Part shown: piece after piece, positions 1-64,000 of the stretch
Numbering within the stretch: position 1 is the stretch's first letter
How the letters are laid out: every line of letters begins with the position of its first letter
From: a virus
DNA length: 64,000 nt
Virus record (IMG/VR): IMGVR_UViG_3300045988_119396
Reading direction: 5' to 3' (one strand)
The notes under the pieces: generated by a model
The model's database searches: none
What the model was told of the DNA's origin: nothing
Seen by the model: only the letters and a program-made list of their open reading frames with translations
Position numbers and translations under genes: made by a program

Positions 1-2
1 TA

Positions 3-185
3 CGTTTTTCAGAAAGCTACTATTTTTGGATTGCACAAGGTCTTTCTTCTGTTATCTTATGGGGAATTACCGCAGCAAGTGGAGCAGTTAACTGGGTATT
101 ATTCGTAACATACCTATTGTACTTATCTAATGACGCAGTTGCATTATTTGATGAGAAGATTAGCTGGTTCCATCATAATAAATAG
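3..185 (+). CDS. 3' end of a membrane protein, partial (possibly PnuC-like transporter C-terminus)
   Basis: Frame 3 is open from the window start; hydrophobic W/L-rich segment ends at TAG 183-185; no start codon in window. Confidence 0.3.
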   Translation, partial: RFSESYYFWIAQGLSSVILWGITAASGAVNWVLFVTYLLYLSNDAVALFDEKISWFHHNK

Positions 186-316
186 GGCTCCCTAATGCTA
201 AAAGTTAGTTAAGTGGTTGTTACTAACGGTTATTAAAGTATGGTTGTTAGACTGGGTTTTCCAGTCTTTTAGAAGCGGTAGATATAAGCTACTGTTTCTA
301 AAAGGAGGGAAAGTAA

Positions 317-549
317 TGGAAGATTGGAATTGGAAACAAATTAGAAGGCAATCCATTATTGGTTTGATTATTGGTTTCATTGTCATCAATATTTATGCTG
401 TGTTATATGTGATGTTTCATGGAACAAGTAAAATGGCAGATACTCTGTTGGACGTAAATATGTTTATGATTATTGCACCTTGTAGTGTAGTATTCATGAT
501 GAGTTTTCTGGGGTTAATAGTGTCGATGGGAGTTGAAGATGATGAATGA
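317..549 (+). CDS. small membrane protein (track ORF 217..549; likely start is ATG 317 preceded by AAAGGAGGG)
   Basis: Strong Shine-Dalgarno 8 nt upstream of ATG at 317; two predicted TM helices. Confidence 0.5.
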
Positions 550-568
550 TAAAAAGGAAGTGATATAA

Positions 569-748
569 ATGGAAGTTTTGAAACTATTCGTAGGAACTTG
601 TGCCTTCACATTAGCTTTCCTTTTCTTGTACATATCGAGTAGAGCATTTATGGTAGGTATGTTTATGCTTGGTTTCATGTCTGCATTGATTGGAATAGGC
701 ATGGGTCATCTATCATATTCAATGTTTATAGATTTGTTTGAAGATTAA
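569..748 (+). CDS. small hydrophobic membrane protein (59 aa, below ORF-track cutoff)
   Basis: RBS AAGGAAGTG then ATG; continuous hydrophobic ORF MEVLKLFVGTCAFTLAF... Confidence 0.4.
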   Translation: MEVLKLFVGTCAFTLAFLFLYISSRAFMVGMFMLGFMSALIGIGMGHLSYSMFIDLFED

Positions 749-974
749 AGGAGTGGTATTCATAGTAGGAAAGATAATTGATGGAATATTATTGGGGCTA
801 TTAACACTTGTATATTTAGCTCTATTAGCTTGTGTAATATATTTCTTTCCACATGTAATTCATGTATATTTTGGATTGGGTTGGTTAATACTATATTGGT
901 TGTTCTTTGGAATACAAACTATATTAGGTTTAGTTGTAGTGCTGCTAATTATTATAGGTAGCTTAGGTGATTAG
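738..974 (+). CDS. small membrane protein
   Basis: Track ORF; highly hydrophobic, 2-3 TM segments; start uncertain. Confidence 0.4.
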   Translation: MKIKGVVFIVGKIIDGILLGLLTLVYLALLACVIYFFPHVIHVYFGLGWLILYWLFFGIQTILGLVVVLLIIIGSLGD

Positions 975-1032
975 TCCAATGCAACTATAATAAATTGAGA
1001 TAAATAAATGTGTTAACAGAGGAGGTGTAGGT

Positions 1033-1446
1033 ATGACATTACATTTGGGAAAATTTGACGATTTGACGTTAGATACCAAGTATGAGTACAAATATTGTAT
1101 GCTTGTCTATATTAAAAGTAGCTTGTATGATACACACGTTGTTCAGTTCACATATTTCAATAGTCTTTTTGAATTAGAAAAGGGATATAAAACACTTGTT
1201 GACGCATTAGAAGGTCGTAGTAAATGGGTTAATACCGAGGCTGGCGTTTTTCGTGTAGAAGATATTGAACATATTGCTCCAGTGGTTGCCTATAATGTCC
1301 CATCTGACGAATTTGACGAGGGGACATACAAAAGATGTTTGGACTTTGACATAAGCAAAGGTGACGTTTTTGACGGTCGATACAATCATATTAAACACGT
1401 TCCTATTGATTTGATACGTGCTAGTGAAAGATGGGTGCGTGAATAA
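1033..1446 (+). CDS. hypothetical protein
   Basis: Track ORF with RBS GAGGAGGTG upstream. Confidence 0.5.
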   Translation: MTLHLGKFDDLTLDTKYEYKYCMLVYIKSSLYDTHVVQFTYFNSLFELEKGYKTLVDALEGRSKWVNTEAGVFRVEDIEHIAPVVAYNVPSDEFDEGTYKRCLDFDISKGDVFDGRYNHIKHVPIDLIRASERWVRE

Positions 1447-1472
1447 AATGGATATTTTATAAGGAGATTTTT

Positions 1473-1742
1473 ATGGAAATAATAGACAATCGCAACATAA
1501 TTGTTGATGAAAATATCAAAACTGGTGACGTCTTAGAGGTCATTGACCCAGAAGACCATAGACATGAGTATTGGATTGTTGGTTGTCATGGTGATATTGA
1601 CGAAGAAAAAGCTGGATACTCACTTATTAACTTGGAAACTGGTGTGGCATTATTAGCAACAGACCTTGACTCAGCACTTAAATACTATTGCTTAGGCTGT
1701 GATATTAGAGTAGTAGATACGGAATTGCATATAGTTGAATAG
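1473..1742 (+). CDS. small acidic protein, member 1 of tandem 4-gene paralog family
   Basis: Shares GDV(L/I)..I.....Y(Y/W)(I/L)V......Y.L(V/I)(N/D)L(E/Q).G pattern with next three ORFs; RBS AAGGAG. Confidence 0.6.
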   Translation: MEIIDNRNIIVDENIKTGDVLEVIDPEDHRHEYWIVGCHGDIDEEKAGYSLINLETGVALLATDLDSALKYYCLGCDIRVVDTELHIVE

Positions 1743-2010
1743 GGGTGTGTTCATGGAAATTGTACAAGGATTAAAACGTAATTTAATAGTTGGTGACGTA
1801 ATCAAAATTTATCGCACCAAATACGCAGATGAATATGTAGATTATATAATGGTAGCACATCACGAAAACATAAAAACATACTATTTGGTTGACTTAGAGT
1901 CTGGGACTTTTATATATACAACTCGTGATTTTGAGAGTATTCGTGAGTTTTTAGATACAGATGTTAACGATTGGGAAATTGTAGACGCTAAGTTAATTGT
2001 ATCTAAGTAG
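1735..2010 (+). CDS. small acidic protein, paralog 2 (probable start ATG 1753)
   Basis: Overlaps stop of previous gene; same conserved motif. Confidence 0.6.
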   Translation: MNRGVFMEIVQGLKRNLIVGDVIKIYRTKYADEYVDYIMVAHHENIKTYYLVDLESGTFIYTTRDFESIREFLDTDVNDWEIVDAKLIVSK

Positions 2011-2278
2011 AGGTGTAAGTATGTCATTACGTAGAAATGTGAATGTGATAAAAAGTCTTAGAAGTGGAGATATAATTGACCTCGGCTTGAATGGGCATAG
2101 CGAATACTACATAGTAGCGTACCAAGCGGTTGGTGGAAGGTATTGTTTAGTCAACCTACAAGATGGCTACACAAGTGTATATGGGGATAGCCTAGCGTAT
2201 ATTGAAGACTTCTTGCGTGGCTTAGGTTATGAAATTATAGAAGATACAGAAGTACGTGTTAGTGATTTTAGCTTTTAG
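1997..2278 (+). CDS. small acidic protein, paralog 3 (probable start ATG 2021)
   Basis: RBS GAGGTG upstream of ATG; same motif. Confidence 0.6.
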   Translation: MYLSRGVSMSLRRNVNVIKSLRSGDIIDLGLNGHSEYYIVAYQAVGGRYCLVNLQDGYTSVYGDSLAYIEDFLRGLGYEIIEDTEVRVSDFSF

Positions 2279-2281
2279 GAG

Positions 2282-2569
2282 GTGTACATATTGGATATTA
2301 AAGAGATATTGGATAGAGAAGACTTGCGTTTGGGTGATGTAATCTACGATAAAACTCTTGACAAACACTTCATGTTGGCGGTGAATTGGGCTGAATTTGA
2401 CACTTTCGCATGTGTTATTGATTTGGAATATGGTGCAGTTATTAAAGACTATACGGTAGGTAATTCCATTGGGTTTTGGGAAGACTTCTTTGGTGATGAT
2501 GATGTGGAACTTGTAGATGAGCTTACAGCTGTTAGAGAAACGGAGGAAGAAGACGATAATGAAGATTGA
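2282..2569 (+). CDS. small acidic protein, paralog 4 (start GTG 2282 or TTG 2291)
   Basis: RBS AGGAGGTG; conserved motif; acidic C-terminal tail. Confidence 0.6.
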   Translation: MYILDIKEILDREDLRLGDVIYDKTLDKHFMLAVNWAEFDTFACVIDLEYGAVIKDYTVGNSIGFWEDFFGDDDVELVDELTAVRETEEEDDNED

Positions 2570-2717
2570 GCTAGAGAAAATCCTAACAACAATAGTCTTT
2601 TTGATAATTGTAGTTGGTTTAATTTTTTTACAGATAGATACAGTCATGAAATTTTCAGCTGCAATGTTGGTTTTAATTTATTGGGAACTTGAAGATATTT
2701 TGAGAAAACTTGATTAG
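2517..2717 (+). CDS. small membrane protein (possible)
   Basis: Track ORF; one TM helix; start uncertain, overlaps previous gene. Confidence 0.3.
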   Translation: MSLQLLEKRRKKTIMKIELEKILTTIVFLIIVVGLIFLQIDTVMKFSAAMLVLIYWELEDILRKLD

Positions 2718-2729
2718 GAGGAATAGCTC

Positions 2730-3140
2730 ATGGATAGACCATTACAGAACATAAACGATATAGATACATCTAAAATTGTTGAAGTCTATGATAATCTAGT
2801 GTGGTACAAATTATCATTAGATAATGGTTGGACATCTTATACGCTGCGTGCACATGATTGTATGCACGACAACGTGGAAATCTACAACAAGGATAATATC
2901 TATTCTGATGATGGATATACCCTCGGTGTTAATTTCTCTCATATTCCATCTGAACGCTATGATGAACTACGTCCCATTGTTAAGTGGTATGGCTGTAAGA
3001 TTGAAGATGATGGGGAAGTTGTATTGCATACTAATAAGATGAGATTTGGGAATCCGTTATTAAATATGACGTTAGCCCTTAGTACAATCGAAAACTACTT
3101 CGAGTTTAGTGGCAAGAAGGGAGATTATCCATACGAATGA
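2730..3140 (+). CDS. hypothetical protein
   Basis: Track ORF; RBS GGAGGAATAG upstream. Confidence 0.5.
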   Translation: MDRPLQNINDIDTSKIVEVYDNLVWYKLSLDNGWTSYTLRAHDCMHDNVEIYNKDNIYSDDGYTLGVNFSHIPSERYDELRPIVKWYGCKIEDDGEVVLHTNKMRFGNPLLNMTLALSTIENYFEFSGKKGDYPYE

Positions 3141-3511
3141 CAAGTGCTGAAAGAGAGTTTAATAAGTCAGTGCGTAATCTATCTACATACCTTGAGAGTG
3201 ATGACATGATTTCTGCTGATAACGAACTAAAAGTTATGCGTAAAGTATATGACGAGATGAAAAAGATAGAAAGCCATAGCATTACATTATGGCTATTTGT
3301 TACAGCGGCTTTGGTTGTGTATATTGGTATGGGATGGGGTAAGTACGAAATACTAACCATGCTAATGACAGGACTAGAGGCATTTTCATTTGCTCTAATG
3401 ACTTATACTTCTAATATAGTAGATAATTTTATTGACAATATCGAATATTGGGAAGACAAGTATAATTTACATAAGGGGGTGAACAGACGAGTTGACAACA
3501 GTATCAACTAA
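3137..3511 (+). CDS. hypothetical protein with two central TM helices
   Basis: Track ORF; ATGA overlap with preceding gene. Confidence 0.5.
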   Translation: MTSAEREFNKSVRNLSTYLESDDMISADNELKVMRKVYDEMKKIESHSITLWLFVTAALVVYIGMGWGKYEILTMLMTGLEAFSFALMTYTSNIVDNFIDNIEYWEDKYNLHKGVNRRVDNSIN

Positions 3512-3740
3512 TAATGTAGTAACAGTATATACTAAGAATAATTGTCCGCAATGCAAGATAACAAAACGTAAGTTGCATATTTTGGGTATTAACTATCATG
3601 AACACAATGTAGATGAAGACCCTAAAGCATTAGAATATCTAATAGAAAGAGGCTTGCGTAGTTTACCTGTTGTAGTTACAGAAGATGATACATGGACTGG
3701 GCTACGAATGGATAAGTTAAACAATCTTCAAAAAAGATGA
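3492..3740 (+). CDS. nrdH: NrdH-like glutaredoxin
   Basis: CPQC redox motif near N-terminus; ~80 aa thioredoxin-fold size; RBS GGGGGTG before TTG start. Confidence 0.75.
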   Translation: MTTVSTNNVVTVYTKNNCPQCKITKRKLHILGINYHEHNVDEDPKALEYLIERGLRSLPVVVTEDDTWTGLRMDKLNNLQKR

Positions 3741-3761
3741 ATATTTCTTAGTTTTTCTGTT

Positions 3762-3790
3762 GACTTTTATTTTCTATGTGGTATCATAAT
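3762..3790 (+). promoter_or_regulatory. sigma-A-like promoter (TTGACT - 17 nt - TATCATAAT)
   Basis: Consensus -35/-10 spacing seen directly. Confidence 0.4.
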
Positions 3791-3905
3791 ATATGTAGTT
3801 AAGAGTTAAGAGAATAAACGAGCAACTCAAAGCTACAACAAAACAATTAAATAAATCTATTATATGCGTTGAGCTTACAAAATGTGTCCTGTTAAGTAAG
3901 TCAAC

Positions 3906-3985
3906 AATCGGATAGCTTAATGGCAGAGCGTACGAGTATGATAACGATACTTGTAAGGTTTGATGTTCAATTCATCAATCCGATA
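3906..3985 (+). ncRNA. tRNA-like element (non-canonical, possibly degenerate tRNA)
   Basis: Perfect 7-bp acceptor pairing; D-arm-like TAGCTTAATGGCAGAGC; T-arm TGATG/TTCAATT/CATCA; 7-bp anticodon-like stem with loop GATAACG; spacing not canonical. Confidence 0.3.
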
Positions 3986-4530
3986 TTTGTCACAGTGATT
4001 ATTTGACAATAATGTTTATTTTGTACTCATGATGAGTACCTCCTTTTATTTAAACTTATTTTTCTGAATTATGTAGTACGTATACCTAATCACTGTGGCA
4101 CACCTCCAAGTTAGATTGGTAGGTGGGTAAGATAACGGTATTGCCCATCTACAAAAGAGTTGGCACTTCTCCTACATAAAATTAGAATTAATGTTTCATT
4201 CCAGTCAGCTCTTTTGTAGGTGAACAAAACTTAGTTTGCCTAAACAATTTTCGCAAGTCTGAAAGGATTTGTACTTTCCAAATTGATGGTGTTCTATGGT
4301 TAGTATTTCTCTAGTCTATTTTGTTAATTATTTTAATACTAATTTTAATATCATCTCTTTAACACTTTTTATTTTTATATTATTTTGTTTTTATCTGAAT
4401 GTCAGCCCATTAGGGTTGATATATCAGCGAGTAGACGGTTGACTTTTTGATATATTTTTTACGACCTCCGATTTTATGCTTGTTTTTTAAGCTACTCGTT
4501 GATATATCCATCTTAGTCGGAGGTGTAAGC

Positions 4531-4746
4531 GTGGATAAATTAAGCAATATAATTGATAAGTTTCTCTTAACAAGAACATGGTATGTAATACAATGGCTGT
4601 TTATCATAGTTATTGCATTTGACCTAATCTTTTACAGCTACGGTTTCTGGACTAAGTTATTCTATTTAACTGGTTTGACAGCTGGGTTTAGCAATATTAA
4701 GGAATGGCACAAGAAGCGTACCTATTCTGTTAAGAGAAAACATTAA
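4531..4746 (+). CDS. small membrane protein (GTG start after GGAGGTG RBS; inside track ORF 4447..4746)
   Basis: RBS + GTG; hydrophobic core. Confidence 0.3.
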   Translation: MDKLSNIIDKFLLTRTWYVIQWLFIIVIAFDLIFYSYGFWTKLFYLTGLTAGFSNIKEWHKKRTYSVKRKH

Positions 4747-4871
4747 TATACATACAACTCTAAAGCTATAACATATCTTAATTTTTTGCGTGATATGTAT
4801 CGGCTTACTTTATAAAGTTAGTACAGTATAGAATATAAAATCATTACATCAATTTAGTGAAGTGAAGCGAG

Positions 4872-6041
4872 GTGAGTAAGATGTTAAAAGGTATTAAATT
4901 ACGTATATACCCAAATAAGAGACAACGTGAACAGTTGGATATTATGTTTGGTAATAGTCGTTTTATTTGGAATAATATGTTAGCTACGATGAACGAGCGT
5001 TACAAGAATAACAAAGATTTACCTATGTTAACCGAGTATAAATTACATGTTCTACTAAAACCTTTGAAAGTTGAATATCCATTCTTGAAAGAGAGTGATA
5101 GCACTGCTTTACAAGTAGATTGTCAAAATCTGTATCGAGCGTGGAAGAACTTCTTTAAATCTGGTTTTGGTAAGCCTAGATTCAAGTCTAGGAAATTCTA
5201 CAAGCAATCTTATACAGGTAAGTCGGCACCTAATGTTCATGTAGTAGCTAAAAGATATATGAAACTACCTAAGCTAGGCTATATCAAAACTAGCAAAACA
5301 TTTCAACTCACCGATTGCAAGATTAAACGTTATACGTTAAGTCATGGCACGACTGGTCGTTATTATTTATCTTTACAGGTAGAATGTGAAAATCAAGCAT
5401 TGTTACCTAAGACAAATAAATCAGTTGGGTTAGATTTAGGTGTAGCAGATTTAGCTATTTCTTCTGATGGAATTAAATATGATACATTCCATGTGGGAGA
5501 TTTAGAACATAAAGCTAACTTGTGGCAACGTAAGTTTTCTAAGCGTAGACATCAAGCTAAGGTTTGTATCGAAAGTGATAAATACTCAAAAGTATTAGTG
5601 CCTAGAGATTTTGATGATTTTAAAAATCTACAAAAGGCTCGAAAGCGCAAAGCGAGATTGCAAGCTAAGATAGCTAACAAACGTAAAGATTACTTGCATA
5701 AATTAACCACTACGTTAGTAAAGCAATACGATACTATCGTTATTGAAGATTTAAAGGCTAAGAATATGATGAAAAATCATAAACTAGCAAAAGCAATAGC
5801 TAACGGTTCATGGTATTTATTCCGTTCTATGTTGGAATATAAGTGTAATTGGTATGGGAAGCAACTAATAGTAGTTAGTCCTAAATACACTTCACAAGTC
5901 TGTTCTAACTGTGGTGTAAATACAGGCAAGAAATCGTTAGATGTTCGTGAGTGGACTTGTGATAATTGTGGTACACATCACGATAGAGATATTAACGCTG
6001 CTAGAAATATCTTGGCTAAAGGATTGAAAGAAGTAGCTTAA
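4872..6041 (+). CDS. tnpB: TnpB (OrfB) RNA-guided nuclease, IS200/IS605 family
   Basis: Ruv[12 protein letters not shown], Ruv[11 protein letters not shown], zinc finger CSNCG...CDNCG, Ruv[16 protein letters not shown]; all three catalytic acidic residues present. Confidence 0.9.
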
Positions 6042-6300
6042 ATAAGCGCAAAAGGTACGGGACGTGCCTCGGTAATATATCTAGGTTCTGTAAGTTAGGC
6101 TTAGTCCTAAATACTACCTAGAGTTCCCAGAAACCACCGTTTTTAATAGGTGTGTAGTCCATATAAGGCAGCTTGATGGTTGCTAAAGGGAACGGGTTGG
6201 TTTTTCACATCCTTTCAATGAATACAGATAATTAACCCCTAATACAACTTACAATACTGACACAGTTTTTGTCCCGTTCTCTCTAGGAGCTATCAAAAGC
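6042..6300 (+). ncRNA. candidate TnpB omega-RNA / right-end RNA
   Basis: Structured GC-richer region immediately 3' of tnpB; position expected for reRNA. Confidence 0.3.
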
Positions 6301-6923
6301 TCTCCCAAAACAAGTCTACTACATGTTAAGAGTTTAGAGAATAAATGGTAGACATTTGGTATGTAAGGCAGTAGAAAAATGCTAACACACCACAGCATTT
6401 ACACTAATCAGACGTCCTTGCATACCACGCTCACAGACTTTGGCGCAACGAGGAATGTGGGAGCGGATAGCTGAGTCACAGGTGGTGTTGTGACAGAGAG
6501 CTATGCGTAATTATTTATCTTAGTTGGTAGTCATGTGGTGTATATGTGTAGCACACTCGTCCTTAACACGAGAGAAGTAGGGTTCAACTCTCTACCATGA
6601 CATAGAGGCGAAATGTCTCGAAACAAGCATATCTTGTATGGTGATATACATTGTTATGTATTGATTGGTTATTAATCAATCTCATATAAATACTCCTTTT
6701 TTTTAAATTATTTTTTTGGTTACCGCAGATGTTAAAAGGTGCATTTTACGAGTTCGACTCTCGATGTGGTAATTGGGGTAGAGCATGAATGCCCCGAAGC
6801 ACAATAACGGTAAGTGCGTAGATTTACGTATTTTGCGTGACATTAAAAAGTTAATTCATGAACAGGTTCATTACGACTTACGTGGTTGGTTCATGAATAA
6901 GATTTCCTCCTTTTAAAAAGGTA

Positions 6924-6985
6924 TACGGTGTAGCTCAAATGGTAGAGCAAGGAGGCTGATATGGGTTCGAGTCCCATCACCGTAA
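6924..6985 (+). pseudogene. tRNA fragment (acceptor + D-arm + T-arm; anticodon arm missing)
   Basis: TACGGTG..GTAGCTCAAATGGTAGAGCA..ATGGGTTCGAGTCCCAT..CACCGTA; only 62 nt. Confidence 0.3.
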
Positions 6986-8067
6986 TTTTGTTCTTTGACA
7001 ATCGTATACTTTACTATTCAAACAGCAATTCAAGCATAACCAGTTGTATAAGGGGTCTAATCAACCCTTGCTGGATATGTACCTGTAATTCGTAGTAGAT
7101 GTAGTCTGAGTGATAGCTTAGACAAGTCGTGAGATGGTTAGTAATATCTATTGAACCTAGTAAAAGCTAGGACGTAGGGTACGTATGTGGATACATGTGA
7201 CGTTAGTGTTTCACTGGCTGTTGGCATTAGATAATAGACGCTTACAGTGTGAGAATAACCCATTGACAGCTTAGTGTGGCAACTAAGTGTTGCGTTGGGA
7301 ATGCCAAGAATAATGTTTGCCTTGACGCTTAGGAAACTAAGCTATAACAACAGAGGTGAGAACAAGTAGGGTAATGGCAATATATACAGTTAACTTGTGC
7401 ATTACAAACGACAGATAAGAGATAATTTTGTAAATATTCTGAATGATAACCTGAAAGTTGGGATTTACCATAATCGCCACATTTTTAAAAAGCAAAAGGA
7501 AGTGATGAGGTAGCTCTTTGTCACTCAGACCTTTTGAGATGTTCACATAATAAACGGTAGCATGTTGAAGCAGAGTGAAAGCTCATGTTTGAATTGCTAT
7601 TTGAGTAGTGAAGCATATGATATATCAAAGAACATATAACTATATTTACTCACCTCGGTAGTTATGTTCTGGTTCAACTCCAGAAGTGAGCTTTGTACCA
7701 ACTCCCGACACACCTCTCATCAAGGCAGTACCGTTATGCGTACTTTAAAGTGGGACGGGTGCGGTACGGCATCTCGTTAGTACGTTACTCGAGGGTGCGG
7801 AAGGTGTTTTGCAAGGGACATACTATGCCAAGCGTGGAGGTTGATTACCTCGCAGCAGATAGCTACTGTTGTCATACGTGCGAGCTTGGTGTGTGTAGTT
7901 AGGTGTGCCGCCTATTTAGTAAGTTGTCTTAAAGTGGCAAGATAGCTTTTCGATTATAAGCCCGTTAGCCAGCTATCCCTTCGGTGCAGTGGAGTTACTC
8001 GCTAGACTTCGCTAGGGAGCAGATTGCAGAGGCGACTGTGATTTATGCTTGATGGCTGACTATTTTT

Positions 8068-8157
8068 GGTAAGTTACTCAAGTTGGTGAAGAGGACAGTT
8101 TGCTAAACTGTTAGGTCTGCGATTGTAGACGCAAGGGTTCGAGTCCCTTACTTACCT
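8068..8157 (+). tRNA. tRNA-Ser (anticodon GCU), type II with long variable arm
   Basis: 7/7 acceptor pairing GGTAAGT/ACTTACC; 3-bp D-stem; anticodon stem ACAGT/ACTGT with loop TTGCTAA; T-arm AAGGG/TTCGAGT/CCCTT. Confidence 0.6.
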
Positions 8158-8177
8158 TTAACAATTAAATATTAAAG

Positions 8178-8404
8178 TTCGTGTGCATATACAGGAATGA
8201 TTTCACATTGTCATGTTTACCCTTGCAAGTGAAAACACAAGCAGCGTTACAATTACATATTATTGTTTGTCTAGTAATTGATGTAATTGTTCATCGTCAG
8301 TTAGCTGTTACTCTGGTTTAAGGTCTATCAATTCTTGTTCGCATTGCTTTATTAGTTCTACTTCTGGGAGTTATGTTCTAATCATTCCTGTACATACACA
8401 CGAA
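8178..8404. repeat. 25-bp inverted repeat pair (8178-8202 and 8380-8404, 23/25 match) bracketing ~175 bp; right arm abuts dNK start
   Basis: TTCGTGTGCATATACAGGAATGATT vs reverse complement of AATCATTCCTGTACATACACACGAA. Confidence 0.5.
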
Positions 8405-8405
8405 T

Positions 8406-9137
8406 GTGAGAAAGAAGTTGGTTAGTATTATCTATGTAATTGGTAGTATTTCTGCTGGCAAATCTAGCTTAACGGAGATACTCGCTAAAGATTTAAATAG
8501 TACCCCATACTACGAAGATGTAAACAATGGCTTAATCAAAGGCATGTTGGAACATTTTTACAGTGCTGGTGCAGAAAGTAGAAAACAAGTTAGTGCTATG
8601 TTACAGGTGGCTTTCTTAACGGTTAGATACCAACAATTAAAGAAGGCTATCGTTGAAGAAAATGCTATATTAGACTCCAATCTAGTAAGCGATTATATCT
8701 TAGCACGAAATATATATGAACGAGGGGAAATGGACGAAGACGCTTATAACGTTTACATGACATTGAACCAAGAAATGCAATCTAATGTTAATGGTAGTCC
8801 TTTTAACGGTTTTCCAGATTTAGTAGTATATATTGATATTGATGAAGAAGCTGAAATTGACTCAATACAAGCACGTGGTCGTGATATGGAAGATGTACGT
8901 AAAGACCCTAAGTTAGTTGATTATTATCATTCAGTGAATAGAGCATACAAGCGTTGGTATGATGGGTTCTACCAAGCACCAGTTGTACGCATTGACCGTT
9001 CACAATACGATTTCGTAAACAACCTATCCGACCGTAATGAAGTACTTAATCTAATTGAACAAAAGCTAGTTGATTTAGGTAAATTGACGCAAGATGAGTT
9101 CGATAAAATCAAAGCAAAACGTGATAAGGAGGTGTAG
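8406..9137 (+). CDS. deoxynucleoside kinase (dAK/dGK family)
   Basis: N-terminal P-loop GSISAGKSS; size and layout typical of dNK. Confidence 0.75.
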   Translation: MRKKLVSIIYVIGSISAGKSSLTEILAKDLNSTPYYEDVNNGLIKGMLEHFYSAGAESRKQVSAMLQVAFLTVRYQQLKKAIVEENAILDSNLVSDYILARNIYERGEMDEDAYNVYMTLNQEMQSNVNGSPFNGFPDLVVYIDIDEEAEIDSIQARGRDMEDVRKDPKLVDYYHSVNRAYKRWYDGFYQAPVVRIDRSQYDFVNNLSDRNEVLNLIEQKLVDLGKLTQDEFDKIKAKRDKEV

Positions 9138-9144
9138 CCCCTAG

Positions 9145-9369
9145 TTGCGTAACATTGAAAAGTTATCTAAACCAATCTATATCGTTAAAGGTTTGAGCGA
9201 TGATTACTATCATGTAACTACCGATAATGCTGCTGATGGTAAAGATGTGTTATTTAGTAGTGATAATGGTATTGAGTTACTATCATTCGTTACTGGTTAC
9301 AATATCAATGCTCAAATCAAAATCAATGAAGATAAATTGGAAAATCTAATTGCTGAATTATCTAAATAA
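9145..9369 (+). CDS. hypothetical protein
   Basis: Track ORF. Confidence 0.5.
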   Translation: MRNIEKLSKPIYIVKGLSDDYYHVTTDNAADGKDVLFSSDNGIELLSFVTGYNINAQIKINEDKLENLIAELSK

Positions 9370-9381
9370 GGTAGGTAAATA

Positions 9382-10008
9382 ATGAGTTCGATTAACAAGG
9401 TATTGTATGGAGATACAGACTATCTCAATACGCTTAAGGATAAAGTTAATAAAGTAGTAAACAAAAACTTGAAACAAATTTCTAAAGAAAAGGACGGTGA
9501 CTACATGTTTTCTAGTACAAAATTGGTAGAAGCTCCTATGCCTCCAGTCAAAGCGTATATTGGTTGTTCGTGGTTTAGTGATAAGCAAACAGCACATATG
9601 AAAGCTGGGATAGAAGCTATCAAGGCAAACCCTAGTGTAAGTTGGGAATATTCACATTACCCATTAGCACATCAATATAAGGGAATGGACGTGAATAATA
9701 ACCCAGAAATCATGCAAGATAAAGAGTGGCAATTAGCCACAATAAATTCAGATTTTGAGGGCATTAAGAGTAGTGAATTGGGTATTATGCTCTACGTTCC
9801 AAGTGAACCAGATGATGGGCAAGCATGGGAAATGGGTAACTTACATGCAAGTGGTAAGCAATGTGTTGTAGTTATTCCAGATGATGATAAAGAACCATTA
9901 AATCTTATGGTTGCATGTGGTACAACATGTATCATTAAGTTATCTGAATTAGCTACATTTGATTTCAGACATGTAGTTGCTGATGTCTATGACGGTGAAG
10001 TGTACTAA
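9382..10008 (+). CDS. ndt: nucleoside 2-deoxyribosyltransferase
   Basis: GCSWFSDKQ...YP(L)..QYKG...MLYVP.E.DDG...E.G....GK.VVVIPDDD match the Lactobacillus NDT pattern (GAGWFTDRQ...QYKG...DxG). Confidence 0.8.
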   Translation: MSSINKVLYGDTDYLNTLKDKVNKVVNKNLKQISKEKDGDYMFSSTKLVEAPMPPVKAYIGCSWFSDKQTAHMKAGIEAIKANPSVSWEYSHYPLAHQYKGMDVNNNPEIMQDKEWQLATINSDFEGIKSSELGIMLYVPSEPDDGQAWEMGNLHASGKQCVVVIPDDDKEPLNLMVACGTTCIIKLSELATFDFRHVVADVYDGEVY

Positions 10009-10126
10009 GACTATTTTTACACACCGAAATAAACAAGTGTTGTTATGATAATCAGCTTAGATTTTGGTTAGACTATAATAACACTTCGATACATATTGAT
10101 ACTGATATAAGGAGGGATAGGCTTGT

Positions 10127-10408
10127 TTGAGTAAGCAAGTACAATGGGAATTTATTAAAGGTAAATCATTAGATGGAGAAAAGATTGTGTTCGCACATAG
10201 CACAAAATATTTGGGACGTGTTGACGTTGCGACATGGAGTCCAAAATGGGCTTTGCAACAATCTATCTTTGATGAATATATTTATGTAATTGAAGATGAA
10301 GATATGAAATTAGTTGATGTATTAGATAAGCATGGCTTGTCAGAACATACATTAATTAAAAACCAAAAAGAGTTCATTGATATGAGTAAGCCAAGAACAG
10401 AGGTGTAG
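10127..10408 (+). CDS. hypothetical protein
   Basis: Track ORF; RBS AAGGAGGGA. Confidence 0.5.
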   Translation: MSKQVQWEFIKGKSLDGEKIVFAHSTKYLGRVDVATWSPKWALQQSIFDEYIYVIEDEDMKLVDVLDKHGLSEHTLIKNQKEFIDMSKPRTEV

Positions 10409-10410
10409 CT

Positions 10411-10773
10411 ATGGCTATGAGCGAAGGGCTTAGCAAGGTTGATAAGTTCGTCTATGTAGTTGACATTGTGATAAAGGACAAGTATGGCCGTTTCTCTGGT
10501 AATGCTAATTATGTATGTGACAATGAAAGTACCGCAGATGAAGTAGCAAAAGTTGAAGCTAAAAGCTATATTGGCTTGCTCCACTATGAATTTGGGCAAG
10601 ATTATCATACTAAAGATTTAATTATCAAAACTGATAATGATGGACATATCTACAACATTAAATTGTATGATAAAGATGACCCTACAATAACAAGGTTAGA
10701 TATTAATATCACCAAGGTAGCGGTGCTTACAAGTAGTGAAGAGTATTTTAACCTTTATTTAGATAATGACTAA
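10411..10773 (+). CDS. hypothetical protein
   Basis: Track ORF. Confidence 0.5.
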   Translation: MAMSEGLSKVDKFVYVVDIVIKDKYGRFSGNANYVCDNESTADEVAKVEAKSYIGLLHYEFGQDYHTKDLIIKTDNDGHIYNIKLYDKDDPTITRLDINITKVAVLTSSEEYFNLYLDND

Positions 10774-11173
10774 TGGAGGTGCTGTTATGACAAATCGAGT
10801 ACTAATGGTTGACGCTAGGACATATGATAGAACTGGCTATCTAACAAGTACTACTAGATATACTGTTATTGACAACCAAAGTTTAGCAGAAGATATAGCC
10901 GAAGATTTAGCTTTTGAATGTATGGACGAACTTAATGAAGAAGTCCGTAGCAATATCTATGATGATTTCATGAATGAAGAGTATACAGAAGCTGATATGC
11001 ACAAGAGATATGTTGGCGATGAAGACTTTCCAGAATTGAAGTATATTACTATTGCTGATAAAGATGTACCAGATTTCATGAGAGTAGTCGTGGAAATCAC
11101 TCCATCAACCTTAATCAAAGAACGAGATGATTATTTTTCATTAAAATCATTTCGTGATAGGTTGGATAAATAG
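10766..11173 (+). CDS. hypothetical acidic protein
   Basis: Track ORF; RBS GGAGG. Confidence 0.5.
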   Translation: MTNGGAVMTNRVLMVDARTYDRTGYLTSTTRYTVIDNQSLAEDIAEDLAFECMDELNEEVRSNIYDDFMNEEYTEADMHKRYVGDEDFPELKYITIADKDVPDFMRVVVEITPSTLIKERDDYFSLKSFRDRLDK

Positions 11174-11244
11174 GAGTTGCAGTTCCTAGTCAAGAATACC
11201 GTTTAAGACGGTGGCATAAAACTTAGTTTTTAATAATTGATTAG

Positions 11245-11276
11245 ACCACTAACTTAGAAATGAGTTGGTGGTTTTT
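11245..11276 (+). terminator. intrinsic terminator
   Basis: ACCACTAACTT..GAGTTGGTGG hairpin + TTTTT. Confidence 0.6.
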
Positions 11277-11401
11277 ATTATGAATAGAGTTATAATATAG
11301 GTAGGTTGTTGCTAGTCTTTTGTATTGATTAGCAATGATTTAGTGATTTTGTTGCGAACCGTACACCTTCCACATTCTTAATCAAAACGGGGTGATGGGT
11401 T

Positions 11402-11545
11402 ATGACAACACGAGAAGAGCCGAGGTGGACATTTTTGCTTGGTATGGCTTTTGCACTGGCGGTATTATTCGGCAATCTACACCGTATAATTATTGCTGCT
11501 GCTTGGGCTTATAGCAAAATAAAAGACGCTAACCGTAAAGGCTAA
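11402..11545 (+). CDS. 47-aa hydrophobic peptide (single TM)
   Basis: RBS GGGGTGA; MTTREEPRWTFLLGMAFALAVLFGNLHRIIIAAAWAYSKIKDANRKG; sits in a GC-richer islet with its own terminator. Confidence 0.4.
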   Translation: MTTREEPRWTFLLGMAFALAVLFGNLHRIIIAAAWAYSKIKDANRKG

Positions 11546-11580
11546 CGTCCAACACACTAAGGTTCAATCAAATCACGATT

Positions 11581-11613
11581 GGGGCTACCGACTGGTACTC
11601 GGTAGCCCCTTTT
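11581..11613 (+). terminator. intrinsic terminator
   Basis: GGGGCTACCGA..TCGGTAGCCCC + TTTT. Confidence 0.65.
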
Positions 11614-11901
11614 CCATTTCTAAGTATATCACACATCTATTTACTTTTCAAAGCAAAACACAGAACAGATGTTAATAGCAGAGATTGTACATCCGTTCCG
11701 CTTATTAATAATCTTAAATCTAATCCTTGAATTATTTGTGAAGTTTTTCTCATGTAAATGTAAAGAATACGTTAATTATTTATATAAACTATTAGAAAAT
11801 CTACTAATTTCACACTTTACTTATTTTATACAAATTCGATAAAGTTATTTCCCATCTTTTCAATAAATTGTATTTGCACCATTTATACTTTATCGAAAAA
11901 G

Positions 11902-11910
11902 TGGTATAAT
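11902..11910 (+). promoter_or_regulatory. extended -10 promoter TGGTATAAT
   Basis: GTGGTATAAT about 30 nt upstream of RBS GAGGTGG. Confidence 0.45.
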
Positions 11911-11946
11911 GTAGTTAATCAGTAAAGTAGGTTTTGAGGTGGAAAT

Positions 11947-12504
11947 ATGGTTTACAATTCTAAACCACTTAGAACACAAGCCCAAATAGGTGATGTATTG
12001 TTCTATTTAAGGCGGACTCGTTATCCAGAACGTGATACATTCTTATTTTTGATTGGAATTAACACTGGGTTAAGATGTTCTGATATAGTAAAACTCAAAA
12101 TAGGTACTTTAAGACATTCTAAACGACCAGAAATTATAGAGAAGAAAACTGGTAAAAAGAAAACATTGTTTTTAGATAATGTGCAAGACATTGTGCGTGA
12201 TTATATTGAAGGCAAAGATGATAGTGAGTGGGCTTTTCCATCTAGCTATGATAAGAATAAACACATAACAGTGCAGAATGTATATAAACTATTCAAACGA
12301 ATTGATAATGAATTAGGTGGAATAGGATTTACTACACACTCTATGAGAAGGACGTTTGGTTTGTGGTATTATCGTAAGACTAAAAACATATATTACTTGA
12401 TGGAGTTGTTTAATCATTCTAGCCAAGCAATTACTATGAGATATATAGGTCTTACAGAAGATGAGTTAGGGGACTCTTTAGAAGGGTTCAGAATAGGGTA
12501 CTAA
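11947..12504 (+). CDS. small tyrosine recombinase (catalytic domain only, FimB/E-sized)
   Basis: GLRCSD (Arg I), HSMRRTF (His-x-x-Arg), C-terminal Tyr in RYIGL; no N-terminal core-binding domain. Confidence 0.65.
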   Translation: MVYNSKPLRTQAQIGDVLFYLRRTRYPERDTFLFLIGINTGLRCSDIVKLKIGTLRHSKRPEIIEKKTGKKKTLFLDNVQDIVRDYIEGKDDSEWAFPSSYDKNKHITVQNVYKLFKRIDNELGGIGFTTHSMRRTFGLWYYRKTKNIYYLMELFNHSSQAITMRYIGLTEDELGDSLEGFRIGY

Positions 12505-12667
12505 AATACTCCTATATAATAGGTAGAGATTTTTCAAAAATTAAGAAGGGTAGGTAATTAATATGCGTGATTTGGTTGGTTGTGTAGGTTGTTTGTTCTA
12601 TATTATTTTGGCTATTTTTAGTATTGGCTTGCTTATGTTTTCGTTCATTGAGATGAGCTTGTAGATG

Positions 12668-12797
12668 TATTATAATATATTTAACTAATGCGATAACTAT
12701 TAAGTGGTTATTTTAGGTATTAGTTTCAGAAGAATGTTAGATTGAGGTTGAAAAACTTAAAACCTTACGAGGCTATGCTATTTTGCATAGTCTTTTT
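12668..12797 (+). ncRNA. cassette U1: candidate small RNA (box GTTTCAGAAGAATGTTAG at 12723-12740)
   Basis: -10 TATTATAAT; terminator GGCTATGCTATTTTGCATAGTC+T5. Confidence 0.4.
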
Positions 12798-12800
12798 ATG

Positions 12801-12902
12801 TGGTATAATAGGGTTACCGCTATTAATGTGGTTTTTTGTTTCAGAAGAATGTAAACAATGTGGTTATACCTAGAAGGCTGCGTTTTGATACGTAGTCTTT
12901 TT
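12801..12902 (+). ncRNA. cassette U2: candidate small RNA (box at 12838-12856)
   Basis: TGGTATAAT; ~23-nt leader; terminator GGCTGCGTTTTGATACGTAGTC+T5. Confidence 0.4.
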
Positions 12903-12917
12903 ATTTTGATTGGAATG

Positions 12918-13003
12918 TGGTATAATACCAATGTACCGAAAAGGTATTATATATTATTTCAAAAGAATGTTAAATCGGGACTTCACTTCGGTGGAGTCTT
13001 TTT
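12918..13003 (+). ncRNA. cassette U3: candidate small RNA (box TTTCAAAAGAATGTTAAAT at 12957-12975)
   Basis: TGGTATAAT; terminator GGACTTCACTTCGGTGGAGTC+T5. Confidence 0.4.
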
Positions 13004-13026
13004 ATGTAGTTATGATTGTAGCAATG

Positions 13027-13127
13027 TGGTATAATATAAGTAACTAATCTGCACAGGAGGATTAGTTTCAGAAGATTGTTAAACAATGAGGTAAGACTCA
13101 AGGCTATGCTTAATGTGTAGCCTTTTT
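13027..13127 (+). ncRNA. cassette U4: candidate small RNA (box at 13065-13084)
   Basis: TGGTATAAT; leader ends AGGAGGATTA; terminator GGCTATGCTTAATGTGTAGCC+T5. Confidence 0.4.
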
Positions 13128-13150
13128 GTATGGTATTGCCTCCATATACA

Positions 13151-13252
13151 TGGTATAATATAGATACTGAAATGCCTCATAGGAGGATTAAGTTTCAGAG
13201 GAATGTTAAATTGAGTTAAAACTCGTAGTCCCACAGCAGTGTGGGGCTTTTT
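13151..13252 (+). ncRNA. cassette U5: candidate small RNA (box GTTTCAGAGGAATGTTAAAT at 13192-13211)
   Basis: TGGTATAAT; leader ends AGGAGGATTAA; terminator CCCACAGCAGTGTGGGG+T5. Confidence 0.4.
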
Positions 13253-13273
13253 ATTTACAAATAATGGTAGCGG

Positions 13274-13383
13274 TGTTATAATAAAACCATAGTAAATATA
13301 GTATAAATCCATAATCTTGTTTTGTGAGATTACTTGAGCGAGCCTTTCACTGATGTTTGGGCCATCCCCTTTCCTATTTTTTG
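13274..13383 (+). ncRNA. cassette U6 (degenerate: promoter TGTTATAAT, no box, weak terminator)
   Basis: Promoter-like and T-run only. Confidence 0.2.
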
Positions 13384-13537
13384 TTATATTTTTCTCAGCT
13401 ATTTAGTGTTATAATATAGTTGTAATGATGACAAGGAGTAACAGTTCCTTACTTTGTGGCTTGAACAGAACAACCACATGTATGACGATTTGGGCGGGAC
13501 TTAGTTCCGTCCTTTTGTTTATTTAGAGGTGATTTAA

Positions 13538-13876
13538 ATGGAATATATGAGCGAAATCAACAAAGATATTGTTAATCAAGGCAATGATTATAATGTAAAT
13601 TGGTATGTCACACGCAATAATTTTGGCAGCTTTAATGGATACGCTGAACTACCAGGTGACTGGCATGATGGTGATGAAGATGACTTGCTAGTGCATGGTG
13701 GAGTAACATTTCGTGGCAAGTTAAATGGTGTAGAAGTGATAGGATTTGACACAACAGATGAGTTAGACTATGACATGAGATGGTCTTTGAATGAGATAGT
13801 GCGTGAAACCAAAGAGAGATTAGTACGTGGGGTATACGATAGCATAACATATAGAAGAAGCCAAAAGGCTAGGTAA
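13538..13876 (+). CDS. small acidic hypothetical protein (own promoter TGTTATAAT at ~13407-13415)
   Basis: Track ORF; RBS AGAGGTGA; Asp/Glu-rich. Confidence 0.55.
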   Translation: MEYMSEINKDIVNQGNDYNVNWYVTRNNFGSFNGYAELPGDWHDGDEDDLLVHGGVTFRGKLNGVEVIGFDTTDELDYDMRWSLNEIVRETKERLVRGVYDSITYRRSQKAR

Positions 13877-13884
13877 GACAAATA

Positions 13885-13914
13885 AGACCCGCACCGTAAT
13901 AGTGTAGGTCTTTT
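13885..13914 (+). terminator. putative intrinsic terminator
   Basis: AGACC..GGTCT stem + TTTT. Confidence 0.35.
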
Positions 13915-14122
13915 ATTGTATTATCAACTTATTTTATTTGTCTAGTTTACATAAGATACGTTATCGAAAGTATAACAAAATTGGAAAATACATAAAAATT
14001 TATATGATAGCAATCATATAATTAGATGTCGCATACACGCATTTTAAGGTGTATTTGTGATGGTTTATCTGTTTAATGTTCTGAACTCATGCTTAGAATG
14101 TGTCTGTCAGCACCCAAACATA

Positions 14123-14160
14123 CTAAAATAAGGTATTAACCCACTACGAGCCAATACCTT
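14123..14160 (-). terminator. intrinsic terminator after tdk
   Basis: AAGGTATT..AATACCTT stem with U-run on minus strand. Confidence 0.5.
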
Positions 14161-14164
14161 ATAC

Positions 14165-14830
14165 TTATTTACTACTTGCTTTCGCTATTCTACCAACGAT
14201 TTCTTCGACTGGTGTGTTTTTGTTGTCAACATCTTTCATAACAGCAGTCTTTAACCTACCCAACTTCCAATGAAATCTACATAGTGATGTATATTCTTCA
14301 TCACCTATTACAACTTGTTCACCATCAGTTACCTGCTTACCATCTACTAGCCTTGCATTCATTGTGGCTTTACGTTGGCATGTTGGATTAGCACAAACTG
14401 TTTTGATTTCTTCTAGCTTATCTGCATACTTTAATAACGCTTCTGACCCCTCGAATAATTCACCACGAAAATCAGTCTTTAAGCCATAACAGATAACTGG
14501 CATATTATAATAATCTACTATTCTGCAAAGGTCATGCACGTTACTCTTTGACAAGAACTGTGCCTCATCAACTAAAACACAGCTAGGTTTATCTTTATCT
14601 TGAGCATTCTTGTATATCACATCTACTAGATTATCATCTGCATTGATAGCAATAGCGTCTTCTGATAAACCAATACGACTAGCAACCGTTCCAACACCAT
14701 CACGTGTATCTAAGGCACTTGTCATAATAATGACTTCTTTACCTTGTTCTCTATAATTATGAGCTGTTTTGAGTAATTCAATACTCTTGCCACTGTTCAT
14801 AGTTCCATATTTAAAGAATAGTTGAGCCAT
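14165..14830 (-). CDS. tdk: thymidine kinase
   Basis: P-loop YGTMNSGKS; C-terminal Zn motif CxxC..CxxH; TK1-family layout. Confidence 0.85.
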   Translation of the reverse strand: MAQLFFKYGTMNSGKSIELLKTAHNYREQGKEVIIMTSALDTRDGVGTVASRIGLSEDAIAINADDNLVDVIYKNAQDKDKPSCVLVDEAQFLSKSNVHDLCRIVDYYNMPVICYGLKTDFRGELFEGSEALLKYADKLEEIKTVCANPTCQRKATMNARLVDGKQVTDGEQVVIGDEEYTSLCRFHWKLGRLKTAVMKDVDNKNTPVEEIVGRIAKASSK

Positions 14831-15171
14831 TATTCTTCCTCCTTACTTGCAAGGAGCTTGTCCATTTCATCTTTTTCAATACGTACAATACGTGTATCTT
14901 TTTCAACCCATTCTTCAAATTCCTTACGTTTGAAACCAGAATGAGAACGGAAACGATTATCTCCGTCCACTTCATCAAAACGTGAAGCGTCAAATACAAT
15001 AACTGTACGTGATGTTTGTTCAAATACAGGATATAAGAAGTCTGCTACGAATACTAACCCATCATAGCTCTTAGGCAAACCTGTATCTTCATCATACTTA
15101 ATGTTTTCGTAAATATCTTCTTTTGGATAAATGTAATATAAAATCTTGTAATCGTTGTTTTCTTCTGTCAT
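14830..15171 (-). CDS. hypothetical protein
   Basis: Track ORF; ATGA overlap with tdk. Confidence 0.5.
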   Translation of the reverse strand: MTEENNDYKILYYIYPKEDIYENIKYDEDTGLPKSYDGLVFVADFLYPVFEQTSRTVIVFDASRFDEVDGDNRFRSHSGFKRKEFEEWVEKDTRIVRIEKDEMDKLLASKEEE

Positions 15172-15185
15172 TAATTCATCTCGCT

Positions 15186-15719
15186 TTATATATTATTTGG
15201 TTTAATAGGCTTAAAACCTATTTCTGTTGCATACTTTGTCGTTCTTGTTGGGTCTGACAATGGATAATCATCTTTAACTCTCGTCACAAAATCTATTCTA
15301 CGGTCACCTATCACAGCTACATGACCTTTGTCATTTAAGTATTCTAATGCCATCAACTTGTTTGCTCTAGCAATATCACTATAATCAATATCCCAGCCAA
15401 ACAGATATGGTGCGTGAGAGTAGATGATATATAAGGCTTTCAAAGATATTTCGTACAAAACCTTATTATCACGTCTCCCTTGTTTTCCATGAGGATACAA
15501 AATCCTTACTTTATCTAAAGGTTCACCATTGAGAGTAATATCCCTATAAATGTAAATACATATCTTTTCCGTCCCAGAACCATAATAAAACCATAATAAA
15601 TCGCAGTATTTTGTTATTTCATTTGCGTCACCAGTTTTAATGTTAATTCCTTCACCGAAATATTCTTTTAAACCTTGTACAATCGCAGCTAGAGTTTCGT
15701 TATCAATACGTTTGCCCAT
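15186..15719 (-). CDS. hypothetical protein
   Basis: Track ORF. Confidence 0.5.
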   Translation of the reverse strand: MGKRIDNETLAAIVQGLKEYFGEGINIKTGDANEITKYCDLLWFYYGSGTEKICIYIYRDITLNGEPLDKVRILYPHGKQGRRDNKVLYEISLKALYIIYSHAPYLFGWDIDYSDIARANKLMALEYLNDKGHVAVIGDRRIDFVTRVKDDYPLSDPTRTTKYATEIGFKPIKPNNI

Positions 15720-15720
15720 A

Positions 15721-15864
15721 TTAGAATCCTAACTTGAATGCTGCGTTGAGAATATCAACTGTCTTAGCATTTTGTAACTTAACTCGACTACCATTTGCTA
15801 ATGTAATTGTGTTAATTCCTTTTGATTTCATAAATTTCTTTACTTGTGCCTTTAAACCTTGCAT
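15721..15864 (-). CDS. 47-aa basic protein MQGLKAQVKKFMKSKGINTITLANGSRVKLQNAKTVDILNAAFKLGF (below track cutoff)
   Basis: RBS GGAGAAAATAAA-ATG; bounded by upstream terminator. Confidence 0.35.
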   Translation of the reverse strand: MQGLKAQVKKFMKSKGINTITLANGSRVKLQNAKTVDILNAAFKLGF

Positions 15865-15896
15865 TTTATTTTCTCCATTCTTTTATGTTTCTTTGT

Positions 15897-15934
15897 ATAA
15901 TAAAAATCAGCTATCGCTGCTGACATGTTTTTTT
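15897..15934. terminator. bidirectional intrinsic terminator
   Basis: TCAGCTATCGCTGCTGA hairpin flanked by A-run and T7. Confidence 0.5.
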
Positions 15935-15963
15935 CTTTTGTATTATTTTAGAGTTGCAATGGA

Positions 15964-16272
15964 TTAATTAAGAATTCTATTCCATTCTATTTCAGTGTAC
16001 ACACGAACCATCTTACGAACCTTGTAGGGTTGCTCATATTCATATGAGTTAGTAGATTGATTATATGTTCCTGTAATATCAAAAGCATAGCCATAATCTT
16101 GATTGGCAAAATTAGGGACGACAATGATTTCATAATCATTATCTTCTATGCTAGAGATTAACGGGCTGTTATCCAGTTCACCGTCATAATAAGCATTTAC
16201 AATGTATTGCTTATCTGAACTGTTTAGCTCTTTTCCTTTATGCAACTTATTAAATATCTTCTCTAAACTCAT
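15964..16272 (-). CDS. hypothetical protein
   Basis: Track ORF. Confidence 0.5.
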   Translation of the reverse strand: MSLEKIFNKLHKGKELNSSDKQYIVNAYYDGELDNSPLISSIEDNDYEIIVVPNFANQDYGYAFDITGTYNQSTNSYEYEQPYKVRKMVRVYTEIEWNRILN

Positions 16273-16751
16273 TAAAAGTCGAAATCCTTTTCCTTTACCT
16301 TTTCTTCGTTAGCGTCTTTCACAACCTTTTTCCACATTAATTTCATAAAGTGGTCGCCCAACTTATCTTCGTCAATTTCACTACCATTCTTTTCCATATA
16401 GTCTTGAATAATAGCTGTATATAAACGGTCATTAATTATTTTTGCTGTTTCTTTATCCCCGTTTTCAGTATCAAAGTTGAGTACATCATCAATGGCTTGG
16501 TTTACATCAATATGTTCTCGATATTTTAATGGAACTTTTACGTCCTTTTCATCTTCTGTATCATCATCTTCAACCATTTGACTGTCTACTGCATATCCAG
16601 CAATCTTTTCTAGGTCAAACATAGCATGACGTTTCTTGCCCACTGTTTGTCCATAATAATCAAATTCTAAAATCACATCACCATCAACGTTTTCTACGTC
16701 AATGAAGTGGTATGTAGCACCATTTTGTAAAAATACTGTTAATTCAGCCAC
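16272..16751 (-). CDS. hypothetical acidic protein
   Basis: Track ORF. Confidence 0.5.
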   Translation of the reverse strand: MAELTVFLQNGATYHFIDVENVDGDVILEFDYYGQTVGKKRHAMFDLEKIAGYAVDSQMVEDDDTEDEKDVKVPLKYREHIDVNQAIDDVLNFDTENGDKETAKIINDRLYTAIIQDYMEKNGSEIDEDKLGDHFMKLMWKKVVKDANEEKVKEKDFDF

Positions 16752-17103
16752 TTTAATTCCTTCTTTCTATTTTTTGATTAATAACCCCATTGAGTACTCG
16801 AAACTCACGTCTAACCACCTAGCAGCAACGATAGGTTATAGAATAGGGTTTTGCATTTGCTCCACCTACGATACGAAGATATTACGAAGATGTTAGTAGT
16901 TTATGAAATTAGACGGGCTAAATAATTGTACAACGCACCGCCTTTCCATAATTTTAGTTTGATGTGTAGGTGGAGTAATAACAGAATTGTACCTACTGAT
17001 AAGTTATTTAGTTTTTATTTTGGTAGTTTCCTACCTATAACCCAACAGCCTTTTACAACTGTTAGGTTTACAATTCTAGTCAGTATCGCAAAGTATAATC
17101 GAC

Positions 17104-17334
17104 TTATTCACTTATTGGGAAATACGTTCCTTCATGTAATTGATACTCTTCAACTTTAATCGAGTTTGGAAAATATTCTGTTTCTCTAGCTCGTTCAATT
17201 TGCTCAGCTACTTCATCAGCATGTTTCTTTGTTGTGTAGATACCAATTATATGTTGAACAATTTCTGTTCTAGTGTGATATATCTCAGTTTGGGTAAAAT
17301 GTTTGATACCAGTAACTATGAAGATTTTATTCAT
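17104..17334 (-). CDS. hypothetical protein
   Basis: Track ORF. Confidence 0.45.
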   Translation of the reverse strand: MNKIFIVTGIKHFTQTEIYHTRTEIVQHIIGIYTTKKHADEVAEQIERARETEYFPNSIKVEEYQLHEGTYFPISE

Positions 17335-17881
17335 TTAAATCTTCCTCTTTAACAAATACACCATTAATCATTTTCCCTTTTCGGTCTTTGATTTCGTTGT
17401 ATGCCATTTCCAAAGTTTCTTCCAGGCTAGTGCCATATTCTTTAGCAATGTCATGTAGGCATACCATAGTGCGTTCTACTGAAAGATGTTCAAGTTTTTT
17501 AGTTCTTTTTCTATTGTATGCACTAATAATTCGTGAACTACTGTGAACCAAATGATAAACCAAATTGTTGACATCAAAACTACCTCTATCCTTTGATTCT
17601 TGTGCAAGGTCATCGTATTCAGTCCAGAAGTCACCTTCTTGTTCTACTTGTTTCTTGAGGTCGATACCACGAATTAAACAATAGATGATTAATGTGACTT
17701 GGTAATCTCCTAAGCTATCTTTTACACCAGAGTCGCCATTAATATTATTAGCCATCATGGCAAGCAATAATTCCCCTTGTTCTTCAATTAATTTTGTGTA
17801 TTGAGTACGTGCCTCAACAGTATCTAAATTTCTATCCTTAGCCCATTGTTCCACGTTACCAAGTAATTTTAAGTATTCCAT
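17327..17881 (-). CDS. MazG-like nucleotide pyrophosphohydrolase
   Basis: EEQGELLLAM (EExxE) motif of all-alpha NTP-PPase family. Confidence 0.65.
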   Translation of the reverse strand: MEYLKLLGNVEQWAKDRNLDTVEARTQYTKLIEEQGELLLAMMANNINGDSGVKDSLGDYQVTLIIYCLIRGIDLKKQVEQEGDFWTEYDDLAQESKDRGSFDVNNLVYHLVHSSSRIISAYNRKRTKKLEHLSVERTMVCLHDIAKEYGTSLEETLEMAYNEIKDRKGKMINGVFVKEEDLNE

Positions 17882-17884
17882 TGT

Positions 17885-18289
17885 CTACACCTCTAAAATG
17901 ATTTCTTCTGTTTCTTGTTCAGCCTTAATAATAAGCTTATTCTTACCTCTTAATTCATCAACAAAATCTCTAAACTCATCTACTGAATTAAATTCCAACA
18001 GTTTATTGTTGTCTAAGACAACCGTTGGAGCATCAATCATATCACTACGTGTCTTTAATTCAGTTACGTATGTTACAGGTACAGAACCTTTGATTTTTAC
18101 ACGTAAAGCAAAAGCTCTCACATTATCGTTTTGTTTGTCTGTAAACATCGCATGAATTGATTTGATTACATCGCCCCTAACACCATAAGATGAAGGGTTA
18201 TAACCATATTCAGCTGCAATGTCTAAGACTTGGTTGTACCTGTCTAATAATTCCTTACGTACTTCTAACTTAAATGATGTCATTGTCAT
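17885..18289 (-). CDS. hypothetical protein
   Basis: Track ORF. Confidence 0.5.
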   Translation of the reverse strand: MTMTSFKLEVRKELLDRYNQVLDIAAEYGYNPSSYGVRGDVIKSIHAMFTDKQNDNVRAFALRVKIKGSVPVTYVTELKTRSDMIDAPTVVLDNNKLLEFNSVDEFRDFVDELRGKNKLIIKAEQETEEIILEV

Positions 18290-18968
18290 TTACCTCGTTT
18301 TCATCTGCCCAGATTACATTCAATTCTTGTGCAAATTCATCTGTCTTAGGAAGTTCAATTACTTCTGAAAACCTCAAATAATCAGATGTATTGTTGCGAA
18401 TGAAGTAAGCATGAGTAGCCTTACGAGTTAAACTATCACATTGAATAGCAACACCGTTCATACCACGAATAGCCATATTAAAGATTAAGAATGGCATTGC
18501 TCGGTCTGATAGTTCTTCTACTTGATACCAGTAAGCACGAGGGTTATAAGTCATAACTGGTGATGTAAGTAATTGTACAAGTGATTGACGACTTGCTACT
18601 GGTTTATATGTTCTATCTTTTTGCCATTTAGCAATTAAGATACTACCCGTACCAGCAGCTGGTTCATAGTAAATGTTGTCACTCTTGTCTTCTCCGCTAA
18701 CCAGTGCATTGAGTAAGTTAGCAACGGAGTCTGGAGTAAAATCTTGTTTCTTAGATTTACGTTCTGCTTGTTCCTTTTGGAAATACTCTCTGAACCAATC
18801 ACGACTTACATCTGTTTCTACATTCAAGAAACGCTTAAACATCTCTTCACGTTCCTTATCATCTAACATGACGTTCATCACCTTTTGTGGTGTTTTATAT
18901 GCGTCATTTACCCCTAATAATTCATTAATTTCTTTTACACTAAACTCTTTCATGTTTAGCACCTCCAA
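18270..18968 (-). CDS. HsdM/N6-MTase-like protein (motif I EPAAGTGSIL; no clear NPPY/DPPY)
   Basis: Motif I-like only; possibly a degenerate or non-catalytic MTase homolog. Confidence 0.3.
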   Translation of the reverse strand: MEVLNMKEFSVKEINELLGVNDAYKTPQKVMNVMLDDKEREEMFKRFLNVETDVSRDWFREYFQKEQAERKSKKQDFTPDSVANLLNALVSGEDKSDNIYYEPAAGTGSILIAKWQKDRTYKPVASRQSLVQLLTSPVMTYNPRAYWYQVEELSDRAMPFLIFNMAIRGMNGVAIQCDSLTRKATHAYFIRNNTSDYLRFSEVIELPKTDEFAQELNVIWADENEVNDNDII

Positions 18969-19181
18969 GTTTTGTTAAAAAATTCTCGGCACGTATTTAA
19001 CGGTAGTGCCTATGTCCCATCACGCTCTCAAAAACGTGTGAACTCTCAAATCATGGTTATGGGACGGTGTGTTTTTAAGTGACGTAACTTTTAAAACCAT
19101 GCCTTGTTTTATTAGTTTTCGCAAAGAACAGCTAACTTTGCAACGACCTATCAATCTTTTACAATTAATAGACCCAGTGCG

Positions 19182-19694
19182 TTATTGTAAGGCTAACGCA
19201 GAACCATGCCCAAAACGTGCCACAACAGCACTACATAATGCCAAGAACAAATCATCAGCAAATGTATTTACTTTACCATCTTCATTATCAAGTTTCTTAG
19301 CCAACCCTAGCTTAACCTTATCACCTAAACCAAAGTTAGAACTTGAGATAGTACCGTATAGTTGTGTAATGTTAAACGCTAAGGCTTCATCAACACCAAA
19401 CATACCTAAGTCATTTGCAATGATAGTATGTAACACTGGAGTTAATTTGTTTTCTGCTGCTAGGTTATCTAGCTCAAACCCAATAGCTAAGATATTAAGC
19501 ACTTCACGTTTCTTTAACACGTTCTTTAATTCACTACCAAATTGTTCTACTGTAACATCTGGATAGTACTCATGCTGCAATTCGTAGGCTACTTTACCTA
19601 CTTCGATTTCATTAATGCCACGCTTGTCTAGCTCTTGCATAACAAAATCATGCAATCCTTTATCTGGGTACTTTACCCCTTTTGTTGCTACCAA
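19182..19694 (-). CDS. hypothetical protein
   Basis: Track ORF; RBS GGAGGTGAAAA. Confidence 0.5.
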   Translation of the reverse strand: MVATKGVKYPDKGLHDFVMQELDKRGINEIEVGKVAYELQHEYYPDVTVEQFGSELKNVLKKREVLNILAIGFELDNLAAENKLTPVLHTIIANDLGMFGVDEALAFNITQLYGTISSSNFGLGDKVKLGLAKKLDNEDGKVNTFADDLFLALCSAVVARFGHGSALALQ

Positions 19695-19825
19695 ATTTTC
19701 ACCTCCATTTATTCTCTAAACTTTTAATTACATTTATTATAATATCACACCAAAATAAAAAGTCAATACATATTCACAAAAAATGAACATGTTTTGACTT
19801 TCTTCTAATTATTTAATTAATAGGT

Positions 19826-20047
19826 TTATTCCATGTCATCCATTATCCAATCGTCTACTGTATAGCCAGAATGTTTCAAAGCCTCTATACAAGTATATGG
19901 ATTGGTATTTTTAATCGTTACTGATTGTTCAATACAATATTCGTCTAATCTATCCATTGGGACAATATCCCCACTTACAGAGTAGTAGAGAATGTCTTCA
20001 CTTAGGTCTTCACCAAAATAGTCTAGCCCCAAAAAATCACTTGGCAT
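19826..20047 (-). CDS. hypothetical acidic protein
   Basis: Track ORF. Confidence 0.45.
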   Translation of the reverse strand: MPSDFLGLDYFGEDLSEDILYYSVSGDIVPMDRLDEYCIEQSVTIKNTNPYTCIEALKHSGYTVDDWIMDDME

Positions 20048-20165
20048 ATCTGTAAATAAATGTTCTATCTCTTCATCTTGTATTGAACATAGGTAGTTTG
20101 TATCATCAAAATCTACAAAGTTATCTATGCAATCATCTTCCTTATTCTGTAATGTTATGGTATAC

Positions 20166-20271
20166 TAAAAACATTAGAGGGAACAAATTACCGCCCTTTA
20201 ATTCTTAATTTTTATTTTTTGTTAAAAATTCTTTTTAAAGGACAGGAAGTTTACCCGACTTCCTGTTTTTT
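20166..20271 (+). ncRNA. candidate ~100-nt small RNA, opposite in orientation to flanking genes
   Basis: Plus-strand extended -10 TGGTATACT at 20157-20165; plus-strand terminator ACAGGAAGT..ACTTCCTGT+T6 at 20242-20271. Confidence 0.25.
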
Positions 20272-20298
20272 GTTTACCATAATTCCTTGATTTTTGTA

Positions 20299-20583
20299 TT
20301 ATAAAACTAAGTTTTTATTAAGCTCGTTTTGTTGTTCATTATACAATTCGATGAAATCTTCTAAGTTATTCATATACTTATAAACCTTATCATCAGAAAC
20401 CATGTTGTCTGGTATAGCTGTGGAATCTGATACAAACTCACTATACTTGATTTGTGGTTCTTTCTTTAATCTCACTTTTGTTTCATATAAATCAGCCACA
20501 TCATTGCTAACATAATGATAAACGTATGTATTATTAGCTTGTGGTGAGTATGCTAAGATGTGTGTGTATTTAATATTAATCAT
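20299..20583 (-). CDS. hypothetical protein
   Basis: Track ORF. Confidence 0.5.
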   Translation of the reverse strand: MINIKYTHILAYSPQANNTYVYHYVSNDVADLYETKVRLKKEPQIKYSEFVSDSTAIPDNMVSDDKVYKYMNNLEDFIELYNEQQNELNKNLVL

Positions 20584-20595
20584 TCCTTCCCGTTA

Positions 20596-20961
20596 TTACC
20601 ATTCAAAACGGTAGTAATCTATTTGCATTGATATACCATTACTACTCTTAATTTCACGAAAACGTATTTTATTGCGTTTACAAATTCCCTTTAGTTCTTC
20701 AACAACCTCGTAGCGATTAAAGACGTTGTTATTATCCATAATATCTCCAAAACTTTCAAAAGAATACTCTATGAAAAAATATCCGTCATTAGCCCGTTTA
20801 GCGAAATCTTGGCTCATAACACTAAATACATTCTGTGCCAATGCTTTAGTTTCTTCAGTTTCTTCATTTAACTTATCACGTATTTTGTTCTGGTTCTCTC
20901 GTGCTGTTCTTTTTAATTTATCGCCCAATTTCTTGTTGCGTTTACCAAAAAGCCACATCAA
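20596..20961 (-). CDS. hypothetical protein
   Basis: Track ORF. Confidence 0.5.
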   Translation of the reverse strand: MMWLFGKRNKKLGDKLKRTARENQNKIRDKLNEETEETKALAQNVFSVMSQDFAKRANDGYFFIEYSFESFGDIMDNNNVFNRYEVVEELKGICKRNKIRFREIKSSNGISMQIDYYRFEW

Positions 20962-20964
20962 TTA

Positions 20965-21540
20965 TCACCCCACCAATTTACCCCAAGTGAAGCTAAAAAT
21001 CTTTCCGCCACCATATTGGTTTGCTGTTTCTAGCTCCATATTATTGCGTTCGCATATTTCTTTAAAGAACATTTCAAGATATGGTGACTTGTTAATGTGT
21101 ATGCCATTTTCTTTTACAATCTCATTCATTTCATCAATATCTAAAGTACAAGAAAAATTACCTTCCTTTGCGCGCTTTACCATTTCTACCTTTAGCATAT
21201 CGAATATTCTTTCAATGTCTTTACGTGCTTTATCCATCATTTTATCAAAGCTGTCATTCTTTTCTTTTTGGTTTTCTTTTGATATTTCTCTTAGCTTATC
21301 GCCCAATGTTACCTTATCCTCATTCCGATTTTCCAATTTACGCACCACCATTCGTATCTCCCAGTCTTTCACAAAATCATACTTACTTGTATCATACTCA
21401 TTTCCATTGACATCTACGTACGTCTTAGGTTGTGGTTTAGGAGCAGGAGCTGGTCCTTTTCCTCGTTCTGGTAAGACACCTTTATTACCACCAAAGCTAT
21501 TATTACCACAAACATGCTTTTGTTCTTTCTTAAACCACAT
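20965..21540 (-). CDS. hypothetical protein (Pro-rich linker, charged coiled region)
   Basis: Track ORF. Confidence 0.5.
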   Translation of the reverse strand: MWFKKEQKHVCGNNSFGGNKGVLPERGKGPAPAPKPQPKTYVDVNGNEYDTSKYDFVKDWEIRMVVRKLENRNEDKVTLGDKLREISKENQKEKNDSFDKMMDKARKDIERIFDMLKVEMVKRAKEGNFSCTLDIDEMNEIVKENGIHINKSPYLEMFFKEICERNNMELETANQYGGGKIFSFTWGKLVG

Positions 21541-21821
21541 TATTCATCACCTAACTTAAATTCTCTATTCACGACATGCTTGTAAGCGTCAAAATACAAC
21601 TCATTCTTATCTCCATTATAAGTAATCTCGTAATACATACCATCTGTAATTGTGGTAGAGAGTAGTGCTTTATTGTTTTGCAGCGTTCTATTCAACCAAA
21701 CTACATACACATCATCTACGGTAATATTCACTGGTGGGTTAATACTGTTCAAGTTCATGTGTGTATTAGTATAATCAACTACTTTTCCCTTACATAATTC
21801 TGCAAATTCTTTATTATCCAT
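21540..21821 (-). CDS. hypothetical protein
   Basis: Track ORF. Confidence 0.5.
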   Translation of the reverse strand: MDNKEFAELCKGKVVDYTNTHMNLNSINPPVNITVDDVYVVWLNRTLQNNKALLSTTITDGMYYEITYNGDKNELYFDAYKHVVNREFKLGDE

Positions 21822-21822
21822 C

Positions 21823-22161
21823 TTATTTTCTCCATTTCACTTCAATGTATGTTGTTCCATCTAACTTATACATATTGGCTAAGTATAGATTATTATGATT
21901 TTCGATAGCTTCTTTTAACTTGGTAAGCACTGATAATTCAAGTGTTGGTCGGTTCAACTCATCAAAACCCGCATATATATTGTCATAGAACAATGTGTTA
22001 TCTCTGACAACCTTCTCAACGAACTTATCAGATACTGTAACATACGCTTCTTTGTCTTCTGGCTTAATATCGTAATTTTTTAGACCTTCTATACTTTTAT
22101 CTATTGTGCGTATGATGTCATATACAAGTCCATCAACTGTTTTATTGTATTTACGTTCCAT
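21823..22161 (-). CDS. hypothetical protein
   Basis: Track ORF. Confidence 0.5.
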   Translation of the reverse strand: MERKYNKTVDGLVYDIIRTIDKSIEGLKNYDIKPEDKEAYVTVSDKFVEKVVRDNTLFYDNIYAGFDELNRPTLELSVLTKLKEAIENHNNLYLANMYKLDGTTYIEVKWRK

Positions 22162-22162
22162 A

Positions 22163-22573
22163 TCACTTTTCTCCCAATACGTCTTTCATATCTTCTTCCA
22201 TTTGATTGGTAATTTTTTCTAATCTATCCGTCATATTTTCAACGGACTTACTTGCTGTATCGACACGTAATGCAAGCAACTTAAATACTCTCCATGCCCA
22301 AATCATGTTATCAATAAGATACATAACCAACTTGATTACTAATAACATTACGACATAAGTCACAAACAAACCTAATGTACGCCATGAAATTACATTATCT
22401 AAGATAAACCATGAATAGTTATTTAAAATCAAATACGAGTTAATTATTATGAAGATAAGTACACTCAACCAACTGAATAATTTGGGGTGTTTTTCTTCAA
22501 ATGTATATAATTCACGTTTACCTTCATCTACAAAATCAAACATTATTTGTCCTCCTACTTTCTCTTTTCCCAC
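22163..22573 (-). CDS. membrane protein (3 TM)
   Basis: Track ORF; hydrophobic segments. Confidence 0.5.
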   Translation of the reverse strand: MGKEKVGGQIMFDFVDEGKRELYTFEEKHPKLFSWLSVLIFIIINSYLILNNYSWFILDNVISWRTLGLFVTYVVMLLVIKLVMYLIDNMIWAWRVFKLLALRVDTASKSVENMTDRLEKITNQMEEDMKDVLGEK

Positions 22574-23010
22574 ACTAATTTAGCTTGCTTAACCAATTCT
22601 TCGTCTTTCAATTTTTTATTAGACCGTACGTAGTCGGAATAATTGTAATAACTTGGATGTATGCATTCATCTAATGCTGAAATGAAACCGTCATAGACTT
22701 CGTTATCATAGACATAAGTTTCTTTACTAAATAACTTGTCAAATCTAAACGACACCGTTGCAACCAAAGCAAATACAAAACACGAAAGCAAATAATACAA
22801 AAAGTAGCATGGAATAATAACAGCCGAACAATACCAGTTAATAGTTTCTCTTCGCATTATGGGATATTCGTACTCAACATCACCATAAAACATATTGTAA
22901 TTATTTGAGTGATATCTGGTTGAAACGTATATCTTTTCTTTTAGGAAAATTCCATGTCGTTTAGTCATGACATATAAGTGCTTATCATTATCATGAATAA
23001 CACTTTTCAT
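22555..23010 (-). CDS. membrane protein
   Basis: Track ORF; TM segments. Confidence 0.5.
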   Translation of the reverse strand: MKSVIHDNDKHLYVMTKRHGIFLKEKIYVSTRYHSNNYNMFYGDVEYEYPIMRRETINWYCSAVIIPCYFLYYLLSCFVFALVATVSFRFDKLFSKETYVYDNEVYDGFISALDECIHPSYYNYSDYVRSNKKLKDEELVKQAKLVWEKRK

Positions 23011-23495
23011 TACTCTACCTTCCTTTCAACAGTTGTAATTGTGTCATTATGCCAGCTACCATGAGCCACCAATAGTATTTCCTGTATCTCAAAACCATAC
23101 TTCTTACCAATTCCACCACTATTCCAAGCACAACTAATAACATAGCCACCTTGCTTTACAATACGTGCAATCTCACGTTTTTGCTTAGTCCAATAGCTGT
23201 TTTGTGTGGTTTCCATGTTTACACTCATATCAAGTTTCCTATATGACTCACTCACTTGTCGTTGAGAATATGGCGGGTCGTATAATACTAAATCAACTGA
23301 ATTGTCTTCGATTTGTTTGAGAAAATCTAATGCGTCTAAATGATAGTCTGTATCATATTGTGGGTCTAAATCATTTGTGATAGTCGCTAATTTATTAGCG
23401 TTTGCGAAAGGGTCAACCACAAGCATATCTTCCTTTAAATACCTGTGAATTAACTCATTGATAGGTTTAATATTGAATGTATTCTTGTTAGGCAT
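23010..23495 (-). CDS. DNA methyltransferase (DPPY motif)
   Basis: LVLYDPPYSQ catalytic motif IV; VVDPFANANK weak motif I. Confidence 0.6.
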   Translation of the reverse strand: MPNKNTFNIKPINELIHRYLKEDMLVVDPFANANKLATITNDLDPQYDTDYHLDALDFLKQIEDNSVDLVLYDPPYSQRQVSESYRKLDMSVNMETTQNSYWTKQKREIARIVKQGGYVISCAWNSGGIGKKYGFEIQEILLVAHGSWHNDTITTVERKVE

Positions 23496-23532
23496 AGCCC
23501 ATTTTCTATTTATTTCCAGTTAATCAGCTCCC

Positions 23533-23805
23533 TTATTCATCTTTGAAAATGTAATACAATCCGAGTAAGACTATGCCGAATGCTATTATTCCCAATACTC
23601 CTAAAAGTATTATACCAATACGGAGTAACAACAATGACATCGCTACGATATAATCATTTTCTGATGTGGTTAATATCACAGCTGTTACCAACATTAATAG
23701 TTGTATTATCAGGCATGGTATTCCTATGAATACTGCTATGGGGTCTTTGTTAGCCATCTGTCTTATAGTAGCTTTAACCTTATTCGTCTGTATCTTCATC
23801 TTCAT
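23533..23805 (-). CDS. small membrane protein
   Basis: Track ORF; 2 TM. Confidence 0.45.
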   Translation of the reverse strand: MKMKIQTNKVKATIRQMANKDPIAVFIGIPCLIIQLLMLVTAVILTTSENDYIVAMSLLLLRIGIILLGVLGIIAFGIVLLGLYYIFKDE

Positions 23806-24106
23806 AATCTATATCTTCGTAGAAGTATTCATCTTTGTATCTGTAGTGATTATATATTTTTAGCCAGATTGTATAGATTATTGATAGCACTACACCGAAC
23901 AAAAATATAGCTATGAATGCACCGCCAATACCCATGACACCCATAATATTTTTAACGAAGCCTACTTTAAGTACTTCTACAGCAAGCGAAACTAAAAAGG
24001 ATAATATCGAAAACGGCATGACTATAAAAACAGTGAACACTGCTAAACATACAGTTATGCGTTCAAGGCTAAATGCCTCACGAATGAAACTCTTTATCTT
24101 ACTCAT
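23780..24106 (-). CDS. small membrane protein with acidic C-tail
   Basis: Track ORF; 2 TM. Confidence 0.45.
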   Translation of the reverse strand: MSKIKSFIREAFSLERITVCLAVFTVFIVMPFSILSFLVSLAVEVLKVGFVKNIMGVMGIGGAFIAIFLFGVVLSIIYTIWLKIYNHYRYKDEYFYEDIDYEDEDTDE

Positions 24107-24120
24107 CTACTCACCCCCTA

Positions 24121-24399
24121 TTAAATATCGAATAACTTAGCTATGATTGTTCCAATTAAGGCAGCGATAATAATAACAATGCTGCATGCCAACAGTGTTA
24201 ATAGCGCTTCAACAATTCCAACCTGTATTGTAACGTATACAAAGAGACAAATATCGACCAATAACACAATAACCATTAGCCCTATCAACGTATTCAAAAC
24301 TATATCTAATACAATGTCCAACAAACTACTCAACCTTTCTAATATATTCAGCCACCACCTTTGCATTGATTTCTTCAATACGTTTTGTGGCAGTATCAA
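24121..24399 (-). CDS. small membrane protein
   Basis: Track ORF; 2-3 TM. Confidence 0.45.
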   Translation of the reverse strand: MILPQNVLKKSMQRWWLNILERLSSLLDIVLDIVLNTLIGLMVIVLLVDICLFVYVTIQVGIVEALLTLLACSIVIIIAALIGTIIAKLFDI

Positions 24400-25046
24400 A
24401 GTAATGTTTATCTAATTCAATACCAATAAAGTTTCTATCAAGTTCTAATGCTGCAACTCCTGTTGAGCCACTACCCATGAAACAATCGAGAACTATATCG
24501 TGTGGATTGGACAATTTTTCAATTATCCATTTCATTGCGTCCAATGGTTTCTGTGTGGGATGACTACCGAATTTCTTTTCACTCTTAGGTGTTACATTAA
24601 CTCTTACTTCTGGACGTTCGTACTTCTCATCAATTCTATTAAAAGTCCATTTTTTCTTTCTTTTTAACAGCCCAAATTGCAAACTCATAATCTACAACAA
24701 ATCTTCTATCTCGATTACGAGGCATAGGATTATTTTTAATCATTCGTATAATGTCTTTTGACACACAACCGTTTTCTTCTAGTGCATTAGAAATCTCACC
24801 TAGATTTCTCCACGCATTAAATACTACAATGTTTCCACCATTGCGTACTTTATTTGTTGCTTGTCCTATCCATGAGGTTAAATCGAATTCTCTGTCCCAA
24901 TTTCCAAAATCAACCCCTTGCCGATTAGCACTTTTCATGGTTGAAAAATTATTACTTTGTGAAATATTATATGGTGGGTCAGTCAACAACAAATCAACAC
25001 TACCATCTTGAACTTCGTTTAATTTATCTAGGCAATCACCTTGCAA
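24326..25046 (-). pseudogene. beta-class N4/N6 DNA methyltransferase split by a -1/+1 frameshift in an A-rich run (~24660-24690)
   Basis: N-part has LLLTDPPYN (motif IV), C-part has LDCFMGSGSTGVAA (motif I) and PTQKP; ORFs 24639..25046 and 24326..24688 overlap at AAAAAGAAAGAAAAAA. Confidence 0.6.
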
Positions 25047-25069
25047 TAATTTATAATCTGCTATCTTCC

Positions 25070-25489
25070 CTAAATCCCACCTTGTTGTTTATTTGTGCTA
25101 TTATTTGTTACGCTGCTATTATCAAAGAACTTAGCTTTAATCAAGAACATATAGTAATATATCCTAATTGTTAATCTACCCCAGAGTGTTCTATTCTTAC
25201 GTCTGAAATACAAACATTGGAATACAATCTCATCTAGGTCATGGTTCTTTAACAATACATTCATACCATTAATAGCTTGTTGATTTGTTTTGATATTTAA
25301 ATCTTCTTGTTTAACCAATACAGTTAGACTGTAAGCTACTTCGCCTTCTGGCTGTTCTTTTAACCAATCCATTAGTTTGTAGATTGATTTGTTATCTTCT
25401 GGTGTAATATCTTCATAATCACCATGAAAGAATGCACGCAATCGGACATCACCCCGCATACACAACTTGCAAACCATCATCTCTAACAT
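25070..25489 (-). CDS. hypothetical protein
   Basis: Track ORF. Confidence 0.5.
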   Translation of the reverse strand: MLEMMVCKLCMRGDVRLRAFFHGDYEDITPEDNKSIYKLMDWLKEQPEGEVAYSLTVLVKQEDLNIKTNQQAINGMNVLLKNHDLDEIVFQCLYFRRKNRTLWGRLTIRIYYYMFLIKAKFFDNSSVTNNSTNKQQGGI

Positions 25490-26075
25490 TAATTAAAAAA
25501 TCACTTTCGTATTCTTTAATATATTTATAGATTGGATGTTTTGAAATTTCTTTTTCTAATTTTTCTAGTTTTACATACCACTTATCTTCTTCTAATAACT
25601 CAACACGTATTCCAAAATATTTATAAGGAATTACAGCAATCGCTTTCCCTTTTTCTCTTGCGCTATATAGGAGGTCGGCTCTCATTCTAGTTAAGGTAGC
25701 GAAATTATCCCAATTTTCTTTGGTTATCTTAAACATTTTACTTGCAGCAGTGCCAAAATTATCGCATTCTCTCCACGAGATAGTAATATTAAAATCACCA
25801 TTCGAGAAAGTATATGCCTGTTCTAAAACGTCAAAATCTTCATCATCACATAAGATTGAAATAAGCTTTCTGTAGTAATTCATACAAAAACTTTCAGACA
25901 TATTACCAATAGCTCGTTTACATAAATCAGCGTAATTAACCTCGATTTCCAATAATCCTATTTTTGCTGCAGCTTCAATTTGCTTCAATACCGCTCCTGT
26001 TATTTTATTAATAACATCTTCTTTCTTTTTCTCTGCAATTCTTTCATCAAACATATCTGTTCTAAAAATACTCAT
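25449..26075 (-). CDS. hypothetical protein
   Basis: Track ORF. Confidence 0.5.
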   Translation of the reverse strand: MSIFRTDMFDERIAEKKKEDVINKITGAVLKQIEAAAKIGLLEIEVNYADLCKRAIGNMSESFCMNYYRKLISILCDDEDFDVLEQAYTFSNGDFNITISWRECDNFGTAASKMFKITKENWDNFATLTRMRADLLYSAREKGKAIAVIPYKYFGIRVELLEEDKWYVKLEKLEKEISKHPIYKYIKEYESDFLINVRDDGLQVVYAG

Positions 26076-26086
26076 TATAGTACCTC

Positions 26087-26623
26087 CTATTCGTATTTAA
26101 ATATAATCTCACTTCTATCATCATTCAGATAAGCATATATGTTGTGAAGTCTGAGATGCTTGAGTGCCTCTGGTGCCATTAATCTCATGTACTCTGTGAT
26201 ATCTCTTTTCACGACAATGTCATATACTTTCTTGCCATGTTCAAGGTTCTTAGATTTCTTTATCATCTCATCTATGACCCCCGTGACTTTCTTTGCATTA
26301 TCTCGATTATCTTCTGCAATTCTAATAGCCTTATGTGCTGGCAATAGATTAAACCAAAGCTCCAACTTTTTAATTTCTTTTTCGTATACAGGTGGTAAAT
26401 CTATCCACACTGCGTCAAAGCGTACTGTTATTTTTACAGTAGGTTCTGTTTCTCCAGCACTAGCCCCAACGTCATATCCTAGATGTAATAACATGTTGTA
26501 GATGTCATCAAAATAAGTCTTTGGAATAATAAAGTCGGTTTCATAAAGCCCCATATAAGCAGTGTCAGAAATCTCATTACTAATATTATTAAGTACCGAT
26601 AATTCAATATTTTCTAAGCTCAT
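26087..26623 (-). CDS. hypothetical protein, member of 3-gene tandem paralog family
   Basis: Shares N-terminal ...NI.L..L..I and GY motif and overall length with next two ORFs. Confidence 0.55.
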   Translation of the reverse strand: MSLENIELSVLNNISNEISDTAYMGLYETDFIIPKTYFDDIYNMLLHLGYDVGASAGETEPTVKITVRFDAVWIDLPPVYEKEIKKLELWFNLLPAHKAIRIAEDNRDNAKKVTGVIDEMIKKSKNLEHGKKVYDIVVKRDITEYMRLMAPEALKHLRLHNIYAYLNDDRSEIIFKYE

Positions 26624-27141
26624 ATTTCCACCTCTTTAACTTCAAAAACAACAATATTTCCATCATCAATGGTATGAACATGAATGTCATAGTAAACTTC
26701 AAGCCACCACAATTCCGTCCCACCCATAATGGAACTCACATCATTTAATCTTTTTTTTAATACTTCACCCTTTTTGCGAGCCTCATAGGTTTTGCTAACA
26801 ATGGTTTCAAGCATTTCAAATACAAATTCGTTAGACTTTGCACGTGCCCATGCGTCTTCTGCAGTTGTTACATCAATGGCACAATCTAACTCACACTCAT
26901 CATGTTTTTTGGTAGGCTTACCATATTCAACGCTTAAATATTTTGTACCACGTGGATATGTGAGGTTGGAAATTATCACTGTATAACCTAAGTATTCTAA
27001 GATTTCAACGATTCGATTTACATACTTATCTTCTACAGTTTTGTCTAAATAATATAAACCAATTCCAGAGTTACTATAAATTGCGTCATCAATCTCAGTC
27101 AATAATGCTAATGGAATATTATCTGTGTTAACTTTATTCAT
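26620..27141 (-). CDS. hypothetical protein, paralog 2
   Basis: DNIPL..L.E; LE.LGY; TELWWLE.YY.IHVH..DDG..VVFE.K conserved with 27142..27660. Confidence 0.55.
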   Translation of the reverse strand: MNKVNTDNIPLALLTEIDDAIYSNSGIGLYYLDKTVEDKYVNRIVEILEYLGYTVIISNLTYPRGTKYLSVEYGKPTKKHDECELDCAIDVTTAEDAWARAKSNEFVFEMLETIVSKTYEARKKGEVLKKRLNDVSSIMGGTELWWLEVYYDIHVHTIDDGNIVVFEVKEVEI

Positions 27142-27660
27142 CTAATCTACCTCACCATCTTTTAACTCAAAAATAACCGTATCTCCGCCATCAACAGCAT
27201 GTGCATAAATATTGTGATAATGTTCCAAATACCATAATTCAGTTTCATGCAAGATATTTGATACATCACTTACATGCTCTTTTAGCGTATAGCCTTTTTT
27301 CTTCATACTTTTAGTTCTTCCAATAATAAGTAGCAAAAGTATTCTCTTTTTCTTTCGGTTTTCAGCGGTGTTATTTGCGTCCTCGGCTGTAGGTATCCAA
27401 ACAGCACATTCCAAATTGGCATCACCATCTGAATTTTGGGGTTTGCCAAAAACAATACCCAGCTTTGTCATATCTGTATCGGGGTTACTACCAAGATTTT
27501 TAATCTTATAGCCTAAAGTTTCCAAAGCCGCCATAACTTTAACCAAATACTGATTTGGTATGTTGACTTCTGTATTAAACACCCCAATTTCAGCCACGTT
27601 ATTGATTGAACTACTTACCTCTGCCAATACCCTTAACGGAATGTTGTCCATGTTAACCAT
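27142..27660 (-). CDS. hypothetical protein, paralog 3
   Basis: Same conserved blocks. Confidence 0.55.
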   Translation of the reverse strand: MVNMDNIPLRVLAEVSSSINNVAEIGVFNTEVNIPNQYLVKVMAALETLGYKIKNLGSNPDTDMTKLGIVFGKPQNSDGDANLECAVWIPTAEDANNTAENRKKKRILLLLIIGRTKSMKKKGYTLKEHVSDVSNILHETELWYLEHYHNIYAHAVDGGDTVIFELKDGEVD

Positions 27661-28009
27661 GCTTATAATATCCTTCCTCTACTAACACTTTTTCTATTTT
27701 ATCTAAGTATTTACTTACGATAGCCATTGCACCGCTAAGCACTTCGATATGGCTAACTGGAATAAACCCATCTAGTTCGTACATGTCACCAACCTTGTCA
27801 AGAACAATATTTTCGCTCTTGTATTCGATATATATTCTATCGAGTTTTTCTCCGTTAAAGTCACAACCCTCATCATAAAACAATGATGTATCAAACTCTT
27901 CGCCATAAAAATCCATGGGATATACATATACTTCATCGTTATATTTTTTTTCTACTTCTTCAACCATATCGGCGAGTATATCTTGAACTTTCCAAGATAA
28001 ATCATTCAT
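27653..28009 (-). CDS. hypothetical protein
   Basis: Track ORF. Confidence 0.5.
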   Translation of the reverse strand: MNDLSWKVQDILADMVEEVEKKYNDEVYVYPMDFYGEEFDTSLFYDEGCDFNGEKLDRIYIEYKSENIVLDKVGDMYELDGFIPVSHIEVLSGAMAIVSKYLDKIEKVLVEEGYYKHG

Positions 28010-28075
28010 GAGTTACCCCTCCTTTTCATCAATATAATTTGCCATACTCCTTTCTTGCATAGTATTATTAATACG

Positions 28076-28420
28076 CTATCCCATAATATATTGTTTTTCA
28101 GTAATTACTTGTTCTTGCCAATTATTACTATGGTTAATTAAGCTGATATTTTTAGTTGATGTATAACTTTTATCACTATTGCTTACATACTCACCAAAAA
28201 TATCTCTTAGCCTTGTACCCGCCCCTTTAGCAGTAAATCCACTAATATAGCCTTTCTTGTTGCTATTCTTAATTTTGGCATAATCATTTAGCCAAAATCC
28301 TCTAGCGTATTTAGTATTTTTAGAATTTCTTTTACTTGTTATATTAGGTGTCTTACGACCCTTACGTGCCGTAGCCTCATGTAAGGAACGCTTTTTCTTT
28401 CTAAATTGTTTAAACATCAT
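28076..28420 (-). CDS. Lys/Arg-rich protein; possibly frameshifted C-terminal remnant of the IscB-like gene
   Basis: Frame is open back to 28475; contains WLNDYAKI resembling RuvC-III N-D-x-A-x-x-I. Confidence 0.35.
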   Translation of the reverse strand: MMFKQFRKKKRSLHEATARKGRKTPNITSKRNSKNTKYARGFWLNDYAKIKNSNKKGYISGFTAKGAGTRLRDIFGEYVSNSDKSYTSTKNISLINHSNNWQEQVITEKQYIMG

Positions 28421-28457
28421 AATGCTAGTTGGTTTTGCTTTGATTTTTCTAATCCCA

Positions 28458-29387
28458 CTAATTATTATAGTGGGACTTAGTTAATTCTAAGTCAGCTCGC
28501 TGTAATGTTGTCCATGCTCCATACTGAAATTTAGCTTGAGGGAAAGCTAAAAATAGTCTTCTTCTTAGAATGTTCATGAAAGTCGCACCTTTATAAGACT
28601 TGTTGACTTTCTTTTTATCCTTACACCATTTAGCTAAAATTCCAGTTTGGTGATTTTTAGTTGTGTGGCAATTAGAACATACTGTAATTAGATTATTTAC
28701 AGTGTTAGTTCCACCTAAAGAACGGTAGATAATATGGTGGATTTTGAGTTTACCACCTTTTTTCTTACATACTTGACAAGTATAGTTATCTCTAGCTAAA
28801 ACAAATTGTTTAACAGTTTGATAGCCGTATAAATCACCTTGCTGATAACCCTCACCATTTATTTCTGGATTTTTCATTTTTTGAATATCAAACTTACCTA
28901 CTTCGATATGTAAATCAGCTTTAGGTAAGACTGATAATAAACGCTTTATCCAGTTGATATTATGGTTAACTTTACTTAATACCGAAGGCGGTAGCCAGTT
29001 ATCTTTTTTCTTAGCTATACGATTTAAAAATTTAGCTTTACGATAACGTGTTTTACGGTTACGTCTACTTCTACGATATATTCTTCTAGTATCTATTAGC
29101 TTTTTGACATCTTGTCTTAACTCTACTTCGCCTTGAAATAAGACTTTATCTTGGCTTGTAACAGCTAGTCCAATATGTCTTTGACCGCTATCAATACCAA
29201 TACTTATATCCTGTTTATAACCAGTTGAACCATATAAGAGCTGAATGGTAAAAGGTTCTTTTTTAAGTACCTTAGCTTTACCATCTCTTAACAAAATTCT
29301 AGCTTTTCTAGGCTTACATGGCATTAACGCTTTACCATGTTTGTTAATCACAAAAACTCGGTTTTGCATAATTTGTACTCCTTTCAT
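28458..29387 (-). CDS. iscB: IscB-like OMEGA nuclease (PLMP + RuvC-I + bridge helix + RuvC-II + HNH), ORF ends inside RuvC-III
   Basis: KALMPCKPRKARILL (PLMP), IGIDSGQRHIGLAV, RRIYRRSRRNRKTRYRK, LHIEVGKFD, CQVC..HHIIYRSLGGTNTVNNLITVCSNCH, then KSHYNN-stop. Confidence 0.7.
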   Translation of the reverse strand: MKGVQIMQNRVFVINKHGKALMPCKPRKARILLRDGKAKVLKKEPFTIQLLYGSTGYKQDISIGIDSGQRHIGLAVTSQDKVLFQGEVELRQDVKKLIDTRRIYRRSRRNRKTRYRKAKFLNRIAKKKDNWLPPSVLSKVNHNINWIKRLLSVLPKADLHIEVGKFDIQKMKNPEINGEGYQQGDLYGYQTVKQFVLARDNYTCQVCKKKGGKLKIHHIIYRSLGGTNTVNNLITVCSNCHTTKNHQTGILAKWCKDKKKVNKSYKGATFMNILRRRLFLAFPQAKFQYGAWTTLQRADLELTKSHYNN

Positions 29388-29637
29388 TTTTTATAAGGTA
29401 CTAACGACCTTATCACGTATTTATCAGAGTTAATAAATACATGTAGTTACCCTTCGACAATGTTATTTCAGCTTATAAACAAGGTTGACTAGCACATTAA
29501 CCTTATGCTTGTTTACAGAGCCTCCATAGTGCTAGAAACTAGGGTATCATTTCTAGGTATGTTCACTGAAATAACGTAGTTCTCTAAGAACTTAGTCTAG
29601 ACAACAAAATTATTAAGTTACCTACTTTAGTAGGTGG
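29388..29637 (-). ncRNA. candidate IscB omega-RNA region (5' of iscB, same strand)
   Basis: 250-nt ORF-free stretch with several hairpins (CCTAC/GTAGG, CTAGAAA/TTTCTAG, TCTAGA). Confidence 0.3.
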
Positions 29638-30135
29638 TTACTGTTGACCCTTCTTAGTCATTTCTTCCAAAGCGTCTTGCCACTTATATTCCACATCTTC
29701 CTTGATAATAGGGTTAGTTTTCTTCGTCAGACCAACAACCTTAACCCTAAAGTCATGAACACGAGGAACTACAATCTCAACAGGAATACCATATTGCTTA
29801 GCAAACATCTTAAATCTTAATTGTGCTGCTGGGTCAATATTGTATGTTGAGTTAAACCCTGTCTTGACGTCATAAACATGCAGCAAGTTACCATCTTCAT
29901 CTCTTATCACAACATCTGGTGTGTAATTAGCACTTCTCAAACGCAGACCATTGTGTAATTCCACCATAGGTTGTATTGTAAAAGACTCGTGTACGGTAGC
30001 ATTTAAATCTCTACCATAAATAAATCGCTCATAAAACTTAGCTTCTTTTTCAGAGTCAAATTTCAGACCATTAAATTCAACTTTCTTACCAAAGTAAGTT
30101 GTTCTACCTCTATTAATTCTAGTTTTGCACCTCAC
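29638..30135 (-). CDS. DUF1064-family protein (PD-(D/E)XK-like)
   Basis: FDSEKEAKFY...QP...TPDVV..DEDG..HVYDVKTG matches DUF1064 pattern. Confidence 0.6.
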   Translation of the reverse strand: MRCKTRINRGRTTYFGKKVEFNGLKFDSEKEAKFYERFIYGRDLNATVHESFTIQPMVELHNGLRLRSANYTPDVVIRDEDGNLLHVYDVKTGFNSTYNIDPAAQLRFKMFAKQYGIPVEIVVPRVHDFRVKVVGLTKKTNPIIKEDVEYKWQDALEEMTKKGQQ

Positions 30136-30697
30136 TTATGCGATTTTGTTAAGAGCTTGTTTATTCTCTGAACCCTTAACTTAACTATTACATTATATCA
30201 TATATTAATATTAAATCAAGAATTAAACGCAAAAAAACCTCGCAGCAGAAAGCTACGAGGTCAAAAAGGTTTACAGTGTGTTATAATGTATTGTGGCGAA
30301 AGTTATAAAGACGGTGGCTGACTTATTAGAAAGTGTGGTGTTGCCTATGCAATGCGAAACTAACGAAAGGAAAGCCATTTGTGTCTGTCTATCAAGCCTT
30401 GATGTTGATGTTAACATTCGGTGTGTTTCTGTTAGCATTACTGACATACATCAGCAAAAAGTAAGCAACTTTGTTGTGACGATAGTAGATACAGTAAAAC
30501 CGTCCGATTGTAACTTTGGCGAGTTCGTGGACGGTTGCTGTATGTGACTATCTAAGTAACTATGCCACCGTCTTTTAAACGGTCGCTATAAGTCATGCTT
30601 CGGCATGGCTTTTTCTATTTATAGAATATCACAAAATGCAATAAATTACCATATTTGATATTCCACAACGTTTCACAGCATTCCATTTTTGTGTGAT

Positions 30698-32080
30698 TTA
30701 TGCTTCATATGAAATGTCTTCTGGAGTTTTGTCTAATCGAATTGATTTAATAGTAGGAAATCTAAGTGAAATGTTATTGTCGTTTTGATTGTTTGTTTCT
30801 TCAAAGTATTGGACATCTACAACTTTACCGATAATCTTGTTAGGGTTAGCCCAATATGTGTTACGTTCTTCCAATGTAAAGCCAGAACCTACCTTAACAT
30901 CATTGCCTTTATAGTCAATAATTACACCGCCTAGTGTGCCAGATAGTTCGCCTGTGCCTTCAAACACATCTTTGACTAAGACATCAGCATTGAAAAACTC
31001 TTTAACTTTTAAAATATCACTTGTACGTTTGGTTTGATATAAACCGTCTGAAAGATTAATCATTAAGCCTTCCCAGCCTAATGGTTCTACGTATTCTTCT
31101 TGTAGGGATAGGATAACATTTGGGTGATATGTGTCTTCATAGATATTTTCGACAATACGTAGATGTTGAGCTAATGGGTCAATTTCTGTAGATTTTACTG
31201 ATTTGAGTGGGTAGATAGAGTAGAAAGCATTAGCTAAATCTTCTTTTCGTTTCCAGAATGGGTCTTTAGATTTTCCAGTGGTAAATTCTTTGTAAGGCAA
31301 ACAGTCAAATGCGTTGAATAAAACTGAACTTTTATCAGCACTATCACTTCTCAAAATACTTGTCGTTAATCTAAACAAGTCCTTAGTTTCTAACCCATCA
31401 GTGTTGTATACAAGCAACTCACCATCTAGCACATAATCTTTTCCACCAAAGCCACGTTTCACCAATTCTTCTGCTTCATGTTCTTGAATATCCAAACCGT
31501 TAATCACTAAGCCTTTTCTTGTGTAGAATGTAGCCTTACCGTTCTTTACAATACAGATAGACCTATGCCCATCTAACTTTTGTGTAACGATAATTTCGCT
31601 ACCTTCTAGCCTATTCAAATACTTGTGATAGGGATAAGCTAATTGGCAGCCAAACTCTTCAATAAACCCCTTGCCTAATACCTTATTGATTGTTTTAGCT
31701 GTAATACCAACCTTTAGCTTTTTGGTAAAGACATCTTTTAGGAATTGCTTTGTTTCTTCATCTTCAAACTGGTTAATATAGGTTTGCAACATATACACCG
31801 TATCCAATTTACCAGTGTTATGTTTCTTAACCCAATCTAACAGATTTTCGTAATTGTATTTAAAACTTGTATTTAACACCATAAATTCATTATCTTTAAC
31901 GTTGGCATTAATCTTTTTAGTCGAAATACCAGTGGTAATAAAGTCGTCATAGACAAACTTCAATGTCTTAGTAAACAACTCATTATCCTTGTATTTCTTA
32001 ATAATATCCTCCTTAGCTTTCTTGGAAGATACAGATTTGATTTCTTTAAAAATATCTTTTAATTCAATGATATTATTCAT
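30698..32080 (-). CDS. ATP-dependent DNA ligase
   Basis: Motif I KLDGHR, motif III DGELLVY, motif IV EGLMIN, motif V LKVK. Confidence 0.8.
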   Translation of the reverse strand: MNNIIELKDIFKEIKSVSSKKAKEDIIKKYKDNELFTKTLKFVYDDFITTGISTKKINANVKDNEFMVLNTSFKYNYENLLDWVKKHNTGKLDTVYMLQTYINQFEDEETKQFLKDVFTKKLKVGITAKTINKVLGKGFIEEFGCQLAYPYHKYLNRLEGSEIIVTQKLDGHRSICIVKNGKATFYTRKGLVINGLDIQEHEAEELVKRGFGGKDYVLDGELLVYNTDGLETKDLFRLTTSILRSDSADKSSVLFNAFDCLPYKEFTTGKSKDPFWKRKEDLANAFYSIYPLKSVKSTEIDPLAQHLRIVENIYEDTYHPNVILSLQEEYVEPLGWEGLMINLSDGLYQTKRTSDILKVKEFFNADVLVKDVFEGTGELSGTLGGVIIDYKGNDVKVGSGFTLEERNTYWANPNKIIGKVVDVQYFEETNNQNDNNISLRFPTIKSIRLDKTPEDISYEA

Positions 32081-32567
32081 TAACGCTTACCCCACTACCT
32101 TCAAGATTTTCTAGCTTATCTTTAACTTTGTTAAATCTATCGTCATCTTTACCTTGTTCTTCTAAAATCTTAGCAAACAAACCAGATATGTTATTTTTAG
32201 TCTTTACTAAATATTCTTTTAATGATAAGACTTCGCATTCATCATTACCAACAATCTCATCAATTTTATACAACATACCATCATAGATATATTCAAACTC
32301 TACTAAGCACAATCTATCTTCACCTAGCACGTTGCCTACATCATTACAATGTAATACTAAGTTGTTTGTATTCATAATCTCACGTAGTAATTCTTGCCAA
32401 TTTCTTAATGCTGTTTCACAACTACTAATCTTTTCATCATTGTTTGGGTCGGCTGCTAATATTGTAGTTAGTACATCAACATCACGACAAGTTTTTGATA
32501 ATTCGATATTTTTAACTGCTATTACACGTTTGACTTTCACTTTACATACCACTGTCCTTTTTACCAA
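32073..32567 (-). CDS. hypothetical protein
   Basis: Track ORF. Confidence 0.5.
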   Translation of the reverse strand: MVKRTVVCKVKVKRVIAVKNIELSKTCRDVDVLTTILAADPNNDEKISSCETALRNWQELLREIMNTNNLVLHCNDVGNVLGEDRLCLVEFEYIYDGMLYKIDEIVGNDECEVLSLKEYLVKTKNNISGLFAKILEEQGKDDDRFNKVKDKLENLEGSGVSVNE

Positions 32568-35500
32568 AATTTATTAAATTAAATGCTTCTAACCAGAACT
32601 CTCTCTCATCTTCGCTCTTAGTCCATTTCCCATTGACATTAACTATCTTAGGTTTTGCAACAACCTTCTTAATATTGATGAAATCACCCACCTCTATTTT
32701 TTGAGATATATAGTTTCGTTTTAACACCAATATTTGACTTGCTTTTCCAGTTTTTAAGCTATAAATATTTAATTTATACCTATTACTCATCTTAGTTAAA
32801 TCAGCCACAAAAACGTAAGTATTAGGTAATTTGTCATTGGAATAGCTAATTTTCCCTTTTAGTTCTAACTGTTGTTTAAGTTGGTAATCTAGCGGAAAAT
32901 CAACGTTATTAGACGTTCTTTCAAACTCAAGGCATTCAAGATATGCCTTCTGTTTGTTGATGAACGTCTTATTCTTTGGTTTATATATTTTGATAAACTT
33001 TTCATAAGTATCAGCTAATAGTTCAGAGCCACCAAATTCATCAAAATAATTCAGCGATATTAAGTTTAGCATAATAGACTTATTAACTTCAACACATTTT
33101 TCTTTTTTTATGAAGATGTTTTTGTTGCACTTTGCAAGTTTGTCTATTTCCTTGACTTTTTCAGATGATAATTTATACAATTCTGTTAAATTTATTGCAT
33201 AATTACCCTCTTGAATTGACTTAATAGGCTCGTAAATATCCAATAACAAGTCTGTAAATGTGTCATATTGGTTGTCACGTAAACTGTATAATTGTTCACC
33301 AGCTTTCTCATTTACACGTTTGATTGGTTCGATACCTTCATAAATTGAGTTAGTTTCCTTATCCATGTAATACAATGCACGTGATTTTCTAAATCTAGCT
33401 GGCTTGATATTAATACCCCTGCTTTCAAGGTATGAAGTAACCTTTGCAATCTTTTCTGGTTTATCTTTCCAGATTTCACATGCTGCTGTACCCCACTCAA
33501 GAGGATAGTAATATCTTAACCATGTTGAGATATAGCCAATATATGAATATGCCATTGAGTGATTAATAGAGAAACCATAGTTAGCAGCGTCCATGAATAC
33601 TTGCATAAAGTCTTTTGCAATCTTTTCAGCATGTTCTGTGCTGTCACCATATTTTTCCGTCATGGTCTTAACAAATGCTGTATGGATTTTAGGCACTTCT
33701 TCATCGATAACTTCCTTCAATTTCTTACCTATTGACCGCCTAATAACGTCTGCAGCCCCCGCTGTGTACCCACAAAATTGCACTAAAAACTGGATTAATT
33801 GTTCTTGATATACAAGATTACCGAGTGTAGGAGCTAAAAATTCATTTAAGGCTGGGTGTCCGTTATCTTTAACAATGCCATGAGTTACATTATATAAATA
33901 ACTTGCACCAGATGGTCTTTGTGCTGCGTTGGCCAAACTTAACAAATCCATGTATCGAACTTTTGTTCTTTTATTATTATCGAACTCATTTTCGATTTTG
34001 TCAATAGTATCTGGTGCGAACAAATCTTTAAGAATTTGCCCCGCTCTATCAGCTTCAAATTGGAAGATACCAATATTATTATCACGCATGGAGTCCCAAA
34101 CCTTTTTATCTTCAAAATCAACAATATCTGTACTGTCTGGAGTTAGGTATGGCAAACCAGCTAATTTGCACGCTTTGGAGATTAAACCAACGTTATCCAA
34201 GCCCAACATATCAAACTTAACCCAGTTGTAATGGTCTATTTCTTTCATAGTAACTTGTGTTACAGGATAGTCCCATTTAGAGATAGTTTGAATACCAACA
34301 TGGTCGTCAATGGTATTAGTATCAATTAAAACACCAGCTGCATGTCTACCAAAGGAGTCAATTACACCTACAATTTGTTTTGCATTATCAAATAGTTCTT
34401 TGTGCTCTTCGTATAAGGTATTGTTGTAATTACCCTTATCATCAATCTGATTTCTAATACTTTGGATGTATTGTGGCTTACCAGCATATCTATCCATACC
34501 ATCTGCGATAGCCTTGATAGCACCTTTTAGACCATAAGTGTTAGTTGTTAAGATGGAGGCAGCGTGCCACTTATCATTAGTCAACATCCATTGTTGTAAC
34601 CATTGTTGGTCTTGACTATAGCTATCATTATCCACGTCCGCTAGGCTTACACGTTCTGGGTTCATAAATCGTTCAAAGTTTAATCCTAACTTAACACTGT
34701 CCATTTCAGTTTGATGACATAGATATGCGATTAAAGACCCCGATACCGAACCTCTTCCGTAACCAACATCAATATCATTATCGTGAGCTGCATTGAGGAT
34801 GTCTTCGTGGCACAGCATGTAATCAATCGCACCGTTGTGCTTATATACTTCATATTCGTGTTTAACTCTATCCAAGTACACTTTACGTTCTTCTTTAGGT
34901 TTGTCTAAGATGCCTCTATCTTTCAACCCTTGTTTAATTCTCTTTTGGAACTCTTTCTCTGGGTCTTTGTATAATTTAGGGTATTTATGACTTTTATCTA
35001 ACTCAAATTCTTCTACACTATTCGCAATATCTAAAGTTGATTTTAGACCTTGCGCTATAATTTCATCGCTCATAATATCAACATTGAAATCATCACGTTG
35101 CTTTTGGAATGACTGAACCATTTCATCGTAAGATTTAACCCATAATTCAAACTCGTCATCGCTATCGTAACCATTACGTTTTCCCTTTTTAACAATCATT
35201 CTTAGTTCATTATGTTTAGGGTTTAAAGCATGAACGTCATTACTAGTAATAACATGGCAGCCAACTAACCTAGCATACTTAATAGCTAAAGTGTTTAATT
35301 CAGCTTGTTCCTTATTATCATGTGGTTGAATTTCAAAATAGAACATATCTTTATGCAATTTAGCCATATCAAGCCATTGTTGTACTATGTTCTTTTTAGT
35401 GTTTCTTATTTCTTCTGTATCATCTTTTTGGAATTTGTTTTGATAGATAAAACCCGCTAAACAGGCTGTGGTAATATAGATATTACCGTTTTTAAAAGTT

Positions 35501-35883
35501 TGTTTTAATTCATCAAATAGAATACGAGGTTTACGATAGAAGTGTCCGTCCGTTCTATTAAAGGAGTTTGATGAAAGTTTGTTAATTTCCTTAACACCGT
35601 CATAATTTCGTGCTAAGAGAATTGTATGATAGGCTTCTTTGCCTTCCAAACTCATTGTCACATAGGCTTCCATTCCATGAATATATTTCAAACCAGCTTG
35701 TTCTGCCAGTTCCTTTCGATATATCCACCGAACTACATTCCCATGTTCAGTTGATGTTACTGCATTTAATCCATGTTCTTTAGCATAAGCAACATAATCT
35801 TTGAATTGAGTTACAACTTCAAAATAGTTACTATTACTAATATCTGTATGTTGATGTAAACTTATCCACTGCTTATCTGCCAT
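32542..35883 (-). CDS. dnaE: DNA polymerase III alpha subunit (DnaE-type, PHP domain)
   Basis: N-terminal PHP HQHTDISN..TEHGN; 1113 aa. Confidence 0.85.
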   Translation of the reverse strand: MADKQWISLHQHTDISNSNYFEVVTQFKDYVAYAKEHGLNAVTSTEHGNVVRWIYRKELAEQAGLKYIHGMEAYVTMSLEGKEAYHTILLARNYDGVKEINKLSSNSFNRTDGHFYRKPRILFDELKQTFKNGNIYITTACLAGFIYQNKFQKDDTEEIRNTKKNIVQQWLDMAKLHKDMFYFEIQPHDNKEQAELNTLAIKYARLVGCHVITSNDVHALNPKHNELRMIVKKGKRNGYDSDDEFELWVKSYDEMVQSFQKQRDDFNVDIMSDEIIAQGLKSTLDIANSVEEFELDKSHKYPKLYKDPEKEFQKRIKQGLKDRGILDKPKEERKVYLDRVKHEYEVYKHNGAIDYMLCHEDILNAAHDNDIDVGYGRGSVSGSLIAYLCHQTEMDSVKLGLNFERFMNPERVSLADVDNDSYSQDQQWLQQWMLTNDKWHAASILTTNTYGLKGAIKAIADGMDRYAGKPQYIQSIRNQIDDKGNYNNTLYEEHKELFDNAKQIVGVIDSFGRHAAGVLIDTNTIDDHVGIQTISKWDYPVTQVTMKEIDHYNWVKFDMLGLDNVGLISKACKLAGLPYLTPDSTDIVDFEDKKVWDSMRDNNIGIFQFEADRAGQILKDLFAPDTIDKIENEFDNNKRTKVRYMDLLSLANAAQRPSGASYLYNVTHGIVKDNGHPALNEFLAPTLGNLVYQEQLIQFLVQFCGYTAGAADVIRRSIGKKLKEVIDEEVPKIHTAFVKTMTEKYGDSTEHAEKIAKDFMQVFMDAANYGFSINHSMAYSYIGYISTWLRYYYPLEWGTAACEIWKDKPEKIAKVTSYLESRGINIKPARFRKSRALYYMDKETNSIYEGIEPIKRVNEKAGEQLYSLRDNQYDTFTDLLLDIYEPIKSIQEGNYAINLTELYKLSSEKVKEIDKLAKCNKNIFIKKEKCVEVNKSIMLNLISLNYFDEFGGSELLADTYEKFIKIYKPKNKTFINKQKAYLECLEFERTSNNVDFPLDYQLKQQLELKGKISYSNDKLPNTYVFVADLTKMSNRYKLNIYSLKTGKASQILVLKRNYISQKIEVGDFINIKKVVAKPKIVNVNGKWTKSEDEREFWLEAFNLINFGKKDSGM

Positions 35884-36520
35884 ATTCCTCTAACCACTTC
35901 TTTTCTCTGTTTTCTGTATCATAATGTTCTGCTAAGACTAATAAATTGCTACTGTCAAAATCTTCGTAAACATCACCATTATATGTTACTAAATCAGTGT
36001 AGTATAGCGCTTTACCATTTGGGTGATAGTCAAATTCCTTATCAAACATTGTAAATTTAATATGGCTAGTTGCATAACTGTCTAAATCTATATAACAATC
36101 ATCCGCTCTTACAGTTTTGCCACGATAATTAACTAATACAATAGAGTCTGCATAGATGGGGGCACCTTCTCTATCTTTAATACCTAAATCACCACAAACT
36201 CTAAAATATTCCATAATGGCACTTTCTAACCAATCTGTATCAAACTTGGTATCGTTGCGATATACTTTTGTATCTAACCACTCAGCAAAATGAACCAGAT
36301 TGTTAATTGGTGGTACTGTTGCATTATCCCAGCTGTCCCACCAACCATTTACCGTAATTTCTTTACCGTTAGCTAATTTGAATATAAAAGTAGGGTATTC
36401 AAACATTTCGTAAGTTCCAAAGCAAAATTCACAAGTTCCAACATCAACTTCTTCATATTCAGTTTGTACATCAATTAAATGTATTTCCATCCAAATTTCC
36501 TCCATTAAAATACTATCCAA
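35873..36520 (-). CDS. hypothetical protein
   Basis: Track ORF. Confidence 0.5.
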   Translation of the reverse strand: MDSILMEEIWMEIHLIDVQTEYEEVDVGTCEFCFGTYEMFEYPTFIFKLANGKEITVNGWWDSWDNATVPPINNLVHFAEWLDTKVYRNDTKFDTDWLESAIMEYFRVCGDLGIKDREGAPIYADSIVLVNYRGKTVRADDCYIDLDSYATSHIKFTMFDKEFDYHPNGKALYYTDLVTYNGDVYEDFDSSNLLVLAEHYDTENREKKWLEEYGR

Positions 36521-37559
36521 ACAACATGTTCATGATTTCATCTGTTTCATCATCTTGTTGTTTATCCATTTCACCACCGAATAGCCATGCTGTATCTTCA
36601 TCTAAGTTTTCTTCTGGTGGCAAATCATCTACTAAATTTTCACGTTTCTTAAAGTAATCAGATGTATGATATGCACACAATTTCTTGTCATAATAGTTAT
36701 CTGGGTCATATGGATATGTGTAAGATAGGTAACCTTCTAAATCTTCAATATCTTCTAAAGCTACAATTTCATCACACTTGTTGCCGATATGTTTATTCAA
36801 TTCTTTTATATCATCTTCATTAATATCAATTTCAATGAAGTAGTTTTCAATATAGAATTGTTCCCGAATATCTTCTGGTAAGTTATCCATATCGTTATTT
36901 GCACAAGCTGTATCAATCATTTCTTCGATTGTGATAGGGTCTAAGTCAGTTTTCTTCAACTTGGTTTCTAACTTCTTACGCATTTTCTCTACCCATTGAT
37001 AACGTTCTTGCACACTTGTTTTCCATTTACCATTTTCTTGTTTAAAATGAACTGTACAATATTTAGCCATATCAAAACGTGCCTTAATCTTATCGTAAGG
37101 AATACCATGTACTTGGTGTTCCGCCATAGCATACAATCTTAACTGCATTGATTTTTCTGGTAACTTAGCTTTTGAGAAACTAGACTTAGATGAAGTCTTA
37201 TAATCAACCAATACTAAATTCCCATCTTCATCAGTATATTCTGTATCAACATAACCAACGAATACATATTTATTACCCTTATCACTTTCAACAATGGCTC
37301 TAACAGGCTTTTCATTAACTGCTTTATCTGTCATAACCTTTGTATGTTTGAAATAGTGATTAAGGTTTTTGATGTAACCATCTTTAATCTTTACAGTATC
37401 AAACATGTAACGTGCTGGGTCGCTTTCCCATTTAGCTACAAACTTACTCCATTGCTTATACAAGTCATCATATTCAATTTCATGGTTGTAAAAGTCTTCC
37501 ATTTCTTGATGGAATTGAGAACCCATAAATGAATAGATATTACCCTTTGCTAAATCCAT
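36513..37559 (-). CDS. PD-(D/E)XK exonuclease (RecB/Cas4-like)
   Basis: LVLVDYKTS motif; position next to polymerase. Confidence 0.55.
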   Translation of the reverse strand: MDLAKGNIYSFMGSQFHQEMEDFYNHEIEYDDLYKQWSKFVAKWESDPARYMFDTVKIKDGYIKNLNHYFKHTKVMTDKAVNEKPVRAIVESDKGNKYVFVGYVDTEYTDEDGNLVLVDYKTSSKSSFSKAKLPEKSMQLRLYAMAEHQVHGIPYDKIKARFDMAKYCTVHFKQENGKWKTSVQERYQWVEKMRKKLETKLKKTDLDPITIEEMIDTACANNDMDNLPEDIREQFYIENYFIEIDINEDDIKELNKHIGNKCDEIVALEDIEDLEGYLSYTYPYDPDNYYDKKLCAYHTSDYFKKRENLVDDLPPEENLDEDTAWLFGGEMDKQQDDETDEIMNMLFG

Positions 37560-37707
37560 ATGCCATAAGTAAGTAGCTACGTAATCCCATTTACATGCCT
37601 CAAACTTGGAAACTCTACTATAACTCCAAATTCTATCTACATCATACTTTTTCTTTAACGCATTTAGTTGTTCTTTGGTTAATCGTGCTATTTTATCTTA
37701 TCCCACC

Positions 37708-38784
37708 TTATACAAAATTTACTTTATTTCTAGTTTTCATTGAATACCGCCAACCTACACCTTTTTTACCCAAAGTATCTATTGGTGATTGCTTAGGCTT
37801 GAATATATTAACAGGCGGTCTAATATACGATACTCTACGGAATTTGGAGAACTTATCTGCTACTTCTTTTAGATATTCTTCCCCACCATTTTCACCAAAC
37901 ATAACATCTTCATCAAACGCTATGACAATCTCACAGTCTTCTGGGGTGTTCCTTATAATGAACTTCCGTTGTATTTCAGATACGTTGTGATTGCCTAATG
38001 CAACAGAATATCCTTTACCACGTTTATATGTGAATTGCTTTAATACCGACTTTTCACCCTCGAACAAAATAAGCATATTACTCTTAGCTAAATTGCTCTT
38101 AGATTGTTGGAAACCATATAGGTTATTACTCTTAGAAAAGCCATCAATATAATTCCAATACTTAGGAACACCTAGCAACTTGGCTGTATCACTATCTAAT
38201 ATAGTTCTGCCTTGTATGCCAACAATGTTATTCTCATCATTCCAATCATAATGTGGAAAGATTATCCTATCTCTTTCTGAGTCATAACAGATGTTGAATT
38301 GTTTAATTACATCTGGTGAAATACCTTCTTCAATCAATGATTTATGTGGCATTGGAATGAAACAACTAAGATAGCTATTGTCATACTTTTTGTTTTCTTT
38401 GCCTTGCACAACCATCCCATACTTAGCAAATTGTCTATATTCTTCAATCAAGCTAGTAGTTTGACTTTGTTGTATTGAGTTCCCAACCCCAAACAATGCT
38501 TTCATGTAAGCAAATGTTGTAGTGAAGTCCCAACCTTTTATCTCCTGTATTGCACCAATCAAATCACCGTTGTAACTAACTGAGAACATAGATGTAGATA
38601 GGCTTTCATTTAATACCACACGTAATGAGGTGTTATTATCATGGTCTGGCAAAGCTCCACGTATAACATCTTCTTTCTCATACCATAAATCATGAAAGTT
38701 TGTATCTTCTAGTATCTTAATTATTCTATTGCTGTCTTTAAGCAAGTATTCTTTAAACTCTTTGACTTCCGATTTACTTAACAC
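37708..38784 (-). CDS. DnaG-like primase (TOPRIM domain)
   Basis: ILFEGEKSVL (TOPRIM Glu) and IAFDEDV (DxD). Confidence 0.55.
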   Translation of the reverse strand: MLSKSEVKEFKEYLLKDSNRIIKILEDTNFHDLWYEKEDVIRGALPDHDNNTSLRVVLNESLSTSMFSVSYNGDLIGAIQEIKGWDFTTTFAYMKALFGVGNSIQQSQTTSLIEEYRQFAKYGMVVQGKENKKYDNSYLSCFIPMPHKSLIEEGISPDVIKQFNICYDSERDRIIFPHYDWNDENNIVGIQGRTILDSDTAKLLGVPKYWNYIDGFSKSNNLYGFQQSKSNLAKSNMLILFEGEKSVLKQFTYKRGKGYSVALGNHNVSEIQRKFIIRNTPEDCEIVIAFDEDVMFGENGGEEYLKEVADKFSKFRRVSYIRPPVNIFKPKQSPIDTLGKKGVGWRYSMKTRNKVNFV

Positions 38785-38810
38785 CTCACTACAAAATTCT
38801 CTTTAAACGC

Positions 38811-38843
38811 AAAAAAGGACACACTACTTCCGTAATGTGTCCT
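38811..38843 (-). terminator. intrinsic terminator lying downstream of a promoter (leader/attenuator)
   Basis: GGACACA..TGTGTCC + T6 on minus strand. Confidence 0.5.
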
Positions 38844-38861
38844 AACGTTTTTCAACTATAT

Positions 38862-38891
38862 TATTATAACATTTTAAACTATCTAAGTCAA
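38862..38891 (-). promoter_or_regulatory. promoter TTGACT-17-TATAAT (minus strand)
   Basis: Consensus hexamers with 17-nt spacer. Confidence 0.5.
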
Positions 38892-39377
38892 TTATTGTTT
38901 TAACTTCATTTCAAGACTAAAGGTTAATTCTTCGTTGCAATGTGGACATTTAACTACAATGTAATTGCCACCACCACGTCTTTTACCCTTGTTATGAACT
39001 GCAATATCCTTATATTTTTCTTTATACATACCAAGTATTTCTTTATCTTTATCTAATATTTCCATCAACTGTGGCAATATATAATGATATAAATCTTCGT
39101 CATGCTCTTTAATATATTCTATCTTTTCTGGTGTTTCAAACGCTGAATTGAGTTGCATAATTCTAGTAATAGTTGTACTACTTAAATTGCCTTCTTCTCT
39201 CAATACCTTTCTCATATACCCTATCATTTGTGAACTAATACCTGTTAATTCCGCTAAATCTACGTGTTTTATCTTAGACTCCAACAATCTTACAACATTA
39301 TTGTAGATTTGTTCTACAACTGGTGTACCATACCTGTACAAACCAATATCTTCCTTATTCTCCATAATTAATCCCAC
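38892..39377 (-). CDS. putative DNA-binding protein (HTH) with C-terminal CxxC zinc ribbon
   Basis: LAELTGISSQMIGYMRK helix-turn-helix-like; CPHCNEEL. Confidence 0.45.
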   Translation of the reverse strand: MGLIMENKEDIGLYRYGTPVVEQIYNNVVRLLESKIKHVDLAELTGISSQMIGYMRKVLREEGNLSSTTITRIMQLNSAFETPEKIEYIKEHDEDLYHYILPQLMEILDKDKEILGMYKEKYKDIAVHNKGKRRGGGNYIVVKCPHCNEELTFSLEMKLKQ

Positions 39378-39409
39378 CCATTATAATTATTTATAAGTAA
39401 ATAATAACA

Positions 39410-39445
39410 TGAAAATAGACTATAACCAAAAAGATTATAGTCTAT
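39410..39445 (-). terminator. intrinsic terminator after endolysin
   Basis: ATAGACTATAA..TTATAGTCTAT + TTTT. Confidence 0.55.
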
Positions 39446-39455
39446 CAAAATCATC

Positions 39456-40730
39456 TTATATTGTTAATGTTTGACCTGGGTAGATTAGGTTTACGTTATG
39501 AATACCGTTCTTTTGAGCAATAGCCCATGCACTTGTACCATAGCGTGCTGCAATTCCACCTAATGTGTCACCATAGCGTACAGTGTAACGTCTTACATTG
39601 TTTGCTTGGTTAGATGTACCATTGATAACAATACGTTGTCCTGGGTAAATCCAGTTAATATTACTAACACCATTGTTACGAGCTAAAGCATAAACATTTA
39701 CTCCATAACGGTTAGCAATAACTCCTAAAGTATCGCCAGAACGTACATAGTAAACAGATTGTGTTGTAGCTGGAGCACTGTTACTCTTAACTTGACCTGT
39801 TACTTTCAATACTTGACCGATATATAGGTAGTTAGGATTACTTAAACCATTTAGACTTTGTAGTGCTTGCCATGTTGTACCATAACGAGCTGCGATAGCA
39901 CCTAAAGTATCACCAGATTTAACTGTATAAGTGCCTGTTGCTTGTAGTCCGTTTTGTGGTTGTGATGGTTGTTGTGCTGGCTTAGCTTGGCTATTATTGT
40001 AGCTTGCACCGTAACCATTCTTAGTAATATCCTTGCCATTAGGTGCTAAGGAAATGTTACCATCTAAACCACCAGACATATATGTTGAAGTAAATTGCCA
40101 AATGGAAATTCCATCCATAGATGGGAAGATACTCCATACAGGTTCAGTAGTTACATTGTAGTTAGGATATGCAGCAATCCATAAACTATCTGGGAACTCT
40201 GCTAAAATTCTGTGATAATCAACATGAGCTAATGTGTATGGCTTGTATGAGTAATACATAGGAGTATAGCCACAATCTCTAATATATCTCATGCCATACA
40301 AGATATTGTTTGTATTGGCTTGAATATCACCAGAAGCACCAGACTCATAGTCTAAAGCTACAATACTACCTTTTGGTGCGTTAATCTTAGGCATAAAGTA
40401 ATCTAACATTTGTTTTGTTTGCCATTGGTTAGCCCCTGTTTGCATCCAAATGTAAGTGTGCATGCGTTTACCAGCGGAACGACCATAATTCATTTGTGAA
40501 TTATAAGTCCATTGGTCGTAAATATAACCGTTGATAGAACCACCAATTTGGGCAATACTAAAGCTATCTCTACCATAACCCAAGTTACCATTTGCTCCTT
40601 GATACTTGGAAGCGTCAGTACCATAGGAACGTGCGTCAGCAGCTTGCACACCAGCAAAGCCACCTACACCCATGAATAAAGTAATAGCTGTAACCATCGC
40701 TACAACTACTTTGTTAAATAGTTTTCTCAA
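39456..40730 (-). CDS. endolysin: signal peptide + GH25 muramidase + 3 LysM
   Basis: N-terminal hydrophobic signal ending AQAADA; GH25-like DASKYQG; three LysM repeats (Y.V.SGDTLG.IA.RYG...NP.Y.Y.GQ). Confidence 0.85.
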
Positions 40731-40815
40731 CTAGGAAAACTCCCTTCGTGTTAATTTTCCCTCCTTTGTTGAATGTTGAAGGCACCTCACTATTTAACTT
40801 AGTTTACATATTTAA

Positions 40816-42597
40816 TTAATATTTATATGGTGCTGCGAAGAAAATAGCTTTCATTTTGCTACTTCCTCCATCATCAATGATTGGCTTAATCGCACCATCT
40901 AACATCTTTGTTAAACCTTCTCCTGTGATAGTATACGGTATTCTTACCAAGAAGATATCATTGTCATCACAGTATTGGTTTTTAATTTTATCGTAATTGA
41001 TACGCTCTTCAAATTTCTTATCTCCACCCCAGTATTCTACTGATTTGAAATGTTGTTCACCATCATATTCAATAGCCATGTTAGCAGATGGAATATAGAA
41101 ATCGAATGGCAGTGGTTCTGCATTACCAATACAATCGTCAAAAGTCTTTTGTGGCTCATAATCAATATTATGTTTAATCAAATAATCCTCGATTAGAGCC
41201 TCACCACGTGATTTACCACGTCTAGCACAACGTGGACACTGTGTCCCACCATTAATAAAATTGCTAGGACTCGTTTCCCATTCATAGCCACAAGTATTGT
41301 GCTTCATGAGAATAGATGTAATACTATTCACATACTCGCCTAGTGCAGTATATTCATCACCATACAGTGCTTCTACCTCGTCTTTATATTGTTCTGTTGT
41401 CTTTCTAAACTTTCCAAAGCAATGTGGGCAACCAGTTCCTCCTAACATGTGATTAGGAACCATCTCAAATTCTTTCCCACATACGTTATGCCTAAACAAT
41501 ATTTTATCGTGAGAAGTTTTGTATTCTCCTAAAAGGGTATACTCATCACCACGTGCTTTCTCTAATCTCTCTTTGAACTTCTCAGTTGTTATATCCTTTC
41601 CACCACCATGACATTCGGGACATATTCCACCACTTGTCAAAAAGTGATTTGGTTTTCTCTTGTAAACATTCCCACATACATTGTGCCTATATTTAATTGG
41701 GGCTCTTGCACCTTTATATTTTTCTAAAAATGTGTATTCGTCACCAACTAAATCGTACACTTCTTTGAGAAACTCCTCATTTGTCTTCATACGACTTTTA
41801 CTTCGACACTGTGGGCAACGTGAACCTCTTTGGAATGAGCGTACTTGCGTCTTCCATTCATATCCACACTTATTGTGGCGAACTAGCATAGGTGTTTTAA
41901 CGTTGACATAAGGTTCTAGGAAAGTATACTCATCGCCCACCATGTCATATACTTCTTGCAACCATTCTTCATTAGTCTTTCTAGTTCTTTTACCACCATT
42001 TTGCTTGCTTTTGTCAATAGTACAATTAGGGCAACCTCTCCATTCGCCGATACGGTCTGACCTAATTTCAGTTATGCTACCACAAGGCTTATGTTCAATT
42101 TTCAACTTTGCCCTATCGCCTTCAATCTTTTCTAAGACAATGTAGGATTTGTCAAATGCCTCTTCCAGTTTTTTCTGATATACTTCAATCTCCTTATAAT
42201 TTCCAGGTTTCTTGCAGTATGGGCATTTATATTTTCTCTTTTTGCTCTTAAAATTTCGTGGAGTTATCTTAAATTTGTTCCCACATACATTGTGCAAGCA
42301 AGTTAATTCCGTATTGTTGTCTACATACTCATCTAAGAATGTAAACTCATCACCTTTAAGTTCCTTAACTTTTGCCAACCATTTTTCATTGCTCAGCTTA
42401 TTACCAGAATTACATTTAGGACAACGGACACCATGTAGAAAATGATGTGGGGTCACTTTCCACTCGTAACCACATTTATTGTGTCTACACGCAATTTTTG
42501 CACTACTTTTTTGATAAGGTTCTAAAAAGGTGTATTCATCACCTGTAAGTCCCTTATATTCTTTCTCCCATTCTTCTTGAGTCTTTCGGTTAACCAA
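40816..42597 (-). CDS. six tandem zinc-ribbon repeats + C-terminal Vsr/DUF559-like endonuclease domain
   Basis: 6x ~65-aa repeat GDEYTFLEPY....RHNxCGxxW...P..F..G..CP.C; C-term LPFDFYIP..MAIEYDGEQH...ERINYDKIK.......LVRIPY. Confidence 0.6.
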   Translation of the reverse strand: MVNRKTQEEWEKEYKGLTGDEYTFLEPYQKSSAKIACRHNKCGYEWKVTPHHFLHGVRCPKCNSGNKLSNEKWLAKVKELKGDEFTFLDEYVDNNTELTCLHNVCGNKFKITPRNFKSKKRKYKCPYCKKPGNYKEIEVYQKKLEEAFDKSYIVLEKIEGDRAKLKIEHKPCGSITEIRSDRIGEWRGCPNCTIDKSKQNGGKRTRKTNEEWLQEVYDMVGDEYTFLEPYVNVKTPMLVRHNKCGYEWKTQVRSFQRGSRCPQCRSKSRMKTNEEFLKEVYDLVGDEYTFLEKYKGARAPIKYRHNVCGNVYKRKPNHFLTSGGICPECHGGGKDITTEKFKERLEKARGDEYTLLGEYKTSHDKILFRHNVCGKEFEMVPNHMLGGTGCPHCFGKFRKTTEQYKDEVEALYGDEYTALGEYVNSITSILMKHNTCGYEWETSPSNFINGGTQCPRCARRGKSRGEALIEDYLIKHNIDYEPQKTFDDCIGNAEPLPFDFYIPSANMAIEYDGEQHFKSVEYWGGDKKFEERINYDKIKNQYCDDNDIFLVRIPYTITGEGLTKMLDGAIKPIIDDGGSSKMKAIFFAAPYKY

Positions 42598-42694
42598 TAG
42601 GCATACCTCCCATGTATTGTTTTACATAAGATATAATACCTCTATTATTTTATTAAAGTCAAGACGTCTTCATGAAAAAATGAAGATGTTTTAG

Positions 42695-43366
42695 TTATTT
42701 CCAATAAGTAATGCGTAGTTTAGGCTTTTTCCAACCAGCTGTTGTCCCAGCAATAATAGTGTAATAGTACCAATCTTTGCTGTTTATATTTGTTGTTATC
42801 CCAGCAAGTTTATTATCTCTAAAGTTATCGCCAACCCAATTTGGTAGTGTTATCCATTGGTCTTGCCCCCTATGACTCCAGTAAGCTCTTGCTATATCAT
42901 AATTGGACTCTTGAAATCTAGCTTGCCAACCACGAGCATTGTGCGTTCCAAACACTGTACAGCCTTTGTTGTAGTAAGCCATGTGTGTTTCATAGACATA
43001 AAGCTCAACCTTTTCTATTCTTGCACCAGCCAGCTTATTTCTTATGTCACCATCGTTGAAGCCCATCATGCCATGCCCCGCTCCAACATCATAAAAATCG
43101 TGGAATGGGTTGTACGCACCACTTTGGAGATAGTTGTTTGGTTGTAAACTTGTAGCAGGTTTGGCACTTCCCCAAGACCAATATCCATGACTCCATGTCG
43201 CTTCCCATGTATCTACATGACGTTCTTCACTCAACATAACCCAGTTATGACCGTTCCAGCCACGTATCTTAGCTTTCTTCCAGTTATGACCGTCCCATAT
43301 TCTAGTGTTATGAGCTACGTCCCACCAGTCATTAGCCCCACTATTCCATATCTTTACCTTACCCAA
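42695..43366 (-). CDS. Trp-rich tail-associated protein (possible receptor-binding/fibre tip)
   Basis: Track ORF; position in tail module. Confidence 0.45.
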   Translation of the reverse strand: MGKVKIWNSGANDWWDVAHNTRIWDGHNWKKAKIRGWNGHNWVMLSEERHVDTWEATWSHGYWSWGSAKPATSLQPNNYLQSGAYNPFHDFYDVGAGHGMMGFNDGDIRNKLAGARIEKVELYVYETHMAYYNKGCTVFGTHNARGWQARFQESNYDIARAYWSHRGQDQWITLPNWVGDNFRDNKLAGITTNINSKDWYYYTIIAGTTAGWKKPKLRITYWK

Positions 43367-43378
43367 TTCTCTTACCTC

Positions 43379-44707
43379 CTAAAAACCAATCCAGATAGAA
43401 CCGTATGGAACATCACCTTGTGGCTGTGGGTCTTGTAAGAACATTCTACGTCCTTGCCACTTAGGAGCTTCACCCATTTCCATATAATTTGTATCACCGT
43501 CATATCGCCAGATGAGTCTATTTCCGTACCAATCCCACGCCCCCAAACGACCATTAGCGTCTTCTTTGAAATAGAAGCCCATATGACCGTTGCCAAATCG
43601 AATATCCTTTTCAGTTCCACCAGAGAATTCCAAGTTACCTGTTGTATATACTCTATCTCTATACATACCGATTTGTTCACTCACACCGTCAGTCGAGATA
43701 GCAATACCATCGCCATCGCTTTTGGCAATATATCCAACATTACCTTTATTTGTTTTGGCACTAATAAATTGAATAGGGAAAGAAGAACCTCTAGTATTAC
43801 CTACGACAAAATTTAATGGTTGTGGGTTGCTAAAGGTTTGAACACCAGACCAGTCGTTATTTGCATCTTTTCGTGCGTATTTATTGGCGTCAACACCACC
43901 CACTTTGTCAGCGTTTAATCCATTCGTGCCTGTTGTAACTACTTTTTGTCCGTTGAGATAAACATCACCTTTGGATTGAATATTTAAGCCCATTTCACTG
44001 TTACCAAAAACTAGATTGTTATCAGAATAGCGAATAACACTTGGGACTGTACCTGTGGCACTTCTAAATGCTAGATTTGCACCATTTTCAAAAACCAAAG
44101 TTCCCTTAAAAGAGTCGCCAGTTCCAGTTTTACGAATATATCTATCATCATGATTGTGATTAATCTTAAAATCACTAAAATCCTTATTTAAGTCTTGGTT
44201 AGCCTTATCAGCATTATCTAATCTGCCTTTTAATTCGTTAACAGCACTAACCAAACTTGACTTATTACCAGTAGCAAGACTTCTTATCTCACCCACTTGG
44301 CTATTCAAATCATTGATAGTGTTCTGTAATTGAACCCCACCTAAAGTCCAACCGCTTTGATTTGAACCAGATACGGTCATTTCTTTGGTAACACCAGATG
44401 GCGATGTAACTTTGTAGAAAATCACGTCTGGGTTATCTTGATTCCCAATAGCTGTTACTTCAAGAATTGAGTATTGGCTGCTAGGAATTTCACTAGGTAA
44501 ACCACTCAACCCTTTAACTTTGTACACTCCAGAATGTTTAATGTCATCAACGCTACCACCTGTAATGGTCTTACCTTCAAACAAATACTCTTGCAATGTA
44601 CCTAATTCATTTTTATTGCTATCTAATACTTTAGTTGTTACTGCGTCATTATCAAAATAGAAGACATCATCTCCCATTCTGTACCTTGTTCGCTTAATTA
44701 AGGTCAA
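43379..44707 (-). CDS. tail fibre protein
   Basis: Coiled-coil segment plus Gly/Ser/Thr/Asn-rich beta-rich C-terminus; position in tail module. Confidence 0.55.
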   Translation of the reverse strand: MTLIKRTRYRMGDDVFYFDNDAVTTKVLDSNKNELGTLQEYLFEGKTITGGSVDDIKHSGVYKVKGLSGLPSEIPSSQYSILEVTAIGNQDNPDVIFYKVTSPSGVTKEMTVSGSNQSGWTLGGVQLQNTINDLNSQVGEIRSLATGNKSSLVSAVNELKGRLDNADKANQDLNKDFSDFKINHNHDDRYIRKTGTGDSFKGTLVFENGANLAFRSATGTVPSVIRYSDNNLVFGNSEMGLNIQSKGDVYLNGQKVVTTGTNGLNADKVGGVDANKYARKDANNDWSGVQTFSNPQPLNFVVGNTRGSSFPIQFISAKTNKGNVGYIAKSDGDGIAISTDGVSEQIGMYRDRVYTTGNLEFSGGTEKDIRFGNGHMGFYFKEDANGRLGAWDWYGNRLIWRYDGDTNYMEMGEAPKWQGRRMFLQDPQPQGDVPYGSIWIGF

Positions 44708-44726
44708 CTAAACTCTCACCTCGTTA

Positions 44727-45116
44727 TTAATTAATTACAATATCATTGTCTGTTAAATTTCCATTACTATCAGCAAATTTAGTAACTCCACTTACTAAAT
44801 CACCTTTGTCCTCTTGATTATTACTGATAACCATAGTTTGTTTACGAGTTGAACCAGATGAGCCTGTCACTACCCATTCCTGTCCATTGCCCATTGCGTC
44901 TTGTACATACACAATGTCATCTTTACTAATCCAATTATGCAAGTGTTCGGGAAGTGTGCATGTCCTTTCTACTTTATTTATCTCAACGATACATTTATAG
45001 CCTTCTGGGTCTTGTACAACTACACCTACATAAGTTTGTGGAATATTTAGTCGGCTAACCTTAGAGTCAACTACTACACTTACTGTATCAATAATTCCTT
45101 TTTGTAAATCATTCAA
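44727..45116 (-). CDS. tail/baseplate small protein
   Basis: Track ORF in tail module. Confidence 0.45.
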   Translation of the reverse strand: MNDLQKGIIDTVSVVVDSKVSRLNIPQTYVGVVVQDPEGYKCIVEINKVERTCTLPEHLHNWISKDDIVYVQDAMGNGQEWVVTGSSGSTRKQTMVISNNQEDKGDLVSGVTKFADSNGNLTDNDIVIN

Positions 45117-45133
45117 GAGTTGTCACCTACTTT

Positions 45134-45859
45134 TTAGTTGTATACTTCTAAATAACTAATAGCTGGATGTAGGTTTTGTGGCTTACTATTCCCAACAATA
45201 ATAGATTGAGGATATGGAAACCAGTTTGCTGAATTGATATTAGGTTCTTTACCTGTGCTATCATTCTTTGCTACAAACACAATACTATCTTTGAATACTG
45301 CGTCGCCTAAGTGATATGTTGTACTACCATTCCAATCACCTTTGAATGTAGCATTTAAACCTACATCACCCTTATCGCCTTTAAAAGCAATTTGACGATA
45401 AGTATCTGGGGTTAAATCTGGAGTATGGTCATTATCAGCAACCACATCTTTTAATACTAAGAATAGATGTCCACGATAGTTAACTAAGTTTTGGAAACTA
45501 TATTTAGTTTGGTTAGTCCAATTACCAACAAATCTAAATGAGTCAACATAGTGTCGCCATTCTTCTTGCTTTTGTAAGATGTAACCCCTTACATTTTTAT
45601 CGAAAAATGTTTCTAAAGCAGTCATACAATCTGTAATTCTATTCCATTGTTCTGGAGTAATCATATAGTCTTGTAATTGTGCTGTTAGAGCTTTAATTTC
45701 GTTTTGTTCATTTGTATCTAAACTTGCCTTACCCTTTAATTCGGTTAATCTGTTAGCGTCATTAACCTTATCACTAGGTAGGTCAAATAATTCTGGGAAT
45801 GTATCTATCCCATTAGGAAACACACTTCTACTCACGAAGCCTTCATCCCACCTTATCAT
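45134..45859 (-). CDS. tail fibre-associated protein
   Basis: Track ORF; preceded by the duplicated late-promoter repeat. Confidence 0.45.
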   Translation of the reverse strand: MIRWDEGFVSRSVFPNGIDTFPELFDLPSDKVNDANRLTELKGKASLDTNEQNEIKALTAQLQDYMITPEQWNRITDCMTALETFFDKNVRGYILQKQEEWRHYVDSFRFVGNWTNQTKYSFQNLVNYRGHLFLVLKDVVADNDHTPDLTPDTYRQIAFKGDKGDVGLNATFKGDWNGSTTYHLGDAVFKDSIVFVAKNDSTGKEPNINSANWFPYPQSIIVGNSKPQNLHPAISYLEVYN

Positions 45860-45894
45860 AAATTTAACTTAATTATTATAACATATTACTTACT
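45845..45894 (-). promoter_or_regulatory. 50-bp promoter/leader repeat copy 1 (TTGACT-17-TATAAT, then AAGGTGGGAT)
   Basis: Identical to 63951-64000. Confidence 0.6.
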
Positions 45895-45933
45895 AAAAGT
45901 CAATAAATATTGGTAAACTTTTTTTATTATTAT

Positions 45934-48108
45934 TTAATATTCGTATTCAATTTTGAAACCAATACTATCTGTCTTAGCTTCACCTTCGTCAAACACGTCA
46001 TCAGCATTTAAGGCTTTTCCATAAAGATTGTTAAAGTGAATACCACCGATTGATAGTGTATCATGGTCTTGACTATCTTGTAACCAGTTCCATAAATCAG
46101 TCCAATTATTTAACGTATCTCTTATGGTTTTAATAGTTTTATCATTATTCCTATCTTCTTGATTTGTTGGAACTGATAAATACCCACCTAATTCTAATAT
46201 CTTTGTAGGAAACATAGACCATAAATTGCCTTCACCATGCAATCCTTCGAACATCTTCTTGATACCGTCTTTACCAACTAACTTCCAAATTGTTGCAGCC
46301 AATAAGAAAGCACTGGTATAATCTTCTGAAACAGCGATGGTTTGTGAACCATTCTTTTGCCCCCATGCACCTTTTAATTGTAATTCAGCTCTATCTACTA
46401 AAGCCTTTTTCTTTTGTGCAAAGCTATCGTAATTTAATGATTGATAACGTTCACGTCCACCATGGATAAATTCAGCAAAGCCTTCTTTAAACCATGGTGG
46501 CATATCTGTAGTTTTATCAAAACCATAGTAGTCATTGCAAACGCCATGAAACATTTCATGGGCTAAGACTCTATCTAAATAGTCCCCACGAGAACGATTA
46601 GGCACTTCACCATTTTGGCTATTCTTAATAATGTTTCTGAAATCTCGTATATCAATAGCGAGTGTTTGCACTTTAGTAGTTGGATATCCTTGGACATAAG
46701 CCTGTTCGCCACCCTCTTCTTCCGAAAAGAAACGAACACGAATAATATTCTTGCCAGAACCACTGATACCATAACAATCTTTGATACGTTGTTCGCCAAG
46801 TGATAACCAACCCAACTTATCAATACCATTCTTGATTGTCTTAACAAATGGTGACTCAACATCTCCATAAGAAGTACGTACATAGTGTAATTTGTGTGTA
46901 TTGATGGTCATAATACCATCTACACCGAAATCAATACCTATCTTATCAATAATGTATCTGTTCTTTTCTTTGGTTACTGGATTAATAATAGTAATAATAT
47001 CCTTGCCATTTAACACATAAATAGGAACTGTTGTTATATCACATGTTTCTTGTAAATGAGCTGTTTGCCATAAATGATACTTAGCTTCTGATACACATTG
47101 AATATCATCACTTAAATCATTGTTTTTCACAACTTTAGTTCTCATACCAATAGCGTCAATATTGTAAGGAACACTAGGGTCGGTCAAACCAACTTCTGCA
47201 TAAGGAGTATATCTCGTCTTAGATGACGTACCACCAAATACAACAATGTGATTATACAAACCTTTGAAGTTGTAGTCTTCTGAAAATGAAACCATTAAAT
47301 CCGACCTATCCACACCTGTCGGGTCAAAGTCCCATTTAGCTGGTGTAACTTCATCTTCCTTTTGCACATCAATCTTAGTAAATTCAAACTCACCACGTAC
47401 ATTAAAACCACAAGTGTAATCCATGTACATATCACGTAAATCTGTAATTATATCAAGTTTATTCGTTCCAATTTCCTTAATATAATCGTATTGAACTACT
47501 TCTTGTTCTGAACTTTCGTGCATTTTACCAAAGACTGTTTCGCCCATTTCTTCCATAACAGAACGAATAGCACTATCAATTTTTTGCCCTCTAGGTATCT
47601 TTACACGATATGCTGTCGTAGCATTTTCATACAATGACATCTTATCTTCTAAAGTAAAGGTAATTGTACTATTTGTAGTGTTAATACTTAGATTTTCATT
47701 TGTGATAACGAATGTACCTAATAGGAAGTTGATAGGTTCTTTATTATAAGACCCCATATCAATAATGCTTTGATACAACTTAAATTGCTTATCAAACCAT
47801 GCTATGCCTCCAGATTTAGGTAAGTAATCTTTATCAACTGCCAATGTAAGTGAACCTGTACGTCTAGTAAGCGATGTTGCGTCTATTGAGATATTACCAG
47901 ATATAGTCTTGCCTTCGATTGTTTGATATACAGACCCATCACGATTGATAACCTGTATAACTGTATCAATATTTCTAATTGGTTGTCTTAGAACTTCACC
48001 AATTCTACTATCTGGTTTCACACTTAAATCACTAATGATATTAGGTAGAACGTGGTTATTACTACCTTTCATTAATTCTGCGTCTGTAAAATCCTCTGTA
48101 AAATCCAA
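45934..48108 (-). CDS. tail-associated protein (Tal-like) with HEMFH zinc-metallopeptidase motif
   Basis: HEMFHG...EGFAEF (HExxH...E) in C-terminal half; 724 aa after Dit-like gene. Confidence 0.5.
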   Translation of the reverse strand: MDFTEDFTDAELMKGSNNHVLPNIISDLSVKPDSRIGEVLRQPIRNIDTVIQVINRDGSVYQTIEGKTISGNISIDATSLTRRTGSLTLAVDKDYLPKSGGIAWFDKQFKLYQSIIDMGSYNKEPINFLLGTFVITNENLSINTTNSTITFTLEDKMSLYENATTAYRVKIPRGQKIDSAIRSVMEEMGETVFGKMHESSEQEVVQYDYIKEIGTNKLDIITDLRDMYMDYTCGFNVRGEFEFTKIDVQKEDEVTPAKWDFDPTGVDRSDLMVSFSEDYNFKGLYNHIVVFGGTSSKTRYTPYAEVGLTDPSVPYNIDAIGMRTKVVKNNDLSDDIQCVSEAKYHLWQTAHLQETCDITTVPIYVLNGKDIITIINPVTKEKNRYIIDKIGIDFGVDGIMTINTHKLHYVRTSYGDVESPFVKTIKNGIDKLGWLSLGEQRIKDCYGISGSGKNIIRVRFFSEEEGGEQAYVQGYPTTKVQTLAIDIRDFRNIIKNSQNGEVPNRSRGDYLDRVLAHEMFHGVCNDYYGFDKTTDMPPWFKEGFAEFIHGGRERYQSLNYDSFAQKKKALVDRAELQLKGAWGQKNGSQTIAVSEDYTSAFLLAATIWKLVGKDGIKKMFEGLHGEGNLWSMFPTKILELGGYLSVPTNQEDRNNDKTIKTIRDTLNNWTDLWNWLQDSQDHDTLSIGGIHFNNLYGKALNADDVFDEGEAKTDSIGFKIEYEY

Positions 48109-48122
48109 TAACTTACACCACC

Positions 48123-49142
48123 TTAAATATCATTTAAAACCTTTTGAGCGTTTCTACTCTTATTAACATCTTTAATCAAGTTTGTATCGTCAAAGATGAT
48201 TTCGCCATGTTCATCATAAGTAAAATTAGATAAACCAGCTGTTGCAATTAAACAAGATTTTTCCATTGTGTTGTAATCTAATTTACCTACTTCTGTGAAT
48301 GAGAATGTAACATTAGATAATTCATCAAAGCTATCTGACAATGGTTGTAAGTTAATATCATTTGTAGCAACCGCCATGATATCGCCATCATCACGTCTAA
48401 TAACCTTAATCTTACCATTGTTTAAGAACTCAATAATCTGATTTCTATTTCTCAATTCTTCTTTTGTATCTAGACTGTTTCTCAAACCTAATTCTTGTTG
48501 CTTTGTTAATGGGAGAAATGTTGCTGTACCAGAACGGTAATTTTGACCCCCTTGTGTTACGATAGGAAATTGTCCAGAAAGAGTTGTTTGAATGCTTGTG
48601 TTTTTGTTATATTTTAAATCACCAAATCTAAAGTTCAAATTCATCGCATAGTTGTGTTGTAGGTCTGATATAAAATTACCCTTAAATACTGCTGCGATTG
48701 GTTCTGACGTAACCTTGTCCCCTTTAATATCCTTAGCCAAAGGAACAATAGCATATTGATATGTTTTACCATTTTGAATAAATCTATCTGTGATTGTATA
48801 AGTGTTGTAATCTTGGTCGTAATCCCATTGAGCAATAAGTGTCCAATCATTATCAACAGCCTTATATTCACGTCTATAACATTGGAGTTTAACTACTTTA
48901 TGCCCGCCACCATGAATCGAACCAGCTTCCAAGCTACCATTAAACTTTGCGTCCATGATAGTTTTGAGTTGCCAGCCAGTTGGTTTTTCATTTGTGGAAT
49001 TAATGCTGGTATCAAGGGACACAAACACTTCGTCATACATTCCTTCTCCAAGCCACACTTCGTCAAGTTCGTCTGTTGGGATTGCTGTGTCATAAACTAC
49101 TCCCTCCATTCCATGTCCAAAAAACGTATGTCCTATTATCAT
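48123..49142 (-). CDS. tail/baseplate protein
   Basis: Track ORF in tail module. Confidence 0.45.
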   Translation of the reverse strand: MIIGHTFFGHGMEGVVYDTAIPTDELDEVWLGEGMYDEVFVSLDTSINSTNEKPTGWQLKTIMDAKFNGSLEAGSIHGGGHKVVKLQCYRREYKAVDNDWTLIAQWDYDQDYNTYTITDRFIQNGKTYQYAIVPLAKDIKGDKVTSEPIAAVFKGNFISDLQHNYAMNLNFRFGDLKYNKNTSIQTTLSGQFPIVTQGGQNYRSGTATFLPLTKQQELGLRNSLDTKEELRNRNQIIEFLNNGKIKVIRRDDGDIMAVATNDINLQPLSDSFDELSNVTFSFTEVGKLDYNTMEKSCLIATAGLSNFTYDEHGEIIFDDTNLIKDVNKSRNAQKVLNDI

Positions 49143-49146
49143 CTAC

Positions 49147-50298
49147 TTAACCTCCATAACCTATCTTTTCAATTATCATCTGCACCCTATATTCTGTTAC
49201 TTTGATATAGAGATAGAATGGTTGTTGACCTAAGCCTTGAACGACATTAGACCTAGCACGCGATTTAACTCTACCGAAAGTCTTTTCCATAGTAATGTAA
49301 TCATCATGCTTAACAAAATTGATTTGCACCCCTGTACCAGTTGGGTTCTTCTCATCTGTTTTTGTAGAGAATTGGAGGAATAAACCATTGTCTACCCCAG
49401 CACACCATAATTTAGCTATAAAATCACTTGCTTTAGCCATACCCAAACGAGTAAACATCAATGGGTTATCCTTTGGAATTATGACATAATGAGCGTCTTT
49501 TTGACCGCTTGGACTCCAATAATCATAGTGATAATCACTATCAGTAGCACGATTAGGAATATAAGGTTTAGCTGGTGTACCTAAGATTTGTTTCAAGAAC
49601 GCATGAATTTGTATTTGCCCTTCATCTTCATTCAATTCTGGTTGTACAACTGAATTAAGTGTAGGGATAACATATTGTGGGACAAATTCCTTACCTTGAC
49701 TTTCCCAGACCATACCATGCTTTGTAGTTACTCTAACTATTGCATAGTACAATCTACCCTTTTGCAAGCCTTTAATGTGTTCTGAAAATCTGAATGGGTC
49801 ATCTGCTGTTGGAATACGTACTGGGTACTCTTGAATGTTAACATGGTTATAGTCTTGTAAGATAAATTGGTACGTTTCCACCTTTTCTGATTGTTCTTGT
49901 GAATACAATACACTTAACATCATTTCATTTGTATAGACATACTTGCTATTACCAATTTGTTCAAAATAGAAGTTTGGTCTAGCCAAACACATAAATTTTA
50001 TTTCAGCAGACCATTCAGTCCATGTTCCATCATCTAATTGGACACGAACCTTAGCTAAATAACTCAAACCATTCTTCAAAGCGTTTCTAGGAACAACATG
50101 AACCTTGTCAAAACTTGTTCTAGTTTCTGTATAGACTGGCGATGAGTTAGGTTCATCTGGACGGATAGATACTTGATTGACTGTCGAACGTTCTGTACCT
50201 AGATACATATAAGTCAATGTATGTTCTTCGGTAGCGTCAAAGTTCGACACCATATTTAAAATTGGTTGTGTCAAATTTAATATCATTCCTTTCTTCAA
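49147..50298 (-). CDS. distal tail protein (Dit-like) candidate
   Basis: Lies immediately downstream of the tape measure gene, the canonical Dit position. Confidence 0.4.
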   Translation of the reverse strand: MKKGMILNLTQPILNMVSNFDATEEHTLTYMYLGTERSTVNQVSIRPDEPNSSPVYTETRTSFDKVHVVPRNALKNGLSYLAKVRVQLDDGTWTEWSAEIKFMCLARPNFYFEQIGNSKYVYTNEMMLSVLYSQEQSEKVETYQFILQDYNHVNIQEYPVRIPTADDPFRFSEHIKGLQKGRLYYAIVRVTTKHGMVWESQGKEFVPQYVIPTLNSVVQPELNEDEGQIQIHAFLKQILGTPAKPYIPNRATDSDYHYDYWSPSGQKDAHYVIIPKDNPLMFTRLGMAKASDFIAKLWCAGVDNGLFLQFSTKTDEKNPTGTGVQINFVKHDDYITMEKTFGRVKSRARSNVVQGLGQQPFYLYIKVTEYRVQMIIEKIGYGG

Positions 50299-50428
50299 AA
50301 TTTTGATTTTTATAAAATCCGTATTTTATATTGCAAAAATATCAATTTACTTGTTTGCAATTATCAAAATACTTATTATATGTACTCCCATATCCCCACC
50401 TTTTACAGTAGAGATATGAGCCGACTAA

Positions 50429-53400
50429 TTATAATGATTTAGATTGGACTTGTTGCTTAGCAATCTGTGGTAAGTTCTTAATAGCTTCTTCAAATCCTGT
50501 TGGGTCTGTTACATTAGGGAACTCTAATGTTTGATGTTGAATAACCATAGACAATGTTTGTGTTGGTGCATTAGGTATTCTTGGTGAAAGGTTAGGGTCT
50601 AATTTAAGAGCGTCCCTTAATTGTTGACCGAACATTTCACTGATTTCCTTACCAACTACTTTGAATTGGTCTGTGAACCCTTGTAAGATTTCTTGATAAC
50701 CTGTTAAGCTACCAACAGCCTTAGAGTCACCATATTTACCTAAGATGTCCTTGTTTCTATTCACATAATCAGTATATTGTTGGATAATGTTTTCAAGCTG
50801 TCCAGCGTTGTATTCTGGAATATCATCTAAAATACCAACACCATAAGCGTCTTGTAATTGTTGTAGTCGTGTCTTGACTTCATCAATATTCAATTCGCCT
50901 GTCTTTGCACCGTCAATTACTTTTTCAACAGCGTCAACAAATTGTGACTTCATCTGTTTCTTGTAATCTTCCATGTCTACTTTAGCTTGTGTTAAGTTTT
51001 CTCGTGCTGTATCAACATCATCTTGGTTGGCCATGTAAGTCCAATTAAACTTACCGTCTTCACCTTGTGTTAATACCTTAGTATCACGTTTACCTAACGT
51101 ATTATCCAAAGCCTGTTGTGCATTTAACACATCTATTTGTTTATCTACGTAATCAGCCTGTATCTTAGACATTCTTGATTGAGCGTCCAAAGCCTCGATA
51201 CGTTTCTTCACAACTTCATTTTCTAACTCAATAGACTTTTGTCTTAATTGTTCTAGTTTAAGTTGCTTAGATACACCATCAATCCAGATGTCGTCTTCAA
51301 ATTTAGTTCTATCAGCAGTACGTCCACCATTGATAGATTTTTCAAATTCCTTAGATGTAGCCTCCATTGTGTTTTCAAATTGTGAACGTGAAGCCTCCAA
51401 TAAATCAGCAATAGATTGATTTACTTTTGAGTCCATTTCATCAATTTGTTTTTGTAATGTGTTCCATTCAAATGAGTTTACATCATATCCAGATTGTTGT
51501 TCTCTTAGCTTATTAGCTAATGCAATATAAGTGTTGTATTGCTTTTCAATAGTCTTGTATTGTTGCTCTAACAACTTAGCTTGAGTTGCTGGTTGCATTT
51601 GTAAGGTCTTAGCTAATGTCACTAAGTTGCTTACTGTATCTGTAACCTTTTGATATTTATCTAATTGGTCTTGGATAAGTGTATTTTCATAGTCAAATCT
51701 TTCCTTGATAATATCTTTAATATTGTTTTGAGCGTCAATGTTATCTTTTTCATATTGTGCAATACTTTCTTTTAATGTTTGACGTTGTTCTGTCGTTAAA
51801 TCTTCTGTCTTGAGTTTCTTTTGCATATCATCAATAGCTTGCAAATTACTATTAATAATTTGTTGATATAACTCACGTTGCATATCCATTTGTTGAACGA
51901 CAAACTTCTGATTAATTCTTGAACGTTGCTCATCATTTGCAGCAGCCTTAAGTTGCTTATTGTATTCTTCACGCAATTTAACTAACTCATCTTGGTATTT
52001 AACCATTGCTTTGGTATATTCAACGCTACGTTGACCTCCACCAATAGTAATATCATTTAAGTTAGCTTGACCTGTTGGTGTTGCGTAAGTAGCAAACTGT
52101 GTATTGATTTCACCTACATACCCTTTAGCATAATCTTTTGCAAGGTTAAGCATTTGAGCATATTTGTTTTGTTCAACTCTTAATTGAGCTGCAGCAACAT
52201 CATTTTGTCTATCAACATTTTTCTTTGCGAAAGCGTCCATAGCACTATCTAATTGCTTTTCTAAATCAATACGTTGTTGTATTTGTCTTGATAAAGCAGA
52301 TTGTTGTTCAAAATCAGTAACAGATAGATTAGAACTCAATAAATCGTCAAATGTCGTACCACTTAACAATCCATCTTGCAACTGTTGTACATTAGATTTC
52401 AAACGGTCAATATTGTTATTAATCGTATCGGTAAACTTAGTCAAGTTTCCTGTGTATTGGTCGATTTCTGCTTGTTTCATATTGTTTTGTAATTCCAATA
52501 CGCTATCAGCAGTATCTAAGATGGTTTGTCTTAAATCATTTAAGCTATCTTCAATTTTTTCTGCCTGTTCCTTCTTTGAGAATGTCATAGCAGATAGTTT
52601 ATTGAATTGACCTATTAATTTTTCCAAACCAGCTGATTGTTCATTAATTTCCTTTGCACTGAAACCTAACTTCATAGCGTAATCTTTTTCACTCAATGAG
52701 TCGATTACTCTATCTGCCAAATTCTTGGAGTATTCAACTGAACGTTTCACCATTTCCAATTCACGTTGAGCCTTTTCAATAGCTTGTGACTCAATTTCTT
52801 CTTGGTAATCTTGGATATTCTTATTTTGTTGCCAAATATCTGTATTTAATTCATCTATCTTCTTAGTTACATCAGATAAGTTTTGATATACATTTTGGTA
52901 GGTACTTAACAACTCATCAACCTTACTTGCTTGGTCGCCCTTGAAATTCTTAGCGATATCCAAGTTGGTGATTTGGTTACCATTAGTACGGAAACCATAT
53001 CCACGTAACTTACCCATGACATCATTTAATTGGTTTTGGTATGCCCCACGCATTTCTTCTTGATATGCTAATTGTTTTCTATCTACATCAATTTTTTGAC
53101 GTGCGATATTAATCAATTTGTTCATATCTTCATCAGCTTGCGTTACAGCATTCTCCAATTTAGACGCTTGTTCATCTAGTGGTAAACCTTTGTAGAGTTC
53201 CTTACCCATGTATCTCCAGTATTCTTCATTTACCTTTGTATCATCAGCCTCAGAATAATCTCTAACTCCCATATTAGCAGCAGTACCATTTATAACACTT
53301 ACTACATCTGGGTTATCAGTAGCTACAGACATTGAACGGAATGCGTTAGGACTTACAGCATAAGAAGCGTCAACTCCACGTCCCAATATGCCAAGTGAAC

Positions 53401-56400
53401 CATTAATGGCAACAGAAGGTGCTTTCTTTGTAACAGTAACCGTTTCAGATTTCGTAACACTAATTGATACACTCTTTTCTGATGGAATACTATTAACAGC
53501 ATTAGCTACATTTGTCGCTGCGGCTGCAGCTGCCTCTGCACCAGTAACACTAATAACCGTATCGTGGTTTGGTGGAATTGAGTCAATCGCACTCTTAACG
53601 GTATCAATTACAGAACTTGCTTGGTCGTCAGCAGTGATGGTTACTTCTGCTTTAAGTCCTTGTACCGAACTTTGAATGCTAGATATTGTTGAGGCTGTAT
53701 CATCTTTGGCTGTAATGCTAATTTGTGCCTTAACACCAGTGATTTTACTCTTGATACCCGAAATTGTATCACCAGTCTTATCTTCTGCAGTAATAGGTAT
53801 CTTAGCTTTGATATTTTGAACCTTAGATTTAATCTTGCTTATACCATCACCAGTTTTGTCTTCGGCAGTAACAGGTATCTTTATCTTTTGCCCCTTACCT
53901 TTGGACTTAATCTTATCCATCGTACCTTTAGTTTTATCTTCACCTTTGATAGGGACTTTGATATTTGCTTTTTTGCCTTTAGACTTAATTTTGCTAAGCG
54001 TATCCTTAGTTTTATCCTCGCCTTTAATAGGTACTTTGATATTAGACTTTTTACCCTTAGACTTAATTTTATTAAGTGTATCTTTGGTTTTGTCTTCACC
54101 CTTGATAGGGACTTTGATAGCCTTTCGTTTACTGTTAGATTTAGCCTTGCTTGGTGAAGACTTGGAACTAGCTTTACTACTCCTTTTCTTAGCTGCTTGT
54201 GCCTCAATCTTAGCCTCTTCATTTAATTTCTTAGCTAAATTACGCTTTTCTTTAGCAGATAACTTACCATCATTGTTCTTGTCGGCTGCTTTGTACTTCT
54301 TGGCAAGCCTTGCCATTTCTTTCTGTCTAGCTTGGAGATTACGCTTTTCTTTAGCTGTTAGTCTACCACCTTTTGAGTCGCTAAGTTTACGCTTTTTGCC
54401 ATTTTCATCTGAGTAATCTTTCTTCTTGTTAGATTTATTTGACTTATTGGATTTGCTAGATTTTGTATCTTTTCTGTCTTCTTTTTTCTTGTTCTTTTTA
54501 TTCTCAGATTGTCTACCCTTGTTTTCAGCGTCAGCTTTCTTCTTACCTAATTCTTCATATTTCTTTTGTTCCGCTTTACTTAGCTTACCGTCACCGTTCT
54601 TATCAGCTTTATTGAAGTTCTTAACAGCTTTTTGATAATTGTCATAGGCTGTCCTATCGTCCTTCTTTAATTGTGCTAACTGTTTCTTAGTCAGGGATGA
54701 ATATTGCCCATTCTTCATGGCTTTGAGTGCCTTATTGGCAGCTTGCATACTCTTAGTATTCTTTAATTTATCAGCTTCCACTGTTGGAATTATGCCTGGT
54801 GCTGTAATTTTGTCGTTTTTCTTACCGTTCTTACTACCCTTGCCGCCTTTGCCAGACTTACTTTTTAACAGTTTTTCAAGTTGCTTATTACTCTTGATAC
54901 TATCTACATAATCTTCTGCGTCCCCAGAGTCATCACCAAATGCTTGGCTATGTGCGATATCTTCTTGCACTTTCTTCTTAGCTTGTTTCAGGGTCATACC
55001 ATTCTTCATATTAGCTTGAATGGATTTTGCAACAGATTGCTGGTCTTTCTTCCCTTTAAACTTGCCATTGCTACCACGCCTAATCATAGCGTCATTAGCT
55101 TTGGTTACAGCTCTATCTTGCTGTGTATTACCATTTGCGTCAAAATATCCGTCAGCATTTGTCGCAGCTACCAATGCGTCTTTTTGGTTTTTCGATAAAC
55201 TTTGGTCGTTTTGAATTGCGTCAACAGTGCCTTTTTTACCTTGTGTAGCAATCATTTGCCCCAAAGCACTGATGGCATTTTTGTTAAGGTTAAAGTTATT
55301 CTTAGAACTCAGCTTGCCGTTTCTCCCACCATGCTGTCTAAGATGACTTAATGCACCCATTGCTTGAAGTTGTTGTTGTCCACTAGCAGAACCTTCACCC
55401 AATGAAGTGATTAATCCAGGCAAGTCGGACGCACCAAACACATTCTCTAATTGACCTAATTGTTTTAGGTTCATACTACCATCAGTATTAGTTTTAAAAC
55501 CTAAATCACGTAGTCTGTCACCAGCAGAACCCTTCTTGAAGCCATAAACACCATTACGCTTACCATAGCCTTTGTTAAGCTCGGAGTTAATAGTAGCAAT
55601 AGCGTTAGTATCAACCATTCCATCTTCGGTAGTTATACCACGCAAGATTTGGTTGTCAGGGTTCCTCTTAGCCCATGCGTCAATTTGCTTTTGTTGTTGT
55701 ATCATGGCTTTAGCCCATCTATCACCATATTGCACACGATACTTAGCTCCAACACCTAATGCGTTCATACCAACATTACCGAATGTCGACATTTCACGAA
55801 TGTAATCAGCGTTAGAACCACTAAATCCATTTACAATTTTATCTTGAACCTTACCAGTAATACCAGTGCCAGTTAAAATATCACGTAGTTTTTGTTTTCT
55901 ATCATCAACCAACTTGCCACTTTGTGTTTGTAGGTTATTGATAGCCTCTCTTTGTTCGGCTGTAATTTCACCGTTTTGAAGCTTGATATTAGATAATACT
56001 CCACCTTGTTTAGACAAGTATTCTTGTTGTTGTCTTGTAAGGTCTTTGCCTTCACTCAAACGCTTATTGATGTCATCTAACGTGTTCTTTTGTTGTACCC
56101 AGTAACGAAGATTACGCCCCTCAGCAACAGTAGCTTGTTGTCCAAAATCAACACCCAGACTCTTATAATCGTCTTTTTCAAAAGCCCCGCTATTGATAAC
56201 TTTTGCTAAAGAACTCAAACGACTGGCGGTAGCTTTATTAGCTGCGTCAACAGCTTGTATCATCTTTCTACCATCTGACGAGTCCCATATCTTTTCAGCG
56301 TCCTCACCAAATCTAAATGACCTATCTTGTAAACGCTTATTCTCTAAATTGGCATTAATTTTCTTTTGTACACGCTTGTACGCATAATCATTCTTATCTC

Positions 56401-59400
56401 TTCTACTTTGATACTCTCTTTCTTTTTCTATATCAGCGTCATAATCATAATAACCCTCACCATGTCTTCTAAATAGCTTATCCCAAAAAGTTCTTTTTTC
56501 GGTTGATTTCCATAAATCATTTAGTTTACTTTGGCTTGTTATTTTTTCTGCTTCACGAACTTGAGTATTGTACTGATTTGCACCTTCGATAGCGTCATGA
56601 CGTTCTTTTATTTTAAGCTGGTCTTGGAATTGCTGTTGTGCGTCTTTCATAACTTCAACATTATTTACTTTTACACGAACCTTTAATCCCAAGTCTTTAG
56701 CTTTCTTATTAAAGTCCTTTTTAAAACTAGCAAAATCATCATCAGATAACTTATTGTTCAAGCCAGCATTAGTAGCATTTGTTGCACTATCATTCAACGC
56801 TTTGTTTAGGTCGCTAACTGTTTTCATTGCACTTGCAGCTTTACCATTGTACACAGAGTTCTTATCTAACTTTTTACTCATTGCGTCAATGGTCTTAACA
56901 TTTTTATCCAACGAAGCGTTAAAATCATCACTTGCGGCTTTAGCTGGATTTACAGCACGCATAAATTTCCCGATTGGGTCTAACCCCATCATTTGAGCAA
57001 TAGCTACGCTTAACGCACCAACGTCTAAGATAATACCGCCAATACCAAGTAAATCTCCAGCCATACTTGTAACGGTAGCAATCTTACCCATTCCACTAGC
57101 AATTTTAGAACCAGTTTTTGATAGTGTGCGGGCTTTTCGATTAGTAGTTTCAACTTCCTTACCCATTTCTTTGGTTGCGTCTGTTGCTTTGCCAACGTTT
57201 TGGGTTTCGTTCTCAAGTGCTTCTGCAGCTTTCTTACTTGCCTTAGACGTCTTATCTTTAGCCTCGGCAGATTTTTCTTCTTGTTTTACAGCCTCTTTTT
57301 TACTTTCAGTCTGTTTCTTAGTAGCTTTTTGTTCTTTGCCGCCATTTTCTTGTGCTTCTTTGGATTCATAAAACTTTCTCATAGCTTTAGCAAGCTCATC
57401 TTCTGGTGTTTCATCAGCCTTTGGTCTGCTTCTACCGTGTAGCTCATCAACTTTGTCGTCCCAATCATCTAACCAGTCATTTTTAGCTTGCCCACTTAAA
57501 AGATTAGTTAATTTTTCCCACTTAGCAGCAGTGACATCTCTAGCAGCGTCAGCTAAACCAGATAATGCTTTATGAAGTCCACTAATACCAGCAATAGCAC
57601 CAGTGAACATTGCAGCACCTCTAAATATCTTATTATTAGCTAAGCTATCAAGCACATTAACAACAGAAGTACCAGTATCAACAATCTTATTTAAGCCTTC
57701 ACGTCCACCAACAACATCATTTAACATTTGTGTCCATGAGTTCTTTAATGTAGCTAGATGAAATTGAACAGATTGTTGTTGTTTCTCAAATTCTTGGAAA
57801 GCAGAACCATGGTCTTTATCAACAAGATTTACTTGTCCTTGTGACTCACGCATAGCTTTTTGTACTGTCTTCCAGTTTTCTAACATACCAGTAAATTGAT
57901 TAGAATGTTCCTTACCAGCAGCGTATAAAGCAGCGTCAGATTTTTGTTGTTTACTTAACTTGCCCCATACCTTAGATAAATCATTCATGATTTGGTATGT
58001 AGACTTCATCTTCCCATCAGATGTCTTTAAATCGACACCTAATCCATGGAAGAAATCAGAACGTCTCTTATCCGTTGCTGTAACACCAGAACTCATCTTA
58101 GAGAAGTTGAGCGAGATTGCCTTGATAGAACGTCCAATAACATCACCACCAGCACGAGTAGCTTCTTGAGCACCAGTAATCATACCAGTCAACTGACTAA
58201 ATGTAGTACCTGTACTTGCCACAACAGAACTAGCTTTAGAATACGCTTGACCCAAATCTTCCATTTCAATAGCGTTCTTGTTAGAAACTTGGTTCATACT
58301 ATTGATAATATCTTTAGATTTAAGTCCTTCTTTTCTAAATGAGTTCAATGGAACAGCCATGTACTTAACCATATCATTAACGTCTACGTTACCAACGAAA
58401 GAACCCATAACAGAGTCTTTAGCCAAACTAATAGATTGTTTTAATGATTTACCAGTCGTAATCCATTGTTCAACAGCGTTAGCATATTCTGGTGCTGTCT
58501 TACCTACCGCACTGGCATTCTTGTAAATTGATTTAGTAAATGCGTCTATATCTTTTTGTGGTGCATTGGCGACCTTAGTAACACGAGTAATAGCAGCGTC
58601 AACTTCACTTAATGCAGAAACAGCACTAGCAACAGCATAAGCACCTTGTTGTGCCATGTTGTAAACGTCCATTGTCGCATTGAACCCAATACGAGTTTTA
58701 CGTTGTTTTCTTGACTGTATTCTGGTTGTACCCAATTCTTCCGACAAGGCATTAACTCTACGGTCATGAGCGTCACTATTTAAACCATTATCACGTATTT
58801 GTTTACGGATTAAGGCTTCTTTTTCACGTTCATCAGCTAACTGCCTACGTGTAGTACGCTTAGCAGCCGTATCAGTAACCCTAGCCAATTCTTTTTCGAG
58901 AGATATTTGACGTTTGATACTACCTTCTAATGATTGGTACGCTGCCTCTCTAGCACGTACCTTGGCAGTAATAGTACCGTCTGCTCTAGCTGATTGAATT
59001 TCAGAACTATTACCGTTTTGGCGATGTTTCATTTGTTCAACAAGGTCTGGGTTGTATTTATCAACCTTTTCAGCTAACTCATTAAACTCATCTTGCTTGT
59101 GTCTGATTTCACGCTCTAAAGCAGCTTTTTTATCTTCCTCACGAGCTGTTTGTTGTTTTTCTTTTTCAAGTTGGTCTAACCTAACTCTTTCTTGTTTAAG
59201 TTTAACCAAACGTTCGCCAGATTTAACCAATTCTTTTTCAGCACTTGATTGTTCTTTAAGCAACTGCGTTTGAGCTTCTAATTGAGCTTTTTGTATAGCA
59301 TTATTTTCTGTAACAAGTTTTTGAGCTGCACCTATTTTTGAATATTCTTCGGTTTGAGCCCTCATAGTAGCATACTTTTCTTTTAACGCAGCTAAAGCCC

Positions 59401-60040
59401 TAGTTTCTTCTTCCGTTGGCTTTTCTGAATTTTTAAAAGTGCTACGTAATGCTTGTTCATCAAGTTTTTGCTTTTCAGATATGATTTTCTCTATTGCATC
59501 GCTATATTCTTGAGCTTGCTTTTGGAAATCACCTAATTTAAGAGCGTCCTTATCACTTAATGAACGACCTGTTGACTCTAATGCTTTCTTTTTAGCTTCT
59601 AAGGCTGTAATTTCCTTGTTAGCTTTACGAGCGGCACTAACTAATGTTGATAGGTCATCACCAGTTTTACTAATCCCACTCATACCAGACAACTTCATCT
59701 TAGTTGCACTGGCACTAGCTTTTTGTATCTTCTCTAATTGTCTTGATATAACAGCTAAATCACTAAGTACATCTTTATCAACATCAAAATTAATCTTAAT
59801 AGGGTCTTTAGCAGCGTTTCTAAATTCCCTCATATCATTCTTGATGTTGTTTAGTTGGTTAGATATACCTTTTGTGTTTATCTTCGGAGTAATCTTAAAA
59901 TTACCATTTAAAGCCGACCTTAACTTACTCTTAAAGTGATTTACATCTGGGTCTACTCTTACTGTACCTAGATTTAAATTCTTTAAGCTCGTTTCGTCAA
60001 AGTCTAACTTGACTTTTATGTTTAAGTTTTGACTAGCCAA
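50429..60040 (-). CDS. tail tape measure protein (3203 aa)
   Basis: Giant coiled-coil-rich ORF; TTG start after AAGGTGG; internal tandem repeats. Confidence 0.85.
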   Translation of the reverse strand: MASQNLNIKVKLDFDETSLKNLNLGTVRVDPDVNHFKSKLRSALNGNFKITPKINTKGISNQLNNIKNDMREFRNAAKDPIKINFDVDKDVLSDLAVISRQLEKIQKASASATKMKLSGMSGISKTGDDLSTLVSAARKANKEITALEAKKKALESTGRSLSDKDALKLGDFQKQAQEYSDAIEKIISEKQKLDEQALRSTFKNSEKPTEEETRALAALKEKYATMRAQTEEYSKIGAAQKLVTENNAIQKAQLEAQTQLLKEQSSAEKELVKSGERLVKLKQERVRLDQLEKEKQQTAREEDKKAALEREIRHKQDEFNELAEKVDKYNPDLVEQMKHRQNGNSSEIQSARADGTITAKVRAREAAYQSLEGSIKRQISLEKELARVTDTAAKRTTRRQLADEREKEALIRKQIRDNGLNSDAHDRRVNALSEELGTTRIQSRKQRKTRIGFNATMDVYNMAQQGAYAVASAVSALSEVDAAITRVTKVANAPQKDIDAFTKSIYKNASAVGKTAPEYANAVEQWITTGKSLKQSISLAKDSVMGSFVGNVDVNDMVKYMAVPLNSFRKEGLKSKDIINSMNQVSNKNAIEMEDLGQAYSKASSVVASTGTTFSQLTGMITGAQEATRAGGDVIGRSIKAISLNFSKMSSGVTATDKRRSDFFHGLGVDLKTSDGKMKSTYQIMNDLSKVWGKLSKQQKSDAALYAAGKEHSNQFTGMLENWKTVQKAMRESQGQVNLVDKDHGSAFQEFEKQQQSVQFHLATLKNSWTQMLNDVVGGREGLNKIVDTGTSVVNVLDSLANNKIFRGAAMFTGAIAGISGLHKALSGLADAARDVTAAKWEKLTNLLSGQAKNDWLDDWDDKVDELHGRSRPKADETPEDELAKAMRKFYESKEAQENGGKEQKATKKQTESKKEAVKQEEKSAEAKDKTSKASKKAAEALENETQNVGKATDATKEMGKEVETTNRKARTLSKTGSKIASGMGKIATVTSMAGDLLGIGGIILDVGALSVAIAQMMGLDPIGKFMRAVNPAKAASDDFNASLDKNVKTIDAMSKKLDKNSVYNGKAASAMKTVSDLNKALNDSATNATNAGLNNKLSDDDFASFKKDFNKKAKDLGLKVRVKVNNVEVMKDAQQQFQDQLKIKERHDAIEGANQYNTQVREAEKITSQSKLNDLWKSTEKRTFWDKLFRRHGEGYYDYDADIEKEREYQSRRDKNDYAYKRVQKKINANLENKRLQDRSFRFGEDAEKIWDSSDGRKMIQAVDAANKATASRLSSLAKVINSGAFEKDDYKSLGVDFGQQATVAEGRNLRYWVQQKNTLDDINKRLSEGKDLTRQQQEYLSKQGGVLSNIKLQNGEITAEQREAINNLQTQSGKLVDDRKQKLRDILTGTGITGKVQDKIVNGFSGSNADYIREMSTFGNVGMNALGVGAKYRVQYGDRWAKAMIQQQKQIDAWAKRNPDNQILRGITTEDGMVDTNAIATINSELNKGYGKRNGVYGFKKGSAGDRLRDLGFKTNTDGSMNLKQLGQLENVFGASDLPGLITSLGEGSASGQQQLQAMGALSHLRQHGGRNGKLSSKNNFNLNKNAISALGQMIATQGKKGTVDAIQNDQSLSKNQKDALVAATNADGYFDANGNTQQDRAVTKANDAMIRRGSNGKFKGKKDQQSVAKSIQANMKNGMTLKQAKKKVQEDIAHSQAFGDDSGDAEDYVDSIKSNKQLEKLLKSKSGKGGKGSKNGKKNDKITAPGIIPTVEADKLKNTKSMQAANKALKAMKNGQYSSLTKKQLAQLKKDDRTAYDNYQKAVKNFNKADKNGDGKLSKAEQKKYEELGKKKADAENKGRQSENKKNKKKEDRKDTKSSKSNKSNKSNKKKDYSDENGKKRKLSDSKGGRLTAKEKRNLQARQKEMARLAKKYKAADKNNDGKLSAKEKRNLAKKLNEEAKIEAQAAKKRSSKASSKSSPSKAKSNSKRKAIKVPIKGEDKTKDTLNKIKSKGKKSNIKVPIKGEDKTKDTLSKIKSKGKKANIKVPIKGEDKTKGTMDKIKSKGKGQKIKIPVTAEDKTGDGISKIKSKVQNIKAKIPITAEDKTGDTISGIKSKITGVKAQISITAKDDTASTISSIQSSVQGLKAEVTITADDQASSVIDTVKSAIDSIPPNHDTVISVTGAEAAAAAATNVANAVNSIPSEKSVSISVTKSETVTVTKKAPSVAINGSLGILGRGVDASYAVSPNAFRSMSVATDNPDVVSVINGTAANMGVRDYSEADDTKVNEEYWRYMGKELYKGLPLDEQASKLENAVTQADEDMNKLINIARQKIDVDRKQLAYQEEMRGAYQNQLNDVMGKLRGYGFRTNGNQITNLDIAKNFKGDQASKVDELLSTYQNVYQNLSDVTKKIDELNTDIWQQNKNIQDYQEEIESQAIEKAQRELEMVKRSVEYSKNLADRVIDSLSEKDYAMKLGFSAKEINEQSAGLEKLIGQFNKLSAMTFSKKEQAEKIEDSLNDLRQTILDTADSVLELQNNMKQAEIDQYTGNLTKFTDTINNNIDRLKSNVQQLQDGLLSGTTFDDLLSSNLSVTDFEQQSALSRQIQQRIDLEKQLDSAMDAFAKKNVDRQNDVAAAQLRVEQNKYAQMLNLAKDYAKGYVGEINTQFATYATPTGQANLNDITIGGGQRSVEYTKAMVKYQDELVKLREEYNKQLKAAANDEQRSRINQKFVVQQMDMQRELYQQIINSNLQAIDDMQKKLKTEDLTTEQRQTLKESIAQYEKDNIDAQNNIKDIIKERFDYENTLIQDQLDKYQKVTDTVSNLVTLAKTLQMQPATQAKLLEQQYKTIEKQYNTYIALANKLREQQSGYDVNSFEWNTLQKQIDEMDSKVNQSIADLLEASRSQFENTMEATSKEFEKSINGGRTADRTKFEDDIWIDGVSKQLKLEQLRQKSIELENEVVKKRIEALDAQSRMSKIQADYVDKQIDVLNAQQALDNTLGKRDTKVLTQGEDGKFNWTYMANQDDVDTARENLTQAKVDMEDYKKQMKSQFVDAVEKVIDGAKTGELNIDEVKTRLQQLQDAYGVGILDDIPEYNAGQLENIIQQYTDYVNRNKDILGKYGDSKAVGSLTGYQEILQGFTDQFKVVGKEISEMFGQQLRDALKLDPNLSPRIPNAPTQTLSMVIQHQTLEFPNVTDPTGFEEAIKNLPQIAKQQVQSKSL
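53690..54130. repeat. ~78-bp tandem coding repeats inside TMP (26-aa units IKVPIKGEDKTKDTL.KIKSKGKK)
   Basis: Six to seven near-identical units at DNA and protein level. Confidence 0.7.
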
Positions 60041-60096
60041 TCATTTCAATACCACCTTATTATTTTATTTGTAAACGCTTACATATTGGTGCTATG

Positions 60097-60125
60097 TAAA
60101 AGCCCATTTTATGGGCTATCTTTTG
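60097..60125. terminator. hairpin AGCCCATTTTATGGGCT flanked by A/T runs
   Basis: Stem-loop with U-run on both strands. Confidence 0.4.
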
Positions 60126-60134
60126 CTATGTATG

Positions 60135-60896
60135 TTAGTAATCATAATCGTCATCATAAGAGCTATTTTCTAAATCGCTAATACTCTTATCTAAATCATT
60201 ACGATACTCTTGTAATTCTAGCTGCTCTTGATAGTATTCATATGCTGTAACCGCTGTGTAAACTCCACCTAGTAACAAAAGTAATACTGACGCAGCAAAC
60301 AAACCGCTCCACCACGCTTCATCATAACTTTTTGCCACCCCTTTTTGCAACAACATAATCAATAATACAACTTGTCCAACAAGCGGTATGAGATTAAGTA
60401 ATACATATGCACCACTTTTGTTTATATCGTGCAATCTTCTCACAGAGGCAGATAGTGTTGCAATAAGGAAAAATATGTCATAAAAATACCACAACAACAT
60501 AGAATTGATATATCCGCAAATACCTAGCAATATCAAATTGACTGCAGCCATTACTATTGCTGCAGACCAAAAATCATATCTGCTCATTTTACCGTTGAAG
60601 TTAATTATATCGCCCCAGAAGCTAGACAACGGATTGATATTACTTCCCACCGTTTCATTAGATGTATTTACATCTTCCTCCTCTTCCGACTCATCTTCTA
60701 CCATGTATTCGTTCCCGAAAATGGTAGTATAAGTTGTTTTTTTATTATCTATCTTACTTTTATCACCAGAAGGGTGTTGGGGAGCAAGGTTCATTTCACT
60801 ACCACATTTATAACAGAAAGTTGCGTCCTCTGGGTTCTTTGCTCCACATTTAGTACAAAACATACCTATCTCCCCTTGTATATGTATTATACACAC
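60135..60896 (-). CDS. zinc-ribbon + DUF805 membrane protein
   Basis: N-terminal CTKCGAKNPEDATFCYKCGSEM; DUF805 signature RRLHDINKSGAYVLLNLIPLVG; 4 TM. Confidence 0.6.
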   Translation of the reverse strand: MCIIHIQGEIGMFCTKCGAKNPEDATFCYKCGSEMNLAPQHPSGDKSKIDNKKTTYTTIFGNEYMVEDESEEEEDVNTSNETVGSNINPLSSFWGDIINFNGKMSRYDFWSAAIVMAAVNLILLGICGYINSMLLWYFYDIFFLIATLSASVRRLHDINKSGAYVLLNLIPLVGQVVLLIMLLQKGVAKSYDEAWWSGLFAASVLLLLLGGVYTAVTAYEYYQEQLELQEYRNDLDKSISDLENSSYDDDYDY

Positions 60897-60919
60897 CGTT
60901 TACGGTGCATACTTATTTA

Positions 60920-61882
60920 TTATTCGTTGGCTAGTTCTTCTTCTATACTATCTAAGGTAGCTGTTTCGTCTTCCTTTTCTGTATAGAACCTAACAGTAGT
61001 ATCAATACTTTCATGATGTGCCAAACTAGCAGCCTTCTTAATGTTCTTCTTACCTATGATATTTAATCTACTCTTACGTATGCTATGTGGTCTGAAATCA
61101 CCTATACCAATGATTTCCCCAATCTTACGAATACGTAATGTAAGAGATTGTTTACTCATTCTAGTCCATTCACCATTCTTACGGGCAAAGAATAAAGCGT
61201 CACAATCAATACCATTTTCTTCTCGCCATTGCAAATATTCACGTAATCTTTCTTGTGTAGCTTTTAAGAATGGAACATTCACAATCTTACTACGCTTTTC
61301 ACGAATATTAGTAAATTGACGTTTGTCTAAATCAAGATTAGATAAGGATAATTGATGAATTGCCCCGATACGAGCTGCACTATCATATGCAATTCGCCAT
61401 AAGATTTCATCTTGCCAATCATAACGGTTAAGACTATCTTTTGGTTTAGACAATTCTTCTGTTATCTTATCTATTTGTTCTTGTGTTAAGAAGTGTACTG
61501 CTATTTTCTTTTCTTCTTGAGCATTTTGTATGCGTTCAAGACGTCCCGCAAAAGGATGTGCCTTAATTAACCTACGTTTGGTAGCCCAATGATAGAAACT
61601 AGAAACAGCACTCAATTTAGTATTGATTACCTTTTTACCATTCCCACATTCATCTTGTAGGAATAACATGAAAGACTCCATAATGTCTAACATGTCTTCT
61701 TCTAGTACCTCCTCGTCTAATAGGTAAAAGTTATCCCAGCGTTCCATGATGTAACACATAAAGATGTTCATATATGATTGGTACACCTTATATGTTGTAT
61801 CTTTAACATCAGTATTCTTTACCTTTCGGCTACGGAGATACTTATTATAGATTTTAATATTATCTGGATTTACCTTATCCAC
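60920..61882 (-). CDS. int: tyrosine recombinase / phage integrase
   Basis: AARIGAI (Arg), HSIRKS (HxxR), HHESIDTTVRFY (catalytic Tyr); N-terminal SAM-like core-binding domain. Confidence 0.75.
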   Translation of the reverse strand: MDKVNPDNIKIYNKYLRSRKVKNTDVKDTTYKVYQSYMNIFMCYIMERWDNFYLLDEEVLEEDMLDIMESFMLFLQDECGNGKKVINTKLSAVSSFYHWATKRRLIKAHPFAGRLERIQNAQEEKKIAVHFLTQEQIDKITEELSKPKDSLNRYDWQDEILWRIAYDSAARIGAIHQLSLSNLDLDKRQFTNIREKRSKIVNVPFLKATQERLREYLQWREENGIDCDALFFARKNGEWTRMSKQSLTLRIRKIGEIIGIGDFRPHSIRKSRLNIIGKKNIKKAASLAHHESIDTTVRFYTEKEDETATLDSIEEELANE

Positions 61883-62043
61883 ACGAGCTTTTGTAGCGTA
61901 TCTTTTAATGACACGTTGCTCGTTGCTTTGGTATTTTAATCCTTCTTTGTGCTTTATGAAATTATCTCCCTTATAGCTTGATAATTTCCTCCCTAAAAAT
62001 AAAAACGCAATTCTATGTTATTTTGTGTGGTTAATGAAATGTA

Positions 62044-62373
62044 TTATTTATTACTGATAAACTCTGCCAAACCAACCTTATCTATTGCTGTTATCTTCCC
62101 AAGAACATGGCCTTTTTCAACCATATCCTTTGGCATAGCAATAGCTCTATGAGTATCAATGTAGGACTTTTTTGTAAGCCCAGCACCATGCCAATCTTTC
62201 ATGACATAGTAGTGCTTTTTTCTAAATTTATCTTTTGGATTGTACTTAGAAGTTACCTTGTACATATAATACTCATCATCAGTAGCCCTAACCACTAATG
62301 CTGGTCTAACCTTGCTCTCATTTATATCTTCAAATGGTACATCTACCAAATAAACTTCTAAAGGCTTTGCCAT
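62044..62373 (-). CDS. mazF: MazF/PemK-family toxin
   Basis: VYLVDVPFED..ESKVRPALVV matches PemK signature; ATGA overlap with upstream antitoxin. Confidence 0.65.
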   Translation of the reverse strand: MAKPLEVYLVDVPFEDINESKVRPALVVRATDDEYYMYKVTSKYNPKDKFRKKHYYVMKDWHGAGLTKKSYIDTHRAIAMPKDMVEKGHVLGKITAIDKVGLAEFISNK

Positions 62374-62642
62374 TATCCCTCACGCACCCATTCATCAAAT
62401 TCTGGGTGTTTCTTTGGGTCGTAATGTCCATTCTTGTCAAACTCAATGTGTTCAACTGGAATGTTAGCTGTAATCTTATCCCAGTCTTCTAATGTTGGAA
62501 CTTTTTTCATAACTAAATTCCCATTATCATCTGGCATAAAGATTACTTCTTGCCCATTTTCCAACCCAAATTGTTTTCTAAGTTCTGCTGGAATAGTAAC
62601 TTGACCCTTAGATGTAATCTTGGTTGCGTTCATTATAATCAC
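62373..62642 (-). CDS. mazE: MazE/AbrB-family antitoxin
   Basis: SpoVT/AbrB swapped-hairpin motif TKITSKGQVTIPAELRKQFGL. Confidence 0.6.
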   Translation of the reverse strand: MIIMNATKITSKGQVTIPAELRKQFGLENGQEVIFMPDDNGNLVMKKVPTLEDWDKITANIPVEHIEFDKNGHYDPKKHPEFDEWVREG

Positions 62643-62649
62643 TCCTTAC

Positions 62650-62682
62650 GTAATCTGTATTACTTCTTACGTAAGATATTAT
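62650..62682 (-). promoter_or_regulatory. two copies of palindrome CTTACGTAAG upstream of mazE (putative autoregulatory operator)
   Basis: CCTTACGTAATCTGTATTACTTCTTACGTAAGA. Confidence 0.45.
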
Positions 62683-62721
62683 ACCATTCATTTTTCTAAA
62701 ATTCAAATTTTATTAAGTTAA

Positions 62722-63204
62722 TTAACCAGTCGATACTTCAAAACCAGCCGCAGCCAGTTCTTGTGCAAGTAATTCAATTAAAATTACTTGATATTGGTCG
62801 AAAGCAGTGTCTATGAATTTTCTACCCTTATGTGGAACAATACCGCCACCGCCATCATTTAAGACACCAGGCAATTCATGTCTGAAATCTTGTCCAGAAA
62901 CACCTTCGTGAATACCAAACTCATGATTAACAGCGTCATATGGCATAGCAGATAATGCACCACCGTCAATGTAGATAACCAAAGTATCCCCACTTACACG
63001 AAACATTACTGTATTAACCATTTCACCAGTTGTAATATATGAGCTAGTAGACACATATGCTGGAAATTCATACTCCAGAATATTCTTCATGATATTTACA
63101 GCTGTTTCTCTTATTGTAGTAGCCAAAGCCTTACGGCTAATAGACTTGACCTTCCCCATGTAATCAGGTATCTCAACGTTAGCTCTTGCTTCTAACATTA
63201 CCAT
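62722..63204 (-). CDS. virion morphogenesis / tail-associated protein
   Basis: Track ORF upstream of TMP region. Confidence 0.4.
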   Translation of the reverse strand: MVMLEARANVEIPDYMGKVKSISRKALATTIRETAVNIMKNILEYEFPAYVSTSSYITTGEMVNTVMFRVSGDTLVIYIDGGALSAMPYDAVNHEFGIHEGVSGQDFRHELPGVLNDGGGGIVPHKGRKFIDTAFDQYQVILIELLAQELAAAGFEVSTG

Positions 63205-63219
63205 ATTATATCATCTCGC

Positions 63220-63942
63220 TTACTCAGTTTCACCGTTTAATTCAGAATAATTTGCTTGGAATTTACTCTTAATACGGTCTTCGTATGAAATACTTGGTTC
63301 GTCTACCACAACAGGTTCATCAGATGTATCTTCATCTTCGTTTACAATTTCTTCGACAGCTTGGTCTTCTTCCAATTCCTTAACTACTTCTGCTTTAGTC
63401 ATTTCATCTTCAATATATTCATTTTGCTTTGCATTGACTAATCGCATTGTTTCTTGTGCTACTTCTGCTGCGGCTTCACGACCATCTTCTGTCTGGCTCA
63501 TACGTTCAATCAATGAGCCAGATACTTGGTCTTTCATTTCATCTACCAACACTTCAATATCATCATTCTTGATACCATTAACTGTTTGTAGAATTAACAT
63601 CTTATAAACGTCAGACACAATACCTTCTAAGACATGTGTTACTGTAAGCAATGCAAGTGTAGGATTGTCAGCAATATCTCTCACTTCATCATCAGACATT
63701 TCTGGGTCAATCTCAATATCAGTTAACATAGGAATTAACTCACGCATAACTGTATAGCCAGCGATTTCTAATTCCATTTCATTGTCTTCATTGTAGCTTG
63801 CAATTTCATCTTGTAACTCAATAATCTTTTTAATATCATCTTTTGTTGGTTCGTAAATTGTAATTTGCCCTGTTGGAGCATCTACAACTCGATAAACCAC
63901 TCGTTTCTTTGGGTCATTCTTTAAACTTTGAAGTTTAACCAA
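63220..63942 (-). CDS. highly acidic protein (possible tail assembly chaperone)
   Basis: TTG start; acidic C-terminal half; position upstream of TMP. Confidence 0.4.
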   Translation of the reverse strand: MVKLQSLKNDPKKRVVYRVVDAPTGQITIYEPTKDDIKKIIELQDEIASYNEDNEMELEIAGYTVMRELIPMLTDIEIDPEMSDDEVRDIADNPTLALLTVTHVLEGIVSDVYKMLILQTVNGIKNDDIEVLVDEMKDQVSGSLIERMSQTEDGREAAAEVAQETMRLVNAKQNEYIEDEMTKAEVVKELEEDQAVEEIVNEDEDTSDEPVVVDEPSISYEDRIKSKFQANYSELNGETE

Positions 63943-63950
63943 TAAACCTT

Positions 63951-64000
63951 ATCCCACCTTATCATAAATTTAACTTAATTATTATAACATATTACTTACT
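63951..64000 (-). promoter_or_regulatory. 50-bp promoter/leader repeat copy 2 (runs to window edge)
   Basis: Identical to 45845-45894. Confidence 0.6.

Follow-up and report, generated by a model that had tools for sequence, protein, structure and literature searches.

TnpB genes are very abundant and, in phages, are routinely annotated as 'transposase', a setting in which their role is largely untested. ISfinder files the tnpB-only (IS1341-type) arrangement within the IS200/IS605 family, and elements of this type are assumed to be mobilised by a TnpA transposase acting in trans. During the transposition of IS608 and ISDra2, a hairpin at the left end guides TnpA to the cleavage site. ISDra2, from Deinococcus radiodurans, carries tnpA in addition to tnpB, has complete ends and TTGAT as its target motif, and encodes a guide-RNA scaffold at the 3' end of, or downstream of, tnpB that terminates at the right end of the element. 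Within the Lactobacillaceae, multi-copy IS1341-type elements of 1.42-1.47 kb are found in Lactobacillus intestinalis, Limosilactobacillus reuteri and Levilactobacillus zymae; they insert 3' of TTTAY and their right end bears the motif CCCAGAA-hairpin-GTAGTTCAY. Another point of comparison is given by the free-standing homing endonucleases of T4-like phages (SegF, and SegB in a tRNA region), whose mode of action is intronless homing or marker exclusion. The analogy of TnpB with these enzymes was drawn in PMC13565253, which also describes a spread driven by TnpB, independent of TnpA, within a plasmid population, and sets out non-restorative homing into co-infecting phages as a concept. Such homing has so far been mainly a proposed possibility in the literature.

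Here we analysed a 64,000-nt stretch of viral DNA (IMG/VR record IMGVR_UViG_3300045988_119396; hereafter, the window) and found that positions 4752-6162 are an ordinary TnpB-only IS200/IS605 insertion sequence, an already common kind of element, whose left end is truncated. The features of the insertion are the following:

4747..4751, + strand: TATAC, a pentamer resembling a target-adjacent motif (4/5 match to TTTAC), directly 5' of the element
4752..6162, + strand: whole inserted element (1411 bp), from blastn against plasmid copies and empty-site junctions in sister phages
4752..4880, + strand: left-end remnant (129 nt), from alignment with the upstream regions of relatives
4881..6041, + strand: tnpB coding sequence (386 aa plus stop), with RuvC residues D185/E289/D370 and zinc-finger cysteines C341, C344, C360 and C363

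The limits of the element were set by comparing copies about 90% identical to it, on a plasmid and in sister phages, and they replace the extent of 4747-6300 given in an earlier note made from the sequence of the window. Window positions 4762-6162 matched the plasmid copies L001-L004 at 90% in blastn searches, and in the sister phages L014, L015 and L172 the base equivalent to 4751 is joined straight to that equivalent to 6163. The uninterrupted sister-phage sequence at the insertion point reads TA(C)|ATAAGG, and this empty site is seamless in six relatives, namely the three element-free phages just named and the element-bearing L008, L009 and L013. In all close copies the similarity of the flanks breaks off right after ...CAT, the last base of the element being T6162. 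The insertion lies immediately 3' of TATAC, which resembles TTTAY, the family motif that we derived independently from multi-copy genomes and single copies; no target duplication is present at the junction. A reading of the junction as TACAT with an extra AT at the right was dropped in favour of TATAC|element|ATAAGG, which is more economical since the extra bases are unneeded.

The mechanically called ORF spans 4872-6041 (+); the true tnpB start is likely the ATG at 4881, which is preceded by GAGGTG, and the close homologues are all 384-386 aa long and begin with MLKG or MIKG. An N-terminal HTH/WED-REC region, a split RuvC domain and a C-terminal zinc ribbon (TNB) are present in this one protein, with Pfam matches to HTH_OrfB_IS605 (6.6e-15), OrfB_IS605 (1.6e-17) and Cas12f1-like_TNB (3.6e-28) that all exceed the curated cut-offs. 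The likeness to ISDra2 TnpB extends over the full length, with the same domain order, the catalytic D/E/D residues and the zinc-finger cysteines: residues 4-382 align with the solved structures (8bf8/8exa/8h1j; E ~5e-59), and D185, E289 and D370 occupy the positions of D191, E278 and D361. These three residues and the two CxxC pairs (C341/C344 and C360/C363) are invariant across 28 family members, which bears out the earlier proposal of a TnpB with all RuvC catalytic residues and an intact zinc finger. The protein is 57-65% identical to those of the Lactobacillaceae IS1341-type elements, with which the window element also has its size class and right-end motif in common. Comparison with six close copies yielded dN/dS values of 0.08-0.11, and tnpB is still under purifying selection, a signal that may be largely older than the arrival of the element in the window phage. 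Judging from this conservation and purifying selection, TnpB is probably an active nuclease.

The sequence immediately 3' of the ORF had been singled out as structured, GC-richer and the site of a right-end guide RNA, and the comparative data agree with that description:

6054..6155, + strand: omegaRNA (right-end RNA) scaffold, from RNAalifold covariation among 50 family members
6054-6059/6063-6068, + strand: omegaRNA helix 1
6071-6072/6127-6128, + strand: omegaRNA helix 2
6080-6084/6118-6122, + strand: omegaRNA helix 3
6133-6155, + strand: omegaRNA helix 4, the right-end hairpin
6126..6162, + strand: conserved right-end motif CCCAGAAACC-hairpin-GTAGTCCAT, found 3' of tnpB with constant spacing in 73 sources (72 fetched loci plus the window)
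6163..6182, + strand: predicted guide segment ATAAGGCAGCTTGATGGTTG, phage DNA flanking the right end, placed by its position relative to that end

The RNAalifold model of the 50 members contains 20 pairs, 14 of them with compensatory changes; pairing covers 94.5% of the cells (33-49% in slid controls), with a covariation score of 0.586 (controls, at most 0.108). Folded alone, the omegaRNA region of the window was no better than shuffled sequences (z = -0.6), so the evidence for structure is comparative, and a search of Rfam matched it to no family. GC content is 0.39-0.43 downstream of the ORF as compared with 0.30-0.34. The 121 nt that separate the stop codon from the right end show only 7 differences from the plasmid copy (5.8%), a divergence far below the synonymous one of 0.37, which implies that this non-coding tail is constrained. 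Helix 4 of the window copy has two mismatches in its 7-bp stem, which is well paired in relatives; they could make the omegaRNA stem next to the guide less stable, and the changes 6140 T>A and 6148 A>C would repair them. The location of the scaffold, downstream of tnpB and reaching the right end, is that known from ISDra2 and its helices are those of the Lactobacillaceae elements; the clade of the window lacks one internal stem-loop present in most members (alignment columns 224-263). At the nucleotide level, in contrast, the scaffold is unrelated to that of ISDra2, and the target motif of this family, TTTAY, is also different. Since the element ends at 6162 and the predicted guide begins at 6163, the guide would read into phage DNA, as had been anticipated. 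This segment has no second match in the window when up to 3 mismatches are allowed, and a search of IMG/VR with a 16-nt guide returned 18 matches, all in unrelated environmental contigs and none in sister phages, a number close to that expected by chance according to a rough estimate.

Unlike ISDra2, the window element encodes no TnpA and its left end is truncated. A tblastn search of the 64 kb with a TnpA of the family detected no TnpA-like sequence (best E = 3.6), in accordance with the IS1341-type arrangement previously assigned to the locus. Members of the family with TnpA do exist in Lactobacillaceae; in L100, a 151-aa Y1-type ORF ends just upstream of tnpB. Reading the aligned upstream regions of relatives, we recognised a subterminal left-end hairpin, CCTACGAC-TTTA-GTCGTGGG, which is conserved in them with compensatory changes. 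In the window copy the family left end is missing its first ~40 nt, comprising this hairpin and ~20 nt 5' of it, whereas the Lactobacillaceae IS1341-type copies keep the hairpin, and the copies of the sister phages L008 and L009 have a complete left end adjoining TTTAC. Hairpins are thus not found intact at both ends of the window copy, the left one being absent and the right one mismatched at two positions, which makes this copy a truncated derivative rather than a complete element, and one that TnpA could probably no longer move. Its promoter hexamers are degenerate with respect to the plasmid copy, and no promoter-like site was found on the + strand at 4780-4870.

The element had been described as lying between nrdH and an ORF-free tract. 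The NrdH-like gene does not directly adjoin the element, and the supposed ORF-free tract is a tRNA/ROOL RNA island. The genes on the nrdH side are:

3492-3740: NrdH-like glutaredoxin gene
3907-3985: tRNA-like gene, between the NrdH-like gene and the element
4447-4746: conserved 99-aa ORF, between the NrdH-like gene and the element

The element sits in a variable accessory island, a tRNA/non-coding-RNA region. A nuclease gene amid conserved genes in such a tRNA/accessory region, present or absent among relatives and with recombinant flanks, is reminiscent of the T4-like endonucleases.

The same note credited this phage with two OMEGA-class nucleases, the other one being IscB-like, and this was only partly upheld:

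28458-29648, - strand: IscB-like locus, HEARO RNA upstream of an ORF with RRXRR and HNH domains

The HEARO RNA (115.9 bits against a gathering score of 83) and the RRXRR and HNH domains are present; the ORF, however, is only 309 aa long and aligns with IscB structures up to the K[ST]H motif of RuvC-III, where it stops, the C-terminal domain being absent. The downstream ORF was considered as a displaced C-terminus and discarded, as it has no similarity to IscB.

The window phage belongs to a group of ~127-kb Lactobacillaceae phages (Lactobacillus-type). Genes annotated as 'transposase' in the phages LP65, Lb338-1, Lbab1, Iacchus, Semele and 521B and in Streptococcus thermophilus phages are TnpB homologues of 42-58% identity over nearly the full length, and a TnpB homologue was matched in 618 phage records. 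None of these genes from isolated phages is close to the window: a megablast search with 3400-8500 against 50,697 phage records gave no match, which implies that no isolated phage is close enough for comparing the insertion. The sister phages were found instead by protein look-ups and in IMG/VR. A metagenome scan with the neighbouring 99-aa protein added a single relative, L172, and L173, the sole IMG/VR match to the exact right-end junction of the window, was set aside as an unrelated GC-rich chance match.

Copies of the element that are 86-92% identical reside in a plasmid (L001-L007), in other contigs (L010-L012 and L016) and in the sister phages L008, L009 and L013; they share their ends in differing genomic contexts, and a plasmid copy nests among the phage copies. 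The plasmid with the ~90% identical copy is a ParA/RepA_N plasmid. The insertion sequence clade to which the window element belongs circulates among chromosomes, plasmids and phages of Lactobacillaceae. These copies, together with the empty sites of L014, L015 and L172, exclude an ancestral, non-mobile phage gene without insertion sequence ends, the outcome that would have overturned the original interpretation. In L008, L009 and L013 the same element occupies other junctions, all within ~0.5 kb and each next to a TTTAY-like motif, whose positions in the window are:

4235..4245, + strand: left-end junction of L008/L009, TTTAC|CTAAA versus TTTGC|CTAAAC in the window
4390..4412, + strand: empty site of the L008 insertion, TTTAT followed by CTGAATGTCAGCCCATTA, 18 nt identical to the right-end flank of L008
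4420..4440, + strand: empty site of the L013 insertion, TATAT followed by CAGCGAGTAGACGGTT, 16 nt identical to the right-end flank of L013
4580..4596, + strand: right-end junction of L009 (GGTAT|GTAAT...), inside the conserved 99-aa ORF 4447-4746

Altogether, five junctions fall within ~520 bp across four element-bearing phages, and in element-free references TA[CT] stands on the 5' side of all four right-end junctions (chance ~1e-5). TTTAC|CTAAA is read in L008, L009, L013, L015 and L172, the window having TTTGC|CTAAAC. Close backbones differ by the presence or absence of the element (L013 versus L015; L008 versus L172), and L009 combines a left backbone identical to that of L008, a mosaic element and a right backbone like those of L013 and L015. 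Recent movement is thus directly visible, as relatives lack the element or carry it a few hundred bases away. The right-end junction is different in each of the four element-bearing phages, which argues for transposition plus recombination rather than for one insertion spread by homing. Self-cleavage by TnpB was rejected as the cause of the shifted right-end junctions, since all right ends are complete down to the terminal base. What the sampled relatives document is movement by transposition and recombination, and homing remains a proposal. As for the guide of the window, none of the six sister phages has a canonical motif with a full guide match; the guide match is broken by a 1-nt indel (guide position 4 or 13) and ACTAC or AATAC stands in place of the motif, making homing of the window element into these relatives unlikely.

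The account that we consider fairly probable as a whole is that of an element that arrived by TnpA in trans, lost its left end and with it transposition, and retains the capacity for TnpB-omegaRNA homing. TnpA supplied by the host would have catalysed a single-strand 'peel-and-paste' insertion, after which ~40 nt of the left end would have been lost, leaving a copy no longer excised or transposed. Transcription of tnpB would probably proceed by read-through from upstream phage genes, and the transcript would be processed to an omegaRNA with a guide of ~16-20 nt from 6163-6182. The complex could then cut DNA carrying the motif and the guide sequence, that is, the vacant allele of a co-infecting relative, the predicted target being a TTTAY-like (or TATAC) motif 5' of ATAAGGCAGCTTGATG. 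Repair by recombination with the occupied genome would then install a copy of the element, a TnpA-independent, 'non-restorative' homing, and recombination through the element would also reshuffle its flanks. Counted against this account are the left-end loss, which stops exactly at the junction with no loss of phage DNA, the mismatches in helix 4, the degenerate promoter hexamers and the site pentamer TATAC instead of a canonical TTTAY. The parallel with the T4-like endonucleases also has its differences: the window element would recognise its target by an RNA guide and a short motif, not by protein, the junctions of the group bear a TnpA-type insertion signature, and homing is proposed here.

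Several of these observations would also suit an inert passenger, a recent, crippled and decaying relic with an idle TnpB and RNA, whose ORF is intact only because little time has passed. Such a relic accommodates the lost left-end hairpin, the two right-end mismatches, the degenerate promoter and the non-canonical motif, as well as an insertion unique to the window phage among seven relatives and a cleavable target in none of those sampled. The codon changes specific to the window copy point in the other direction, as 19 are synonymous and 10 non-synonymous, none at a catalytic position, when roughly 1 to 3 is expected under neutrality. Moreover, tnpB has no frameshift or stop over its 1161 nt, although the nearest copies are ~9% divergent; every pair of omegaRNA helices 1-3 is kept in the window copy, and the non-coding tail has changed far less than synonymous sites. 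We regard the idle relic as unlikely.

An insertion sequence still excised and transposed by a host TnpA in trans would be in keeping with the TnpA-bearing L100, with the junctions at TTTAY-like sites and with the complete left ends by TTTAC in L008 and L009; for the window copy itself, the missing hairpin, the ~20 nt lost 5' of it and the weakened right-end hairpin make this very improbable. To a TnpB domesticated by the phage, for instance for competitor exclusion or RNA-guided regulation, and no longer selfish, we give hardly any credence. TldR proteins, domesticated relatives of TnpB that lack the RuvC catalytic residues, are known from phages, and an immobilised element with a conserved gene and RNA in a variable accessory island could be viewed in that light; unlike in TldR-type regulators, however, the catalytic residues are intact here, the guide corresponds to the insertion-site flank with no second match in 64 kb, and most relatives lack the element.

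Beyond the window copy, we raise the doubtful idea that the TnpB elements of the ~127-kb phages serve as cassettes for RNA-guided homing or marker exclusion, spreading and competing among co-infecting phages independently of TnpA. The guides of L008 and L013 match the window phage perfectly (18 nt by TTTAT and 16 nt by TATAT), and if the idea is true it would be cut by these elements at 4395 and 4425 during mixed infection. The window copy would then be transposition-dead and nuclease-competent, kept by its homing or exclusion activity, and the indels and motif changes at its target in relatives would be escape variants. If homing is false, the locus simply documents well how an insertion sequence moves about and decays within the accessory island of a phage. 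In summary, these phages form a natural series of three element-free genomes, four element-bearing ones with five target-motif-like junctions within ~0.5 kb, a recombinant with its breakpoint in the element, and a copy without the transposase-binding end whose nuclease and RNA are under selection, and this series supplies concrete guide/target pairs with which a possible inheritance bias driven by TnpB alone between co-infecting phages could be probed.

Close copies of the element were found in a plasmid context, with a ParA gene on one side and a RepA_N gene on the other (L001-L007), and in three sister phages (L008, L009 and L013) showing synteny with the window over the stretch from the glutaredoxin gene to the deoxynucleoside kinase gene. 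DNA identity to the plasmid copy spanned 4762-6162 and ended there; in all close copies the shared sequence terminated with GGTGTGTAGT(C/T)CAT and the flanks diverged from the next base, which places the right end at T6162. Three further sister phages, L014 and L015 (IMG/VR, 126-129 kb) and L172, had no copy in this region, and in them the homologue of 2576-4754 ran straight into the homologue of 6163-6976. Their empty site reads AAAACTAC directly followed by ATAAGGCAGC; the occupied site of the window reads AATATAC, then the element, from ATACAACTC to GTAGTCCAT, and then ATAAGGCAGC. The most economical reading of this comparison is an insertion of 1411 bp (4752-6162) between C4751 and A6163, without duplication. 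The coordinates proposed in the earlier note, 4747-6300, extend about 140 bp too far on the right side.

The region contains a single long ORF, at 4872-6041 (+). The GTG at 4872 sits within a GAGGTG ribosome-binding site, and the ATG at 4881 opens a 386-aa protein beginning with MLKG, as in all close homologues. The Pfam domains HTH_OrfB_IS605, OrfB_IS605 and Cas12f1-like_TNB all exceeded their curated cut-offs. Residues 4-382 aligned with the solved ISDra2 TnpB (8bf8/8exa/8h1j; E ~5e-59), D185, E289 and D370 corresponding to the catalytic D191, E278 and D361; these residues, as well as C341, C344, C360 and C363, did not vary across 28 aligned relatives. No other TnpB homologue was present in the 64 kb, and a tblastn search of the same 64 kb with a TnpA of the family found no TnpA (best E = 3.6). 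The domains and aligned residues, the single TnpB and the negative TnpA search confirm the initial observation of an intact TnpB without TnpA.

The nearest proteins, with 88-92% identity, came from metagenome assemblies. The dN/dS ratio was 0.08-0.11 against six close copies, and of the codon changes unique to the window, 19 were synonymous-type and 10 non-synonymous, the catalytic and zinc-binding positions being unaffected; by our own estimate, about three non-synonymous changes per synonymous one are expected under neutrality. Part of the window-specific branch may predate the insertion into the phage. On a short metagenome contig (L012, 116-1270), tnpB terminates prematurely after 172 codons and was flagged in the look-up as not translating to the query; this copy is either decayed or an assembly error.

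RNAalifold, applied to an alignment of the 3'-terminal 240 nt from 50 non-redundant copies of the family, predicted four helices; 14 of their 20 pairs show compensatory changes. In a pair-count test 94.5% of the cells were paired, vs 33-49% when the partners were slid, and the covariation score was 0.586, vs at most 0.108 in the controls, a value reached by none of 500 shuffles (0.586). Taken alone, the scaffold sequence of the window folded no better than shuffles, and the omegaRNA scaffold matched no Rfam family. The alignment mapped the helices onto the window as follows:

6054-6059 with 6063-6068 (+), helix 1, fully paired in the window
6071-6072 with 6127-6128 (+), helix 2, fully paired in the window
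6080-6084 with 6118-6122 (+), helix 3, fully paired in the window
6133-6155 (+), helix 4, the right-end hairpin

In the 121 nt from the stop codon to the right end, the window and the plasmid copy differ at 7 positions, vs a synonymous divergence of 0.37 in the ORF, and this non-coding tail is therefore under constraint. The covarying scaffold, which extends up to the element end, supports the proposal that the sequence 3' of the ORF encodes a guide RNA, which would read into phage DNA. The predicted guide would comprise 6163 onward (ATAAGGCAGCTTGATGGTTG); with up to 3 mismatches allowed, it matches nowhere else in the window.

When a single genome per species was scanned, 80 loci were recovered, mostly from Lactobacillaceae, with up to 64% identity. 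Copies within the same genome shared 1.42-1.47 kb (L. intestinalis, L. reuteri, L. hamsteri, Levilactobacillus zymae and others), and the shared blocks were longer in Faecalicatena and in an AnMBR Limosilactobacillus genome. In multi-copy genomes the block starts with TTTAT or TTTAC and finishes with GTAGTTCA(T/C), and single copies of the nearest clade (L008/L009 and the family loci L010, L016, L092, L094, L102 and L115) have TTTAC directly 5' of the left end; therefore, TTTAY is the target-adjacent motif of the family. Family members have, about 16-21 nt in from the left end, a hairpin whose loop is of the TTTA type and whose stem bears compensatory substitutions (CCTACGAC/GTCGTGGG, TTATAAC/GTTATAA, CCCCTGAC/GTCGGGGG, CACGTTCT/AGGACGTG and CTCGGGAT/ATCCCGAG, for example); we take this structure to be the TnpA-binding hairpin expected from IS608 and ISDra2. 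Some family members carry a TnpA gene just 5' of tnpB, such as the 151-aa Y1-type ORF of locus L100.

Alignment with five close copies revealed that the left end of the window copy starts only past this hairpin, about 40 nt, comprising the tip and both hairpin arms, being absent. The right-end hairpin, CACCGAT-TTTA-GTCGGTG in L008, reads CACCGTT-TTTA-ATAGGTG in the window, where two of the seven pairs are lost. Thus, both TnpA-recognition structures are damaged and the ORF is intact. We are highly confident that this is a truncated TnpB-only IS200/IS605 element acquired by insertion. The near-consensus -35/-10 sequences of the plasmid copy (TTGACT...TATAAT) correspond to CGGCTT...TACAGT in the window, and no promoter-like site was reported on the + strand at 4780-4870. 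Read-through transcription of tnpB from upstream is plausible, as no terminator-like site was found between tnpB and the upstream same-strand ORF.

Five junctions were located among the phages, in window coordinates:

4239/4240, site A, TTTAC followed by a complete left end, in L008 and L009
4394/4395, site B, after TTTAT, right end of L008
4424/4425, site C, after TATAT, right end of L013
4584/4585, site D, after GGTAT, right end of L009, within a 99-aa ORF
4751/6163, site E, after TATAC, in the window

Site A is uninterrupted in L013, L015 and L172 (TTTAC followed by CTAAAC) and reads TTTGC in the window and L014. In element-free references all four right-end junctions lie directly 3' of TA[CT] (chance ~1e-5 at this composition), and three of the four are at most one mismatch from TTTAY, a motif derived from the bacterial copies (chance ~0.002). 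The phage DNA from site A to site B or D is absent from L008 and L009, respectively, and in L013 the left flank is fused, at an AAAGG microhomology, straight to the tnpB ribosome-binding site. The left backbone of L009 is 100% identical to L008, and its right backbone shares 91-93% identity with L013, L014 and L015 vs 81% with L008; the two elements (L009 3837-5275 and L008 5838-7275) are identical in long blocks (alignment columns 1-100, 401-900 and 1301-1400), with patchy differences elsewhere. Since its flanks match different phages and its element is patchy, L009 is a recombinant with breakpoints in or at the element, and the mosaic pattern suggests gene conversion between copies.

The simplest account of these products would be several independent TnpA-type insertions into a non-essential intergenic stretch, followed by recombination between phages in which the element occupied different sites; this recombination would delete the interval between them. 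TnpA may also have given the same products by joining the right end to a motif further downstream. The element is present or absent within close backbone pairs (L013 vs L015, ~95% identical; L008 vs L172, 89-94%), and between L008 and L013 the identity of the elements (93.4%) exceeds that of the backbones (83-88%). Moreover, the plasmid copy groups within the phage copies, implying that the element moves between replicons. The element was inserted at a motif-like site, and the related phages display both polymorphism and recombination.

The surroundings of the element include the following features:

3492-3740, glutaredoxin (NrdH-like) gene
3907-3985 (+), tRNA-like sequence of 79 nt, between the glutaredoxin gene and the 99-aa ORF (Rfam 35.5 bits; no ARAGORN call)
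6530-6602 (+), tRNA-like gene (ARAGORN anticodon TTA; Rfam 32.3 bits, threshold 29)
6924-6985, tRNA-like gene
7016-7603 (+), ROOL RNA (Rfam 245 bits)
8068-8157, tRNA-like gene

The earlier note had set tnpB between nrdH and an ORF-free tract. The nrdH-like gene is present but does not adjoin the element, as the tRNA-like gene and the 99-aa ORF (77-83% conserved in relatives) lie between; the tract is not empty, harboring three tRNA-like genes and the ROOL RNA. The anticodon of 6530-6602, which has homologues in L013, L014 and L015, would read the ochre stop UAA, and this gene may be a phage suppressor tRNA. At the ROOL position, another TnpB element, different from the first, is found in sister phages, flanked by the same tRNA-like gene and downstream sequence (L014 7098-8785, 418-aa ORF; L008 9199-10620, 473-aa ORF), and L013, L015 and L172 contain the same right-end-like sequence; no ROOL RNA was found in the fetched sister-phage segments.

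Other loci of the phage were:

19012-19065 (-), salivarius-1 RNA motif match (Rfam 50.6 bits, threshold 50)
28458-29648 (-), HEARO RNA (115.9 bits) upstream of an IscB-like gene with RRXRR and HNH domains
30272-30451 (+), match to the Listeria sRNA rli28 (Rfam gathering level, 66.8 bits)
40816-42597 (-), terminase-large-subunit-like ORF (best isolated-phage identity 39%)
50429-60040 (-), very long ORF of 3203 aa, in the structural region

Regarding the suggestion of two OMEGA nucleases, the HEARO RNA and the RRXRR/HNH ORF do exist, but this 309-aa ORF aligns with IscB structures up to the RuvC-III K[ST]H and stops at TKSHYNN, so that neither the last catalytic Asp nor the C-terminal TAM-interaction domain is present; the ORF that follows, 28076-28420, shows no similarity to IscB. 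Without that C-terminal domain, two working OMEGA nucleases are doubtful. No close isolated relative of the phage was found, its terminase-like protein being 39% identical to those of Lactobacillus phage LfeInf and Staphylococcus myoviruses. Relatives matched this ORF in two or three separate pieces, and the matched stretches are annotated in them as HNH or intron-associated endonucleases. The salivarius-1 match fits a Ligilactobacillus or Lactobacillus host.

The window copy combines an intact nuclease gene and a conserved RNA scaffold with a lost left hairpin and the absence of TnpA. TnpB and omegaRNA would be produced and would cut targets composed of motif plus guide, and we regard it as somewhat probable that both are still functional. 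As this copy is probably no longer excisable, its spread would be limited to homologous recombination or to TnpB-stimulated copying into the vacant allele of a co-infecting phage. Copying by TnpB into a co-infecting phage has been discussed as a possibility, and TnpA-independent spread was reported in a plasmid population (PMC13565253). Against active homing by the window copy, the six sampled relatives have ACTAC or AATAC, not TTTAY, and the same six differ from the guide by a 1-nt indel, at its position 13 or 4. The guides of L008 and L013, in turn, have perfect targets in the window (TTTAT plus 18/18 nt at 4395 and TATAT plus 16/16 nt at 4425, respectively), which constitute direct experimental predictions. 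That the element homes between phages, or excludes competitors among them, seems unlikely.

Annotated TnpB homologues occur in 618 phage records, many from Lactobacillus and Streptococcus phages, and TnpB-only IS200/IS605 elements are already known as a kind. The added value of our analysis is the reconstructed history of this one, with its empty sites, five junctions, a recombinant and the selective loss of the transposase-binding end, and the concrete guide/target pairs that it supplies for testing phage-to-phage homing.

Follow-up and report, generated by a model that had tools for sequence, protein, structure and literature searches.

In the host scaRNA of Francisella and the tracr-L of S. 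pyogenes, a degenerate repeat and a short guide together with tracrRNA turn Cas9 into a transcriptional repressor, which acts on its own or on other promoters via partial complementarity. The tracr-L of S. pyogenes was reportedly described by Workman et al. in 2021. To our knowledge, RNA anti-CRISPRs against Cas9 were unknown before mid-2026.

Viral scaRNAs (vscaRNAs) are presented by Feussner et al. (bioRxiv 10.64898/2026.06.01.729453, June 2026), with examples from L. salivarius and IMG/VR phages. In the same preprint, vsgRNAs are shown to sequester Cas9 and to repress its promoter; together with rAcrIIA1 (bioRxiv 10.64898/2026.06.03.729762) they represent natural single-guide mimics. Racrs, or solitary repeat units, are viral repeat mimics located 3' of a promoter and without cas genes, which act as RNA anti-CRISPRs (Camara-Wilpert et al., Nature 2023, PMC10651486). 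Viral arrays of crRNA-like RNAs (Cracr; bioRxiv 10.1101/2024.10.29.618823) both compete for Cas proteins and turn them on the promoters of cas or toxin genes, which are thereby silenced.

The locus presented here is located in a 64-kb window (the whole stretch of viral DNA analysed) of a large phage of Ligilactobacillus salivarius, where five RNA-gene cassettes (U1-U5) span positions 12648-13253 of the + strand. Probably, these are five small-RNA genes arranged in tandem, each transcribed on its own, and used against the type II-A CRISPR-Cas9 of this species. Judging from their sequences, the array RNAs most likely act as RNA anti-CRISPRs, that is, as vscaRNA-like crRNA mimics occupying tracrRNA and Cas9, and U3 may possibly silence cas9 in addition. 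The viral scaRNA class is already known (Feussner et al. 2026); what is unusual is that five such genes with diversified guides stand in tandem.

Similarly to the vscaRNAs, the array is phage-encoded and far from cas genes, and in each unit the guide precedes a repeat-like element for which pairing with the host tracrRNA is predicted. The action proposed for vscaRNAs, namely Cas9 sequestration and repression of the cas9 promoter via a seed of ~11 nt, is closely fitted by U3. The differences from these vscaRNAs are the five tandem cassettes with a promoter and a terminator each and with diversified guides, the match to the cas9 promoter in one guide only, the lack of any guide in common with a host scaRNA (28 loci), the lack of a recognisable Acr/Aca neighbour (Pfam, PHROGs, PDB, AF2 and Foldseek), and the genome itself, which is not a typical prophage but myovirus-like, 127 kb long and related to a 'megaplasmid'.

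The vsgRNAs and rAcrIIA1 are also phage small RNAs with their own promoter, which copy parts of the Cas9 guide RNA and compete for Cas9, but in them the repeat part is joined by a complete tracrRNA part (anti-repeat, nexus and hairpins). The units of the array have the repeat part only, and therefore the host tracrRNA would be needed; within the window, no tracrRNA-like anti-repeat, nexus and 3' hairpins fused to a repeat were found. As in Racrs, a term of broad definition, a viral repeat mimic is located directly 3' of a promoter without cas genes. However, the characterised Racrs hit single-crRNA effectors (I-C, I-E, I-F, V-A and VI-A) by binding Cas6 or Cas7, whereas the mimics of the array would first need another RNA, the tracrRNA, as a pairing partner, and the Racr mechanism of aberrant Cas6/Cas7 complexes is not applicable to type II. 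Cracrs share with the array the multiplexed, phage-encoded crRNA-like RNAs; on the contrary, they belong to types I and V and are co-transcribed in a CRISPR-array-like manner, whereas the units here are of type II, with a promoter and a terminator each. Finally, host scaRNA and tracr-L are located in the host CRISPR locus and serve self-regulation, whereas the RNAs of the array are phage-encoded and presumably hostile.

Architecture of the array

Five consecutive cassettes of common architecture had been reported by a first-pass annotation of the window, and five boxes with their promoters and terminators were indeed found. Each cassette is predicted to consist of a sigma-70-type promoter, a structured leader of 22-40 nt, a 20-nt box (consensus GTTTCAGAAGAATGTTAAAT) and its own terminator. 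The features are as follows:

12648..12799, + strand: U1 cassette; promoter 12648-12676, predicted start ~12683, terminator hairpin and T-run 12769-12799
12683-12722, + strand: U1 leader, 40 nt, with a 5'-terminal stem-loop (fold z = -3.6)
12723..12742, + strand: U1 box, GTTTCAGAAGAATGTTAGAT; putative crRNA-handle mimic, 24-nt predicted duplex with the host anti-repeat, -18.8 kcal/mol
12782..12905, + strand: U2 cassette; promoter TTTGCA-16-TATAAT with TG 12782-12809, leader 12816-12837, terminator 12872-12905
12814..12837, + strand: U2 guide, TTACCGCTATTAATGTGGTTTTTT; homologue of the spacer at the trailer end of the L. salivarius arrays in L068 and L069
12838..12857, + strand: U2 box, GTTTCAGAAGAATGTAAACA; 1-nt deletion, predicted duplex -15.5 kcal/mol
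12916..13005, + strand: U3 cassette; promoter TGTGGTATAAT 12916-12926, leader 12933-12955, terminator 12977-13005
12945..12955, + strand: U3 guide seed, TATTATATATT; identical to the sequence at the -35 of the L. salivarius cas9 promoter
12956..12975, + strand: U3 box, ATTTCAAAAGAATGTTAAAT; predicted duplex the most stable of the array at -20.4 kcal/mol
13025..13129, + strand: U4 cassette; promoter TGTGGTATAAT 13025-13035, leader 13042-13064, terminator 13100-13129
13065..13084, + strand: U4 box, GTTTCAGAAGATTGTTAAAC; predicted duplex -16.4 kcal/mol
13065-13098, + strand: U4 near full-length degenerate repeat (repeat tail p ~8e-4)
13151..13253, + strand: U5 cassette; promoter TGGTATAAT 13151-13159, leader 13166-13191, small hairpin 13212-13225, terminator 13227-13253
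13192..13211, + strand: U5 box, GTTTCAGAGGAATGTTAAAT; predicted duplex -18.7 kcal/mol

The boxes start at 12723, 12838, 12956, 13065 and 13192, all on the + strand and with 1-3 mismatches to the consensus, and the 64 kb contain no copy outside the array (chance expectation 0.03). The conserved element of 19-20 nt described earlier is thereby retained, with the correction that U2 has a 1-nt deletion and that U3 begins with A and has another A at position 7. TATAAT is located upstream of every box. The extended form TGnTATAAT, formerly attributed to all units, is found in U2-U5, while the promoter of U1 is TTGAGA-17-TATAAT without the TG. On the + strand of the whole window TGnTATAAT occurs nine times, seven of which are within 11.9-13.4 kb. 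Each box is followed by a hairpin and T-run terminator, and terminator-like sites are enriched at 11-15 kb (12 vs 1.8 expected).

The leaders differ from each other, as had been noticed, but counted from the predicted transcription start they are ~22-40 nt long instead of 20-30 nt; in all five units, folding predicts a stem-loop at this start. The common leader end AGGAGGATTA(A) is real and belongs to U4 and U5, and so is the paralogy of the terminators of U1, U2 and U4. The paralogous cassettes have diverged everywhere except for the promoter, the box and the terminator. The remainder of the repeat was thought to be replaced by a terminator in each unit. This fails for U4, whose tail CAATGAGG-TAAGAC corresponds to the repeat remainder CAATAAGGTTAAGAC (p ~8e-4), and thus not every unit is truncated. 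In U2, the rest of the repeat is vestigial (CAATGTGGTTATACC, 3' of the box).

The array was also considered as a bona fide CRISPR array and as coding sequence, and both were rejected. Box spacing is irregular (115, 118, 109 and 127 nt vs 66 nt in the host CRISPR arrays), conservation of the repeat is limited to its first 20 nt, promoter and terminator are present in every unit, and leaders are common to several phages, in agreement with the initial view that the unit structure is unlike that of a CRISPR array. On both strands there are ORFs of 43-77 aa within reach of the array, which they overlap, but they cross promoters and terminators, and the frame of mini-ORFs starting in or near the box is not conserved, so the coding reading was dropped. 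In nucleotide searches with the array region and 25 kb of the window no match was obtained among INPHARED phages, and the Rfam search gave sub-threshold noise only (CRISPR-DR24, 17.4 bits vs a gathering score of 35, E = 7.5). At 13254-13520 there are two further promoter/terminator cassettes, in which the box is absent.

The host and its CRISPR repeat

The host of the phage is L. salivarius, judging from the spacers of this species that match the window and from a sister genome deposited as an L. salivarius 'plasmid', pMP1046B. In detail, type II-A spacers of L. salivarius match positions 35773-35802 (30/30), 23460-23489 (30/30), 14355-14384 (29/30) and 8147-8176 (27/30), and each of these four protospacers is followed by an NGR PAM, a motif derived from 17 protospacers, of which only three are perfect or one-mismatch. 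Spacers from Pediococcus, Lentilactobacillus and other Ligilactobacillus gave no significant matches to the window. The 'plasmid' pMP1046B (strain JCM1046, 129,218 bp), equal in length to the sister genome L011, has the syntenic locus.

The window carries phage genes (terminase-like, endolysin and tRNAs) and belongs to a genome of 127 kb that is myovirus-like and has a 'megaplasmid' as a relative. As previously stated, cas genes are absent: tblastn of the L. salivarius Cas9, Cas1, Cas2 and Csn2 against the 64 kb gave nothing better than E = 0.5, so that the array is phage-encoded and far from cas9, as is the case for vscaRNAs. Homology to the anti-repeat or to tracrRNA is also lacking in the window. 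The absence of cas genes, anti-repeat and tracrRNA speaks for a dependence of the cassettes on the CRISPR parts of the host.

The box consensus is identical (20/20) to the terminal repeat of the L. salivarius type II-A arrays, which reads GTTTCAGAAGAATGTTAAAT followed by TAATAGGG..., and differs by one position (19/20) from the internal repeat. Single boxes agree with the internal repeat at 18/20 (U1, U5), 17/20 (U3, U4) and 16/20 positions (U2, ungapped). A repeat-like element as described for vscaRNAs (at least 20 nt with >80% identity to the type II repeat of the host, first nucleotide included) is therefore present, with U3 starting with A instead of G. The Lactobacillaceae II-A repeat of L. 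buchneri type (GTTTTAGAAGGATGTTAAATCAAT...), for which about two mismatches to the box had been given, does exist and matches it at 18/20. A host with a matching type II repeat had been set beforehand as make-or-break for the crRNA-mimic reading; L. salivarius has such a repeat, and its system targets the phage.

Predicted pairing with the host tracrRNA

For all five boxes, the predicted duplex with the anti-repeat of the host keeps the canonical crRNA register, as also expected from a vscaRNA, with a 7-bp lower stem, a bulge and an upper stem. Over 24 nt, the duplex energies of the boxes range from -15.5 to -20.4 kcal/mol, compared with -18.2 for the host repeat and -8.3 +/- 2.4 kcal/mol for shuffles, and cofolding of the whole transcripts with tracrRNA gains 12-18 kcal/mol. 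The conserved part of the cassettes coincides exactly with the stretch predicted to pair with tracrRNA. The box changes G1A, G7A and U11A improve the predicted pairing; in the U3 box, the first two convert G-U wobbles with tracrRNA to A-U pairs. The substitutions of unit U4 at positions 12 and 20 and the deletion of unit U2 weaken it. By our own count, pair-keeping and pair-breaking changes occur in proportions that cannot be clearly told apart from those expected of transitions alone.

In U1, U4 and U5, the predicted 5' hairpins are stable, take in the 3' end of the guide and box nucleotides 1-3 or 1-7, and could compete with tracrRNA pairing. For instance, AACUAAUCU pairs with GGAUUAGUU in the U4 leader (fold z = -2.8), and the 5' CUGAAAU of the U5 leader is able to pair with box nucleotides 1-7 (fold z = -2.6).

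This segment of U5 would also suit complete or minimal single-guide mimics of the vsgRNA/rAcrIIA1 type, in which the self-folded RNA offers both a repeat:anti-repeat stem and a hairpin resembling the nexus, so that apo-Cas9 is bound with no need of host tracrRNA. An intramolecular 5-bp upper-stem hairpin of U4 (AUUGU/ACAAU), made by its two box substitutions, and the AAGGCU-type hairpins 3' of the box in U1, U2 and U4 point in the same direction, and such chimeras are known in Streptococcus phages. Nevertheless, this explanation is highly improbable: homology to the tracrRNA nexus or 3' hairpins is lacking (the best local alignment of the downstream region is a T-run), the 3' parts are entirely different between homologous units of different phages that keep leader and box, and the TGAG..TTRAAAC after the box is better explained as a vestige of the repeat 3' end GGTTAAGACC, which is significant in U4 only. 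TGAG(G)TTGAAA 3' of the U1 and U5 boxes was tried as the lower-stem strand of tracrRNA and rejected, as the repeat-end vestige fits better and the 3' parts are not conserved.

Guides, their origin and putative targets

The 3'-anchored 11 nt of the U3 guide abut the -35 (TTGAAA) of the cas9 promoter, and TGA, an NGR-type PAM, comes next. Seed and TGA are found on the cas9 -35 in every examined L. salivarius locus that includes the cas9 promoter; elsewhere, the 11-mer has only two copies in the ~1.2 Mb of non-redundant DNA examined. By a rough estimate, in which the PAM requirement is not yet counted, the seed match has a chance probability of ~2e-3. Considering the vscaRNA feature of a 3'-anchored cas9-promoter match of at least 10 nt with PAM, U3 has it and U1, U2, U4 and U5 do not in the loci examined; in the 16-kb host CRISPR-cas loci, the latter four guides have no 3'-anchored match of at least 9 nt with an NGR PAM.

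The U2 guide matches the trailer-end spacer, which adjoins the terminal repeat of the host array, at 17/20 positions with the last 10 nt identical, whereas the best of the other guides reaches 13/20 against 499 pre-repeat 20-mers. Judging by this homology, the U2 guide derives from the host trailer-end spacer. The U1 leader and a host trailer spacer have CTATTAAGTGGTT in common. Among 28 L. salivarius loci, there is neither a host-encoded scaRNA whose guide is identical to, or shared with, that of an array unit nor a repeat-like element with a promoter-matching guide.

Several short matches were attributed to chance. These are an 11-nt match of the U1 leader to the cas9 promoter (opposite strand, no 3' anchoring, last 2 nt mismatched, PAM absent), a 12-nt match of the leader of the sister phage L012 to the conserved cas2 start, one Clostridium plasmid match to the leaders (E = 9, presumably chance), and all 25 AT-rich matches from scans of viral and metagenome sequences with the U3 guide/box junction.

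The U3 seed with its PAM and the origin of the U2 guide from a real host spacer would both be expected if the RNAs were functional crRNA-like guides, each leader directing the host Cas9 by repression or cleavage to a DNA target beneficial to the phage (host defence or regulatory promoters, competing phages, prophages). The conservation of three leader types across unrelated phages and the viral crRNA-like arrays of types I and V, reported to silence several host immune genes, are also in line with this explanation, which we consider rather improbable. The search for leader targets covered 50,697 phage records and 72,556 plasmids and yielded none of at least ~18 nt, and apart from the homologous unit in pMP1046B there was no match of relevance; the anchored seed with PAM in the examined host loci is limited to U3, and the guides are locked in predicted 5' hairpins. 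It is likewise doubtful that the array is a phage-programmed multiplex CRISPR-interference system, in which each of the five guides would be directed to a different host promoter, that of cas9 for U3 and those of defence or physiology genes for the rest. If true, the host nuclease would become a programmable repressor of several functions at once, beyond titration, and the 5' hairpins would reduce the effective length of the guide, with the result that bound Cas9 represses its target but does not cut it.

Proposed mechanism and significance

According to the preferred reading, that of vscaRNA-like decoys, each RNA would comprise a 5'-terminal stem-loop, a leader in guide position, the 20-nt 5' handle of the host repeat and its own terminator. 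The host RNA polymerase would read the cassettes early and strongly, the handle would pair with the tracrRNA anti-repeat just as crRNA does, and the duplex would be loaded into Cas9. In this way tracrRNA and Cas9 would be held in complexes with phage-chosen guides that do not target the phage, and the phage-targeting crRNAs would be diluted. The 11-nt seed of U3 may also steer Cas9 onto the cas9-promoter -35; as this match is too short for cleavage, the cas operon would be repressed instead. From the sequence, we infer transcription, pairing in vivo, Cas9 loading and Cas9 inhibition by the array RNAs. Sequestration of Cas9/tracrRNA and redirection of Cas9 had been put forward from the start; in the 2026 preprint, both are demonstrated for vsgRNAs and proposed for vscaRNAs, and the U3 seed matches the cas9 promoter.

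If this is true, the locus extends RNA anti-CRISPRs of Cas9 to a large, widespread phage of the human and animal gut infecting a probiotic species, and such genes can amplify and diversify to give a series of tandem decoys, each expressed independently. As a natural system of small size, the locus lends itself to the questions of which portion of a crRNA suffices to capture tracrRNA and Cas9, and whether paralogs split decoy and promoter-silencing functions. It also bears on the acquisition of such genes by phages from host arrays, the U2 guide being still spacer-like. In practice, the Cas9-based phage resistance of starter or probiotic strains would fail against such arrays, which could also serve as a source of minimal guide scaffolds for Cas9 of L. 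salivarius.

Neighboring genes and distribution of the units

A gene for a 185-aa tyrosine recombinase (11947-12504) is directly upstream of the array. The neighboring ORFs gave no match to known Acr/Aca (Pfam, PHROGs functions and PDB sequence search), and the weak AF2 model of the downstream 112-aa ORF (pLDDT 62.6) has no structural match in Foldseek.

Homologous modules of leader and box are found 3' of the endolysin gene in L007 and L060, two unrelated phages of L. salivarius with genomes of siphovirus size; their 3' ends differ, while leader and box are retained. The leaders fall into three types, which are conserved across unrelated phages. The number of cassettes among relatives is 5, 4 or 1 and changes by whole cassettes, making gain and loss unit by unit visible among natural isolates. 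For instance, a near-identical genome (L054) has a clean 109-bp deletion (12914-13022) removing all of U3. In seven independent metagenome contigs, the array is identical or has at most one substitution within the cassettes.

The adjacent recombinase gene, the variable cassette number and the U2 guide, which indicates capture from a host array, would be compatible with boxes that are DNA-level sites, either operator or recombination sites (e.g., of the 185-aa recombinase) or inert captured remnants of host CRISPR. We assign a very small probability to this explanation. The boxes are 28-46 nt 3' of the -10 elements, inside the predicted transcripts and without overlap with the -10. Promoter, box and terminator are kept while the intervening sequence has diverged, the conserved part is the stretch predicted to pair with tracrRNA, and the near-identity among the seven contigs also speaks against this explanation. 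An operator, as proposed at first as an alternative, is unlikely in view of the L007 and L060 units, which are directly 3' of the endolysin gene with no recombinase gene adjoining in the flanks read.

The sister phages L010-L012 have a single unit at the locus of the array, with which U5 has its tail and terminator in common. At the same locus, a sister phage has a solitary type I-E-like repeat.

Organization of the Predicted Small-RNA Cassettes

The array occupies 12648-13253 on the + strand and contains all five consecutive cassettes (U1 to U5) proposed in the first-pass annotation. Each carries a 20-nt box, and this family was recovered by a repeat finder with a spacing of 115, 118, 109, and 127 nt. 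When up to three mismatches are allowed, GTTTCAGAAGAATGTTAAAT is found at the following five sites of the window, with no match outside the array in the 64 kb (chance expectation 0.03):

12723, + strand, box of U1
12838, + strand, box of U2
12956, + strand, box of U3
13065, + strand, box of U4
13192, + strand, box of U5

A TATAAT lies upstream of every box. The strong extended -10 promoter attributed to each unit (TGnTATAAT) is present in four of them, whereas U1 has TTGAGA-17-TATAAT; of the window's nine + strand TGnTATAAT motifs, seven fall in 11.9-13.4 kb. A G+C-rich hairpin and a T-run are located 3′ of each box, in agreement with the separate terminators predicted earlier; the repeat finder also recovered the paralogy of those of U1, U2, and U4. 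The 11-15 kb stretch has 12 terminator-like sites where 1.8 would be expected. The view of the boxes as truncated repeats holds insofar as conservation across units is limited to the first 20 nt, but U4 retains a degenerate form of the rest (p about 8e-4). In the other units vestiges at most remain, and in U3 the repeat stops after nt 21. A coding role was rejected because the ORFs listed over the array cross promoters and terminators and show no common reading frame with respect to the box.

Between the recombinase gene and U1, a hydrophobic 33-codon ORF (12564-12665, MRDLVGCVGCLFYIILAIFSIGLLMFSFIEMSL) with a GGTAGG ribosome-binding-like site is kept in the sister phages, and its 3′ end contains the -35 element of U1. 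Directly after the array, 13254-13520 holds two more promoter-to-terminator cassettes which are box-less; TGTTATAAT occurs at 13274 and at 13407, and immediately 5′ of the ORF at 13538 there is a terminator (13492-13512). They are partly conserved among the sister phages (e.g., GTATAAATYCATAATCTTGTTTTGTGAGATTACTTGAGCGAGCCTTTCAC and TATGACGATTTGGGCGGGACTTAGTTCCGTCC), show no similarity to tracrRNA, and may represent additional small RNAs or a leader/attenuator.

Carrier Phage and Host

The window is a portion of a large phage in which tRNAs, an endolysin, and a terminase-like gene were recognized. Its relationship to deposited phages is only distant; relatives in IMG/VR measure 126-129 kb. The protein encoded by the gene adjoining the array recurs in identical form in many gut metagenome assemblies. 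Four sites match type II-A spacers of Ligilactobacillus salivarius.

Protospacers of L. salivarius type II-A spacers in the window, each with an NGR-type PAM 3′
35773-35802, 30/30
23460-23489, 30/30
14355-14384, 29/30, within the gene for thymidine kinase at a distance of 1.1 kb from the array
8147-8176, 27/30

The PAM was inferred as NGR from 17 protospacers, and GGA or AGG lies directly 3′ of all four sites. These matches with their PAM, together with the synteny of the locus with L. salivarius JCM1046 pMP1046B (L088, NZ_CP007648.1; circular, 129,218 bp, deposited as "plasmid"), indicate that L. salivarius is the host and that its Cas9 system targets the phage. pMP1046B itself looks phage-like, perhaps as a phage-plasmid or in a carrier state, and has a scaRNA-like unit between the recombinase and the next gene, in a stretch without a listed gene.

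ARAGORN calls two tRNAs upstream of the array (6530-6602 and 8068-8157), one with anticodon TTA and the other a tRNA-Ser(GCT). As judged from its anticodon, the former would read the UAA stop and thus act as a suppressor tRNA.

The Box, the Host Repeat, and the tracrRNA

In a scan of one genome per species, type II-A arrays with a 66-nt period were found in Pediococcus, Ligilactobacillus, Lentilactobacillus, Levilactobacillus, and others. Their repeats open with the box sequence (1-2 mismatches), which bears out the earlier proposal that the box resembles the start of Lactobacillaceae II-A repeats. In the L. salivarius CRISPR loci, retrieved via Cas9 homologs, the internal repeat is GTTTCAGAAGTATGTTAAATCAAT(A/T)AGGTTAAGACC, and the terminal repeat starts with GTTTCAGAAGAATGTTAAAT, identical to the phage box consensus in 20/20 nt. 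In type II systems, it is these first 20 nt of the repeat that the mature crRNA keeps.

The host tracrRNA was placed between cas9 and cas1. For each of the five boxes, a 24-nt duplex with the anti-repeat of this tracrRNA is predicted in the native register, at energies from -15.5 to -20.4 kcal/mol, compared with -18.2 for the host repeat and -8.3 ± 2.4 kcal/mol for shuffled sequences. Position 11 is A in both the phage box and the terminal repeat, removing a U-U mismatch of the internal repeat, and in U3 the changes G1A and G7A turn wobbles with the tracrRNA into A-U pairs. Since pairing is weakened by positions 12 and 20 of U4 and by the deletion in U2, the substitution pattern is compatible with tracrRNA pairing and is not proof of it. 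The window has no cas genes, as previously noted, and no anti-repeat of its own; any action of the units must therefore use the tracrRNA and Cas9 of the host.

With transcription starts set 7 nt past the -10 element, a stem-loop opens each of the five predicted transcripts (z-scores -1.8 to -3.6), and these modeled structures would fit a design for stability. The predicted stem of U1 and of U4 forms between the 5′ end and a segment made up of the last guide bases plus box nt 1-3, and in U5 the 5′ end is paired with box nt 1-7.

Possible Targets and Origin of the Guides

The U3 guide has 11 nt at its 3′ end, TATTATATATT (12945-12955), that recur without mismatch in the cas9 promoter, directly adjoining the -35 hexamer. 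There the 11-mer is followed by TGA, in all examined L. salivarius loci that include the promoter. The 11-mer itself has only two occurrences elsewhere in the ~1.2 Mb of non-redundant DNA compared; by a rough estimate, the chance of its falling in the cas9 promoter is about 2e-3, before the PAM requirement. For U1, U2, U4, and U5, no seed-plus-PAM target was found in the host CRISPR loci, the window, the other phages compared, or phage/plasmid collections.

The U2 guide matches the trailer-end spacer adjoining the terminal repeat of two host arrays in 17/20 nt, the last 10 being identical; the best of the other guides reaches 13/20 against 499 pre-repeat 20-mers. U1-type leaders have CTATTAAGTGGTT in common with the same spacer, which points to a host array's trailer end as the apparent source of the units. 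In the host trailers L068 (14157-14310) and L069, a repeat truncated at nt 20 comes first, then the promoter-like element TGTTATAAT and a degenerate repeat; next is the spacer to which the U2 guide is homologous, followed by the terminal repeat. This constitutes an internal promoter or scaRNA-like arrangement within the host array.

Relation to Known RNA Anti-CRISPRs

Racrs are repeat-mimicking RNA anti-CRISPRs known for single-crRNA systems (PMC10651486), and viral crRNA-like arrays have been described for types I and V (bioRxiv 10.1101/2024.10.29.618823). For Cas9, a full sgRNA mimic, rAcrIIA1, was described in a June 2026 preprint (bioRxiv 10.64898/2026.06.03.729762). Another preprint of that month (bioRxiv 10.64898/2026.06.01.729453) describes vsgRNAs and viral scaRNAs, the latter being guide plus repeat-like RNAs which pair with tracrRNA, target the cas9 promoter, have guides in common with host scaRNAs, and lie near Acr/Aca genes; the examples given by name include ones from L. 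salivarius and IMG/VR phages.

The array shares with viral scaRNAs the repeat-like element, the predicted tracrRNA pairing, and the viral location. A guide matching the cas9 promoter occurs in one of the five units, U3. No guide common with a host scaRNA was found in 28 L. salivarius loci, and no Acr/Aca neighbor among the ORFs adjoining the array (Pfam, PHROGs, PDB, and AF2/Foldseek). Judging by sequence features, the units would work like viral scaRNAs and are best filed with them, as type II RNA anti-CRISPRs; we infer that they are transcribed, pair with tracrRNA, load onto Cas9, and inhibit it. Three features were not encountered in the type II descriptions consulted: the tandem of five genes in which every unit has a promoter and a terminator to itself, the diversified guides with their predicted hairpin locks, and the location in a 127-kb phage that has a "megaplasmid" as a relative.

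Distribution across Phages and Related Loci

All five units are found in seven other contigs, four of them identical across the 1,033-bp region and three with one or two substitutions. In L054, a genome otherwise nearly identical, precisely the U3 cassette is missing, owing to a clean deletion of 109 bp. The sister phages L010, L011, and L012 have one unit each at the same locus, with a U4-type or U1-type leader joined to a U5 tail. Homologous leader and box modules, 1-2 per contig, also occur in L007 and L060, two unrelated phage contigs of L. salivarius type. They lie right behind the endolysin gene there and have 3′ ends and terminators of unrelated sequence. This indicates that the conserved mobile module consists of promoter, leader, and box. 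L. salivarius spacers also match L007.

At the array locus of L012 (4268-4345, equal to 2558-2640 of contig L009), there is a solitary GTGTTCCCCAATTATTTGGGGGTGACCC plus a second, degenerate copy, GTGTTCCCCACAATCGTGGGGTTAAT. The GTGTTCCCCAATTATTTGGGGGTGACCC motif pattern recovers real type I-E arrays with a 61-nt period (L115 and L116); the L012 element may be a type I-E RNA anti-CRISPR. This I-E-like solitary repeat suggests that the locus gathers CRISPR-repeat mimics. Solitary copies of the same repeat family are also located in 36-46 kb phage/prophage contigs of IMG/VR (L001/L008/L059, L002/L005, and L003) in differing contexts, including TTGACCTTA-GTTTCAGAGGAATGTTAAATCAAT-TGACCTTAG and a near full-length repeat adjoining an XRE-type regulator. 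Of these contigs, L001 and L002 are matched by L. salivarius spacers as well.

Among other loci, L006, L016, L017, L019, L032, L037, and L047 (six species, five genera) have one array end in common, made up of a shared last spacer (CAAGTTTAACCATGAAAGTATTTCTGATGA), a repeat that breaks off precisely after nt 20, and the hairpin GGCCACTAGGGTATACCCTAGTGGCC. Just 3′ of it, most have an ORF starting MAKIGYAR, presumably a serine recombinase. The sequences suggest a horizontally spread II-A locus which may have been truncated by one insertion. In the metagenome scaffold L080 (1-5066), phage/plasmid-like genes (NUMOD4, ParB_N, and DUF3440), which are not usual chromosomal neighbors, precede an L. salivarius-type cas9 operon on its 5′ side; this context may be mobile or a chimeric assembly.

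Follow-up and report, generated by a model that had tools for sequence, protein, structure and literature searches.

The window, i.e., the whole 64-kb stretch of viral DNA analysed here, carries on its minus strand, from 29648 to 28041, an IscB-omegaRNA element of 1.6 kb (1608 nt). The element is a non-autonomous member of the OMEGA (ISC-type) systems of IscB and omega RNA that were reportedly described by Altae-Tran 2021. It lies in the replication module of a phage, with a DUF1064 resolvase-like gene on one side and a gene for a protein of 118 aa on the other, and its nuclease gene is split into two reading frames. From the upstream to the downstream end, the features are:

29638..30135, minus strand: DUF1064 gene (Holliday-junction-resolvase-like; PF06356; phrog_190), upstream of the element
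29649..29664, minus strand: guide-equivalent flank of 16 nt, GAAATGACTAAGAAGG, directly 5' of the omega RNA scaffold and within the 3' end of the DUF1064 gene
29443..29648, minus strand: omega RNA scaffold (Rfam HEARO, RF02033; 115.9 bits, E 1e-24)
29378..29384, minus strand: Shine-Dalgarno sequence AAAGGAG of iscB, read from the sequence, 8 nt before ATG 29369
28458..29369, minus strand: iscB 5' part, 303 codons plus a TAG stop (Pfam, NCBIfam and PDB matches)
28453..28475, minus strand: perfect hairpin TCCCACTA-TAATAAT-TAGTGGGA around the stop (8-bp stem, 7-nt loop)
28463..28464, minus strand: junction of an 11-nt deletion, GACGCTGTAGC missing (DNA alignment against four intact phage copies)
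28076..28462, minus strand: iscB 3' part in the +1 frame, 128 codons, from ISGIRK to YIMG and a stop, colinear with residues 312-434 of intact homologs
28041..28075, minus strand: distal element end, CGTATTAATAATACTATGCAAGAAAGGAGTATGGC; homology to L008, which has another flank, stops at 28041

The first-pass annotation had assigned the 309-aa open reading frame from 29387 to 28458 (minus strand) to an IscB-like OMEGA nuclease carried by a phage, and the HMM searches that it called for bear this out. The frame matches Pfam RRXRR over profile positions 1-174 of 174 (E 1.2e-64), Pfam HNH (E 2.6e-12) and HNH_5 (E 8.7e-9) at residues 204-247, and the NCBIfam equivalog guided_IscB over positions 1-308 of 314, with 371.8 bits against a cutoff of 175 bits; among solved structures in the PDB, it matched TbaIscB and OgeuIscB (E 1e-37 to 1e-40). 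The motifs follow each other as in IscB, i.e., the RRXRR/PLMP region, RuvC-I (IGIDSG), an Arg-rich bridge helix, RuvC-II (HIEVG), an HNH domain inserted in RuvC and, finally, RuvC-III up to KSH-Y-N. The start of the frame has to be corrected. ATG 29387 sits just 5' of the Shine-Dalgarno sequence, gene callers place the start at MQNRV (ATG 29369), and since all homologs begin at MQNRV as well, the product of the 5' part has 303 aa.

Upstream of iscB and on the same strand lies its cognate omega RNA. The covariance model search that had been proposed for this region returned a HEARO match from 29648 to 29443 that covers model positions 1-211 of 211 and clearly exceeds the gathering score of 83; its score is comparable to those of the HEAROs beside intact IscB genes (113 to 123 bits). 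The suspected omega RNA in the ORF-free region 29388-29637 is thus real, but its 5' boundary was set too far downstream: the RNA starts at 29648 and covers the end of the DUF1064 gene, namely its final two codons and its stop, which, as a comparison of the junctions revealed, come from the element itself. In all copies, sequence conservation reaches the Shine-Dalgarno sequence, and since conserved hairpins continue until about 29388, the omega RNA probably extends to about that position. One small 5' hairpin that L008 and the chromosomal copies possess is missing from the phage-type omega RNA. Judged by its sequence, the omega RNA of the broken element is still intact. The guide of IscB corresponds to the flank 5' of the omega RNA (Meers et al., 10.1101/2023.03.14.532601); for the flank in this position, GAAATGACTAAGAAGG, there was no second good match in the window.

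The first-pass annotation was also right that the gene is broken within RuvC-III. The 5' frame ends with KSHYNN and a stop, right after the RuvC-III His. Homologs with 94% identity have 434 aa and read KSHYNDAVAISGIRK here, and a DNA alignment revealed an 11-nt gap in the window only, at a site where the other intact copies read AATGAYGCNGTNGCNATTAGTGG. Loss of GACGCTGTAGC takes out the codons D-A-V-A of KSHYNDAVAISG and shifts the frame by +1. In the RuvC-III His-x-x-Asp motif (H340/D343 in OgeuIscB), the His is therefore kept and the Asp codon is deleted; in the alignment, the missing residue falls on D343, which is among the four catalytic residues of RuvC. Of the three lesions considered before, the frameshift stands, but a small insertion does not agree with the alignment, and an HNH-only or nickase-like family without RuvC-III is contradicted by the complete 434-aa IscBs among the closest relatives and by unaltered dN/dS values (see below). 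The perfect hairpin in which the stop codon had been noticed is indeed present (−14.6 kcal/mol), but it is statistically not unusual, with 22 perfect 8-bp hairpins in the window compared to 11.8 ± 4.3 in shuffled sequences. Its two arms consist of conserved codons (S-H-Y and I-S-G), and all that the deletion did was to reduce an 18-nt loop to 7 nt; the hairpin is a by-product of the deletion, and we rejected it as a functional or insertion signal.

The basic frame that follows is the displaced continuation of iscB, as had been supposed. It encodes the rest of RuvC as well as the WED and TAM-interacting region, so that no continuous frame runs through the C terminus. The 114-aa ORF listed from 28420 to 28076 (minus strand) is the ATG-initiated subset of this part, and hence a normal IscB C terminus; no Shine-Dalgarno sequence is present before ATG 28420, and the two frames of the split gene overlap by about 20 nt. 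The motif LNDYAKI in this frame, formerly taken for the missing RuvC-III, is a different one: intact homologs carry both, with NDAVAI followed at a distance of about 60 residues by LNDYVKI in the C-terminal domain.

The broken allele is not restricted to the window. Its exact 303-aa product is present on 6 contigs, and three contigs, L005, L006, and L007, share the 1608-nt element without a single difference; they come from the runs ERR528296, SRR10479806, and ERR15813988. Since these runs are independent and the flanks of the contigs differ, the deletion is real, and the resequencing that had been recommended to exclude an indel is no longer needed. The differences between the flanks are confined to recombination patches, and the carriers are near-clonal. 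In L006, the differences cluster in two such patches over a background divergence of about 0.07%, and the absence of any difference between the elements of L006 and the window can therefore not be read as selection. Compared to intact copies, the broken gene has a dN/dS of 0.055 to 0.07 in the N part and about 0.19 in the C part, and the values between intact copies are 0.07 to 0.09 and 0.15 to 0.23, respectively. The broken iscB thus shows no stretch of relaxed or altered selection, and because its dN/dS resembles that between intact copies, the loss is recent. The broken allele is about as frequent as the closest intact allele (6 versus 7 contigs), which gives no obvious sign of a deleterious effect and leaves room for its retention on some ground.

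The phage that carries the element is uncultured and has a genome of roughly 127 kb: syntenic viral contigs in IMG/VR span 126 to 129 kb, the contig from run ERR528296 has 99 kb, and PHROG matches include endolysin, tail protein, DNA polymerase, and ligase. A megablast of window positions 27000-31000 against cultured phages gave no match, a scan of GTDB genomes with the phage DNA polymerase gave none either, and this polymerase is at most 38% identical to that of any cultured phage. The host is probably a member of the Lactobacillaceae, as suggested by close IscB homologs in Ligilactobacillus and Limosilactobacillus and by a salivarius-1 RNA motif.

At the site of the element, phages that are about 93% identical have an IscB that is intact and 434 aa long; P0001 and P0002 (434 aa each) are close intact relatives. 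The element is also found in other flanks and genomes (L008, L034 with L066, L065, L068, and L009 to L011 of the Ligilactobacillus agilis chromosome), and intact copies occur at other loci in related phages (L066, L065, and L068). Ligilactobacillus chromosomes encode IscBs that are about 80% identical. Decay of IscB is recurrent among the relatives: P0019 has a frameshift, L067 has a 3' truncation, and a mini-element in L065 consists of a solo omega RNA.

In sum, our data point toward a recently pseudogenized member of the known IscB-omegaRNA family, a reading in which we have high confidence. With the catalytic Asp missing and the frame shifted, IscB activity would have been lost in this phage lineage.

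Other readings of the locus fit the data less well. That iscB is dead but its omega RNA is used in trans by a full-length IscB, so that the locus still drives, is unlikely, although several findings speak for it. The score of the omega RNA is on a par with those beside intact genes, L065 has the mini-element with a solo omega RNA, and one phage without the element, L070, holds a perfect target for the guide-equivalent flank. A second copy within the phage, a co-infecting phage, or the host chromosome might supply this IscB, and the intact copies elsewhere in related phages and the chromosomal IscBs of Ligilactobacillus would be such sources. However, the 64-kb window has only one HEARO and one IscB, and given how recently the deletion arose, the omega RNA would be expected to be intact without any selection. 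It is considerably less probable that the split gene is functional, be it as a RuvC-dead, HNH-only nickase or DNA binder (comparable to TldR) or as an IscB in two pieces of 303 and 114 aa. The HNH domain, RuvC-I, RuvC-II, and the PLMP motif have all been preserved, ATG 28420 begins a frame for the C-terminal part that is still open, and the allele persists across several samples. On the other hand, the carriers are near-clonal with a 100% identical element, which does not support long-term maintenance; the second frame has no Shine-Dalgarno sequence, the break lies within the RuvC fold and detaches the TAM-interacting domain, and the closest relatives are all full-length.

Even harder to reconcile with the data is programmed recoding (+1 frameshifting or bypassing) at AAU-AAU-UAG in the hairpin, yielding a full-length protein minus D-A-V-A. 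The stable hairpin around the stop codon and the overlap of the frames would suit such an event, but its product would still be devoid of the catalytic Asp, intact relatives have no need of it, and comparable hairpins are common in the window. Furthermore, the site has no +1 slippery motif of a known kind, and re-pairing from AAU to AUU is expected to be poor. A candidate suppressor tRNA in the window has the anticodon TTA and would read UAA, not UAG, and read-through in frame 0 would meet more stops. An assembly or sequencing artefact that hides an intact gene, for which one window by itself would leave room, is equally improbable given the 11-nt length of the deletion, its position outside any homopolymer, and the same allele in independent runs and assemblies with differing flanks.

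All copies diverge directly 5' of GTCAACAGTAACC, and this sharp boundary at the omega RNA end, shared by copies in several unrelated flanks, is what is expected of a transposon. At the omega RNA end, the element has a hairpin, CCTACTAAAGTAGG, whose counterpart with a CTAAAGT loop is found downstream of L009, L012, L013, and the mini-element of L065; within 400 nt downstream, there is no such hairpin in the window, L001, L008, L066, L065, or L068. The window element hence does not have the similar subterminal hairpins at both ends that are typical of the IS200/IS605 type, and with the distal hairpin missing, simple IS200/IS605 transposition fails to explain its arrival. The Y1 transposase TnpA (PF01797) was not among the precomputed Pfam matches of the 30 genes of L005, a contig identical to window positions 18458-39369; its absence is usual, since about 98% of iscB genes have no tnpA nearby (Meers et al., 10.1101/2023.03.14.532601).

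The related phages L014 to L017 and L070 are element-free at the same site, and homology to them resumes at 28039-28026. The empty site is not simply the left flank joined to the right flank, as scarless insertion would have it: in L014, L017, and L070, a small ORF of about 150 nt lies between the flanks and is replaced by the element, and L015 and L016 have a different deletion joint. L070 reads GAAATGACTAAGAAGG followed by TTGATT and matches the guide-equivalent flank at 16 of 16 positions, i.e., the predicted target of the nuclease is present in an element-free relative, as expected of a homing cassette. L014, L015, L016, and L017 deviate from the flank at the last 1 to 3 nt. We considered whether all element-free alleles are guide-resistant escape variants; this fits L014 to L017, but not L070. 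The distal flanks of the different copies revealed no consistent TAM motif.

From this, we infer a homing role of the intact copies. In intact relatives, the omega RNA would be transcribed with, or from, the upstream gene and would carry about 16 nt of flanking sequence at its 5' end as the guide. The IscB-omegaRNA complex would then cut guide-matching DNA beside a TAM, that is, alleles without the element, and recombination with an element-bearing genome would copy the element into the cut allele. In the lineage of the window, the 11-nt deletion has cost the gene its RuvC-III Asp and put the codons that follow out of frame; as a consequence of this deletion, the RuvC fold is cut short and the WED/TAM-interacting C terminus is not co-translated.

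The element resembles the IscB systems of the IS200/IS605 type (ISC), for which OgeuIscB (PDB 7XHT/7UTN) and GstIscB (10.1101/2023.03.14.532601; PMC9640706) served as comparison, in the order PLMP, RuvC-I, bridge helix, RuvC-II, HNH, RuvC-III, and C-terminal WED/TI, in a HEARO-type omega RNA directly upstream on the same strand, in a guide that, by analogy, would be taken from the flank, in the absence of tnpA nearby, and in having the same orientation as the upstream gene. It differs from them by the deleted RuvC-III Asp and the split ORF, by its location in a phage genome, by the missing distal subterminal hairpin, by not being a clean insertion but a replacement of about 150 nt in the element-free allele, and by the phage-type omega RNA with one small 5' hairpin fewer. 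With the free-standing homing endonuclease genes of large phages (T4 Seg/Mob-type "intronless homing," reviewed in PMC13565253), it shares the position of a nuclease cassette between two conserved genes, the presence/absence polymorphism at one site in close relatives with replacement of flanking DNA, and broken and truncated copies, consistent with a cycle of invasion, degeneration, and loss. Target recognition, however, would be RNA guided and not protein based, and our literature search did not find a demonstrated case of IscB homing between phages. TldRs, nuclease-dead RNA-guided repressors derived from TnpB (bioRxiv 10.1101/2023.11.30.569447), are also OMEGA-family proteins without the last RuvC catalytic residue beside a retained guide RNA, but they are old, conserved, full-length in-frame families under selection, whereas in the window, the residue was lost recently, through a deletion that shifts the frame, and in a lineage that is near-clonal.

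Taken alone, the window locus is nothing out of the ordinary, a copy of a well-characterized RNA-guided nuclease that broke recently, and adds little. The comparative picture is of modest value: one phage family has intact, frameshifted, truncated, and solo-omega-RNA states as well as occupied and empty alleles of one site, with one empty allele matching the guide exactly. What this family displays resembles a natural instance of RNA-guided homing with subsequent decay. As a tentative model, for which we would claim no more than a modest chance, IscB cassettes without a distal hairpin in Lactobacillaceae phages of ~127 kb may spread not by TnpA transposition but by RNA-guided homing between co-infecting phages, with the DUF1064 3' end as the guide and the small ORF replaced by gene conversion; the window would then represent a "dead drive" stage, whose intact omega RNA may be served in trans. 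The compact 434-aa IscBs of P0001 and P0002, with their defined omega RNA, are open to direct characterization, and the phage family offers a ready natural system for OMEGA nucleases as RNA-guided homing endonucleases between phages, in which the cycle of invasion and decay may be observed.

By protein sequence and RNA, the element (29648-28041, minus strand) belongs to the IscB/HEARO family. Both ORFs of the first-pass annotation were recovered, together with a structured RNA on the same strand:

29387..28458, minus strand: ORF of 309 aa
28420..28076, minus strand: ORF of 114 aa
29648..29443, minus strand: full-length match to HEARO (Rfam RF02033)

The 309-aa ORF matches the whole Pfam RRXRR profile (E 1.2e-64), Pfam HNH (E 2.6e-12) and the NCBIfam equivalog guided_IscB (371.8 bits, cutoff 175, profile positions 1-308 of 314), which bears out its earlier identification as an IscB, and its best relatives of solved structure are IscBs (TbaIscB, OgeuIscB and others; E 1e-35 to 1e-40). 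The annotated ATG sits slightly 5' of the ribosome-binding site. Since all aligned homologs start with MQNRV and the corresponding ATG at 29369 is 8 nt past AAAGGAG, the true product has 303 aa.

HEARO is taken in the literature as the IscB omega RNA (Meers et al. 10.1101/2023.03.14.532601 among the sources). The Rfam scan scored the window copy, so far only a candidate, at 115.9 bits (gathering score 83, E 1e-24). Copies adjoining intact IscB genes reach 113-123 bits with the same model, and the window omega RNA is therefore not degraded. Conservation among the copies runs on past the HEARO match, over two more hairpins and up to the Shine-Dalgarno sequence, consistent with RF02033 not covering the omega RNA's 3' elements (Meers et al. 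10.1101/2023.03.14.532601). The RNA start at 29648 falls within the upstream DUF1064 gene, whose final two codons and stop come from the element. A hairpin of ~13 nt near the 5' end, cttgtagtggtaaactacaag, is present in L008 and the chromosomal copies (compared in L008, L009, L012 and L013) and absent from the DUF1064-site copies (window 29590-29600, L001) and the L034/L066 copy; RNAs without it still reach 113-116 bits.

Among thousands of IscBs in the database search, the closest are P0001 and P0002 (94% identity, 434 aa), which in the protein alignment read ...LTKSHYNDAVAISGIRK... where the window has KSHYNN* in one frame and continues with IISGIRK... in the +1 frame. In a DNA alignment with four related phage copies, a single 11-nt gap occurs in the window only: GACGCTGTAGC is absent between TATAAT and AATTAGTGG, with loss of the codons Asp-Ala-Val-Ala and a shifted frame. 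Of the possibilities raised before, a frameshift, a small insertion or a decayed derivative, the frameshift stands and the insertion is replaced by a deletion. The lost Asp aligns to D343 of OgeuIscB, whose RuvC has four catalytic residues (D61, E193, H340, D343; PMC9640706). The window copy has neither the RuvC-III Asp nor the continuous ORF of an active IscB. LNDYAKI, proposed earlier as the missing RuvC-III motif, matches LNDYVKI of the C-terminal region in intact proteins and does not belong to RuvC-III. The 114-aa ORF is the normal IscB C-terminus with the remaining RuvC, the WED and the TAM-interacting region; no Shine-Dalgarno sequence precedes its ATG. Another comparison protein, P0019, has a frameshift near its C-terminus.

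The perfect hairpin noticed around the stop codon is real (28453-28475; 8-bp stem, 7-nt loop, −14.6 kcal/mol). Both arms consist of conserved codons, S-H-Y and I-S-G, and putting the 11 nt back gives a loop of 18 nt between the same arms. The window has 22 such hairpins, compared with 11.8 +/- 4.3 in shuffles. We regard the hairpin as a side effect of the deletion, and infer only that it may have favored slippage over the loop.

With the RuvC Asp gone and the TAM-interacting part out of frame, the nuclease of the window allele is most likely dead while its RNA persists. Use of this undegraded omega RNA in trans is the best placed of the alternatives, albeit an unlikely one. A functional form of the gene, either a nickase or a split protein with the 114-aa ORF as its second part, is less probable still, and translational recoding across the lesion into the +1 frame is very improbable. 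An assembly artefact, listed last and hardly credible, is excluded by the identity of the 1608-nt element in three contigs from different runs: the exact 303-aa product was called on six contigs, and the three fetched are L005 (ERR528296; 100% identity to the window over 20.9 kb), L006 (SRR10479806; 99.5%) and L007 (ERR15813988; 99.9%, then 96%). Carriers of the broken allele are nearly clonal, with the L006 differences mostly in two recombination patches. Between window and intact copies, dN/dS is 0.055-0.07 in the N part and about 0.19 in the C part, the same as among intact copies (0.07-0.09 and 0.15-0.23). Essentially all divergence thus built up under purifying selection, and hence the deletion is recent.

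A second frameshifted gene of this phage, an N6/N4 DNA methyltransferase (24326-25046, minus strand), is split by an A6 run at ~24655 into two ORFs of 135 and 120 aa; L006 has A5 and a single 239-aa ORF, and either phase variation or a sequencing error in the homopolymer may account for the split. The minus strand also holds an ORF of 3203 aa (50429-60040) and a 593-aa HNH endonuclease (40816-42597; phrog_559 match, E 3e-180) that may be another homing-type nuclease. A full-length ROOL RNA (RF03087; 7016-7603, plus strand; 245.5 bits, gathering score 99.1) is set among tRNA genes (Rfam tRNAs 6924-6985 and 8068-8157). At 6530-6602 (plus strand) ARAGORN predicts a tRNA whose anticodon, TTA, would make it a suppressor of UAA; the Rfam tRNA model does not report it at its gathering score, and the window ORFs look normal with the standard code. 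A match to the Listeria sRNA rli28 (30272-30451, plus strand; 66.8 bits, gathering score 45) falls between the ligase and DUF1064 genes, is antisense to the genes around it, is adjoined by minus-strand terminator-like and promoter-like sites (30262-30192), and is kept in L001 and the element-free phage L016. A salivarius-1 RNA motif (RF03030; 19012-19065, minus strand), at threshold with 50.6 bits (gathering score 50), is a weak hint of a Ligilactobacillus host.

At the omega-RNA end, every copy diverges directly 5' of GTCAACAGTAACC (window 29648); at the distal end, homology to L008, a 1674-nt contig with the element in a different flank, ends at 28041. The gene order (primase-like, PD-(D/E)XK nuclease, DNA polymerase III alpha, ligase, DUF1064, IscB) is syntenic with related phage contigs. 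Among the window's PHROG matches are endolysin, tail protein, DNA polymerase, ligase and HNH endonuclease, and the polymerase is at most 38% identical to that of the closest cultured phages. The comparison with related phages suggested in the first-pass annotation revealed intact and empty alleles of the site as well as copies at other sites. L001-L004, phages ~93% identical, have an intact IscB with both junctions as in the window. The site is empty in five related sequences, namely the IMG/VR phages L014-L017 (21-129 kb) and the metagenome contig L070; 3/5 of these alleles hold a small ORF of ~150 nt in the element's place and 2/5 a short deletion joint. L070 reads GAAATGACTAAGAAGG/TTGATT, a 16/16 match to the window's guide-equivalent flank (29649..29664), and L014-L017 are mismatched in its final 1-3 nt.

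L016, though empty here, has an intact copy at another locus (L034 and L066), and one 180-kb phage has three forms: intact (L065), 3'-truncated (L067) and an IscB-less mini-element. The latter (L065 36-360) keeps both ends, with the omega RNA joined straight to the distal end (..AAGAGTATGGTG..), and is possibly a PATE/MITE-like derivative. It shares with L009, L012 and L013 a distal hairpin with the CTAAAGT loop found at the omega-RNA end; window-type copies have none within 400 nt downstream. More distant copies (80-86% identity) occur in the Ligilactobacillus agilis chromosome and other contigs. AAGAAGG directly precedes the omega-RNA end at two independent phage-type insertion sites (L034 11200-11222, window 29649-29655; junctions ...GACTAAGAAGG/GTCAAC and ...AGAAGAAGGG/GTCAAC) and has just 16 occurrences across the 64 kb; this may reflect guide-seed-related retargeting or chance. 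In L068 (2650-2709 and 4400-4450), diverged copies of one gene start (GGGAAGGAGTGAAGAAATATG..TTGGTA.CAAAT.GA...) bound the element on both sides, and it looks as if the cassette brings a replacement 5' end for the interrupted gene.

In IscB elements, the omega RNA lies directly at one end of the transposon and takes its guide from the flank past that end, and IscB cleaves the element-free joint, so that the element is restored by recombination (Meers et al. 10.1101/2023.03.14.532601). In our model, the targets of the intact relatives would be L070-type genomes, cut where the DUF1064 gene ends and then converted, with the element taking the place of the small ORF. This fits the observed structure, which is not a scarless IS200/IS605 insertion. 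No Y1 transposase was recorded within +/-10 kb. Deposited phage genomes already hold IscB-like genes, mostly annotated 'HNH endonuclease', and we found no paper reporting homing of IscB between phages. A 2026 review casts OMEGA systems as composite homing endonucleases. In sum, the window element is of a known kind, IscB/HEARO, and is a broken copy of it.
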